This document shows positions 1-64,000 of a stretch of 64,000 nucleotides of DNA, in pieces. Both the position numbers and the translations under genes were made by a program. The notes beneath the pieces are model-generated. The model was given only the letters and a program-made list of their open reading frames with translations. It did not search any database and was not told where the DNA came from. The DNA is taken from positions 1-64,000 of the forward strand of contig JAUCBJ010003882.1 of assembly GCA_032718475.1 (NCBI GenBank), given 5' to 3'. The stretch comes from Nemertoderma westbladi. Lineage: Eukaryota; Animalia; Xenacoelomorpha. Numbering within the stretch: the stretch's first letter is position 1; each line of letters begins with the position of its first letter.

Positions 1-1096
1 GTATTGCAGCTTATATTCAAGTAGCCTACTACCAATTATCATAGTACCGGATGACCGATATTCTAAGTTTATTGATATTGTAAATCTTATCTGTAGGCCT
101 TTACCGTAATCAATACCATCTTGGAATTACAGTATTACTTGCTGGAAATACTGCTGGAAACAACATTTATCAATGTTCTTCAACATTAATTTAATTAATT
201 CTAGTGTCAAAAGACGCGCAACACTCTCCGCTTTCAATTGATATAAGCCACGTGTAAAATGATGGAGATTAAATGTGTATTTGAATGGATCTAAAGTCAC
301 TGTCCATAGAAAACAAGATAAGAAATTATCAGATCACTTTGTAGTGACGTCAATTCTGTAGCAACCAATCACAGCCTATTATCAAAATTGGCTTCCCGCG
401 CTTACTTAATTAAACCCGGCATTTCGACCGTTTCCTCGTGTTTTTACAAAAAACATACACCGCCACTCGATTCAGGGTACATTGTTACCCCTCATTCGAC
501 TGTTTCTCTTCTAGCCCAAAAACTTTTTCGCGCACCAACTCTATTCAACAATTAAAATAAATATTTGAATTACATGAATTATTTTTTAATGTTAATTTTG
601 CATCTACCACTCGCTTGACTTCCCGATAAATATTTTGAGAAATATTAGGCCTACATGCATATTAAGAAGGAAGGCTGTACTTGAGGCACATATTATTGTT
701 CCCATGAGAGTAGTCACTTTCTTGCAGTCGGGGGAACCTGATTCCCACCCCGGTGATTGGGAAAGAGGATCGATACTGTAGTTATACTTTCTGACATCCT
801 AACTGTTTAGTATAGTTAGGGCGCTCTGAGGTCAATAAAGAAGTGATGCATGGTTATTCAATATGATACAATAGGCAGCATTACCCCACCGTTATTTAAA
901 GTAATTGCTGCCAAGAAGCAACTTAGTTAAACAAAAGCTTTGAATTCCTTTTAGATAACAAGTTCATTAAACTGTCAACGCTTAACTACGCGAAATAATT
1001 GATTATAAATGAAATAGAAAGTGGAGAATTAAATGAAGTCAGTAATTGTGAGCTGCCGAAAATAAATAGTAATGAATTTTGATAAGAACACTTTAA

Positions 1097-2761
1097 GAGT
1101 AGCACACACTAGAGAAACATATAAACGCGAGTAGCACACACTAGAGAAACATATAAACGCGAGTAGCACACACTAGAGAAACATATAAACGAGTAGCACA
1201 CACTAGAGAAACATATAAACGATTAGCACACACTAGAGAAACATATAAACGAGTAGCACACACTAGAGAAACATATAAACGATTAGCACACACTAGAGAA
1301 ACATATAAACGAGTAGCACACACTAGAGAAACATATAAACTAGTAGCACACACTAGAGAAACATATAAACTAGTAGCACACACTAGAGAAACATATAAAC
1401 GAGTAGCACACACTAGAGAAACATATAAACGATTAGCACACACTAGAGAAACATATAAACTAGTAGCACACACTAGAGAAACATATAAACGAGTAGCACA
1501 CACTAGAGAAACATATAAACGATTAGCACACACTAGAGAAACATATAAACGAGTAGCATACACTAGAGAAACATATAAACGAGTAGCACACACTAGAGAA
1601 ACATATAAACTAGTAGCACACACTAGAGAAACATATAAACGCGAGTAGCACACACTAGAGAAACATATAAACGATTAGCACACACTAGAGAAACATATAA
1701 ACGAGTAGCACACACTAGAGAAACATATAAACGCGAGTAGCACACACTAGATAAACATATAAACGCGAGTAGCACACACTAGAGAAACATATAAACTAGT
1801 GGCACCCACTAGAGAAACATATAAACGCGAGTAGCACACACTAGAGAAACATATAAACGCGAGTAGCACACACTAGAGAAACATATAAACGCGAGTAGCA
1901 CACACTAGAGAAACATATAAACTAGTAGCACACACTAGAGAAACATATAAACTAGTAGCACACACTAGAGAAACATATAAACTAGTAGCACACACTAGAG
2001 AAACATATAAACGAGTAGCACACACTAGGGAAACATATAAACGAGTAGCACACACTAGGGAAACATATAAACGAGTAGCACACACTAGTGAAACATATAA
2101 ACGAGTAGCACACACTAGAGAAACATATAAACTAGTAGCACACACTAGAGAAACATATAAACGAGCAGCACACACTAGGGAAACATATAAACGAGTAGCA
2201 CACACTAGGGAAACATATAAACGAGTAGCACACACTAGAGAAACATATAAACGAGTAGCACACACTAGAGAAACATATAAACGAGTAGCACACACTAGGG
2301 AAACATATAAACGAGTAGCACACACTAGGGAAACATATAAACGAGTAGCACACACTAGAGAAACATATAAACGAGTAGCACACACTAGAGAAACATATAA
2401 ACGAGTAGCACACACTAGAGAAACATATAAATGAGTAGCACACACTAGGGAAACATATAAACGAGTAGCACACACTAGGGAAACATATAAACGAGTAGCA
2501 CACACTAGAGAAACATATAAACGAGTAGCACACACTAGAGAAACATATAAACTAGTAGCACACACTAGAGAAACATATAAACGCGAGTAGCACACACTAG
2601 AGAAACATATAAACGCGAGTAGCACACACTAGAGAAACATATAAACGCGAGTAGCACACACTAGAGAAACATATAAACTAGTAGCACACACTAGAGAAAC
2701 ATATAAACTAGTAGCACACACTAGAGAAACATATAAACTAGTAGCACACACTAGAGAAACA
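1097..2761. repeat. 30-bp tandem minisatellite (GAGTAGCACACACTAGAGAAACATATAAAC)n, ~55 copies, with occasional 32-bp variants
   Basis: Directly visible periodicity; the ORFs 1141-2889 (RLYVSLVCAT repeats) are its translation. Confidence 0.98.
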
Positions 2762-2762
2762 C

Positions 2763-3063
2763 ATACGAGTGATGGATTGTTATACAAAAAATTGTCCATT
2801 AGGCCAGGGATTACGCACAAAGTCTCAATAATTATTACCAGTGCGGTCCCCCAAGACCTATATTCCCCAGAGGAAACTCCAGTACTCATTTAGCTACCAT
2901 TTACGGAAGGAAGAGATGCGCCACGGCTAACAAGTCTGTTTATTGTCTTTAAAGTATTCGTGCCGAAACGAAAACTACCGTAGCCCCCATGATGGGATCA
3001 AACCCACGACCTAAGGAGATGTGAATTCAATCAGCCGATTTAACCAACTACGCCAAGGTGGAA
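2763..3063 (-). mobile_element. tRNA-derived SINE (head and body); its 3' side runs into the 30-bp minisatellite
   Basis: Minus strand reads TTCCACCTTGGCGTAGTTGGTT (A box)...GGTCGTGGGTTTGATCCC (B box)...GGCACGAATACTTTAAAG; a homologous head lies at 50311 on +. Confidence 0.7.
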
Positions 3064-3377
3064 TAACTTAAGTACTGTGATAGTAGTGATCGTAAATCAT
3101 AAATACAACGAAAATACTGTTCAAACTTTATTTTCCAGTATAAAAAATTTCGTGAATGTGGTATTTATGTTGTTAAAGAATTAGAAATTGGAATTTTAAC
3201 AAATTATGGTCATATGAACTTCTAGGATAATAAATATACACTACTATTATACACACACACACCAAAAATGCCTACTCAATCTCATAGATATGATGTACCT
3301 TATAACTTCATGAACACTACTAAAGATATATCTAATACCGTAGTGATTCTTAAGGTACATTGTGAAAGCCCCAGTTC

Positions 3378-5200
3378 TAACACCAGTTCTAACAGAAATT
3401 GGTACTTACTTTTAGACCTAATGGAAGAATGTGAATTGATACCAACAAACAACACATTCGAAAAGAGTAAGGGGAAGCTATGGACCTTTCAATACCCTAA
3501 TGGAACCAAAGCACAACTGGATTACATCCTCATAAACAAAAAGTGGAGAAACAGCATGATCAACTGCGAGGCATACAGCTCGTTCAACCTAATTGGTTCG
3601 GACCACAGAATTGTGACTGCAGAGATCAGACTCAGTTTGAGAGCCAGCAAACCCAGGACAAGCAAGCAAATCAAATATGACTGGGAAAAACTCAGAACTG
3701 ACAAAGCTGTAAAGGATGCTTATACAGTAGAAGTTCAAAACCGCTTTGAAGCACTTCAGTCAATGGATGAAGACCAATCCACCAATTCAATATACCAGAA
3801 TATAATAACAGCCCACAAGGAATCAGCTAAGAGGCATATCCCCCAGAAACCCAAACGAAAACAATATGTGCCATGGCAAAACTCTGAGGTTACTTGTAAG
3901 AGAGAAGATCTTAAGATAGCCTACAAAGTTAAAACCGAACAACCAACAACCGAAAACATTAACAAGGTTGAGAAAGCTAAGGAGGATCTTAAATTGGCCT
4001 ACAACACAGCAAGGAAAAGTACATACAGGATAAAACTGAAGCAATTACAACTGCTCACATACAGCAACAATCAAGACTTACCTGGCAAACTGTAAATGAG
4101 GTATCTGGTCGGAAAAGTTGTGCAAAGGGGCGCCTCAAAACCGATAGTCCTGAAGAACGTGTTGGGAAGTGGAAAAATCACTTCAGCAACTTGCTTGGGC
4201 AGCCACCAAACATCGAGGTCAGCCCTACAAGGAAAATATATGACAAGACACTACCTATAGAAACAGGGGACTTCACACCTGCCGAACTCCAAAGAAGCAT
4301 TAAAAGCATGTCCAATAATAAAGCGAGTGGATTAGATGAAATCCCAGCGGAGGTATGGAAAACCGGAGTGCTAAACAGACCATTATTGAATGTTTGCAAC
4401 CGGATGTTAAAAGGGGAAAAGCCACCACCAATTTGGACTAATGGTCAACTAAAGCCTCTCCCCAAGAAAGGAGACCTCGGCATACCAACAAACTATCGTG
4501 GGATCTGTCTGCTTGTGGTAGCTGCCAAAATATACAATAAAATGATTCTATATAGGATTAGGCCTCACATAGAGAAACTACTGCGTAAGAGCCAAAACGG
4601 ATTTCGACCAAGTAGATCAACAATAGCTCAGATACTTGCACTACGGAGACTGATTGAAGGAATTAAGTCAAAGAATCTCCACGCTGTCATGACTTTTGTG
4701 GACTTCAAGAAGGCATTCGACTCCATCCATAGAGGTAAAATGCTTGAAATCCTAAGAGCTTATGGAATACCAGAAGTAATTGTTGCTGGCATTGGATTGT
4801 TATATTGTGACACAGAAGCGCAGGTACTCTCACCAGATGGTGAAACTGAGTTTTTCTCAATCCTGGCTGGCGTACTGCAAGGTGACACATTAGCACCATT
4901 ACTATTTGTAATTGTGCTGCATTACGCAATGAGGACGGCCACAAAGGGTGAAGACCTGGGATTCACACTTCAAGAACGCAGAAGCAGTAGATATCCGGCA
5001 ACTACAGTCACAGACACCGACTTTGCGGATGACATCGCCCTGCTCTCAAATACCCTAGCAGATGCACAGCTTCTACTAAATAAAGTGAAGAGGGCTGCTA
5101 AGGAGGTTGGATTGCATATAAATGCTACAAAGACCGAATTCATGACCTTTAATGTTGATGGAAACTTGACAACCATTGATAATAATCAACTAAGGAAGGT
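3378..5200 (+). mobile_element. RTE-clade non-LTR retrotransposon fragment (APE C-terminal part plus RT), truncated at both ends and frameshifted
   Basis: ORFs 3268-4095 (QLDYIL, SDH endonuclease motifs) and 4191-5273 (QGDTLAP, FADD); near-identical to 35613-37432. Confidence 0.95.
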
Positions 5201-5790
5201 GAAATTGGCTAAAACAAATTTTTTTCGAATTATGGAGGTGAGCTCCACAAAATGTTATTGGTTAAAATTTTGAGTTTTGCGTTTTTATGAAAATTAATTA
5301 ATTAATATTTAGCAAAATTTTAACAAATTTTCGCTTTAATCTGAAAAATTGGCTGTAAAAACAGAAAAAAAATTCCAACCGAAGAATTACCAAACCCTTT
5401 CGAATGAGAAAAAAAAAGAAAATGGGTTAAAAAATGGAGGAGTAGTAATTTGAAAAATTAAAAATGTCATTCCGAGATAATTGCCTTCAATAATTGCCTC
5501 AGTTTAAACCTCCCGCCAAAACTGTCTACCTGTGCTCTGTTTGGGGCATAAAGGAAGCACACGACCGTGCTAAAACTTTCATTATTGGGGTTTTCGGAGT
5601 GAGTTTAAAGTTTTGGCGGAAACTAGACTGTCTGTCTGTTGGTTGTCTGTCTTTCTTACAATTTGACGGACAGACCGTCATACGGAAAAACGGCGATAAA
5701 TCGACACCTAAAAGAGAGTCTGAGAGTCTCGTCTCGCGGTTTTCAGAGTTGAAATCCTCATTAAATTCATTAAATTAGATTAAAATATTA
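5201..5790. repeat. Dispersed non-autonomous DNA-element-like repeat, related to ~42480-42800
   Basis: Shared segment AAAAATGG(CGG)AGGAGTAGT...CATTCCG.GATAATTGCCTT...GTTT.AACCT..CGC.AAAA and GTCT microsatellite traces in both places. Confidence 0.45.
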
Positions 5791-6021
5791 AATAAAAAAC
5801 AAATATTTGAAATTTTCACATGAGGGTAGGGGGGGGGGGGGGGTAGGCTATAGGCTGTACTACCCACTTAAATTCGTCCTGGATGTCGCGGAAACAGTGG
5901 CTCGCCCCTACATAAAAAAAGGAGGGAGGTTGATGGTGAAAGAATTAAATAAATTTTTGAAGAGATTGTGATATCATACAGAAACAGAAATAATATAATA
6001 AATAAATAAATAAAATAATTG

Positions 6022-8078
6022 TCAGAAACTGTCATCGGATGTAACATTAAAATTTAAATTATCATAATTAAAACCGAAACAATTCACGTCACGTGACGGT
6101 TGAGGAGGCGAGTTCGTGGGAAACTCGTTGTCCAACGTAGAAACGAGATCAAAGAGAGTAGGCGCCGACAGTCTGGTAGTCGTTAACCCGTTGTTAGTAG
6201 CAACCAGACTTGTTTCACTTTGTATGGCAGCATCTTCTACAACTCTGGGGTCCGTTTGTCGGGTGTCCGTTTGTGGGAAGGTAACTTCAGGTCTGTTGTC
6301 GGTTTGTCTGTTAATAACGTCATGTTTGGTGTCGGTTTGTCTGTTAATAACATCGGTTTTGGTTTCGGTTTTTCTGTTAATGATGTCATTTTTGGTGTCG
6401 GTTTGTCTGTTAATAACGTCATTTTTGGTGTCGGTTTGTCTGTTAATAACGTCATTTTTGGTGTCGGTTTGTCTGTTAATAACGTCATTTTTGGTGTCGG
6501 TTTGTCTGTTAATAACGTCGGTTTTGGTGTCGGTTTGTCTGTTAATAACGTCGGTTTTGGTGTCGGTTTGTCTGTTAATAACGTCGGTTTTGGTGTCGGT
6601 TTGTCTGTTAATAACGCCAAGTATGATATCTGATTGTTTGGCACTTTCACACTCATTATTGTGGTTATCCCAGTAATTATCCGAACTGCTACACAAACGC
6701 GACTGTTTCATGACAGGTATGTAATATTCCTCCTCGCAGACGGAAACCTGCTGACCGATTAACCCGTTTCCTATCTGCCCCTCGTGTGTGCCACGATGCC
6801 ATATAGAGGCAACCAGCCCCGCCACTGACTCACCTTGACGAGAATTAATCCCCTCGCATTCCAAGTTCGGCTGCCGGTAGGCAAACGGGACCCGCCCACT
6901 TCCTTCAGTCCCCGAGGTAAAGACGCCCGAATTGCCGAAATCGTCATGACGACCAACACGGGAAGATGCAGATTGCCTAGTAGATGATGTATCCTCAGGG
7001 GGGCGGTAGGGTTCGGCTGGTAGTTGAGTAAGAAGTACCTCGGAGACAGGGTCGTTGGCTAGGCGGCCTGTTTCCGCCGTCCTGCAGGAATCCAGGCACG
7101 CCGGGCCGCCATCTAATGCATCCCGCCATCCATGATAGTCGCTCTGCTGATAATCAAGTGTTTGGGCTGTGAGGATGTAGTCGGATTGGTCAGATGGGGC
7201 ATGGAGCAAGGCCGGTTGATTAAGCCATGTGTCATTGCGATTTCTATTAGTAACATTGACAGTGTTTGTAATCTTTGTAGCTGTGTGTACAAACGGGCGG
7301 TATGTTTGGTCCCGGTTGCCGGTTACCTGTTGCACAAACAGCCCCCCGCTAATCTCCGGGCTCTCGGTTCCTGTTTGAATCCCGTAGGGGAGGATATTGG
7401 TTCCCGAGCGCGAGCGGTGGTCCGGAACAAATGTGTTGTTGTGCGAATCGGATGGCGGTGGGATAGATGAAAGGGGCGACAGTGGTAATGCGGTACTAGC
7501 ACTGGTAGATAGTGAATGCGGACAACTCGTAGTAGAATTGGTAGATACGAATTGCTGAGAATTTGTAGTAGAAATGGTAAATGATTTTGCAATCGGCAAT
7601 ACTGGAGCAGCGGTACCAGTGTCGCAATATGATGCTTTACCCCAAATCGGTTGAAACGAACTGATTAATTTCTTATCAGTTTTTAGATTTCGAAAGTTTT
7701 CAGTTTCTCTATCCCCAAATGAATCGTCGCCGCTTATAAACAACCAATCATCATTACGCGAAGAATTATTCTTCTGTGAATCCGGATTACTCGTGGAATC
7801 CGGCGAATGATTAATCTCGGAACTTTCCGATTGATTAATCTCGGAATCTTCCGGTTCTTTAATCTCGGAATCTTCCGGTTGTCCGATTTCGAAAACCTCT
7901 CGATCGCTGATCTCTTCATCCGATAATATTGGAACTTCAGTTTCTTCAATATCGACAGCAGACAATACTACTCTACGTGCGGGTTTCTGAACTTCCTTTA
8001 GCTCCCTTGGCTGTTCGATATGGCAACGTTTTTGCGACGATTCCGGAAGCTTCACTTCAGAGTGGGTGCAGCTGAAAT
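6022..8078 (-). CDS. DCLRE1C: Probable terminal exon of Artemis: long disordered C-terminal tail with coding tandem repeats
   Basis: 677-aa open frame; poly-T acceptor TTTTTTTAG|AT at 8079/8078 is phase 1 and matches the phase-1 donor at 39406 (G|AT = Asp); DDWLF resembles human Artemis DDYLF; the vertebrate Artemis tail is also one large last exon. Confidence 0.7.
6262..6617 (-). repeat. 33-bp coding tandem repeat (DVINRQTDTKT/N x ~10-11)
   Basis: GTCGGTTTGTCTGTTAATAACGTCGGTTTTGGT repeated in frame within the 6022-8078 exon. Confidence 0.95.
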
Positions 8079-8578
8079 CTAAAAAAAATAAAAAAACGGA
8101 AGCTAATCATAAACAGCAAATCATAAACAGCAAATCATAAACAGCCAATAATTTTGCGGAGATGCAGTAGTTTATTGTTAAACTTGAACTTTGTTAAACG
8201 TTTGTAACTTTTGGTAAGATACATATTGAGTTGATAGAATATTATTTCAAGTATCAATTAAACACGCATGCAAGGCCCAGATACAAGATGTCAATTGTAA
8301 GTTCTAAATATTTTTAATTCAGTACTTTAAATGCTGTCTTCAAAAACATACATTACAATTACAAGCAATTTAATTAAGATTAAAATCTGAATCAACTACA
8401 TAATAAATTAATTTATTCTGGAGTAAGGTAATTTGCAGATTTGGGATTACTATATTATGTGAACACTAGGTGGCGCTTTTTGGAAAATTGGTAGTACCAA
8501 ATCATATCGGTAGTTGGCATTGTCTTGTTGTCGTTTTATTGCAAAATTTCAGTAACTTAATGAACAACTGCCTGCCGG

Positions 8579-10147
8579 TGTGGGGCGAGCCACGAAGTGA
8601 GTGAGCCTTAGCGTAGTGGTACCATTAATCAACCTGTCGTTCTGTCGTTCTGTCGTTCTGTCGTTCTGTCGTGTTCAATTTTAAACGTTAATAACTCGGC
8701 CAATCTTTGATGAAATCTATCCAAACTTGGTACACATGTTGTTTGGCAAAAGTTTAGAAATTTTCCAAGTAGAATTTCCGTGTGGCCTTCGAGAAGCTAA
8801 GATAATAGCAGTTAATTAGTTAATTAAGTTGATTGCGGTGAAAACGCCATTTTCAACCTGCCTTTTAAAGGAAATTAATTGTTTTACAGTATAAGATTTA
8901 AATAATTATACTTAAAAATTATACAGATATAATCCCCATACGCCATTCTATTATAGTTTTTAATTAGTTTAAGTGATTTGCTTTAATAAATGTGTCTTTA
9001 ATTGATCTAAACGTAATTAAACCGCACAATTATTGAGTACAAATTTAATCCTTCCCATTATTGGTCAAGTCTCTGCTGGTGTGGAGCTAGCTGCTGGGAG
9101 TTGTGGCTGTAGACTAACCTGAGAGGAATTGTAATAGAGGCAACCAGTATTGCTATTCCAGCCCAATCACTGAATTGTGTTTATTATAGGCTGGACGGGC
9201 CGCATAACCGTTCGACTATTACTACTATTGCTATCTCAGTTAAATGACAGATATAATAACATAAATACAATCCATGGCATGGCTGTTGTAGGCTTCTGAA
9301 ATAGTTTATTCCACAATGTATATGTCTGGTTATTTTTTAATTGAATTTTTGCAAAGTAGTAAAATTAATGTTCTTAAAAATAATATTATTATTTTATATG
9401 TAACCTAGGAAATTAGCTACATTTTTTCGCTGCAGCTTTAAGAGTGTACATTGATTTAATATTATTTCAATACCCATATTACTACATCGGCATAAGATGC
9501 GTTGGCGTTGTATCACACATCTCCACATATCACACATCTCCACATAGATGTATCAACAGTTACTCGCACAGTTTCGAAACTTCGCATAGTTATAACTGTA
9601 TAAAGATCGTCAGTCTGCGTTTAGGAAAAATATTTTATGACAAAACAGGACAAGCGACGAGCGCAACGAGGCATATAATGAAGACGAGTACTGCGTTGAC
9701 TAAATTATTATATAAACCACCTGGCTTCACATATTGATCGCATCCCTAGTTATTATTATTATAAAGATCGTCCTAGCTTGCGTTTAAGAAATATATTTAA
9801 ATACAAAACAGGACGAACGCAAAGAGGCTTATAATGAAAACGAGTACTGCGTTTATTATATTCCTATAAACCACCTGGCTTTGCATATTTAACGTGCGAT
9901 TGGAAATAAGTTCGTGCTACCCTTCCGTGGGTGGTAGATGTCGCGGTTATGTATTGGTGGTTGGGAAGGGTGGGGGGGGGGGGGGGGGGGGGAGATTAAA
10001 AGGGGTGAACACGTACTGTCCACCTTTCTTTGATTGATTGGTGGTGTGGGTAAATTTCTCAAAACCTGATTTTGTGATACAGTCGCTGCATTTTAATTTG
10101 TATATAATAACTAGGCCTCGTGCTGCGCGAAGTCCCCACGAACGTGT
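8579..10147 (+). mobile_element. ~1.57-kb non-autonomous element of the TGT-bounded hairpin-end family (copy A)
   Basis: Left end TGTGGGGCGAGCCACGAAG...GAGCCTTAGCG, then (CTGTCGTT)n, an internal ~160-bp duplication, and right end TCGTGCTGCGCGAAGTCCCCACGAACGTGT; inverted near-identical copy at 55649-57235. Confidence 0.9.
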
Positions 10148-12764
10148 CCATAACGCCTATAGAACAGTAGTAGTGCAGTAGGACTGTAGTAGTTCCTATA
10201 ATAAATTGTTAAATTATAATATAATTTACAGCAGCTGCAGATGCCAATGTTTACACTGTATTCCTCCATATCCCATATTAATAAACATTACCATAATATC
10301 CATACACTCAACCCCCCCCCCCCCCCCACCTCAATTTTGTTTACCTCAATGTTTATTTCAATGTATATGGCATGAAATATGAAACAGAGATTGTAGCTGA
10401 GAGGTAGCGACTGTAACATTACACAACTTCTTTCCCATTATAGAAGAATAAAGTAAAATACACTTGTAACCCCCCTCCCGTATTCTTCTTTTGACATGTA
10501 ATTTCAATGGATCACCTTATAATTTTTTGCTAAAATTATCCTGTGTTTGACTGAAAATCCGCTCTGCCCAGATCCATAACAACTATCAAACAATAAATAA
10601 GTTGAATATAAGATTCAACAGCTCAAAGAATATTAAATCAGTGGAGAATTTAGGAGCAAATGTTTAATACAATTATCATGGCATTGATTGAAAACTTAAA
10701 TTTTAATAACAGCCGTGGTGCCTGTCAATCAATCAACAGGCTTTACATGTAGTTCCACTGAAGGTCAGAAATCAAATTTATAAGTAATTTTCTTTCAGTA
10801 ATTGCTTGCGGTTAACGCAACAGTAATCTTGTACCCTATGTGTAGGGTGGTTATCAACTTCTGTGAACTAGGCGCACGCTTCTAAAAATGACCAACCAAA
10901 ATGGTTTTATTTCAATAAATAAATAGTTCGGAATCCACAAACCATTAGTTTAACACAAACTAAAAGTATTTCAGTTCCACCTGGATTGTCATTATTGTAG
11001 CAAAAACAAAATATTAAATTCTTGATTTTTCTCCTCGAAATATTTAACATTTAATTTACGGGGAAATAAATATTTAAATGTAAATTAAACAGCTGACTTT
11101 AAAAATTATTGCGAATTTCAGTATATATATTTATAATATAAATGCTTATATTATCGAAATAAATTGTTACTCATATTCATTGGAAAATAACTATTTACAT
11201 ACTTGTGTGTAAAGTAGCACTTTACAGTGTGATAATCCGAGTGGCTTTGTTACACGAACGAACGTTAGTGAGTGAGTGAAAATAAAGCCACAAGGATCAG
11301 AATGCTTGTATATATAGAAGATTTAAACATTTGCAGGTACCCCTTCGAATCCATAAATACATTTTCAATTTGTTGTTTATATGTTTTAACATCCATGAGA
11401 TTGTATAAATTATTACAAATTTTCAATTTTTTTATATTATAAAGAATTTAATGCTTAGAAACCAGATCCTTTGCATGTCATAACTTGGCACTGTTGTACG
11501 ACTATCCTGACTGACTTGAAACGTAAGTCAATGCGTCGACTACCATCAGAAACAGTCAAACACACGAAGCTGTCACTTAGTAATTACCTATTGTTATGCT
11601 AATTAAAACAGTAGAAACATAACGCCACCTATTGTCTGATCATATGGTGCACTAAATTGTGTATTGTATAGCACTGGAGCTTTACGTAATACAATAACCA
11701 TTTGTCTACCGATAATTTAAAGAGAAAATGGGCCCTAATTAATTAATCAAACCATATTATACACACACCTTATTGGGACAGCTATTGTAGATACTTATAA
11801 CAGAGGTATATCACCCTAAGCACGTTCTGTTTATAAAATAAAACGATTCAAGAAAATTTAATAGCATCAGGTTAGATTTGTTTGTAAACTATGTAGGGTA
11901 GGCGGTAGCTTTACAATATTATCATTTTCTTTTGGGGCAGCTTAGCGAATACCAGTTATAATTTTGGCGGACTTAGACCGACATTTAAGAAAAAAAATAA
12001 AACAATAGACAGTGATTTATAGTGAAAGTAATTACGTCCCATGTTGCGTCTTTTGACTTAGTCCACACGACGCACTCTGAAGGCTTACGATTGGTTACTT
12101 TAGGTAGCATTGTACCTGTTACCTGAGCATCCATTAAATGTGTGACGCAAAAAACTTAATGATAATTTTCTTACAACGACTTATTATGACTTACCAGTGG
12201 ACCCCAGGCCTTCAAGTTCTATATGGTGTATTACATGTAGTGTATGTAGTAACATTTCTAATACAATTTTGCCTACTCTCACTCACTACCCTCAGATAAC
12301 AAAGTAATGAAAATGGGATACGAACGGTAGCCAGTTGCGAGTCCATACTAGTTAATGGGGGGGGGGGGGGGGGGGGGGGGTCGATATCGTTGCTGATGAC
12401 ATTACACTTGCTAAGTATTAATTCATCAATCCAAGCAACACAAAATTATTTTACCTTGGGGTTATAACAACCCGCGTATTGAGGAGAAACACTCAGGACT
12501 TATGCCAGACGTGCAGGGTATATTATTATTCTTGTTTGAATCGTTCTTACATCAAATTTTGTGCCGGATAAAATTCAATTAAAAAATAAATATTGTAAAA
12601 GCAATATAATACCGCCTTAGTAAATCCAATTTAAAGAAGAAAATGTGAACAAATTATAACTATATTAAAATATGGCTAATGTAATTTACCAATCAGGATA
12701 CTGAAAGACAGAGGAACTTAAAAATCTTAATATGTGTTCATAACGGCGAGAAAGTGCAACAAAA

Positions 12765-13888
12765 ATGAACTCTAACAGCTTTCGGACACCGCTTGTTATT
12801 ACAACGTTACTCTGGATATGTCAACCAGCTGTTATTCCTGCACGGAGGTGCCCTGCTCTGTGCACCTGTGATGTGAATAACAAACGAACTGAATGTAAAG
12901 ACAAACGTCTAACTAACATACCGGAAGACATACCTGCAGATACTGAGAAACTCATATTCACGGAAAACAACGTGGAAGAAATCAACAGGGTTGATCTCGG
13001 AAATCTATTGGAGCTTAATAGGTTGGTTCTAACTGAGAACAACATCGCAACTATTGGGAAACACGCCTTCACGGATTTAATACATTTAAAACGATTGAAA
13101 TTAGACAGAAATATGATAAACTATATAAATGCGGGGGCGTTTAAAGGTTTATCGAACTTACTTGAACTGGAATTACAAGAGAATCGACTGACAGTTATTG
13201 ACGATGAAACATTTATGGACCTCGAAGGATTGGAGAAGTTGCATCTTCAGTTGAATAACATAGAGAAAATCAGTACGAAGGCTTTTCAGTCTCTTACGTC
13301 GCTACGATATCTATACCTCGGCCACAATGGGCTGTCAGAAATCAACCCTGATTGGTTTAAACCCACGACCAATCTGCTCTCATTGGATCTCTCAGCCAAT
13401 CCATTTGTGGAAATAAACCGAAATACATTCCAGAATCTCGGTGACCTTAACTACTTGTATCTTTCTGCAGTCGACAGTCAAGTGATCACGGATGACGCTT
13501 TTGTGCTCCTCAACAAATTAACTCGTCTCAACATGGAGAACTCCCACCTACCTTCGATACCAGCTACACTAATAAAGCCTCTAATCATTTTACAAGATTT
13601 AAGTTTCAAAAATAACAACATCACAAAATTATCCAGAGGGGAATTCAATCTTGGGACATTGATAAAGCTAAATTTGGATTATAATGAGATTAGCTATATT
13701 GAAAGTAAAACCTTTGCTAACCTATCAGAGTTACAGGAACTTCACCTGGGTGGCAACCGATTGGATTCTCTAGCAGATCAAACTTTCAGTGGCCTATCGA
13801 ATCTCCGCTTCATCGATCTTCATGGTAACCAAATTAGAAGAATCAAGAAAGGGGTGATGCAGAAATTAGTGACTTTGGAAAAATTCTC
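12765..13888 (+). CDS. LRR-Ig-FN3 transmembrane receptor (LIG family; LRRN/LRFN/LINGO-like), exon 1: signal peptide, LRRNT and LRR array
   Basis: CPALCTC...C LRRNT and repeated LxxLxLxxNxI; donor TC|GTAAGT (phase 2). Confidence 0.93.
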
Positions 13889-13942
13889 GTAAGTGGTTTA
13901 TTTAATTCTTTATTAGAAAGAGACCTTTATTGGGCGCCGTTA

Positions 13943-14668
13943 ATTCAAAGCGGTCAGTTAAAATATATATAACAGTGAGACAAATATATATTGGTCAGAA
14001 AAAACAATATTGGTAAGAAAAAATATATAAATTCTTAATTAAATGTCTTTGAAATAATAGATTTCTATACTAAAATATGTAAATCATACACAAAGTGTAA
14101 CCTTAAGAAAGTTAAAAAACCATTATAGGAAGCAGTAATTTTCATGTAAGCAATAAAATAAAAAAAATATAAGCAAAATATTTTGTTGAGAAGAATATTT
14201 ATTGGTGAACTTTAAGAAAGAATATTTTTGGTGGGAAAAATATTTTACAATAGCAGTTGTAAAATGATGTGTAACAGTTACTGGTTTTACAGCACAGCAG
14301 TATGCAAGCAGTTCCTACCGTGCATTAACAATTACGTTATACCTAGTGAGCAACTCTTAGACATCAATATATAATGATATCATCAATATATCAATATTAC
14401 ATCAATATATCACCAATATATACTTTTCTGACCAATATATTTTTCGATAAAGTTTGCCAATATATTTTCTTCTTAGCAATATATATTTTATTTTTCCCAA
14501 CAATATATGGTTTTCTTAGCAATTGGTTTCTCAGAAATATATATTTTTCTGATCAATACATTTTTATAACAAAGTTCACAAATATATATTTTTCTCACCA
14601 ATATATATTTATTCTGACCAATATTATTTTTTCACACTGGTATACATTTTTGCTGACCTTTTTACATT
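13943..14668. mobile_element. Degenerate fold-back MITE in LRR gene intron 1
   Basis: Imperfect ~55-bp inverted ends (GGTCAG.TAAAAT.TATA.CAGTG.GA.AAA...TATTGGTCAGAA versus its reverse complement at 14611-14668). Confidence 0.5.
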
Positions 14669-15190
14669 AATGCGCGCGGCGCAATTTCATATAGATATTA
14701 TATTATTATCATTATTATGCAATTTTATATTTTATAGAATACTTAATGAACACTGCATCACAGCAAGCCAAAGGTGGATTGCATGGTGGTAGCAATGGGA
14801 TGGGTTGCATGGGGTGATGATATTTGTTAAGCCGGCATAGAATTCCAATGTGCAGCTGCAATGCAGCAGGCCCATTATATAGTAGTAGTTAACGGACGTA
14901 CATGTTCAGTTTGGATGGACATCAATGACCACTCCGCCAGCAACAACCTCGCAAAAGGCGGATTTGTAAATACCACGGATACCCGGATGCGTTGTACGTC
15001 TGGATTTGAAGTCTTAATGACTTACCAACGGTCACCATTGATAAGTTTTCCACCACATATCGCAATCACATAAAGTTTACTTTATAATCCCGGATAAACT
15101 GCGGACAAATAAATAAATATAACGAAATCGATTAAACGGGCCCTTAATAACATCAGACAAAATAACCGAACTAATTTTTGTTCTCCACAG

Positions 15191-15335
15191 GATCAATACC
15201 GAAGGACATAGTTGGTTGGACGACAACCTATTCGTCTGTGATTGCGAAGTAAAATGGCTGAAACTGTGGGTCGACGAACGAGTCTATCAGTCACCCGGCA
15301 TCGATATCATTTGCGTTGCCCCCAGTAACCACAAG
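15191..15335 (+). CDS. LRR receptor exon 2 (LRRCT: NLFVCDCEVKWL...C..P)
   Basis: Acceptor TTCTCCACAG, phase 2 in and phase 0 out (AAG|GT). Confidence 0.85.
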
Positions 15336-15911
15336 GTGTCGTTTCACATTGAAGGGTTAATTACAATTAGTAGGCCTTTGACTCATTTTGAAATAAATAA
15401 CAATTAGTTATTTATGAACATTATGTTTAAAGATAGTAGAAAGTTTTAAGATTTTATCCTTGAAGCTTCTAAAGATTAATTTGTGGCCTAAATTCTACCA
15501 AATTCGATGGTTGATCGACAATGTGAGTAATCAGATAGATTAGGGGGGGGGGGGGGGGGGGGGAGGGCTTTCGACGCGATCAAAATTTATCCCGCCCCAT
15601 CAGGGGAAGATCGACAAAAGTAACAGCTGAATCCCCTACAAATAAAACTGTAGGCCTAATCTTTTCTAATGACTTTAGTGATTTCCTGATCATGGAGAAT
15701 GGCTAAAGAGATTGCTGACATGCTGAGTGCTGACTTGGATTGGTAATATTATATGGGATTTTAGATATTTATTCGAACGTAAGACGATAACTAAACGAAA
15801 CGACAACTAAAATGTAGCAAGATAAGTCCTAATCATAGATACCCTGCGATTATAAACCAGATATATTATACAACTGATAACTAACATTGTTTTCGATATT
15901 TTAATACGTAG

Positions 15912-16093
15912 GGCCAATACCTATCCAAGATTCCGACGAACCAACTAGTTTGCAGCAAACCGATTATAACGGAACATACATTGGATACCTACATCGCTCA
16001 GGGAGACAGCTTACGACTCGTTTGTAGAGCAACGGGAAACCCTCCTCCAACAATCCTATGGGTGTTTCCCGACGGACTGGTATACGATACAAG
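15912..16093 (+). CDS. LRR receptor exon 3 (end of LRRCT, Ig N-half: LRLVCRATGNPPPTILW)
   Basis: Translated by hand; TAG|GGC acceptor, AG|GTAA donor, phases fit. Confidence 0.88.
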
Positions 16094-16110
16094 GTAACGA
16101 ATCAATAATA

Positions 16111-17120
16111 AAAAAAAAAAAAACAAACAAACAAACAAACAAACAAACAAACAAACAAACAAACACAACAAACAAACAAACAAACAAACAAACAAACAAA
16201 CAAACAAACAAACAAACAAACAAACAAACAAACAACACAAACAAACAAACAAACAAACAAACAAACAAACAAACAAACAAACAAACAAACAAACAAACAA
16301 ACAAACAAACAAACAAACAAACAAACAAACAAACAAACAAACAAACAAACAAACAAACAAACAAACAAACAAACAAACAAACAAACAAACAAACAAACAA
16401 ACAAACAAACAAACAAACAAACAAACAAACAAACAAACAAACAAACAAACAAACACACACACAAACAAACAAACAAACAAACAAACACAAACAAACAAAC
16501 AAACACAAACACAACAAACAAACAAACAAACAAACAAACAAACAAACAAACAAACAAACAAACAAACAAACAAACAAACAAACAAACAAACAAACAAACA
16601 AACAAACAAACAAACAAACAAACAAACAAACAAACAAACAAACAAACAAACAAACAAACAAACAAACAAACAAACAAACAAACAAACAAACAAACAAACA
16701 AACAAACAAACAAACAAACAAACAAACAAACAAACAAACAAACAAACAAACAAACAAACAAACAAACAAACAAACAAACAAACAAACAAACAAACAAACA
16801 AACAAACAAACAAACAAACAAACAAACAAACAAACAAACAAACAAACAAACAAACAAACAAACAAACAAACAAACAAACAAACAAACAAACAAACAAACA
16901 AACAAACAAACAAACAAACAAACAAACAAACAAACAAACAAACAAACAAACAAACAAACAAACAAACAAACAAACAAACAAACAAACAAACAAACAAACA
17001 AACAAACAAACAAACAAACAAACAAACAAACAAACAAACAAACAAACAAACAAACAAACAAACAAACAAACAAACAAACAAACAAACAAACAAACAAACA
17101 AATAAACAAACAAATAAACA
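16111..17120. repeat. ~1-kb (AAAC)n microsatellite preceded by a poly-A run
   Basis: Directly visible; source of the spurious FVCL ORFs. Confidence 0.99.
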
Positions 17121-17123
17121 GAC

Positions 17124-17190
17124 GGACGGGCGGAGAAGGACGGGCGGAGAAGGACGGGCGGAGAAGGACGGGCGGAGAAGGACGGGCGGA
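17124..17190. repeat. 14-bp tandem repeat (GGACGGGCGGAGAA) x4-5
   Basis: Directly visible. Confidence 0.9.
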
Positions 17191-17338
17191 CCGACATAGA
17201 GTCAGGTACACAAACAATCAAGCAAAAAACAAAGAGACAGTCAGACAGACAGACAGACAGACTGACTAACAACACTTTGTCAATATTGTTGGTAATCAGA
17301 CTGAAGAATCCTTAACCATATTATTTACTATCTTACAG

Positions 17339-17566
17339 TCTGGACAATGAATACCGAAGTGATTGGGATACACGAGTTAAACAACAACGCGATGACGTCA
17401 TTACTCTGGAATCAGTTAGACTATCGGATGGAGGCGATTACCAATGCCAAGCCGTTAATTCCGACGAGAAATCTACTAAAACGATTCAAGTCAATGTAAC
17501 AAACAGGATTATTGAACCAGTGAGAAAGAAACTGAATGGATGTACAGAAACTGATACTTCAAATAG
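17339..17566 (+). CDS. LRR receptor exon 4 (Ig C-half: DGGDYQCQAVN)
   Basis: Translated by hand; DxGxYxC motif; phase 2 at both ends. Confidence 0.85.
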
Positions 17567-17679
17567 GTTACTAATGAATACTATTGTTACCACTAATTAA
17601 TTATAATTATTAATTAAGTGCAATTCAATTGGACCCCCCCCCCCGACATAAATTTCATGGGTATAAAATATTATTTTAG

Positions 17680-17804
17680 AACCGTAAACATGGAGGTGAC
17701 TCTCACATCTGATCGAAGTGTGATGATCAAATGGTCCAGACCCGTAAATAGTTGCCCAACTGGAGAAGATCAGACATATCGGTTATCCTTGAGAGAATTC
17801 GGAG
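17680..17804 (+). CDS. LRR receptor exon 5 (FN3-like N-half: SVMIKW...YRL), with a GC donor
   Basis: Overlaps ORF 17618-17812; only G|GCAAGT gives the phase 1 required by the next exon. Confidence 0.72.
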
Positions 17805-18582
17805 GCAAGTAAAACGTATTGGAGATTTTATAATCATAATATACATTATGGCCATCTGCGAGTCATATTCATAAACATAAATTAGTTTCAGTACTAATCA
17901 TAAAAGTCCTTCTTAATAATATTAGTATTCATAAATTGGTTACGTTCAAATTCCTAAAATTAAGTTGTAGTAAGTTGTGTGCCCATTGCCCATGTCACTG
18001 AGGTAATAACAATTAAAAAATGTGTAAGACCATAATTGACCGGAATTGTGTTTGACGTATATTGCGGCCAACAGGCCTATATTCAAAGTCTGAAGTTAGA
18101 CTAAATAAACACCGATTGACAGACTAAGAGACTTTTAGTACGTCAAACCTAATTTTGGACACTTTTGGTCTTAAACATTTTTCAATTCCTAAAATTAGTT
18201 AAGTCTAATATTCAAAAATTTGGTTAAGATTTTATTCCAAATGTTTAAGTGAAGTCGAATTTATAATATTTGTCAAATCCTATTATCTTTTATAACTGAC
18301 TCTGAAACTGGACGTCTACGATTTATTAATATGCTCAATGTCAAATTATCATTTAAAAAGGAGCAGGTTACAGAGGCACGTTATTATAACCAAAGCAATA
18401 AAAGCAGGTTACAGTTACATATTTGGGAGTAATCAGCTGTTAATTGAGTCGATTACAACCTGGGGTGGTGGGGGGGGGGGGGGGGGGGGGGGGGGTGGAT
18501 TTTGATTGCACTCAACCATCTACTTTACAAACTGAAACTCATGCAATTATAAGCTAAACTTCTATCAAAACCTGGTTTGCAG

Positions 18583-18786
18583 GTGAATCCAATATTTACG
18601 AAATATCAGGAAATTACTTTGTAAAGTCGGATCTTACAGTGAATACAAACTACATCGTTTGTATTCAACTAGTTACCGACAAAGCATATTGTGACGATCC
18701 AAAAGGTCCTATACAATGTCAAGATTTCTCGACTGTTGATTCGAAAGTCAACACATATTTACTTTTGGCAGGATCCTTTGTAGCAG
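18583..18786 (+). CDS. LRR receptor exon 6 (FN3-like C-half LTVNTNYIVCI and start of TM helix)
   Basis: Overlaps ORF 18639-18833; phase 1 at both ends. Confidence 0.8.
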
Positions 18787-18869
18787 GTTTGTATAAAATA
18801 CATTTGCGTTCATACAATAGTTCAATATACTAGTGTAGTGTGTAAACGGTATCAGTTTATTAAGTTGGT

Positions 18870-18930
18870 TCAGGTTGACCGTGTGGTTACAGCGTCGGTC
18901 TTCCATGCGGGAGGTTGTGAGTTCGATCAA
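18870..18930 (+). mobile_element. tRNA-like (SINE head) remnant
   Basis: GACCGTGTGGTT A-box-like and GAGTTCGATC B-box-like motifs; no complete acceptor stem. Confidence 0.4.
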
Positions 18931-19322
18931 TTTCAGACTTTTCGGGTAACTTTTTCACTGGTGAACGTAAAATATTAGTAAGATAAAATAATATTCAAAT
19001 AAATGTTTAGTTGATTACTGGATGGTTTACTGACATATTATTCCGATATAATTATTTCTGTTGTGGTGCAACTATTCATTTGATATTCAACAAATTTACT
19101 TCACTATTTAACTTCGGGACCCCGTTCAAAAAAAAGTAGGGATCGGGACCGGGATTACATATTTCACCAAGATCCCGTTTTAACACTAATATATAGCGCT
19201 TCGTGGTATTAAATACATCCCGTAGTATTTTACATCTCAACCATTTCAAAGAAACAAACTTACAACATCATCACATCACACCAAATTCACCATCCAAATT
19301 TATTTGGATTTCTATGTTATAG

Positions 19323-19702
19323 GTGGACTGTCATTCTTACTTACATGTTGTGTATTTGCGGTGTTCAAAAAACAGAAGAAATTAAAGCGAAATCAGGTAT
19401 CCCAGCAACGCAACCAAATACCGCAGCCAATCAACACGAGATTCACCTACCAACGCGACAACACAATAGAACGTGTCAGCTCCCAATTGGACGGAACTAA
19501 CTACAGAGGCGGCTCCTTAATGGATAATACTACTTACGAAGGGGCCTCGGCAATGACGTACAACAACTTCCGAGCCTCATCCCCGTTGGGTAGCAGTAAT
19601 TACGCAGAAATTCCGCCGATGGAATCTTTCTACTTGTCGATGGATAGACCACCCACCTACCCCACGACCAACCGACCCCCACTCCCGTCTAACTCTACCT
19701 AA
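19323..19702 (+). CDS. LRR receptor exon 7 (end of TM, basic stop-transfer, Tyr/Pro-rich cytoplasmic tail); total spliced CDS 2388 nt (795 aa)
   Basis: ORF 19304-19702 reads GGLSFLLTCCVFAVFKKQKK; exon lengths sum to a multiple of 3. Confidence 0.85.
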
Positions 19703-20162
19703 TACTCAGAGGCTGTTTTGGCGAAAACATTTTTAAGTCAATCAAGAGATATCATGAGAGAGAGATAGACTCTTTGCACTAACTATTTTGTTCATCTCTT
19801 GCGTTATTTGCTATCCCAACCGAAAACGGGCCATAATTTATTATTAAACTTTTGTTCGCTTAGAACATTTCTTACAATTCGTGAATTTGGCATAAAATGA
19901 TTACCGTCAATGTCTCATCATTTTAAAATTTACAAATTTCGTATTTGCAGCTACTTTCTATAATATAAATATAGGTCCTTATGTTGAGTCCGTACCGAAA
20001 GTATTTGAATAATTGAATGTTATCAACTTGCATGTTAAATGTTCTTAATTATATTATAAAATGACATCGTTTAGAATTGTAGGGATTGTGAAAATCTGTA
20101 ATCGGTAAATTTTGGTTGTTATGATTTAGAATGAGAAATATATTCACGAAGGGATAACAAAC

Positions 20163-23100
20163 GTTACGGCCCAATCGGTAAGATATCTGGCGGCCCCTAT
20201 AAGAAGTTACAGCCCAATAGGTAAGATATCCGGCGGCCCCTATAGGAAGTTACAGCCCAATCGGTATGATATCCACCGGCCCCCATAGGAAGTTACGGCC
20301 CAATCGGTAAGATATCCGACGGCCCCTATAGGAAGTTACGACCCTATCGGTAAGATATCCGGCGGCCCCCATAGGAAGTTACAGCCCAATCGGTAAGATA
20401 TCCAGCGTCCCCTATAGGAAGTTACGGCCCAATCGGTAAGATATCTGGCGGCCCCTATAGGAAGTTACAGCCCAATCGGTAAGATATCTGGCGGCCCCCA
20501 TAGGAAGTTACAGCCCAATCGGTAAGATATCCAGCGTCCCCTATAGGAAGTTACGGCCCAATCGGTAAGATATCCGACGGCCCCTATAGGAATTTACGGC
20601 CCCTATAGGAAGTTACAGCCCAATAGGTAAGATATCCGGCGGCCCCTATAGGAAGTTACGACCCTATCGGTAAGATATCCGTCGGCCCCCATAGGAAGTT
20701 ACAGCCCAATCGGTAAGATATCCGCCGGCCCCCATAGGAAGTTACGGCCCAATCGATAAGATATCCGACGGCCCCTATAGGAATTTACGGCCCCTATAAG
20801 AAGTTACAGCCCAATAGGTAAGATATCCAGCGGCCCCTATAGGAAGTTACAGCCCAATCGGTAAGATATCCGGCGGCCCCTATAGGAATTTACGGCCCCT
20901 ATAAGAAGTTACAGCCCAATCGGTAAGATATCCAGCGTCCCCTATAGGAAGTTACGGCCCAATCGGTAAGATATCTGGCGGCCCCTATAGGAAGTTACAG
21001 CCCAATCGGTAAGATATCCGGCGGCCCCCATAGGAAGTTACAGCCCAATCGGTAAGATATCCAGCGTCCCCTATAGGAAGTTACGGCCCAATCAGTAAGA
21101 TATCCGGTGGCCCCTATAGGAAGTTACAGCCCAATCGGTAAGATATCCGGCGTCCCCTATAGGAAGTTACGGCCCAATAGGTAAGATATCCGCCGGCCCC
21201 CATAGGAAGTTACGGCCCAATCGGTAAGATATCCGACGGCCCCTATAGGAATTTACGGCCCCTATAAGAAGTTACAGCCCAATAGGTAAGATATCCAGCG
21301 GCCCCTATAGGAAGTTACAGCCCAATCGGTAAGATATCCGGCGGCCCCTATAGGAATTTACGGCCCCTATAAGAAGTTACAGCCCAATAGGTAAGATATC
21401 CAGCGGCCCCTATAGGAAGTTACAGCCCAATCGGTAAGATATCCGCCGGCCCCCATAGGAAGTTACGGCCCAGTCGGTAAGATATCCGACGGCCCCTATA
21501 GGAATTTACGGCCCCTATAAGAAGTTACAGCCCAATAGGTAAGATATCCAGCGGCCCCTGTAGGAAGTTACAGCCCAATCGGTAAGATATCCGGCGGCCC
21601 CTATAGGAAGTTACGGCCCAGTCGGTAAGATATCCGACGGCCCCTATAGGAATTTACGGCCCCTATAAGAAGTTACAGCCCAATAGGTAAGATATCCAGC
21701 GGCCCCTATAGGAAGTTACAGCCCAATCGGTAAGATATCCGGTGGCCCCTATAGGAAGTTACGGCCCAGTCGGTAAGATATCCGACGGCCCCTATAGGAA
21801 TTTACGGCCCCTATAAGAAGTTACAGCCCAATAGGTAAGATATCCAGCGGCCCCTATAGGAAGTTACAGCCCAATCGGTAAGATATCCGGTGGCCCCTAT
21901 AGGAAGTTACAGCCCAATAGGTAAGATATCCAGCGGCCCCTATAGGAAGTTACAGCCCGATCGGTAAGATATCCGGCGGCCCCTATAGGAAGACACAGTC
22001 CAATCAGTAAGGGCGGCCCCCATAGGAAGTTACGGCCCCTATAGGAAGTTACGACCCTATCAGTAAGTTATCCAGCGGCCCCCATAGGAAGTTACGGCCC
22101 AATCGGTAAGATATCCAGCGGCACCTATAGGAAGTTACGGCCCAATCGGTAAGATATCCGACGGCCCCTATAGGAAGTTACAGCCCAATCGGTAAGATAT
22201 CCAGCGTCCCCTATAGGAAGTTACGGCCCAATCGGTAAGATATCTGGCGGCCCCTATAGGAAGTTACAGCCCAATCGGTAAGATATCCGGCGGCCCCCAT
22301 AGGAAGTTACAGCCCAATCGGTAAGATATCCGGCGTCCCCTATAGGAAGTTACAGCCCAATCGGTAAGATATCCGGCGGCCCCTATAGGAAGTCACAGCC
22401 CAATCAGTAAGGGCGGCCCCCATAGGAAGTTACGGCCCCTATAGGAAGTTACGGCCCAATCGGTAAGATATCTGGCGGCCCCTATAGGAAGTTACAGCCC
22501 AATCGGTAAGATATCCGGCGGCCCCCATAGGAAGTTACAGCCCAATCGGTAAGATATCCGGCGTCCCCTATAGGAAGTTACAGCCCAATCGGTAAGATAT
22601 CCGGCGGCCCCCATAGGAAGTTACAGCCCAATCGGTAAGATATCCGGCGGCCCCTATAGGAAGTTACAGCCCAATCGGTAAGATATCCGGCGGCCCCTAT
22701 AGGAAGTCACAGCCCAATCAGTAAGGGCGGCCCCCATAGGAAGTTACGGCCCCTATAGGAAGTTACGGCCCCTATAGGAAGTTACGGCCCAATCGGTAAG
22801 ATATCTGGCGGCCCCTATAGGAAGTTACAGCCCAATCGGTAAGATATCCGGCGGCCCCCATAGGAAGTTACAGCCCAATCGGTAAGATATCCGGCGTCCC
22901 CTATAGGAAGTTACAGCCCAATCGGTAAGATATCCGGCGGCCCCCATAGGAAGTTACAGCCCAATCGGTAAGATATCCGGCGTCCCCTATAGGAAGTTAC
23001 AGCCCAATCGGTAAGATATCCGGCGGCCCCTATAGGAAGTCACAGCCCAATCAGTAAGGGCGGCCCCCATAGGAAGTTACGGCCCCTATAGGAAGTTACG

Positions 23101-26100
23101 GCCCAATCGGTAAGATATCTGGCGGCCCCTATAGGAAGTTACAGCCCAATCGGTAAGATATCCGGCGGCCCCCATAGGAAGTTACAGCCCAATCGGTAAG
23201 ATATCCGGCGTCCCCTATAGGAAGTTACAGCCCAATCGGTAAGATATCCGGCGGCCCCCATAGGAAGTTACGGCCCAATCGGTAAGATATCCGCCGGCCC
23301 CTATAGGAAGTTACAGCCCAATCGGTAAGATATCCGGCGGCCCCTATAGGAAGTCACAGCCCAATCAGTAAGGGCGGCCCCCATAGGAAGTTACGGCCCC
23401 TATAGGAAGTTACGACCCTATCAGTAAGATATCCAGCGGCCCCTATAGGAAGTTACGGCCTAATCGGTAAGATATCCAGCGGCACCTATAGGAAGTTACA
23501 GCCCAATCGGTAAGATATCCGGCGGCCCCTATAGGAAGTCACAGCCCAATCAGTAAGGGCGGCCCCCATAGGAAGTTACGGCCCCTATAGGAAGTTACGA
23601 CCCTATCGGTAAGATATCAGGCGGCCCCCATAGGAAGTTACGGGCCAATCAGTAAGATATCCAGCGGCCCCTATAGGAAGTTACAGCCCAATCGGTAAGA
23701 TATCCGGCGGCCCCCATAGGAAGTTACAGCCCAATCAGTAAGATATCCCCCATAGGAATTTGGCCCCTATAGGAAGTTACGACCCTATCAGTAAGATATC
23801 CGGCGGCCCCCATAGGAAGTTACAGCCCAATCGGTAAGATATCCAGCGTCCCCTATAGGAAGTTACGGCCCAATCGGTAAGATATCCGGTGGCCCCTATA
23901 GGAAGTTACGGCCCAATCGGTAAGATATCCGGCGGCCCCCATAGGAAGTTACGGCCCAATCAGTAAGGGCAGCCCCCATAGGAAGTTTTGGCCCCTATAG
24001 GAAGTTACGACCCTATCAGTAAGATATCCGGCGGCCCCCATAGGAAGTTACAGCCCAATCGGTAAGATATCCGGCGTCCCCTATAGGAAGTTACGGCCCA
24101 ATCGGTAAGATATCCGGTGGCCCCTATAGGAAGTTACGGCCCAATCGGTAAGATATCCGGCGGCCCCCATAGGAAGTTACGGCCCAATCAGTAAGGGCAG
24201 CCCCCATAGGAAGTTTTGGCCCCTATAGGAAGTTACGACCCTATCAGTAAGATATCCGGCGGCCCCCATAGGAAGTTACAGCCCAATCGGTAAGATATCC
24301 GGTGGCCCCTATAGGAAGTTACAGCCCAATCGGTAAGATATCCAGCGTCCCCTATAGGAAGTTACGGCCCAATCGGTAAGATATCCGGCGGCCCCTATAG
24401 GAAGTTACGGCCCAATCGGTAAGATATCCGGCGGCCCCTATAGGAAGTTACAGCCCAATCGGTATGATATCTGGTGGCCCCTATAGGAAGTTACAGGCCA
24501 ATAGGTAAGATATCCAGCGGCCCCTATAGGAAGTTACAGCCCAATCGGTAAGATATCCGGCGGCCCCCATAGGAAGTTACGGCCCAATCGGTAAGATATC
24601 CGGCGGCCCCTATAGGAAGTTACAGCCCAATCGGTATGATATCTGGTGGCCCCTATAGGAAGTTACAGGCCAATAGGTAAGATATCCAGCGGCCCCTATA
24701 GGAAGTTACGGCCCAATCAGTAAGATATCCGGCGGCCCCTATAGGAAGTTACGGCCCAATCGGTAAGATATCCAGCGTCCCCTATAGGAAGTTACGGCCC
24801 AATCGGTAAGATATCCGGTGGCCCCTATAGGAAGTTACAGCCCAATCGGTAAGATATCCAGCGTCCCCTATAGGAAGTTACGGCCCAATCGGTAAGATAT
24901 CCGGCGGCCCCTATAGGAAGTTACGGCCCAATCGGTAAGATATCCGGCGGCCCCTATAGGAAGTTACAGCCCAATCGGTATGATATCTGGTGGCCCCTAT
25001 AGGAAGTTACAGGCCAATAGGTAAGATATCCAGCGGCCCCTATAGGAAGTTACAGCCCAATCGGTAAGATATCCGGCGGCCCCCATAGGAAGTTACGGCC
25101 CAATCGGTAAGATATCCGGCGGCCCCTATAGGAAGTTACAGCCCAATCGGTATGATATCTGGTGGCCCCTATAGGAAGTTACAGGCCAATAGGTAAGATA
25201 TCCAGCGGCCCCTATAGGAAGTTACGGCCCAATCGGTAAGATATCCGGCGGCCCCTATAGGAAGTTACGGCCCAATCGGTAAGATATCCGGTGGCCCCTA
25301 TAGGAAGAAACAGCCCAATCGGTAAGATATCCAGCGTCCCCTATAGGAAGTTACGGCCCAATCGGTAAGATATCCGGCGGCCCCCATAGGAAGTTACAGC
25401 CCAATCGGTAAGATATCCAGCGTCCCCTATAGGAAGTTACGGCCCAATCGGTAAGATATCCGGCGGCCCCCATAGGAAGTTACAGGCCAATAGGTAAGAT
25501 ATCCAGCGGCCCCTATAGGAAGTTACAGCCCAATCGGTAAGATATCCGGCGGCCCCCATAGGAAGTTACGGCCCAATCGGTAAGATATCCGGCGGCCCCT
25601 ATAGGAAGTTACAGCCCAATCGGTATGATATCTGGTGGCCCCTATAGGAAGTTACAGGCCAATAGGTAAGATATCCAGCGGCCCCTATAGGAAGTTACAG
25701 CCCAATCGGTAAGATATCTGGCGGCCCCTATAGGAAGTTACGGCCCAATCGGTAAGATATCTGGCGGCCCCTATAGGAAGTTACGGCCCAATCGGTAAGA
25801 TATCTGGCGGCCCCTATAGGAAGTTACGGCCCAATCGGTAAGATATCTGGCGGCCCCTATAGGAAGTTACGGCCCAATCGGTAAGATATCTGGCGGCCCC
25901 TATAGGAAGTTACGGCCCAATCGGTAAGATATCTGGCGGCCCCTATAGGAAGTTACGGCCCAATCGGTAAGATATCTGGCGGCCCCTATAGGAAGTTACG
26001 GCCCAATCGGTAAGATATCCGGCGGCCCCCATAGGAAGTTACGGCCCAATCGGTAAGATATCTGGCGGCCCCTATAGGAAGTTACGGCCCAATCGGTAAG

Positions 26101-28510
26101 ATATCTGGCGGCCCCTATAGGAAGTTACGGCCCAATCGGTAAGATATCTGGCGGCCCCTATAGGAAGTTACGGCCCAATCGGTAGGATATCTGGCGGCCC
26201 CTATAGGAAGTTACGGCCCAATCGGTAAGATATCTGGCGGCCCCCATAGGAAGTTACAGCCCAATAGGTAAGATATCCGGCGGCCCCCATAGGAAGTTAC
26301 AGCCCAATCGTAAAGATATCTGGCGGCCCCTATAGGAAGTTACGGCCCAATCGGTAAGATATCTGGCGGCCCCCATAGGAAGTTACAGCCCAATCGGTAA
26401 GATATCCGGCGGCCCCCATAGGAAGTTACAGCCCAATCGGTAAGATATCCGGCGGCCCCCATAGGAAGTTACAGCCCAATCGGTAAGATATCCAGTGGCC
26501 CCCATAGGAAGTTACAGCCCAATTGGTAAGATATCCGGCGGCCCCCATAGTAAGTTACAGCCCAATTGGTAAGATATCTGGCGGCCCCTATAGGAAGTTA
26601 CGGCCCAATCGGTAAGATATCTGGCGGCCCCCATAGGAAGTTACAGCCCAATCGGTAAGATATCCGGCGGCCCCCATAGGAAGTTACAGCCCAATCGGTA
26701 AGATATCCGGCGGCCCCCATAGGAAGTTACAGCCCAATCGGTAAGATATCCGGCGGCCCCTATAGTAAGTTACAGCCCAATTGGTAAGATATCTGGCGGC
26801 CCCTATAAGAAGTTACAGCCCAATCGGTAAGATATCCGGCGGCCCCCATAGTAAGTTACAGCCCAATCAGTAAGATATCCGGCGGCCCCCATAGGAAGTT
26901 ACAGCCCAATAGGTAAGATATCCGGCGGCCCCCATAGGAAGTTACAGCCCAATAGGTAAGATATCCGGCGGCCCCTATAGTAAGTTACAGCCCAATTGGT
27001 AAGATATCTGGCGGCCCCTATAAGAAGTTACAGCCCAATCGGTAAGATATCCGGCGGCCCCCATAGTAAGTTACAGCCCAATCAGTAAGATATCCGGCGG
27101 CCCCCATAGGAAGTTACAGCCCAATCGGTAAGATATCCGGCGGCCCCTATAGTAAGTTACAGCCCAATTGGTAAGATATCTGGCGGCCCCTATAAGAAGT
27201 TACAGCCCAATCGGTAAGATATCCGGCGGCCCCCATAGTAAGTTACAGCCCAATCAGTAAGATATCCGGCGGCCCCCATAGGAAGTTACAGCCCAATCGG
27301 TAAGATATCTGGCGGCCCCTATAAGAAGTTACAGCCCAATCGGTAAGATATCCGGCGGCCCCCATAGTAAGTTACAGCCCAATCGGTAAGATATCCGGCG
27401 GCACCTATAGGAAGTTACAGCCCAATCAGTAAGATATCCGGCGGCCCCCATAGGAAGTTACAGCCCAATCGGTAAGATATCCGGCGGCCCCCATAGTAAG
27501 TTACAGCCCAATCAGTAAGATATCCGGCGGCCCCCATAGTAAGTTACAGCCCAATCAGTAAGATATCCGGCGGCCCCTATAAGAAGTTACAGCCCAATCG
27601 GTAAGATATCCGGCGGCCCCTATAAGAAGTTACAGCCCAATCGGTAAGATATCCGGCGGCCCCCATAGTAAGTTACAGCCCAATCGGTAAGATATCCGGC
27701 GGCCCCCATAGTAAGTTACAGCCCAATCAGTAAGATATCCGGCGGCCCCCATAGGAAGTTACAGCCCAATCGGTAAGATATCCGGCGGCCCCCATAGGAA
27801 GTTACAGCCCAATCGGTAAGATATCCGGCGGCCCCTATAGTAAGTTACAGCCCAATTGGTAAGATATCTGGCGGCCCCTATAAGAAGTTACAGCCCAATC
27901 GGTAAGATATCCGGCGGCCCCCATAGGAAGTTACAGCCCAATCGGTAAGATATCCGGCGGCCCCCATAGGAAGTTACAGCCCAATCGGTAAGATATCCGG
28001 CGGCCCCTATAGTAAGTTACAGCCCAATTGGTAAGATATCTGGCGGCCCCTATAAGAAGTTACAGCCCAATCGGTAAGATATCCGGCGGCCCCCATAGTA
28101 AGTTACAGCCCAATCAGTAAGATATCCGGCGGCCCCCATAGGAAGTTACAGCCCAATAGGTAAGATATCCAGCGTCCCCTATAGGAAGTTACGGCCCAAT
28201 CGGTAAGATATCCGGCGGCCCCCATAGGAAGTTACAGCCCAATAGGTAAGATATCCAGCGTCCCCTATAGGAAGTTACGGCCCAATCGGTAAGATATCCG
28301 GCGGCCCCCATAGGAAGTTACAGCCCAATCGGTAAGATATCCAGTGGCCCCCATAGGAAGTTACAGCCCAATCGGTAAGATATCCAGTGGCCCCTATAGG
28401 AAGTTACGGCCCAATCGGTAAGATATCCGGTGGCCCCTATAGGAAGTTACGGCCCAATCGGTAAGATATCCGGCGGCCCCTATAGGAAGTTACGGCGCAA
28501 TCGGTAAGAT
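20163..28510. repeat. ~8.3-kb GC/CpG-rich satellite, 43-bp unit GTTACAGCCCAATCGGTAAGATATCCGGCGGCCCCTATAGGAA, with truncated sub-units and locally homogenised variant blocks
   Basis: Directly visible; unit spacing 20163 to 20206 = 43 bp. Confidence 0.98.
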
Positions 28511-30068
28511 ACCAAGCTGGCTTATCGGACGTTTTGGCAAAAATCGAGCACCGCCTAGTTTCTTGGTGGGACATTTTCGCGCAGACCTGGCAGATTAAAA
28601 TTATTTACACAAATAGCCACTGACACTATATATAATATCGATTATGCCAATAATATTTTCATTTAATAAATTTAGTTAACTGTCTTATTGAACAACGAAA
28701 GAAATTTAATATTAATAATAAATTAATCATTTTTTCCGATGGGAAGGCTCTTTCCCCTAGTAGTATCATCCACAACCTACCTATCATGCCCACAGTCTTT
28801 TTAAACTATCATTTATAAAATTACAAAAAGCGACGGCCCAAGAAGCGTTCGGTGCATATATTCGCGCGGTATTTCACGAGGTGTCGATGTGGTAATTAGT
28901 CAATAACTACATTAAACCATTTGTCAAATTTTTGTATTTGTTAGATTCAGAAGATAGCGTAGGTATTTTGAAACTACGCGTAGGTGCTACGCGTAGCTAC
29001 GCATAGGTGCTACGCGTAGCAGTCCTGATAACAATGAAATTAGTCATTCTAACTTTAAGTAGTCTTTGTATATGAAATATTTTTTACAGTGATGAATTTA
29101 ACAGAGTTAAATTTAAGCTAAAAAATATTTTGTATTCATTAGATTCAGAAGTTAATTTGACATTCCAGCTTTAAGTACTTAACCTTGTGTATGAAATATA
29201 ATTAAGAGTATATTAAGATATTAAGTTATTAAGTTAACGTTATACATTAAGAGATATTTAACTTTCGGAATCTATTTAACCTTCAACGAATTAAGTTTTA
29301 AATTACGTTTTAAGTACATAACGCAGTGGATAGGCAGTGTTAAAAATGTATTGAAGATTATTATGCTTAGTTTATTTAGGACGTTGGACAAAGGAAAAGT
29401 ACCGTATAGATGTGTCTATATAAAAAGGACTGTTGTTCTCTATGTATAAACTGTTTATATAATTTTGTTTCTGTTTCCTGAGAAGTTCGGTCAGTAATAA
29501 ACTAACTAGAATAAGTATCGTAAATATCACTGTTATCATAGAAACAACACAGTAAACATCAAACAAATCACTCGCGTATCCACATTTAAAATAAAATGAA
29601 AGTTTACGTGTCCAACAATTTCAACTTTATTTACCCAAATAAACCGAAGATAAAATTAATCAAAACTTTGAGTATTTATAGTCAGTATGATTTCAGATTA
29701 ACCACTGTGTCCAACTGTCCATGGTTATGTGGAAAAAGTAAATTTAATACGTAAAATATAAAATTTGTTAATTGATATAATTATTAAAATAAACATTTGC
29801 ACCATAATTAATTAAATATAAATACTAAATACCGCGCTATATATTGCTAGTCTTCGTCAAACATGTATTGAGTGAAACAAAATTAACAGAAAAATTAATG
29901 TTATGAAGTTATAATATGTTAGAAAGTTATAATGTAATGTTAAAGTTATGAAGGCCAATAGATTGAACATTTATGAATGTTATGTTTTTTTAGTTGTTAG
30001 TTTAATGATCACCTTGAATCGTTAAAAATCTACAATTTATGTAGGTTTCCACTGTTTTCTATACTGTT

Positions 30069-33000
30069 TTAAATTTCTTCCACACCAATACAACTCTGAC
30101 ACCGACACTGGGAATGCGCTTCCACTATTGACCGCTGGGCGGCATACTGCGGTCGATTATCCTGGTCACACGTCATCGCGATCTCCGCGTCGAAAACTGA
30201 CGTTGCCACGCAACCGACCGGACAACGTAAGACCCCCTGCTGCGAGTCACACCCTGCACGCCCGCCGAACGTTGCGTTGCGTAATGCGTGCGGCGCGGGC
30301 TCGCACTCGCACCGATGACAGACCCGCTGCTGGCGGGAGGGCGGGCAACCGGTACCGGTACCGACGGCAGAGACAGCCCGATCGCGATACTGCGAACCGG
30401 AGCCGCAACTGGCGGCGTCGCAGACGCTCCACTCGCCCCAACCGCCCACCACGCAAGAAAACTCAGGGGAAGCCACCCCGAGGCAGCAGACGGAAACAGC
30501 GACAGTAGCGTGAGAGTACAACCCATCGTTAACCATCACGTGAAACTTATCCTCAACCATCATGTTTACCTCGTTGCCTTGGAGACACGCCGCAGGTTCG
30601 TAACGGATAATACCGTCGCCGATAGCCGCGTTCATGTTGTCATAGGAACCGCAGAAGGTTGAATCGTATCCACCGGGTCGGTATGACACCATGGTGACAT
30701 CATGTTCGGTTTGTGTATCCAAGGTAACTGAGCCGGAATTCGGTTGATATATTGTTAGACAAACCTGGACCTCCTTTATTAGTAATTGGTTTTCGATACG
30801 AATATTCCGGAGTGAACTTATAATATTCGCATTTACATTCTGTTTTGAGTGGATTATAACTGGTTGAATATGAGTTATAGAATAGCGGGAGATTTGAATA
30901 TTAGCTGTGAACTGCCTGGATTGGCTAACCACCACCCCTTGGTTAGCCAATAGCTGAGCCGTTTTAGGTACACCAATGGAAATGTTGATGCTAGCCAAAC
31001 CCATAAAGTTAACCAAAGGGGTGAATTTCATAGAGGCTATTGCTTCACGCACTAAGGGAGCAGGACCTGCGAAGCACATGTTGCTGGGGTAACCCCCATG
31101 CACCCCCATGTGATCAAAATAAAGGCGAAGCTCGTCCGGCATTGTCATGGAAACAAGTCCGTGATTGGACGTTACATTAACATGGAGTATACCGGGAACA
31201 TCTTCCCCTGGTAAGGACATTCTGACACCTACCGGTTCCAGAGTACTACCCTGATTTATACTCCTCAGCATGGATGTAACCTCGACACCTTCAACACTAC
31301 CGATGCACTGTGATTTTGCTCCGACGGCCCAAACTGTTAATATTTCGTGTATAATATTTCCATCTCCCCTGTAAACGACTATTCTTATTGGTTCAACGCA
31401 GCTAGAACTGTCGCTCAAACGAATTTCACTTTCTTCTAGTGCGCGATTGCATTCCTCTGTGGTGTTGCAGGTAAATTCCAACAACAATGGGGAGCTGCCA
31501 CCGGTTAATATCAGCTGATCTGCGGTAATGCGAAACCGACGTTGAAAGTTGGAGGCTCGCGAGCGGATGGTGAGAATTGAAAGGGTTTTGATATCATCGT
31601 CGTTTTGAAAATAAATAAAGAGATTTGATGGAATTAAACTGGTAGGCGGTTGACTCGCCGTTACATCAATTATCACTTCCATTTTTGTAGGCTCAATATC
31701 AACTGTCTCTTCGCATACTGTGGCATCATTAGTTACCATAGCTTCTTCCACGGTCACCTCCAACTTACTTGTCCAATCGGAACACCTGGTCTCCATCCAG
31801 TAAGGGGGGAGAATTCGGGGTTGCCAAGCCCACACCTTGGTAGGGAAAGGGTACCAGAATCGTGGGTACCAACTCGGCCACACATTGGGGTGACGGGGGC
31901 CACGCGCCTCATATCTGTCTGCCTGCCCCGGTTCCATCCACAGCGAGGTCGGAAGGGCCCAGCTCGGAGGCTTCGCCCATTCATCGCACCACGGGACATA
32001 CAACAGACTAGATAGAGCCGAGTTGACGCTGGTAAGCGAGCCGTGAAAGACTAAACGTTTTTTCCCGTTGCAGCCATTATCAACACCCTCGGCCATGTTA
32101 TTTTCGAAAAACTGGTTGAAATCTCCATTGTGATCAATATGGTGCCGCACCCCGGCACCATAACTTCCGTTTATAATGGAGTACTGTTTCTCAAATATGA
32201 TATCGGTCAGCGGTTGATCAGTATTAACCCAAAGAACTCCACCCTTATCGAGTTCTAGAGTAACCTTATAACTCGCCTTATCTATACCATCATCATCTCC
32301 TATCTTTAGATTGTCTATAAGAACGGCCTGACCTTCAGTGGTTGTGACTCTCCCGCCTCGTAGTCGTTCAATAAACACGGGAGCGTCGCTACTAGAACTT
32401 ATAAAGACACTCAACGTTTCAGTAACGACAGACTTTTCATTAAGATTCTCCAACTCCTCTGCTATCGCGTGGACATTGAAGCAGAACTTACCGTGGTCGT
32501 TAGAACGAGGTTTTATTTTAAGACCAATAAGATCGCTTTCCGACAAGTTGCCCAGATGAGTTTTGCTCAGTTCTGTGTTATCCGACTTAGTAAACAGCCA
32601 ACCAGTAGGTATGTGAAGAGGACAAGAACAAACCGCGTCTCTACAGCTGAGAGGCTCCCAACAGTCGCACAGTTTAACGGATAATGACTCCGAGCCGTCG
32701 TTGTCATAGAGACATGCGGCTATGACGTCAGAAAATTCTTCGCCTTCTTGAATGTAAACGGTTTGAACCCTTAAAGCGGGGGCGTCCACCGAAGGTTTGA
32801 CGTCAATCGTAACGGTGGCAACAGGTGACGTATCAAACTCATCGCTAACGCGGTAAGCAAACTGAACGCGACCGGAATAGTGGGCAATAGGAACGAATAT
32901 AAACTCCCCCGTGGCAGTGTCGACTAATCGGATGTTAGGACTGCCCGCCACCAGCTGGTACCGCGTATACAACGCTGTGTGATTGGCTGTCGCACGTGGA

Positions 33001-33164
33001 CAAGCCGACATCCGGGCGTGCAGTTGGGCGTCCTCGTAGGAATGCAGCAGGATGTCCAATGCACGAATACTGGGGCCTGGTTGGCATGGCAGCGTCGCCC
33101 CGAGGCTGGTTGCCAGGAACAATACAACTAGTAAAATGTATGCTGGGCGGCGTGGTTTTATCAT
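30069..33164 (-). CDS. Intronless 1031-aa secreted protein: signal peptide, several bacterial-type Ig/cadherin-like adhesin repeats, C-terminal TSP1 and Cys-rich region
   Basis: Hydrophobic N-terminus; GEFIFVP...SGRVQFAYRVSD...VATVTIDVKPSVDAP (Big_9/cadherin-like); DNDGSESLSV...IP.G...LIGLKIKP; GSLTSVNSALSSLLYVP; CVVGGWGEWSVC...CGSGSQYRDR (TSP1). Confidence 0.88.
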   Translation of the reverse strand: MIKPRRPAYILLVVLFLATSLGATLPCQPGPSIRALDILLHSYEDAQLHARMSACPRATANHTALYTRYQLVAGSPNIRLVDTATGEFIFVPIAHYSGRVQFAYRVSDEFDTSPVATVTIDVKPSVDAPALRVQTVYIQEGEEFSDVIAACLYDNDGSESLSVKLCDCWEPLSCRDAVCSCPLHIPTGWLFTKSDNTELSKTHLGNLSESDLIGLKIKPRSNDHGKFCFNVHAIAEELENLNEKSVVTETLSVFISSSSDAPVFIERLRGGRVTTTEGQAVLIDNLKIGDDDGIDKASYKVTLELDKGGVLWVNTDQPLTDIIFEKQYSIINGSYGAGVRHHIDHNGDFNQFFENNMAEGVDNGCNGKKRLVFHGSLTSVNSALSSLLYVPWCDEWAKPPSWALPTSLWMEPGQADRYEARGPRHPNVWPSWYPRFWYPFPTKVWAWQPRILPPYWMETRCSDWTSKLEVTVEEAMVTNDATVCEETVDIEPTKMEVIIDVTASQPPTSLIPSNLFIYFQNDDDIKTLSILTIRSRASNFQRRFRITADQLILTGGSSPLLLEFTCNTTEECNRALEESEIRLSDSSSCVEPIRIVVYRGDGNIIHEILTVWAVGAKSQCIGSVEGVEVTSMLRSINQGSTLEPVGVRMSLPGEDVPGILHVNVTSNHGLVSMTMPDELRLYFDHMGVHGGYPSNMCFAGPAPLVREAIASMKFTPLVNFMGLASINISIGVPKTAQLLANQGVVVSQSRQFTANIQISRYSITHIQPVIIHSKQNVNANIISSLRNIRIENQLLIKEVQVCLTIYQPNSGSVTLDTQTEHDVTMVSYRPGGYDSTFCGSYDNMNAAIGDGIIRYEPAACLQGNEVNMMVEDKFHVMVNDGLYSHATVAVSVCCLGVASPEFSCVVGGWGEWSVCDAASCGSGSQYRDRAVSAVGTGTGCPPSRQQRVCHRCECEPAPHALRNATFGGRAGCDSQQGVLRCPVGCVATSVFDAEIAMTCDQDNRPQYAAQRSIVEAHSQCRCQSCIGVEEI

Positions 33165-33817
33165 ATTAACTGTATTTTAGTTCTTATAATGGAAATGGGA
33201 TCTTAAAAAATAATTAGATATGTCTTAAAATGTTTATCAACAAAAGAAAATGATTACCCACATATAAACTACATACTTTATAAACTGATCAGTTTGATTT
33301 CGTCTACTTTACGGCTGGGATGTGGTTTAAGGACACGGGAGTAAAGGTGTGTCACCGTCCCAATTAGTATATCCGGGGTATTGTATTGCAGATATAGGTC
33401 CAACACTCGTTGGGATTTCGAACAAACACAATCGGAGGGTAGCGCCCAAGTCAGTGTCGTTGGATTAATCTATGTATCAAAGGATACGTTTAAATATATT
33501 GTTTGACTCCGGTATCCAATTCGTTAGATTATGTTGCGTCATTAGGCTTGTTTGCAGGGGTTGTCAACAAGTGCCTCCACTCCCCTTATCAGTTTATAAT
33601 AAAACTTTATCGCCACAAAGTCCTCATTTGAATTTGGATTATGTACATGAAATACGCAATCATGCCTAGCTTAAGAATATACATGTCCCGTAATAAAATA
33701 GTGTAATTTTTTTATGACACATGGTTTTTTATGTAATATGGGGGAGGGGGTTCGTTATGTGGGGTAGGGGAAGGGCATTTAAGTTGGTTAGAGATGATGA
33801 TGATTTATATTATTAAT

Positions 33818-36800
33818 TAAGGGTGTGCCGGATATCCGGCCGGATTTCAATTTTTGGCCGGATTATCTTTTCAATTAATTGTTGAAAAATTTACAATTAT
33901 ATAATGTAAATAGACCAAATAAAATATATATATATAGAGGAATATTACTGTAAATAGTAATATTCAAAAAAAATTTTTTTATCAAAATAAATTTTCTTTT
34001 AATTTCAAACAAATTTAAACATAAGCAAATACAATGGAATACAATAAATTTTTTTTCATAGTTGGTATCATATTCATTAATATTATGAATATGATAAAGT
34101 CCAAAGCAGAGCTATCATCAGGGCAGTGTTAACAAGGAAGCTTATTAAGCTTTGGGGTAGGGCCTTCGCACGCTTGGGGTCCTCCCAAAGCGTAGATTGG
34201 GATTGGGGAAATTACAGAGTACCAAGTGATATTGAATTGCCTATACAGTATCAGTATATTATTGTTACTTGTTAGTGAGTAGAGTAGTGCACTGTGTTCC
34301 TTCTTGTTCAACCAGACCAGACTACAGAACTACAAGTACTACTGGTATTAAATGCTATTACACAGTTTTTGTTAGTTATATGCTTCGCTCAGTTGGTCCT
34401 TCGTTATTACATTACGTTTAGTTAATAATTTTCGTGATTATTTCATCCAAATCAGAAATTTGAATTGCCTCATAGTCAGGTCAGGTCCCCAGACCTGCTA
34501 CCACTATGGCAGTAATGTGGTACTACCTGTATCTGTCAGCCCAGTAGGGCAGACCCGATAAGCATAGCCTATTCATTATTTAGTTGATCAAGAGTGGGTT
34601 GGTTTTAGCCCCGTCAACTAAATAAGTCATTGAGGGCTATAGCGCCTAGGGCACCATTGAAGGCAAAGGCTTGATACGCATCTACAATAGAGATGATACA
34701 CGCCCCGGCCTGTCTATACTGGATGTTCCTCTACCAGTGTTAGGTAACCTAACCCAGGAGGCACACTTGGTTCAAGGTGTAACAAAAGGACCCTACAGTC
34801 GGCAGCAGGGCTGTAGGCCATGGATAGGCGGAAGGTAATCAACCAATGGCAAGACATGCTGACAAGGTCGGCGGAAGGTAATCAACCAACGGCGACCTGC
34901 TGCGACGACGCTTGTAGGAGTTGCGACCTCAAGCGGTTTACTCTCGCAACTGAAAGATATGAGTATGAGAACCCTCCAGGAGAAATACCGGCTCGGTCGA
35001 CGCCCGGGTCAACAAGGACCGCGTCCCTCAGTGGTACACCAGGCTGGGGTCGATAAATTGGCTACTGGAATAGAAGACAGAGAAGAAAGAAGAACCAACC
35101 TGTTGAAATGTAAAAAGACACTAAAGATTGCTACAATGACCGCACGCACGCTGAAAGCACATACCAAACAGGGTGACATGGTCGCTATGGCAATGGAATA
35201 TAACATCGACATCATCTGCATCCAAGAACATCGGATTTGTCATGAAGACACTGCCATGAAGTACAATGACATTGGAAATGGATGGACGTTAGTAACAAGC
35301 TCAGCAGTAAGTAACTCGGCCGATGCATCAATTGGTGGAGTATGAATTCTGCTAAGCCCATTTGCACTTTAAGACCATAAACAACATAGAATCTATAAAT
35401 TCCAGGATTATGATGGCAACATTTGATGGGAATCCCAAGACAACAGTTATATGTTGCTACAGTGCAACCAATGCCTCAGAGCCAGAACAAGCAGTCAAGT
35501 TTTATGAAGATCTGACTGGACTTATAAAGGACATTCCGAAACACAATGTTAAAGTCATTGCTGGTGACCTGAATGCGCAAATTGGCCCAGAAGCCATCAA
35601 GGGTTACACCTATAACACCAGTTCTAACAGAAATGGGTACTTACTTTTAGACCTAATGGAAGAATGTGAATTGATACCAACAAACAACACATTCGAAAAG
35701 ATTAAGGGGAAGCTATGGACCTTTCAATACCCTAATGGAACCAAAGCACAACTGGATTACATCCTTATAAACAAAAAGTAGAGAAACAGCATGATCAACT
35801 GCGAGGCATACAGCTCGTTCAACCTAATTGGTTCGGACCACAGAATTGTGACTGCAGAGATCAGACTCAGTTTGAGAGCCAGCAAACCCAGGACAAGCAA
35901 GCAAATCAACTATGACTGGGAGAAACTCATAACTGACAGTGCAGTAAAGGATGCTTACACAGTAGAAGTTCAAAACCGCTTTGAAGCACTTCAGTCAATG
36001 GATGAAGACCAATCCACCGATTCAATATACCAGAATATAATAACAGCCCACAAGGAATCAGCTAAGAGGCATATCCCCCAGAAACCCAAACGAAAACAAT
36101 ATGTGCCATGGCAAAACTCTGCTGAGGTTACTTGTAAGAGAGAAGATCTTAAGATAGCCTACAAAGTTAAAACCGAACAGCCAACAACCGAAAACATTAA
36201 CAAGGTTGAGAAAGCTAAGGACGATCTTAAATTGGCCTACAACATCAGCCAGGAAAAGTACATACAGGATAAAACTGAAGCAATTACAACTGCTCACATA
36301 CAGCAACAATCCAGACTTACCTGGCAAACTGTAAATGAGGTATCTGGTCGGAAAAGTTGTGCAAAGGGGCGCCTCAAAGCCGATAGTCCTGAAGAACGTG
36401 TTGGGAAGTGGAAACATCACTTCAGCAACTTGCTTGGGCAGCCACCAAACATCGAGGTCAGCCCTACAAGGAAAATATATGACAAGACACTCTATAGAAA
36501 CAGGGGACTTCACACCTGCCGAACTCCAAAGAAGCATCAAAAGCATGTCCAATAATAAAGCGAGTGGATTAGATGAAATCCCAGCGGAGGTATGGAAAAC
36601 CGGAGTGCTAAACAGACCATTATTGAATGTTTGCAACCGGATGTTAAAAGGGGAAAAGCCACCACCACTTTGGACTAAAGGTCAACTAAAGCCTCTCCCC
36701 AAGAAAGGAGACCTCGGCATACCAACAAACTATGGTGGGATCTGTCTGCTTGTGGTAGCTGCCAAAATATACAATAAAATGATTCTATATAGGATTAGGC

Positions 36801-38385
36801 CTCACATAGAGAAACTACTGCGTAAGAGACAAAACGGATTTCGACCAAGTAGATCAACAATAGCTCAGATACTTGCACTACGGAGACTGATTGAAGGAAT
36901 TAAGTCAAAGAATATCCCCACAGTCATGACTTTTGTGGACTTCAAGAAGGCATTCGACTCCATCCATAGAGGTAAAATGCTTGAAATACTAAGAGCTTAT
37001 GGAATACCAGAAGTAATTGTTGATGGCATTGGATTGCTATATTGTGACACAGAAGCGCAGGTACTCTCACCAGATGGTGAAACTGAGTTTTTCTCAATCC
37101 TGGCTGGCGTACTACAAGGTGACACATTAGCACCATTACTATTTGTAATTGTGCTGGATTACGCAATGAGGACGGCCACAAAGGGTGAAGATCTGGGATT
37201 CACACTTCAAGAACGCAGAAGTAGTAGATATCTGGCAACTACATTCACAGACACCGACTTTGCGGATGACATCGCCCTGCTCTCTAATACGCAGATGCAC
37301 AGCTTCTACTAAATAAAGTGGAGAGGGCTGCTAAGGAGGTTGGATTGCATATAAATGCTACCAAGACGAATTCATGACCTTTAATGTTCATGGAAACTTG
37401 ACAATCAATGATAATAATCAACTAAGGAAGGTCGACGACTTCCAGTACCTTGGATCATGGATAGAGAGTAGCAAAAAGGACATAGAAGTTAGGAAAGCAA
37501 AGGCTTGGGTAGTTCTATCAAAAATGGATACCATCTGGAAATCAGATCTCTCCAGGCAACTGAAGACTAAGTTCTTTCGAGCCACAGTGGAAAGTGTATT
37601 TTTATACGGGGGTGAGACCTGGGCATGGACACTGACTAAATCACATGAACAACGAATTGATGGTTGCTACACATGAATACTAAGGGCAGCCCTAAACATC
37701 AGCTGGATACAGCACATGACAAACGCCGAGCTTTATGGTACAATACCACCTGTATCAACCACCCTCCGTGAACGCAGATTAAGATTCAGTGGGCACTGCT
37801 GGCGAAGTAAAGACGAGGTCATACCAGATCTACTTCTCTGGCAACCAACTCATGGAAAGCGTAGTCGTGGACGACCTGCCATAACATATATAGATCAACT
37901 TGAAAGGGATACTGAACTTGGGAGAAACGACATTGCGACAACTATGGAGAATCAGGAAGCCTGGAAGGATCTCATTTCCACTGTCCGAGTTCGCTCGACC
38001 TAGTAGTAGTAGTAGTAGTAGTAGAATTGCCTCATTTGAAAACATTAAAAGTTTAATTTAATAGTTTAATTGACCAGTTTATATATTCGACAGGCAATTT
38101 AGAAAATCTAGTAAATCCAATTTAACTCAGAGAGAATATAAAAACTACAGCTATTATTACTTCGTCTATTTTTCAATTTGCACTTTAATTCATTTCATTT
38201 TCATATTTAACATTTAACAATATCAAATCAATCAATTATATCAAATCGACGTAGGCTATGGTGCAAACGGTTATGGTGTTAAAACAAATCCAGCAATGGC
38301 CGGAATTCCGGCCGGATTTTTTTTACAATTCCGGCTCCGACTCCGGCCTGGCCGGTTTGAAAATAGTCAATCCGGCACATCCCTA
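33818..38385. mobile_element. Non-autonomous hAT-like element interrupted by the RTE insertion
   Basis: 16-bp TIR TAAGGGTGTGCCGGAT / ATCCGGCACATCCCTA (14/16), subterminal CCGG repeats, 8-bp TSD TTATTAAT/CTATTAAT (7/8). Confidence 0.8.
34474..38023 (+). mobile_element. Full-length RTE-clade LINE (APE-RT single ORF, now inactivated)
   Basis: TSD GAATTGCCTCAT (34462-34473 and 38024-38035), (TAG)n tail starting at the stop codon, IQE/GDLN/SDH/FADD/YLG motifs, C-terminal RGRP; stops at 35343, 35779 and 37674 plus frameshifts. Confidence 0.96.
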
Positions 38386-39405
38386 CTATTAATTAATAAT
38401 GTTCATATAGTTTCTAATAGGAATATTGATTATTATAAGTTAATATGCATAACAAACAAGGAAGAGATAACGATAGCAGAAATTATTTAAACAAAGTTGA
38501 GATTTTGCACAATTAAAACGACCTTTTAAAACAGTAAATGGTTCGATAAAACTAACCCTTTTACATTCGGTTAAAAAAGTGGATACAGTCTGCAGTAATA
38601 TAAGAAAACGCTTAATAATACTCATGATTACACGGACCCACCCACAGCCCATTTATTCTAGAGTGTTTTATAATTTTATAAGCGCCTTAAGAAGGTCTTT
38701 ATCGAAATTGCACCGTATCGCCGCCATTCTGCACATTAGTCGTGATATATTTACCATTAGAAAGCATATATGATGCAAGGATTCCAACTATGTAACGTTC
38801 AAAGTCTGTGTTTGTTGAGAAACAGCTGGTATATGGGCGTCAAAAGATTTTTTAATTAAAACATGCTAAACTAAAAGCATTCTAAGGATGTTACCAAATA
38901 AATGTTGTATGGTAATATTATTATATGACGGTGAGATATGGTCGATCCGCTGTCCGGCCGAAAACACAGTCACCGATAATGGATAATATATCATTTTGGT
39001 TTGGTTAAGGGATTATAAAAAAAATGTATATAATTATATTTCGTAAAGTATGTCTACGTGAAGGAGGTCTATAGAAATGCGACAGTCTCCATTATTACAT
39101 CCAAACAATTTTAGTTTTTCAACTTTTCGGTTTTCCGTCAATAGTGATTCGCGTTACAAATTTTTTCTTAACTTAATTTTTTCAGTAAACTTTTTGAATT
39201 AATGTTTAAAACTATAGCTTGAAATATATTAACAAATATAGATAATACCACATTGGCATATTAAAAGGTTTAGGGTAATACCAAAACTACATAACTTTCT
39301 TGCGTTGAGTATAAAATAAATGACTTTGGCATGATTAGTCTGCACTTTGGTCTGAATAAATTTGCAATGGATTAATCTTCTATATAAAGCTTACATGAAA
39401 CTAAC

Positions 39406-39604
39406 CAGGAAAAATCCAAGATGGTTTCCTTCGATACGCCCCCAACGGTTTAAATGCCGTATGACTCTGAGTGAATGCGTTTAGAGTTCTGTACTTGTCT
39501 GCCAGGGTGTCTAGAATGATCTGAATGTCCTCGCGACTTTGCCAATCCGAAACGACATTGGGGTGGATTCGATCAGGTTTAACAAATTCGATGAACTTTT
39601 CCAG
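39406..39604 (-). CDS. DCLRE1C: Artemis exon (LEKFIEFVKPDRIHPNVV...FKPLGAYRRKPSWIFP)
   Basis: Translated by hand; matches human IKDFLSYLCP..YPNV and YKPLG; phase 0 in and phase 1 out. Confidence 0.85.
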
Positions 39605-40659
39605 CTATTAAATAGGGTAAAACGTATCATAGTCATCGGGCTGACAAATACCTCACAAATAATTTATTAACAATAACAAAGCAAAACAACACTCGTTATT
39701 TACTGAAATTCTAAGCACCAAATACAATAATTGTATAGATGCTACAGACTGAATAAATTGTTTGTAGTAGAACCGGTATATGACATAATTGATTGCGTAA
39801 TAGGGGAAAATAATGCTATGAAGTTCATGGCCCATCTAACTTTCTCACTCCGTAGGCGTAGATCATGAGAAAATAAACGAAATTTACTAATTTTTATTTA
39901 TTTATATTATTTATTTTATTGTCTGTGATATACTTCCTTGATTTATAGGCAGGATGTATACTTAAGATTGAAAAGGATACGTCTTGTGGCGTGGACGAAA
40001 GATATCTTGCGACTTATTTAAAAAAACATGGACTTAAACTCCACTGAAACATTTTAGTCAACTTTTCAATTGGAAATTAAAACTCTCTGTAACCTTTTAT
40101 TGTTTATATTATTATTATTGTTTTAAAAGACACTGATTCACTCAAACTTGCTTATCTTGGTATATGTTAAATTTTGATTACCTTGTATTTAGATAAATGT
40201 TGAAATGTAAAAAGCCGAAAATTCTAGCCGGAACCAGAATCGGTTAAAAACTCCCGGAATTCCGGTACATCTGTAGGCCTATCGGTCTAGTGTAGTCAGC
40301 CCAGCAACGACCTTTTTTATGACGTGCCCAACTCCCCAACCTCACCCATTCCATATCACAAAATAACTTACTGCTGACGTACATCATCGTACATCACAAA
40401 CAGGTGGTTAGAATACAGTATTTTTCTAATTAATTTGGAGAACTTAATATTGAAAATGTGGTATATTATACAGTTAGACGTTAACGCAGGTAATATTGTG
40501 GGTGGAATTTATTTATTGCTTGTTGTTTGACACTCAGCCCGAAAGCCAACCCATTTACCTAGAACGTGATGTGGATTACACAAATTATAATTTAAATGGG
40601 ACCATTAAATTGTTTTCGGAAGGTTTAGCATATTGGTTGGTCCCATCCGAAAATAAACC

Positions 40660-40878
40660 GTGGCGATAGTCAGTGGCGAGCCCCTGACTATCTCAACCAG
40701 TGCGTCTGTCGATCTGTAGATCCGGGTTTTTAAACGTTAATAACTCGGCCAATCCTCGATGGCCGAGTTCAAACTTGGTACATTGACAATGTGGTATATT
40801 ACACCACATGTCAATAATATATAGCCATACTATGTACTATGTAACGAGCCTCGTGCTGCGCGAAGGTCCCACGAACAT
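40660..40878 (+). mobile_element. Short degenerate member of the TGT-bounded family (copy F)
   Basis: Core TTTAAACGTTAATAACTCGGCCAAT...AAACTTGGTACA and right end CCTCGTGCTGCGCGAAGGTCCCACGAAC shared with copy A; left end unclear. Confidence 0.6.
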
Positions 40879-40901
40879 TTTGGCTATGTAACAAACATTA
40901 C

Positions 40902-41075
40902 CTCACTAAGGGAGGGGTGCATAGAATAAAGCAATCGGAACGTGTTGGCTTTAGAATCTTTTACAACCAAGTTCTTCATAGATGTTGATGTTGAGAACCA
41001 CAAGGTGGTCGGCTTGATTGTTAAAATATTCTTGCTGTCGTACGAGGGTTGACAAGGTAATCCAATCCGTTTTTG
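40902..41075 (-). CDS. DCLRE1C: Artemis exon (GLPC...TIKPTTLWF...YSMHPSLSE)
   Basis: Matches human LPC...SIKPSTMWF...FSFHSSYSE (beta-CASP motif B His); AG/GT boundaries, 174 nt. Confidence 0.92.
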
Positions 41076-41204
41076 CTAAAAATAAAAACCAGTCTTTATA
41101 ATCTATTAATACACGGCTCGCCCCCATACTAACCTTAGGTTCCCACGTGTACGTATCTGTGTAGCAACGTCCCTCACTACTACACGGCTCGCCCCCTCAC
41201 TAAC

Positions 41205-41315
41205 CTTAGGTTCCCATTTACAGGCGTGTATTTGTGTTTTCTGGTCGCAGGTTACAAACGACATAATCTCTGCGCATTGGCTGTAAAGCTGCCACGTATA
41301 GGGGCTTACGTGAAC
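41205..41315 (-). CDS. DCLRE1C: Artemis exon (VHVSPY...TQIHACKWEPK)
   Basis: Matches human VHV...TQIHACRHPK; 111 nt, phase 0 at both ends. Confidence 0.92.
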
Positions 41316-41490
41316 CTAAAAACAAATGTCAGTGGAATAGGAGTGAAATTCGATGAAATGACATTGATATGCTCAATATAATAATAATGCAAGAGTCACT
41401 ACCTGATCATGAAAACATCAAAATCATCAACACAACTAGACCAACTAATAATTAGTGGAGCAAACTATAACCGAACAGTTACTAGCAAGG

Positions 41491-41752
41491 TTGGGTGCAA
41501 ACTTCGCCCGCGTACAACCTTTGCCCGCAAGGCAATCTTCGCCCGCGAACAACCTTCGCCCAATAAGATTTGTGTTAGTAACCATTTTGATTTTAGTAAC
41601 AAATTGAGGGAAAGGAGCAGGTTGCAGAGTCGGCTTTTTCTAACCGAAACAATAAACAATGGTGTTACTAATTGAGGGAAAGGAGCAGGTTACAGAGACG
41701 GCTTTTGGACGCGGGAGAAGCTTTCTCGCTGGCGAAGTTTGCTGCGTACCAA
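41491..41752. mobile_element. Small MITE-like element
   Basis: Inverted GCAAACTTCGCC.GCG / CGC.GGCGAAGTTTGC and subterminal CTTCGCCCGC repeats. Confidence 0.45.
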
Positions 41753-44082
41753 CAGCAACTGGAATGGAATTTGCAGCACACTAGTAATTACTAAACTTAT
41801 AACCCCCGGATTTACAAGGCGTGGGGCGTGCTACGGACCTTGATTCACCCAAATCCATGACAAACTCGACTAGTGGGTCTTTTATACTTTTACATTTTAG
41901 TGTAAATAACAGGTTGAAAACACAAAAAGTGGGTTATTCTGAAAATTTTGACTTTCACAAAATACGACTTTGTATCATTCGAAAGCTTTTAAAACGCTGA
42001 ATACAATGGTGGATAGTTTCCCAGCAGGAATATTATTATGTAAATGGGTAAATATATGTAAAAAAAACAATCACCGGTCCCAAGTGTAACATTAATGTGT
42101 AACAGCAGATTAACCAATAACATGGCCTGGTACAAATGTGTAACACGTTGTCCATTGGGTAACGCAATGTGTGAGCCAATCAGAATTGGTTCAAATGTTA
42201 GACGTCTAATTTCCACAAATTCCACAGTGTAACATTGCACAGTGTTACACCATTTTGGTACACTGCGGAAAATATTTCGAAAGTAACTCGTAATCTAAAA
42301 TTAATTATATCTTAGTCATTAGAGTATAATGCTCCTTGAATGCTTTAAGTGATCTTTGCAAAAATGGTGTACTGTATCTGTACACTGGTGAAATCTCGCT
42401 CGACGAGAGCGACCAGCTGTCTGTCCGATTGAGGATGAAAAGTTGCAAAACTAAAAATAACTGCTCGAGTTTTATTATTGCGCACACTAGTAGCTTTGAT
42501 TTGATACCAAAAACTTGGAAATTGGTTGAAAAATGGCGGAGGAGTAGTGTTTCAAAAATGAAATACCATTCCGTGATAATTGCCTTTAAAGTTTGAACCT
42601 TTCCGCGCAAAATGTCTGTAAATAATGTGAGAATGTCTGTTAATATATATAAAGCAACTCACAAAACCACAAAACCATTTTAAGATTATTGCTATGGGGA
42701 TTTTCCTGGTCATTGATTTTATTTCTGAGGTCAGATTTCACTTTTAATGAAATCTAGTTCGTCTGTCTGTCGGTCTTTCTGACTATCCGACAATCTGTCC
42801 GTTAAATATAAGAAAAGAGCACCTAGCATCTAGTTAAAAGTTTAGTTATAGGAGTTTACCTGATCGCAGAATTAATTTCTAGTGTAAGATTTAACATTTT
42901 GATGACTTCCAAAATGTCTGTTTGGCTGTCGGTTATATTTTGACGGACAGACTGACAGGCATACAGACAGAAAAGACTTGGCCAAATTTGAATACTGATA
43001 TCAGAAATAAAGTCACGGACCAAGAAAACCCATATAAGAAATGTTTTAGAAATATAGTATATATGTTTTCTAGATTGTTTTGGAGACATACTGACGGACT
43101 GACTGACAGTAAAACTGACGGACAGCCATATGTCGAGAAGTAAGACAGATCTTGCTAAACGGTTTACATACTTGGAATCTTGATAAAAATATGCTCCAGC
43201 TAGATGAAATAAATTTTTTTTTTAAAGCCATTGCCAGTACCCATTGTAAGTATACTTACAGATACTATGCCTTGTAGTAGTATACTTACATATACTATGC
43301 CTTGTAGTAGTATACTTACATATACTATGCTTTGTAGTAGTATACTTACAGATACTATGCCTCGTAGTAGTATACTTACAGATACTATGCCTTGTAGTAG
43401 TATACTTACAGATACTATGCCTTGTAGTAGTATACTTACATATACTATGCCTTGTAGTAGTATACTTACATATACTATGCCTTGTAGTAGTATACTTACA
43501 GATACTATGCCTTGTAGTAGTATACTTACAGATACTATGCCTTGTAGTAGTATACTTAAAGATACTATGCCTTGTAGTAGTATACTTACAGATACTATGC
43601 CTTGTAGTAGTATACTTACATATACTATGCCTTGTAGTAGTATACTTACAGATACTATGCCTTGTAGTAGTATACTTACAGATACTATGCCTTGTAGTAG
43701 TATACTTACAGATACTATGCCTTGTAGTAGTATACTTACATATACTATGCCTTGTAGTAGTATACTTACATATACTATGCCTTGTAGTAGTATACTTACA
43801 GATACTATGCCTTGTAGTAGTATACTTACAGATACTATGCCTTGTAGTAGTATACTTACATATACTATGCCTTGTAGTAGTATACTTACAGATACTATGC
43901 CTTGTAGTAGTATACTTACAGATACTATGCCTTGTAGTAGTATACTTACATATACTATGCCTTGTAGTAGTATACTTACAGATACTATGCCTTGTAGTAG
44001 TATACTTACATATACTATGCCTTGTAGTAGTATACTTACATATACTATGCCTTGTAGTAGTATACTTACATATACTATGCCT

Positions 44083-44589
44083 TGTGGGGCGAGCCACGAA
44101 GTTGGCGGAGCCTTAGCGAATTGACACTGTTAGGGGGTGGGTCAATTTATGCAAATAGTTGTCGTCGTCGTCGTCGTCGTCGTTGTCGTCGTCGTCGTTG
44201 TCGTCGTCGTTACGATTTTGACATGCTAATAACTTTGTCGGATTTAAAGCTGCCAAGTTGAAAATTTGTAGGTATCAATATGAGCAAAAGTTGAGATTTT
44301 TGAGAGACTTTCAGACACCATCAGTGCAATGGTCTCCCGCTAGAGGGCCACATGTCTAAACATTAAATGCCCTCCCATTTCTTTGCTTTTAATCCATTTA
44401 AGCTGAAACTTGGCAGATATGTATTAGACCATTAGCTGTGACTTTCAAAGGAGGCGAATCCATCTGCAGTTCTCCAGTCTGCCGCTAGAGGGCCAACGTG
44501 ACTATTTGCATAAATTGACCTACCCCCTAACAGTGTCAATTCGCTAAGGCTCTGCCAACTTCGTGCTGCGCGAAGTCCCCACTTCGTGT
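44083..44589 (+). mobile_element. 507-bp member of the TGT-bounded family (copy C) with ~65-bp subterminal inverted repeats and a (GTC)n tract, inserted in the satellite
   Basis: Same termini as copy A; 44095-44159 is the inverted repeat of 44501-44565. Confidence 0.9.
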
Positions 44590-44748
44590 AGTAGTATACT
44601 TACAGATACTATGCCTTGTAGTAGTATACTTACATATACTATGCCTTGTAGTAGTATACTTACAGATACTATGCCTTGTAGTAGTATACTTACAGATACT
44701 ATGCCTTGTAGTAGTATACTTACATATACTATGCCTTGTAGTAGTATA

Positions 44749-44838
44749 CATTATATATATTATTATTCTTTATTCCAGGCCGAGGCCCATAAAAACAGAT
44801 TACATATATTATTTATTAAGCACAATTGTTTGGAGATA
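44749..44838 (-). mobile_element. ~90-bp 5'-truncated LINE/SINE 3' tail inserted in the satellite (second copy at 46891-46980)
   Basis: Minus strand ends ...TATGGGCCTCGGCCTGGAATAAAGAATAATAAT, resembling CR1-type 3' ends. Confidence 0.55.
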
Positions 44839-47800
44839 TAGTATACTTACATATACTATGCCTTGTAGTAGTATAGCTACAGATACTATGCCTTGTAGTA
44901 GTATACTTACAGATACTATGCCTTGTAGTAGTATACTTACATATACTATGCCTTGTAGTAGTATACTTACATATACTATGCCTTGTAGTAGTATACTTAC
45001 ATATACTATGCCTTGTAGTAGTATACTTACAGATACTATGCCTTGTAGTAGTATACTTACATATACTATGCCTTGTAGTAGTATACTTACATATACTATG
45101 CCTTGTAGTAGTATACTTACAGATACTATGCCTTGTAGTAGTATACTTACAGATACTATGCCTTGTAAGTAGTATACTTACCGATACTATGCCTTGTAGT
45201 AGTATACTTAAAGATACTATGCCTTGTAGTAGTATACTTACATATACTATGCCTTGTAGTAGTATACTTACAGATACTATGCCTTGTAGTAGTATACTTA
45301 CATATACTATGCCTTGTAGTAGTATACTTACATATACTATGCCTTGTAGTAGTATACTTACAGATACTATGCCTTGTAGTAGTATACTTACAGATACTAT
45401 GCCTTGTAGTAGTATACTTACAGATACTATGCCTTGTAGTAGTATACTTACATATACTATGCCTTGTAGTAGTATACTTACATATACTATGCCTTGTAGT
45501 AGTATACTTACAGATACTATGCCTTGTAGTAGTATACTTACATATACTATGCCTTGTAGTAGTATACTTACAGATACTATGCCTTGTAGTAGTATACTTA
45601 CATATACTATGCCTTGTAGTAGTATACTTACAGATACTATGCCTTGTAGTAGTATACTTACATATACTATGCCTTGTAGTAGTATACTTACATATACTAT
45701 GCCTTGTAGTAGTATACTTACAGATACTATGCCTTGTAGTAGTATACTTACAGATACTATGCCTTGTAGTAGTATACTTACAGATACTATGCCTTGTAGT
45801 AGTATACTTACATATACTATGCCTTGTAGTAGTATACTTACATATACTATGCCTTGTAGTAGTATACTTACAGATACTATGCCTTGTAGTAGTATACTTA
45901 CAGATACTATGCCTTGTAGTAGTATACTTAAAGAAAGATACTATGCCTTGTAGTAGTATACTTACAGATACTATGCCTTGTAGTAGTATACTTACATATA
46001 CTATGCCTTGTAGTAGTATACTTACAGATACTATGCCTTGTAGTAGTATACTTACAGATACTATGCCTTGTAGTAGTATACTTACAGATACTATGCCTTG
46101 TAGTAGTATACTTACATATACTATGCCTTGTAGTAGTATACTTACATATACTATGCCTTGTAGTAGTATACTTACAGATACTATGCCTTGTAGTAGTATA
46201 CTTACAGATACTATGCCTTGTAGTAGTATACTTAAAGATACTATGCCTTGTAGTAGTATACTTACAGATACTATGCCTTGTAGTAGTATACTTACATATA
46301 CTATGCCTTGTAGTAGTATACTTACATATACTATGCCTTGTAGTAGTATACTTACAGATACTATGCCTTGTAGTAGTATACTTACAGATACTATGCCTTG
46401 TAGTAGTATACTTACATATACTATGCCTTGTAGTAGTATACTTACAGATACTATGCCTTGTAGTAGTATACTTACAGATACTATGCCTTGTAGTAGTATA
46501 CTTACATATACTATGCCTTGTAGTAGTATACTTACAGATACTATGCCTTGTAGTAGTATACTTACAGATACTATGCCTTGTAGTAGTATACTTACATATA
46601 CTATGCCTTGTAGTAGTATACTTACAGATACTATGCCTTGTAGTAGTATACTTACATATACTATGCCTTGTAGTAGTATACTTACATATACTATGCCTTG
46701 TAGTAGTATACTTACATATACTATGCCTTGTAGTAGTATACTTACAGATACTATGCCTTGTAGTAGTATACTTACATATACTATGCCTTGTAGTAGTATA
46801 CTTACAGATACTATGCCTTGTAGTAGTATACTTACAGATACTATGCCTTGTAGTAGTATACTTACATATACTATGCCTTGTAGTAGTATACATTATATAT
46901 ATTATTATTCTTTATTCCAGGCCGAGGCCCATAAAAACAGATTACATATATTATTTATTAAGCACAATTGTTTGGAGATATAGTATACTTACATATACTA
47001 TGCCTTGTAGTAGTATAGCTACAGATACTATGCCTTGTAGTAGTATACTTACAGATACTATGCCTTGTAGTAGTATACTTACATATACTATGCCTTGTAG
47101 TAGTATACTTACATATACTATGCCTTGTAGTAGTATACTTACATATACTATGCCTTGTAGTAGTATACTTACAGATACTATGCCTTGTAGTAGTATACTT
47201 ACATATACTATGCCTTGTAGTAGTATACTTACATATACTATGCCTTGTAGTAGTATACTTACAGATACTATGCCTTGTAGTAGTATACTTACAGATACTA
47301 TGCCTTGTAAGTAGTATACTTACCGATACTATGCCTTGTAGTAGTATACTTAAAGATACTATGCCTTGTAGTAGTATACTTACAGATACTATGCCTTGTA
47401 GTAGTATACTTACATATACTATGCCTTGTAGTAGTATACTTAAAGATACTATGCCTTGTAGTAGTATACTTACATATACTATGCCTTGTAGTAGTATACT
47501 TACAGATAATATGCCTTGTAGTAGTATACTTACATATACTATGCCTTGTAGTAGTATACTTACATATACTATGCCTTGTAGTAGTATACTTACATATACT
47601 ATGCCTTGTAGTAGTATACTTACAGATACTATGCCTTGTAGTAGTATACTTACAGATACTATGCCTTGTAGTAGTATACTTACATATACTATGCCTTGTA
47701 GTAGTATACTTACATATACTATGCCTTGTAGTAGTATACTTACATATACTATGCCTTGTAGTAGTATACTTACAGATACTATGCCTTGTAGTAGTATACT

Positions 47801-49727
47801 TACAGATACTATGCCTTGTAGTAGTATACTTACATATACTATGCCTTGTAGTAGTATACTTACAGATACTATGCCTTGTAGTAGTATACTTACATATACT
47901 ATGCCTTGTAGTAGTATACTTACATATACTATGCCTTGTAGTAGTATACTTACATATACTATGCCTTGTAGTAGTATACTTACATATACTATGCCTTGTA
48001 GTAGTATACTTACAGATACTATGCCTTGTAGTAGTATACTTACAGATACTATGCCTTGTAGTAGTATACTTACAGATACTATGCCTTGTAGTAGTATACT
48101 TACAGATACTATGCCTTGTAGTAGTATACTTACAGATACTATGCCTTGTAGTAGTATACTTACAGATACTATGCCTTGTAGTAATATACTTACATATACT
48201 ATGCCTTGTAGTAGTATACTTACATATACTATGCCTTGTAGTAGTATACTTACATATACTATGCCTTGTAGTAGTATACTTACAGATACTATGCCTTGTA
48301 GTAGTATACTTACAGATACTATGCCTTGTAGTAGTATACTTACATATACTATGCCTTGTAGTAGTATACTTACATATACTATGCCTTGTAGTAGTATACT
48401 TACATATACTATGATGCCTTGTAGTAGTATACTTACAGATACTATGCCTTGTAGTAGTATACTTACAGATACTATGCCTTGTAGTAGTATACTTACAGAT
48501 ACTATGCCTTGTAGTAGTATACTTACAGATACTATGCCTTGTAGTAGTATACTTACAGATACTATGCCTTGTAGTAATATACTTACATATACTATGCCTT
48601 GTAGTAGTATACTTACATATACTATGCCTTGTAGTAGTATACTTACAGATACTATGCCTTGTAGTAGTATACTTACAGATACTATGCCTTGTAGTAGTAT
48701 ACTTACATATACTATGATGCCTTGTAGTAGTATACTTACAGATACTATGCCTTGTAGTAGTATACTTACAGATACTATGCCTTGTAGTAGTATACTTACA
48801 GATACTATGCCTTGTAGTAGTATACTTACAGATACTATGCCTTGTAGTAGTATACTTACAGATACTATGCCTTGTAGTAGTATACTTACAGATACTATGC
48901 CTTGTAGTAGTATACTTACAGATACTATGCCTTGTAGTAGTATACTTACAGATACTATGCCTTGTAGTAGTATACTTACAGATACTATGCCTTGTAGTAA
49001 TATACTTACATATACTATGCCTTGTAGTAGTATACTTACATATACTATGCCTTGTAGTAGTATACTTACATATACTATGCCTTGTAGTAGTATACTTACA
49101 GATACTATGCCTTGTAGTAGTATACTTACAGATACTATGCCTTGTAGTAGTATACTTACATATACTATGCCTTGTAGTAGTATACTTACATATACTATGC
49201 CTTGTAGTAGTATACTTACATATACTATGATGCCTTGTAGTAGTATACTTACAGATACTATGCCTTGTAGTAGTATACTTACAGATACTATGCCTTGTAG
49301 TAGTATACTTACAGATACTATGCCTTGTAGTAGTATACTTACAGATACTATGCCTTGTAGTAGTATACTTACAGATACTATGCCTTGTAGTAATATACTT
49401 ACATATACTATGCCTTGTAGTAGTATACTTACATATACTATGCCTTGTAGTAGTATACTTACAGATACTATGCCTTGTAGTAGTATACTTACAGATACTA
49501 TGCCTTGTAGTAGTATACTTACATATACTATGATGCCTTGTAGTAGTATACTTACAGATACTATGCCTTGTAGTAGTATACTTACAGATACTATGCCTTG
49601 TAGTAGTATACTTACAGATACTATGCCTTGTAGTAGTATACTTACAGATACTATGCCTTGTAGTAGTATACTTACTGATACTATGCCTTGTAGTAGTATA
49701 CTACTTACTCGGAAGGGTGATACATAC

Positions 49728-49868
49728 CTTTCTGTTATACTCAGAACTGATACCGTTGTATATAAATTCCTGTCCAAGATTGAACCCAGTGGGTAAGTGG
49801 ACCACGTGGTCTGGACTTCGGTCAAACCAATCACCGATAAGGTCAATTATGGCGCGCCTAGATTCCTC
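49728..49868 (-). CDS. DCLRE1C: Artemis exon (EESRRAIIDLIGDWFDRSPDHVVHL...GQEFIY...NRK)
   Basis: Matches human [25 protein letters not shown]...GYEYLF; 141 nt, phase 0 at both ends. Confidence 0.92.
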
Positions 49869-50310
49869 CTACAAAAAAAAATAAATCATGAGTTAGTTCT
49901 CGTGGCACCAAGTCGACAGGTTTATAATATTCATTATTATTCTTATATTCAGCAGGCATTAAAATTAAAAGCAGAAAAATTACTAGGGATGTCCCGGAAT
50001 CGATATTTTGATTCCGGCCGGAACCGGAATTCAACATGCCGGAATAATCCGGCCGGAATTACGACCGGTACCGGAATTTCTATAATTAATGGAATACACT
50101 AATAAATGACCCATGAAACTATATAATTTTTTGTGAAACAAATTAATTTTTTTAATTTCTAAAGCTAATTTTGCTAAAGAGTTGAATCAGAACCTTGCGT
50201 GGAATTAAGGTGAGTGGAGTGGAGGTGGGTGTTACATACCCATCAAGACTGTATTCACTGTAATTAACAGGGTGGCTGTGAATTTTCCCTCGTTAGATAG
50301 GTTAGTTAGG

Positions 50311-50692
50311 TTCCACCTTGGGGTAGTGGTTGCATTGATTTCCAATCTATCTGGAGGTCGTGGGTTCGATTCCTGCATGTGGGTCAAGGCAGTGTTCGAC
50401 TCGGCACGAATGGTTTAAAGGGGCTAACCAGGGGGCATCTATGCCTTACATCCTTAAATGTTGGCTCTTAGGCCGCGTTCACACTACCGAGTCAAAGTCA
50501 AAGTCAAAAGACAAAATGTAAAAAAAATAACATGAAATTTATTTTTTTCTAGAACGCCATTATGTATTATATTAGGCCTATATAATGTATTATTATTTAT
50601 TATTGCTAGCTAACTATATTTATTTTCTTTTGACTTTGACTTTGACTCGGTAGTGTGAACGCGGCCTAACGGTCGAAGAAAACTTCATTTCT
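50311..50692 (+). mobile_element. tRNA-derived SINE, interrupted by a MITE; 3' boundary approximate
   Basis: GGGGTAGTGGTT A box and GGTTCGATTCC B box; head homologous to 2763-3063. Confidence 0.65.
50471..50666. mobile_element. 196-bp MITE (PIF/Harbinger-like termini)
   Basis: ~41-bp perfect TIR GGCCGCGTTCACACTACCGAGTCAAAGTCAAAGTCAAAAGA, flanked by TA on both sides. Confidence 0.9.
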
Positions 50693-51868
50693 ATACTTTT
50701 TTTACAAGTGTTGAAAAGTATCTTAAACTAATTGTTAATAATGTTTAAAAATATATAAATCTTGATATTAATTTAACAAACTAATTGCAATTATTAAATT
50801 AGTTAGGAACCTGGTAATTCCGGTAAAATTCGGAATCGGGCAAAAACCGCCGGAATTCCGGGACATCGCTAAAAATGACAATGTATGAGTAGATTAGATT
50901 AATTGTTCACAAAATTTATTAGCGATTATAATGTGACAATCAGGAGTTCTGTACGATCTCTAGTAAATCAAATTATAGATAATTGTTGCGTTTCAGGTCT
51001 ATCGCGATAACTGCGATAGGGGTGAAAAAGTGTAGACTGGTTGGAGACGGAAGACGTTGAAATGTTGTTGTGAAACTTGGTATATTCGTCTCTGTGGGAA
51101 TTCTAACCGTGACTAACACTATAAGTCATACCAATCTTATCATTCCAGCCTAGTGTATGTATACTATAGATTAAGTTTACAAAAACAACATTTTTTATTT
51201 ATCTACCACTTCGATTCAAAATTGATGATATTTTTAAACACACAATTTTATTAAATTTAGATTAAGCGGTGGTGGTTCGAATCCTTGTAAAAGAGCTCAT
51301 CAATAGGACATAGCCATTTGGTAATATTAAAGCCGTGAAAGCCATGCTCCACTAGTAAGTCGTATGTCGAAATAAATTATGGAACACATTGGTTTCAATA
51401 GAAGCGTCTCCATTGGTATGCCATTCGTTTGTTACGACCCATGTGTCGAAAGTGATTATGTCCCATGTTCCATCTTTTGACATACAACACATGAGTTCTT
51501 TCTGGCAAGAGGCCTGTGATTGGTTACTTTGGGTAGCACCAAGCCAGAAAATATTGTACAGAGAAAAAATATGAGACGTATCTTATATTTTTTAAGAAAG
51601 TACTTATGACTTACCAGTGGAGCACGGGAGCACAATGTTTGACATACGGACTCAGACACAATCTGAAAACAACTTAAGACATACGACACATGTGTTGCCA
51701 GTGGAGCCCGGGCCTAAAACCTCACATAAGGGAAGGGTGTAAGACAATCATCAACATTAATCATACATATATCATGATCTATATATATATATCTATATAT
51801 ATTGGTAAGTAATTTGTTCTACACTGGAATAACTTGAACTAAATATGTCAAATGATTATTAAAATTAC

Positions 51869-52055
51869 CCTGGTAAATATATGAAGAAAGGTTTTGGAAC
51901 AGAATGAAGTATCGATATGTAGATTGTCTATGTGTCTGCAGATAGAGGCGTCCTGTGTAAGAGCCGATATACGGTTGAAATTATTACAATCTTCATATCT
52001 GAAGTCACCGGTGTATAAGTTGGTTACATGGGGTTCGATCGACTCAAATAAAAAC
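51869..52055 (-). CDS. DCLRE1C: Artemis exon (MFLFE...LYTGDFR...IDNLHIDTSFC...R)
   Basis: MBL motif 4 (TGDFR) and beta-CASP motif A (DT.F); 187 nt, phase 2 in and phase 0 out. Confidence 0.95.
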
Positions 52056-52172
52056 CTAAACGGTAAATATGGAATATTTAGGAAACTGGGTCACTGTGAT
52101 AGGGTGTTATTGGCATGGGGATAATAGGTGTGTGAGTGTGGGCAATGGACAGAGGGCCCTATTATGGTGTAA

Positions 52173-52410
52173 GGGGGCGCTCATAAAGTTACGCAAATTT
52201 TCCTGATTTTTGACCACCCCCCCCCCTCCCCTCTGTCACAAAATGTCACGCAAGCTCGAGCCCCTCCACTCCCCCTTAATCATTAGTAAATTCGTAATAC
52301 TTTAAGTCAAAGTCAAGCTAAAACTAAAGCCTAGAACATCGCCGTGACCGTCACCCCCCCCCCCCCCCCCCCCCCCCCCCTAGTGCGTGACATACTTTAT
52401 GAACGCCCCC
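52173..52410. mobile_element. PIF/Harbinger (Tourist-like) MITE
   Basis: TIR GGGGGCG.TCATAAAGT / ACTTTATGAACGCCCCC, TAA TSD on both sides. Confidence 0.8.
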
Positions 52411-52655
52411 TAAGGGGTAGCGCAGGATTACACAAGATAGCGCACAATGGAATAGCAATATTCAAATGGGGGGATATTGATTATAACCAAAGTGGAGAGA
52501 TAGGATGCGCGAGTTACTGTATGAGCACAGATTACAGTTTCATATCCGTAGTCGACGTCTGTGGATGTCGGGGTAGAATCACAGAGAAAATAAAATACGA
52601 AACATTATCAGAGACAACTGAAAAATATATTCAGGTACAACAGAAAACAACTTAC

Positions 52656-52841
52656 ATAACAGAACCCGGACAGTGTCCAGCTGATATAAGAGTGACCGTG
52701 AACTCTTTGTTATTGGGAGCCGAAATGGAACATGATTGGTCAATAGGTAGATCACGAGTGTATGACTCAAGCCAGGCCAGACCCGGCATTGACAATATTA
52801 TCTTCTTAGTAAGAAGGGAGCAGTACAAAATAATATTCGTG
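52656..52841 (-). CDS. DCLRE1C: Artemis exon (ILYCSLLTKKIIL...VTLISAGHCPGSVM)
   Basis: Matches human LYCSPVTKELLL...VTLLPAGHCPGSVM; 186 nt, phase 2 at both ends. Confidence 0.95.
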
Positions 52842-53029
52842 CTGCAAATAAATACACAGGAGTAGTTATTTATACAAAAGGTACTTGTTTACTTGTTACC
52901 ATCAGCTCTATGTTCTGTAAACTCAAATGGTCTAGTAATATATTTCCCATGTTTTATCTTAAACGCTACATTTCTTTCCTTACAATTGAAAGGAAAGAAA
53001 TGGGAGGGCAATTAATGCATAGACATGTA

Positions 53030-53256
53030 GCCCTCTAGCGGGAGACTATTGAATTGATGGTATTTTAAAGTAACATAAATCTCAACTTTTGATCCAATGC
53101 CTAAAAATCTTCAATTCGACAGTCCTAAATCCGATAAAGTTATCAGCATGTCAAAATCGTAACGACGACAACAACCACTGTATTTGCAAAAATTGACCCA
53201 CCCCCTAACTGTGTCAGTTCTCTGAAGGTTCCACCAACTTCCTGGCTTGCCCCACA
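53030..53256 (-). mobile_element. Diverged partial copy (E) of the left half of element C
   Basis: Reverse complement reads TGTGGGGCAAGCCAGGAAGTTGGTGGAACC...AGGGGGTGGGTCAATTT...GTCGTCGTTACGATTTTGACATGCT. Confidence 0.75.
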
Positions 53257-54167
53257 ATACGACAGCGCGGTGTTTATAGACAGTAAAACAGTAGTAGAAT
53301 CAAAAATACTTGAATAGACCCGGCGCATCCTGCAGAAATATTAGCTGCCATCATTCATAGCAGGACCAGGAAGAAGAACAGGCGATCTGGACGTGCTCGG
53401 AGATGTTAAAGATGATAACGCGAGATCTTACAGCTTGATAACGTTGGTGATATTGTTTTCAAATAAAACAATATAATTAATATGACTTAGCGGAAAACAC
53501 CCTTTCCACTCTTTTACTGTAGCGAAATTAATATATTCTGCCCTCGTATGTTGAGTTTTCCACACGCTGGCACTAACTTGCCAACTCGTATAAAATTCAA
53601 TCACTCGGACAGAACAGTTGAACCCACTAAACTGAAAATGAATGAAAAAAAGCTGCGTTTTTGCTTACTTTTTATTATAGAATAATAGTGCTTTTTTCAG
53701 AACCCGAATTTAAAAAATTATTCTAGACCACAATTTTGGCGCACCTAAAACCTGGGGCCTGCCCTCCCTTACCTCTCTAAAGGACAAAGGTTCGCCACTA
53801 CTGTCTTAGTTATAATCACATCAAATAATTCGACTACATTACTCATTCGAGATTCAACCTGTGATTAATCTAAACTGAATAATACTAAGACATGTTGAGT
53901 TCATGTTGATGTTCACACTTGAATAAATAATGTAAGTTTATTTATTCGCCACACCCAGATTATTTGGGCCCAGACAGTAGTGCCTACAGTGACTGTGATA
54001 CGGATATATTATCTTTCAAGGTGATTAAGTAACTCAATTAGCAGAGAGAAAGTATGCAGACAACCTGTTCATAGCCGTGCTACTGTAACTAACAAACACA
54101 ATTAAAGCATTTATAATAGTAAATTGATAACGTAGATAAATAATATAACAGCGCAATATATATTTAC

Positions 54168-54275
54168 CTTGACTTGATGTATTGTTTAAATGTGTCCTTC
54201 CTTATACCAATCATGTGGTCAGCATGGGCGTGACTGAGAAAATACACCGAACTTTCTAGGTTTTGCCCATCGAAC
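54168..54275 (-). CDS. DCLRE1C: Artemis exon 2 (RFDGQNLESSVYFLSHAHADHMIGI...); exon 1 not located in the window
   Basis: HxHxDH metallo-beta-lactamase motif; matches human [25 protein letters not shown]; 108 nt, phase 2 at both ends. Confidence 0.95.
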
Positions 54276-54803
54276 CTGCGCAGCAATAAAGTATACAGTA
54301 GTAGTTTAGATGCATTGAATCTAAAGGAGCCGAAAACTTTAAGCAGAAAAAAGTGATAAAACATAAAGTTTTAAAAAGCATGACATATTTTACATATTTC
54401 GAAAGCGCAGAATTTTCTCTTTTTTTAGTGCAAATCAAAGATAAAGCTAATTTAAGACAGGACAAATTAAAAAGTAAAATGTGGAAAAATTTTACAAATC
54501 CGTCTCCAAGACTACAAATCGCAGACAAGCCTACATTTGTGGTCTTGTACAACTTCCAAGACTACATTGCCATTGTAACCTTGGAAACTTCCTTATTTCC
54601 CACAATATGTTATCTTGGAATGTCACATGCACTCACATGGTCCATAAAAGACAAAAGATGAATGATACGAGCATTATCACGTTTATTTTATAATAATTCC
54701 TCATTATAATTAATTAAGATATATTATTATTATCCACAGATAATGTGAACATTTAATATGGTAGGCCTACTTATAAAAGTTAAAAATCCATCGTCTTTAA
54801 GTT

Positions 54804-55100
54804 ACACGTTCGTGGGGCGTCGCGCAGCACGCGAACTTGAGCAAGTTCGATTTGATTTGGAGTAAAAAGTTCGAGAGGTATTTGCCCGTAACTTTAAAAA
54901 TATTTTAACTTTTTCTCTAGTATGCCCATACAAAATTTGGTTGAAAATGGTTCAAAAAAAGTAATTTACGAATGACTTTTTTACATTTACATTTACAGAC
55001 ATTTTACATTATAGACAGACAGACGGACATGAAATTTTGCCCTATTTACTAATTATAATTGTGCGCTAAGGCTCACCCTGACTGCGTGGCTCGAAGCACA
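54804..55100 (-). mobile_element. 297-bp diverged member of the TGT-bounded family (copy D)
   Basis: ACACGTTCGTGGGGCGTCGCGCAGCACG...CGCTAAGGCTCAC...GTGGCTCGAAGCACA. Confidence 0.75.
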
Positions 55101-55648
55101 GTGTATTATTCGACTTTCCGTAAGCAGATAGATTTTTAACAGATTGGTAGGCTTTTTTTCCATTGCATTGTAATATGGTTATACTTAGTTGGTTATTTCA
55201 ACCTCAGAATTTTTGTGCCTGGCGCCATACACCTTTGATGTTCATTCACTACACTTATTATTGATAAGCCTTAATCAAACAATTACCGCTAACGGAACTC
55301 TACAGAGCTCTACATAAATCATACGAGATAATAAAATTTGCTTTCAGTACTAGATCTTTCATTATCCAAACATTCAAAGTAGGCCTACATTACGGAATTA
55401 TGTCTACCTACACTTATATAAAGTAGGCCTACATTACGGAATTACGTTAACATACACTTATATAAAATTGATTAACAATCAAACTAAATTACATAATTTC
55501 GATTAGGTGAACTATTGTTGACAAGTTACGCATTTAATTGTAACTTATCAAGAAAATATGTAAACTTGTCCAACAATTTACAGTATCCACGAAGTCATTG
55601 TTACAAGACTAGGCCTAGTATATTTAGTGACAAACCACTCAATGTATG

Positions 55649-57235
55649 ACACGTTCGTGGGGCCTTCGCGCAGCACGAGGCCCAGTTATTAGATACAAAT
55701 TAAAATTGAGCGACTGTATCACAAAATCAGGTTTTGAGAAATTTACCCACACCACCAATCAATCAAAGAAAGGGGGACAGTACGTGTTCACCCCTTTTAA
55801 TCCCCCCCCCCCCCCCCAACCTTCCCAACCACCAATACATAACCGGGACATCTACCACCCACGGAAGGGTAGCACGAACTTATTTCCAATCGCACGTTAA
55901 ATATGCAAAGCCAGGTGGTTTATAGGAATATAATAAACGCAGTACTCGTTTTCATTATAAGCCTCTTTGCGTTCGTCCTGTTTTGTATTTAAATATATTT
56001 CTTAAACGCAGGCTGACGATATTTATAATAATAATAACTAGGGATGCGATCAATATGTGAAGCCAGGTGGTTTATATAATAATTTAGTCAACGAGGTACT
56101 CGTCTTCATTATATGCCTCGTTGCGCTCGTCGCTTGTCCTGTTTTGTCATAAAATACTTTTCCTAAACGCAGACTGACGATCTTTATACAGTTATAACTA
56201 TGCGAAGTTTCGAAACTGTGCGATACATCTATGTGGAGATGTGTGATATGTGGAGATGTGTGATACAACGCCAACGCATCTTATGCCGATGTAGTAATAT
56301 GGGTATTGAAATAATATTAAATCAATGTACACTCTTAAAGCTGCAGCGAAAAAATGTAGCTAATTTCCTAGGTTACATATAAAATAATAATATTATTTTT
56401 AAGAACATTAATTTTACTACTTTGCAAAAATTCAATTAAAAAATAACCAGACATATACATTGTGGAATAAACTATTTCAGATAAGCCTACACAACAGCCA
56501 TGCCATGGATGGTATTTATGTTATTATATCTGTCATTTACCTGAGATAGCAATACAACACTTATAGTAGAGTCAATACAGGAAGGATGTTGGAATGCTGC
56601 CTGGGCTGGAATAGCAATACTGGTTGCCTATTACAATTTCTCTCTGGTTAGTCTACAGCCACAACTCCAAGCTAGCTCCACACCAGCAGAGACTTGACCA
56701 ATAATCATTCCCAGCAACTAGCTGCCTTAACACACATCCTTCCATCTATGCACCAGCATGTTAGCCAATAAATGAGCAGTATTTAATGAGAACCAATTTT
56801 TTATGACGTTTTAATTACTTTAGATCAATTAAAGACACAATTAATAAAGCAAATCACTTGAACTAATTAAAAACTATAATAGAATGGCGTATGTGGATTA
56901 CATCTGTATAATTTTTAAGTATAATTATTTAAATCTTATACTGTAAAACAATTAATTTCCTTTAACAGGCAGGTTGAAAATGGTGTTTTTACCGTAATCA
57001 ACTTAATTAACTAATTAACTGCTATTATCTTAGCTTCTCGAAGGCCACACGGAAATTCTACTTGGAAAATTTCTAAACTTTTGCCAAACAACATGTGTAC
57101 CAAGTTTGGATAGATTTCATCAAAGATTGGCTGAGTTATTAACGTTTAAAATTGGACGCGACAGAACGACAGAACGACAGGTTGATTAATGGTACCACTA
57201 CGCTAAGGCTCACTCACTTCGTGGCTCGCCCCACA
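55649..57235 (-). mobile_element. Inverted near-identical copy (B) of element 8579-10147
   Basis: Reverse-complement match over most of its length; ORF 56050-56274 mirrors 9444-9737. Confidence 0.92.
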
Positions 57236-57512
57236 AGTCTATGTTGACAAGACTACTTTTTTATAATAGTCTTGGAAATTCTAGCTCCTGTTGTAGCCAA
57301 ACTATAGTTCATTAAAAATATGACACTCTTAATGCATATTTACTGCATATGAAGCCTAACACTATGTGTAGTCTTGGAAGCATAACCGGGGATTATTGAG
57401 GCTAGTCTCTATATTTCGCGTAGTTGTAATCAACTTTATCCAAATTTCATACCGCTAATAGATATTATATTTTGGATGGTTCATGAAGCATAATACTGAA
57501 ATTTCAAGATAT

Positions 57513-58689
57513 CGTGACCAAAGAGCCAGAACAACACTCACCAAAAAATGTGGTTTCGAGAAAAATGCAAAAAACCTTCTCATTTCCCTGTATATGGATC
57601 CCGTCTCCTAATTTTTTCGACAGAGGTCTGGGAAGATACAATGATAGGCCTAACTTTTATAACATTGGCTAGCATTCAGAATAAATTTTGTTAATGAAAA
57701 AAAAAACTATTTTTTTTCGTTATTTTCCAAAGAGGCAAAACAACACATACTGAAATTTAATATTTACTCTAGTCTGTGTGTGTTGTTCTACCTCTAGGAT
57801 TTGATCACAGAAACAGAACAACTCACGTCATTCCTCGTCTATTGAATGGTATTTTTCAAAGCATGATAGATATTTAAATGTCGCGAACGGACTTACGCAC
57901 TTGACATTTCCATGCTGCTCTATTGGATATTTTTCGCCCCTTGCCAGGCTTCCTCATGTTTCCCTATGACGTCATGTTTCCCTTGGACTAGGATCATCCT
58001 CATCGTCACTATAACTAGATGATGGAATGTAATTTAACTCTGTAAACTCGAAGTCATCAACGTACTCAATTTGTACATCGGCATCATCTGCTGGTGAATT
58101 CTCAATTGAGCACATGTGATTTAAATGGTAATTTCTATAAATAGCCCTACTCCGATAATAACTCATTTGAAAGCAAGTAATTATATTAATTTAGATTTGA
58201 TTCAATACTAACATTATTTAAAAATCAAATAGATTATGACAAAAGTATCATTTTCGATGACTTGTTTTTTGGCCGTAAAGGCTCATCATCATACCCTAAA
58301 AACGACATTACTGTACCGATTACATTACCACTTAAATGGCGTCAGGTAGTGTGGAACTTTTCATATTAATCAACTTTGCCGCTAATTTAAATACATATTC
58401 CAGAAAAATTTGGCTTCTTTTGATTCGTTGAGTGTACAATATACATGAGTTGTCATACATTGCATTGTGTGGGTTCTTTTGCTTCGAATAAGTGTGGTAT
58501 GTGTTGTTTTACCTCTAACAGTTTTCAACTAATATGTTGTGAGGGTTGTTCTGGTTTACCATATATCCTAAACGGACTGACATACAAGTCCAGGATTTTA
58601 ACATAAGATGTAGAACGCCATCGTGAGTAATTTTGGTGAAATTTTTTTTTTTTAATTGTGGTATGTGTTGTTCTGGCTCTATGGTCACG
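57513..58689 (-). mobile_element. TIR DNA transposon deletion derivative, Sola1-like
   Basis: ~31-bp TIR CGTGACCA.AGAGCCAGAACAACAC; ATAT on both flanks (AWWT); internal TIR-motif repeats; minus-strand remnant with an acidic tract followed by RKPGKGRKISNRAAWKCQVRKSVR. Confidence 0.7.
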
Positions 58690-60511
58690 ATATAATTGTT
58701 TTATGCAAAGAAGTGGTTACATAGGTTTTTCGACACAATTTCCTTACACTTTATACTTGGGTTTCCTGTCGCGATAAAATCTATGGAAATGTACTGCAAG
58801 TACTGTAGTTTTACTGAACTGCAAATTATATGAGGATCACATAGGTATGTAATATATTTGCATAAACTTGCTTTGAATTATTCATTTACGATCTATTATG
58901 ACGCCACCTCTTCCAAAACAACACACATTTTATTGACAAGTCTACGTTTTTATGTATCTTGGGATTTACTTTCTCATGTTGTGCTACAATTTTACAACTT
59001 ATATGTTAAAGATTAAAAAATTAGCTTTCGAACGATACTTAAATGACAAAAATCCGTTTAGCGGTTCAAATTTTACAAGTTTTACCAAAACCTTGGACTT
59101 TTAATTCCTTAAAGTGTTGTAGTTAAAGTACACATAATCAGATAGGTACAAAATGGAATATAAGGCAGAGTTTCAGTTTCATCGTTAAAGTGGGCGAGGG
59201 TGTAATATAGGTTACACGAGGATATCGTGTTCGAGAATTAAATTATATTCACACACACAAAATGATACGAGATTTTAGATTTGTTTGATATTTAGCTAAG
59301 GTTCAGGCGTTCACGCAGCCCGAGAAGTGAGACAGATTCCTGGTATACCTTCTCTAGTCTACTCTAATCTGCTTTTGAAAAGAATAACACGCCTGTTTGG
59401 GGGCAATGTTTGTCAAACATTATCTTTGTGTTAAGTCTCTAAGTGCGACTATATTTTGTTTTTTTGCATTGAAGACACTAAAAAGGGGCATTGTTCACCG
59501 AAACGGCTCCTAAATGAAGAACGCGTTTAAATGGCTTATGGATTGCGCACAAGCAATATTTTCATGATTGAGGGTGAATTGGGTAAATTTGGTGATACTA
59601 AAAAAAGGACAATTAATATAACTTCCAGAGGAGGGTACCTTTTGCATTTTGTCCTACACTTTATGAATTTTTAATATGTTTCATGTTATTTCTCAACCAT
59701 TGTTTTTCAGAGAATGACTAGTGATTTGGAACAAAGCTTCCTAATGAAGTTTTGAACAACCGTTAACTAATAAATGTTTTTCCACAAAATATGACACAAA
59801 CGCCACTTAAGAAAACGCTCCAAGAAGGAACATATTAGTGCCTCCTTATTCAGTGTAAAGGCGCCATTATTGTGAGTTTGTTAACCAAAAGAGATGCTAT
59901 TTCCTTCAATTTAAGAAGGGCACTCAAGGCCTTTTCGGGCTCCGAAATGGGCCCTGTAAATTTATATTTACCCACCACCCCCCCCCCCCCCCCACCCCCC
60001 CAAAATAAAAATAGACTAACAAGCGTTGGAATGAAATCAATATCATATTATAGTAATAAATAAATATATAAGGCAAATCGTTATCAACTAAATATAACTG
60101 TGACATTAAAACCCTAAAGTAATTCGCTATACACAGACAGCACAGAATACACACACACCTCGTATCTAACCCATTATAAATAGTGTCGATTTATAGCTAC
60201 ACAAAGTGGCCTAGACAACGACTAAACATGAAGTTAACCTTCATGGTGATAATGGTTGAGATCGTTCAGCTTTTATTTTCATTTTATTCCCCAAAATTGT
60301 CTCATCTTATATTGCACTTAGTATCTTGGTATCTGTACTTTTTGTTTACCACTGTTGTGATGTTCCATGTTATGGCAAAAGAGTGAATCGCTAAACACTT
60401 AAATCTTAACTTTTTACGCTTAAAAAAATTAATTCACGGAGTCAAATTATGTGGAGTTTTGAGTATAAAATCATCTCTCTTGGCAGTTACCTATAATGCA
60501 GACCTATAATG

Positions 60512-60546
60512 TTGGGAATAAGAGTAGCGTCTACTCTTATTCCCAA
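60512..60546. other. Perfect 16-bp hairpin TTGGGAATAAGAGTAG-CGT-CTACTCTTATTCCCAA
   Basis: Directly visible. Confidence 0.9.
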
Positions 60547-61346
60547 AGTTGAATAAATAATCCCAACACTTTACTTCTTCCCCCGTCAGATTTCTGGTCC
60601 TATCTCGCTGTTTTGGAAATTATCACGAAATTAAACTGTCTCACCACAGGTTTGAACTCGGTTACTCCCAATAGGAGGCGGATGGTTGACCAAACTACTC
60701 CAGGATTGTAGGGAGAGAATGAAAATTAGGAAAAGTTTTGATTACAACATTTATAAAAATGTTTAAATATGGATTATGAATACAATCCAATAAACGCTAC
60801 CAATATCAATCAATACAAGTACAAGCCTACTCCATAAGAGTAGATTCGGGTTCAAATTAATATGTTTCAAAATGCAATCAATCGTTATTTATGTGGCGTG
60901 TAGCTGTAAAATAACAATATTATAACAGGACTTGGTATATTAAAGCAGGTTAGGTTAGCACAAAATAATATATCACTTGTCTAAATCAGTAAAAAAAGCT
61001 ATAAACACCACAATTCAGCCAATTGAGCTTCAAACTGAAACCAATCTCTGTGAATAGAGAGTAGTGGCAGACAGGCTATTGGCATTCAAGTTGGAATCCC
61101 TAACTGTACCGGAGCCAGACAAAATCGAGGACTCCATCGAAAAAAATAAATTAGACTCCGACTCCAAGTCAGGACTGAAATTTTTCACAAACCACAAATA
61201 TAAAAAAATAGACTCATGTAATGAGGTGACCTTAATATGGACAATCATTATCAACAAAAAAAAATCAGTGCTGAAGGGACTCTGCTGCTGCTGTTTATAT
61301 GCAGAGTTTGCGTAGAGTCCATAAATTGCACAACTCGTAACCGTTA

Positions 61347-61424
61347 GCCTCCGCGGTGTGATGGACACTGGACAGCAAGCCCGTACGTATATCGGGAACC
61401 CGGGTTCGATCCCTGCTGGTGGCG
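61347..61424 (+). other. tRNA-like sequence (pseudo-tRNA or SINE-related)
   Basis: GGTGTGATGG A box, GGGTTCGATCCC T-arm, imperfect GCCTCCG/TGGTGGC acceptor stem; D arm and anticodon arm atypical. Confidence 0.5.
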
Positions 61425-62359
61425 AGTTCATTATTCGTTCAATTGTGGATATTCAACATTGTGGAAAATAGATTGGGATTGTCAGGAAAGTGTCATTTTT
61501 AGCCAGATTGACTATAATAGGTATTTATAACTCTTTCAATATACTCCCCACAGTACTAAATATAGTTGATAAATTCCAAACTGGAAAGAGACAAGGGTGA
61601 TAACTGGACGCAAATCCCCATTTCAGCGAATTCCTATATCGTTTCAATGTTAAATTAAGGGAAAGGAGCAGGTTATAGTGGAACGCCATTCTAACCAAAT
61701 AAATAAATAAAGTCAATAGAACAGGTGACACTTTTCGTCGATTTATGACCCAAGTCAAGTCGTTTCTAAAATTTGCACAACAAAAATTATTTAGCACTAT
61801 ATTGGCTTGATTCAATTACTATTACTAATTTATCAATTTAAATAGAAGATTATCATTATTAACTATATCAGCTCCAACATTATATGGGTTTTAACTTGAA
61901 TGCCAACAGAAGAAAATAACTGGCTGATCATGACGCGACACTGAAGCAAAAAACCATGACGGTATTTAATTCTTGTTTAAAGAAGTTCGGATTTCAATCT
62001 CTATGACCAACTAAAATCAAGTTAACTTCAAGCTAAGGGAAATGTATGATTAGTGCATTTAAACTGTTTGAAAAGTCTAAACTAAATAAACGAATAATGA
62101 TAATTGCAGAGAAAGAATTAAACAATTAAATTAAATCAAAACATTATGTATAAGGTATTTTACAAATACAAATATTATTATTATATGTGTAAGTAATGCA
62201 ATACATACATAACATAATGTGCTATTAATAATTGTGAACTAACCAAATTATATTTAAAAGTAATATAGTGGTTCTTAGGCCCCAATTATAAAACGCTTTA
62301 TTGAATAAACTAATAATTAATATTAAGATTATTATGTACAATATTATAATAAAAGAATC

Positions 62360-63646
62360 TCACTCTCCGCTATGAGATCTCGGCCGGCTTTCATTATCCT
62401 TTTCCTGAGTTGTAGATGTTGGATTCAAAATTAAGAAGTTTAATATATCGGACAGAGAGACCATGCCAACCACTGAGAAATTATCGTCAACTACAACCAA
62501 TCGATGTATCTCGGCCTCAACGACCTTGGAGATGACCCTGGAGAGAGATTCGTTAGACTTGCAGGTGACAACGCCCTCGAAAGTGTCAGAACGATGGTCC
62601 ATCGCCTTCGAGACAGAGACATCGAGGTTGTTGTAGGAGCGCTGCGCCGCGAGGTTTATAACGTCAAACTTGGCGTAGATATCCACCACTTTGCCGTTCT
62701 CGTCTATGACCGGCAAGGCGGAAACGCGACGCTCCACAAACAAGCCGAGAGCGATAATCACGGGGGTGTTGGGCGTCACAGTGGCGATATCCGTGAAAGT
62801 TCCGATCGGGAGGGAATCCAGAGACTGGTCCATAAACCCGGGTCTAGGAAGTTCTTCGAGAAAGATGTCCAAGTAACGGAGGATACGTTTATGAGTGAGT
62901 ATGTAGAGAGCGTTACCGGATACGGGATCGACCACGGGGAGCCGATGGATCCGGTTCTCTAAGAGGAGTCGGACCGCGTCGTAGATACTCGAGGTAGCCG
63001 GGATAGCAATGAGTCCCCGGGCCGAGTCCATCCCGAGAACAGACCGCCACGTCGCCAACCGGTGCTCCTCCAACTCGTCCATCTCAACCAGCGGCGATTT
63101 ATAGTATTTGAAGAGTATCTGAATGAAGTCGCTGATTGTCAGCATCCCTACGTAGTTCTGGGCGGAGTGGTCCCACAGCGGGGCAGCCCGGACCCCGTTG
63201 TAAACGAGGGCGAAAAACGCCTTCTTAACGTGGAGCTGGGTGTCGAAAACGACTAACTTGGAACTTGTTGGGATGATGTCATAACATTTCCGAGTTTTAA
63301 CGAAGTTTGCGTAGGTCATCTCCGGTGTTGTTACACTGAGCGACGATAGATTGAGATGCGAGGAGGGCAGGGAATGGGGAGAGCCGGGCGCGTTGTCGTT
63401 GTCAGCGAACAAGTGTTTGGGGGTGAGGAAGGAGCGCGAGGGATGGAGGTCGGAGGAGGGAATGTCTATGGAGAGACTCGGGGAGGTAAAGGGAATGGAT
63501 TGGGCTCTGGACTTTGTGCCCTGTAGCCCACGGGGGGACAGCTGCGATTTAGCAGATCCTCGCGCCGGGGAGGGAGATTTTCCTTTCTTGTCCCGACGTC
63601 CGAAGTTCATTAAACTAACGCGCCTTTTGCCGGTATCTTGTGACAT
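62360..63646 (-). CDS. PRKAG: 5'-AMP-activated protein kinase gamma subunit (4 CBS domains), single coding exon
   Basis: [71 protein letters not shown]; first ATG at 63646 (428 aa). Confidence 0.96.
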
Positions 63647-64000
63647 AACGGTTAACAAGATATACAAAAAGCTCTGCAGTATTTAAAACAGTAAAAATAC
63701 AAATACCGTATCCAACAAAAAGAGAGAATGCAAATGACAAATACAGAAATATGATACACAGATAGATAGACTGATACAGGAAACGATTTGCATTAGCTTG
63801 AAGGTGTAAAGTAGTATTACAGTCTACTGGTCTAGGCCTACTAGTACTATACAATACACCATGCTGCCGTGAGTCCCGGAATATAGTGTCGAAATTTCTA
63901 TGACACAAATCCCCCCTCCCCAAATTTTTCAACAAATCTTAATGAGATTGCATGAAATTTGAAACAAAGATACTTCCTGAGCCTGACCACTTTACTGGGT

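Follow-up and report, generated by a model that had tools for sequence, protein, structure and literature searches.

An intronless copy of an ancient animal gene, predicted to encode a secreted protein with microbial-adhesin-type domains

The window (the whole 64-kb stretch of DNA that was analysed) carries on its minus strand, at 30069-33164, a 1031-codon open reading frame (ORF) that is a genuine, expressed gene of the host. We read it, with a little less than an even chance of being right on every part, as an old animal gene, here in an intronless copy, whose product would be a secreted rod of six beta-sandwiches, of microbial-adhesin origin and serving as an extracellular binding scaffold. 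That the gene is a member of an ancient, vertically inherited animal family is close to certain. The preliminary description had proposed a horizontally acquired and domesticated adhesin gene; its microbial-type repeats are indeed found in a host gene, whereas a recent or host-specific acquisition did not survive comparison with the orthologues, which show vertical inheritance at least since the split between amphioxus and ambulacrarians.

The ORF encodes a protein of 1031 aa (P0001) and has no internal stop, as had been claimed, while stop-free frames in 200 shuffles reached a maximum of 238 codons. The stretch was found in four runs from three studies (X1-X4), where X1 and X2 are possibly the window's own source, X3 derives from the same sample as X1, and X4 comes from a sample and study separate from the others. 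Although recorded as “DNA?”, X4 is RNA, since one of its contigs carries splice joints (see below). Contigs of X4 cover the ORF unspliced, as a single coding exon, over a transcribed span of 29603-33301 on the minus strand (with a further 23 letters of the 5′ contig left unplaced), and the contig stops 23 nt after an AATAAA poly(A) signal at 29626-29631. Between X4 and the window, the 12 variants listed within the ORF comprise seven synonymous and five non-synonymous changes, which for this small sample gives a pN/pS of 0.22 (p 0.011). About half of the X4 depth shows an in-frame skip of 804 nt (residues about 420-687), the borders of which are not GT-AG and share short microhomology, and which takes out the core of the conserved Trp/Pro loop described below. 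In X3, 13 gap letters fall within 29457-30989.

That the gene is a recent, host-specific bacterial transfer, or lies on a contaminant contig, might be suspected from its lack of introns, from a GC content higher than that of its AT-rich flanks, from the hAT-like element that adjoins it, and from contigs that cover the gene at lower depth than the unique contigs next to it in X1 (33 vs. 39-70) and X2 (23 vs. 33-40), though not in X3. Against this, single contigs of X1 (29457-34026) and X2 (29457-34033) span the gene together with its AT-rich flanks with zero differences, transcription of the gene reaches a poly(A) signal in the separate sample X4, and collinear orthologues exist in three phyla. 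Motif scans for relatives confirmed none of 84 metagenome, 27 viral and 41 GTDB candidates. The orthologues and the RNA contigs rule this explanation out, leaving it a probability that is practically nil. Nor does composition set the gene apart: GC per 100-codon block is 0.56 in the first block, 0.67 in the block holding the TSP1 domain and 0.41-0.54 in the remainder, which makes the earlier remark about GC-rich ends roughly right, and the GC3 of 0.51 lies between those of two host genes in the window, a leucine-rich repeat (LRR) gene (0.43) and an AMPK-gamma ORF (0.65). The missing introns, previously taken as a sign of transfer, are no such signal here because the AMPK-gamma ORF (62360-63646) is intronless as well; moreover, the orthologues seem to bear introns.

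The gene lies within an intron of an Artemis (DCLRE1C)-like gene (8079-39405, minus strand), a placement that had been proposed in more general terms, as an animal intron, and for which the X4 RNA provides the donor end. A 2968-nt X4 contig splices the Artemis-like exons at 41205-41317, 40902-41075 and 39406-39604 via GT-AG introns and runs 1386 nt beyond 39406, none of which aligns to 29300-39405; the ORF is thus nested in the intron, on the same strand. Several intronic bins have no X4 depth at all, and metallo-beta-lactamase motifs lie further upstream of the three exons. The acceptor end is likely at 8078, where an in-phase acceptor with 684 open codons behind it would mark the next Artemis-like exon and close the intron. 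A splice from the Artemis-like gene into the ORF itself, at an in-frame acceptor at 31051, was considered and rejected, as no such joint is present in X4. The locus sits among ordinary animal genes, the Artemis-like gene around it and the LRR and AMPK-gamma genes nearby.

A phmmer search against 1.84 billion representative sequences returned 5,306 matches, of which the best 150 were evaluated. Four of these match over long stretches, and they come from an amphioxus (Branchiostoma lanceolatum CAH1266116.1, labelled “LTF”), a sea star (Acanthaster LOC110974087), a sea urchin (Strongylocentrotus LOC753895) and an acorn worm (Saccoglossus LOC100369989). The other 146 have their best stretch around the first sandwich (D1) in 145 cases and at residues 204-316 in one. 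Look-up identified 24 of the best 150; apart from the four animal proteins, all of those with a named organism are bacterial, and none is from a non-deuterostome animal. Within the same best 150 there is no vertebrate match over the whole length and, down to about 117 bits, no full-length relative from outside the deuterostomes (24 rows named), and weaker animal relatives could be hidden below this set. Word-index protein searches gave only microbial Big_9 proteins or none of 20 candidates, and since they also missed the known animal orthologues, their blanks are uninformative on distribution.

The four orthologues are collinear with the host protein end to end (29-32% identity over 991 columns) and share its domain order, conserved cysteines and Trp/Pro core. 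In the five-sequence tree, star and urchin group together (support 100) and are joined by the acorn worm (92), with amphioxus and the long-branched host outside, so that the family tree matches the species tree. The family appears to be low-copy and conserved over long time spans. In star and urchin, an intron near codon 22 is suggested by the proteins: star isoforms are set apart by a single residue following position 22, an urchin protein fragment starts at the same place, and the last residues of another urchin fragment read like a run-through donor. As the orthologues are apparently intron-bearing, the intronless state of the host copy is likely secondary. The source records give the orthologues no functional name (entries are unnamed or misnamed), and a literature search on gene ids, accessions, descriptors and Big_9 in eukaryotes found no account of the family, which apparently is undescribed in print, although proteomics tables under other ids or supplementary files might list it.

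The host protein is predicted to consist of a signal peptide, six beta-sandwiches (D1-D6), a TSP1 domain and a cysteine-rich tail, all encoded on the minus strand. The putative signal peptide (about residues 1-22; 33099-33164), which the preliminary description had also named, corresponds to an N-terminal helix in the model and to an N-terminal hydrophobic peak in all four proteins scanned, by hydropathy rather than by a dedicated predictor. Domain limits and topologies were taken in part from an AlphaFold2 model built on a nine-row alignment, with a mean pLDDT of 56; a single-sequence fold was unusable (pLDDT 34.7). D1 (residues 30-125; 32790-33077) is a Big_9/tandem-95-type sandwich by Pfam, NCBIfam and structure search. 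Here Pfam matched Big_9 at residues 72-120 (E 4.8e-9), with Cadherin_5 and a weak Cadherin_4 hit also N-terminal, in keeping with the Big_9/cadherin-like motif noted earlier. D2 (126-257; 32394-32789) is an adhesin repeat of the “D.DGSE” type with an inserted five-Cys loop, and D3 (about 258-502; 31659-32393) is a helix-insert-type repeat that carries insertions. D4 (about 503-622; 31299-31658) has the same predicted topology, D5 (623-762; 30879-31298) is again a helix-insert-type repeat, and D6 (763-896; 30477-30878) shares the topology in the model, which shows a strand-helix-strand motif in each of D3 to D6. The six domains share pairwise profile probabilities of at most 15%, so the “repeats” of the preliminary description form no tandem array; three types are spread over six domains that have diverged strongly from one another.

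For comparison with microbial proteins, two motif-defined repeat sets were drawn from non-family proteins, with 34 of 54 repeats kept (13 proteins) in the first and 13 of 17 (9 proteins) in the second; iterated versions of these profiles drifted to Big_9 and were dropped. With hhalign, D2 matched the first set at 98.3%, while D3 without its inserts and D5 matched the second at 96.4% and 80.7%, respectively, a test that is partly circular given that the motifs used to seed the profiles came from proteins that the query had matched beforehand. D4 and D6 gave no sequence match to the microbial repeat profiles (0.07% and 4.6%). Searched against family members, the two profiles scored up to 53.5 and 19.0 bits, as opposed to at most 4.6 and 3.9 bits on 104 shuffled or reversed controls. 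Both the D.DGSE and the L.F.G motifs that had been read from the letters are therefore real by profile comparison, and four sandwiches (D1, D2, D3 and D5) are assigned on these and the Big_9 matches to microbial adhesin repeat types. Domain-by-domain searches of Pfam and of PDB sequences were otherwise blank or weak, D5 found nothing significant among plasmids, and none of the five family members matched cadherin (PF00028) or Cadherin_3 (PF16184) at E up to 10, which by Pfam sets the family apart from animal cadherin and CSPG proteins. The added cysteines of the earlier account were also borne out, with 22 in residues 30-896 against none in the microbial repeat sets, which total 5,836 residues.

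Structure searches were less discriminating. The whole model retrieved only generic beta-sandwich chains (TM about 0.1) from the PDB and viral libraries with Foldseek. D2 superposed on the split domain of 9CSE with Z 8.5 (rmsd 3.0, 109 aligned, 24% identity), and for D1-D2 animal cadherins tied with microbial or phage domains at Z 8-10. The best structural match to D6 was the non-catalytic domain of human B4GALNT1 (residues 140-258; Z 10.6, rmsd 3.0, 114 aligned), and the presence of a domain of similar fold in a human protein means that the fold is not foreign to animals.

Taken together, we consider transfer from a microbe to be the probable source of the repeats, with appreciable room for doubt. 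Among 180 scored non-family proteins, a single one combined all three repeat types, and this is a retention-module RTX adhesin of Pseudomonas. A bacterial donor is possible but stands well short of an even chance. The donor need not be bacterial, given look-alikes in diatoms, oomycetes and euglenozoans: for D5-D6, the top four Atlas clusters are protist, with diatom, oomycete and euglenozoan clusters at 0.93-0.94 and a bacterial one at 0.92 (leads without alignments). A protist donor is unlikely in our estimate. In the D2 tree, the animal copies fall on one side of a branch (100/98) opposite 34 microbial repeats, with a long animal stem and no donor lineage emerging among the sequences compared. 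This absence of a donor lineage, the higher rank of the protist clusters and the superposition of B4GALNT1 on D6 would fit a history free of transfer, in which the domains date back to a unicellular eukaryote, were retained or reshuffled by vertical inheritance and have disappeared from the majority of animals. Such retention, however, requires many losses, leaves the co-occurrence of three repeat types in one bacterial adhesin to be accounted for, and sits poorly with the restriction of whole-length relatives to deuterostomes in the phmmer set; we regard it as rather unlikely.

The fusion of microbial-type repeats to a eukaryotic TSP1 domain, another element of the preliminary description, was confirmed. 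The spondin-like TSP1 domain (residues 902-954; 30303-30461) matched TSP1_spondin at 904-954 with E 2.9e-7 and 31 bits, under the curated cut-off of 41 bits, and PDB matches of this region were to F-spondin and TSP1. It is followed by a C-terminal module of two predicted hairpins with seven conserved cysteines (30072-30302), the spacing of which is fixed in all five members. The tail found no Pfam or PDB sequence match, and its spacing is one that we take to resemble a cystine knot with one knot cysteine missing. CCN proteins and SCO-spondin are secreted and combine TSP1 with a C-terminal cystine knot; the host protein is like them in being predicted to be secreted and in carrying TSP1 and then a terminal Cys-rich two-hairpin module. 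This order of modules, the fixed spacing and an apparently low-copy, long-conserved family, in contrast to defence genes, which expand fast, would suit, whatever the source of the repeats, a role in developmental matrix or in modulating signals comparable to that of CCN proteins or SCO-spondin, in which TSP1 and the knot-like tail bind growth factors or polymerise and the rod is a spacer. Conservation, however, peaks in the Trp/Pro loop and not in the tail, the tail is the segment that lacks a database match, and the payloads inserted in orthologues are defence-type modules; the IGFBP, VWC and VWD domains seen in CCN proteins and SCO-spondin had no Pfam match in the family. We therefore hold such a role to be unlikely.

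The Trp/Pro-rich loop in D3 (residues 393-461; 31782-31988 on the minus strand) has 69 residues, including 9 Trp and 13 Pro, and lies between the conserved C393 and C461. It is the best-conserved segment of the protein (45-66% identity vs. 12-44% elsewhere), with an invariant YPRFWYPFP core, and it had no match among 209 non-family proteins. Of possible relevance to a calcium-dependent rigidity such as that of RTX adhesins, D108 and D290 are likewise invariant, and the DGSE motif is kept in three of the five members. In the model, where the loop has a pLDDT under 50, it is placed before the last two strands of D3. The amphioxus gene model, the one model from which the transferrin fusion is known, carries a 1428-aa block of four transferrin lobes behind query residue 271, close to where D3 has its first strand, and also a His-rich insert, while in the echinoderm orthologues D6 contains a WAP-like insert. 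In RTX adhesins, split Ig domains are the mounts from which ligand-binding modules project (PMC12077191, accessible portion), and according to the available part of a preprint, these modules emerge either behind strand one or ahead of the final two strands (bioRxiv 10.1101/2025.09.30.679566). By sequence position and model, the amphioxus transferrin block and the Trp/Pro loop fall at these two kinds of insert site, and on the strength of this match we read the protein as a secreted rod with a sticky aromatic loop and lineage-specific payloads.

In the mechanism that we propose, the protein would leave the cell through the animal secretory route, and added disulfides together with the partly retained acidic calcium-type motifs would stabilise the rod. 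TSP1 and the cysteine-rich tail may anchor or oligomerise it, and the disulfide-closed Trp/Pro loop, held out from D3, could bind a glycan, a lipid or a microbial surface, a binding mode modelled on the RTX split domains. The payloads, WAP-like among echinoderms and made of transferrin lobes in the amphioxus gene model, suggest that the protein may act in mucus or a surface coat, and a scaffold binding within mucus or at surfaces has, by analogy, an even chance of being the function. More speculatively, and improbably in our view, an early animal may have taken over the ligand-presenting end of a microbial adhesin, whose split-domain logic would then have persisted for >0.5 billion years, with D3 as a payload socket (for the Trp/Pro loop in all members and for four transferrin lobes in amphioxus) in a secreted glue that trapped microbes or particles in the ciliary mucus of early deuterostomes, the gene then being lost in vertebrates.

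A number of consequences follow from the existence of the family. Expression and knock-down are directly testable, as orthologues are present in sea urchin, acorn worm and amphioxus, and the invariant Trp/Pro loop gives ligand searches a defined target. Whether a lineage has the family or not can serve as a phylogenetic character; should the host belong outside echinoderms, hemichordates and lancelets, a position that its branch suggests, the gene would be a rare shared character for placing the host lineage. The family would also bear on the idea that mucus feeding and surface defence shaped early deuterostomes.

Within the family, the host copy differs from its orthologues in being intronless (where the star and urchin intron is deduced from proteins) and in having no WAP-like insert, transferrin lobes or His-rich insert. 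With respect to B4GALNT1 (PDB 9H6J), whose domain limits were taken from the accessible part of PMC12217166, the likeness is one of fold: identity to D6 is 10%, the host protein has no glycosyltransferase domain and sequence support is lacking, and a bacterial helix-insert repeat searched by sequence against the PDB found neither B4GALNT1 nor another true match. The likeness to bacterial RTX/T1SS adhesins is closer, as the Ig-like repeat types and the two insert positions known from split extenders recur here, and D2 superposes on the split domain of Aeromonas hydrophila Lap (PDB 9CSE; PMC12077191). Unlike these adhesins, the host protein is cysteine-rich, has an N-terminal signal peptide (predicted), six diverged domains and a TSP1 domain with a Cys tail, and none of the five members matched a retention module, RTX beta-roll or T1SS signal in Pfam or NCBIfam; we infer that it may function much as such adhesins do in their ligand-binding region, while being no RTX adhesin itself. 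The nearest precedent is the set of deuterostome novelties with microbial relatives reported by Simakov et al. 2015 (PMC4729200), whose named examples, in the part of the article available, are enzymes. The family is like those genes in being common to ambulacrarians and a chordate, in having, among the phmmer matches that were named, microbial proteins as its nearest non-family matches and in lying at an ordinary locus among bona fide animal genes, and it differs from the enzymes named there in being a mosaic protein that is predicted to be extracellular. Besides such a locus, the criteria of that paper call for microbial similarity well above that to animals outside the deuterostomes and for an exon-intron layout common to chordates and ambulacrarians; the locus is the point on which this family clearly agrees. 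Its table also has unannotated clusters that give no means of linking them to this gene. A conserved extracellular adhesin-repeat protein would extend the microbe-like genes of deuterostomes beyond enzymes to structural parts.

The Artemis/DCLRE1C-like gene (6022-54370, minus strand) is interrupted by a 31-kb intron, which contains the single-exon adhesin-like ORF (30069-33164) encoding the 1031-aa protein P0001 together with satellites and transposons, as well as an LRR-Ig-FN3-type receptor gene (12765-19702) on the strand opposite to its host. Among the transposons is a hAT-like element (about 33818-38386), whose terminal inverted repeats are 16 bp long and whose 8-bp target duplication is near-perfect; inside the element sits a broken LINE with reverse-transcriptase frames. 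Satellites of the window comprise 214 copies of a 30-bp unit (43249-49702) and about 186 copies of a 43-bp unit (20163-28511). The 30-bp array starts exactly where an Artemis-like exon ends and appears to include a repeat variant with a splice-donor-like GTAAGT. Elsewhere in the window, an ORF resembling AMPK-gamma, with four CBS domains (62360-63646, minus strand), is intronless, whereas the AMPK-gamma gene in animals has many introns as a rule, and this suggests that genes of N. westbladi have often lost introns or been retrocopied.

Within the adhesin-like gene, an 804-nt in-frame skip (31103-31906) with non-GT-AG ends and short microhomology accounts for about half of the coverage in the RNA run X4 (53 vs 53). 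The skip removes the Trp/Pro core, domain D4 and half of domain D5, and represents a deletion allele, a template switch or an odd splice. In the amphioxus orthologue P0019, four transferrin lobes (about residues 266-1680) interrupt the protein close to where the first strand lies in D3, the predicted beta-sandwich domain that holds the Trp/Pro-rich loop. Either this is a genuine split-domain fusion, or the annotation has joined a nested gene to its host.

Sequence search of the PDB found no relative of the helix-insert microbial adhesin repeat, a type whose topology D6 (P0001 residues 762-897) is predicted to share. The best structural match of D6 was the non-catalytic domain of human B4GALNT1 (PDB 9H6J, residues 140-258, Z 10.6), a domain that may be a solved example of that repeat.
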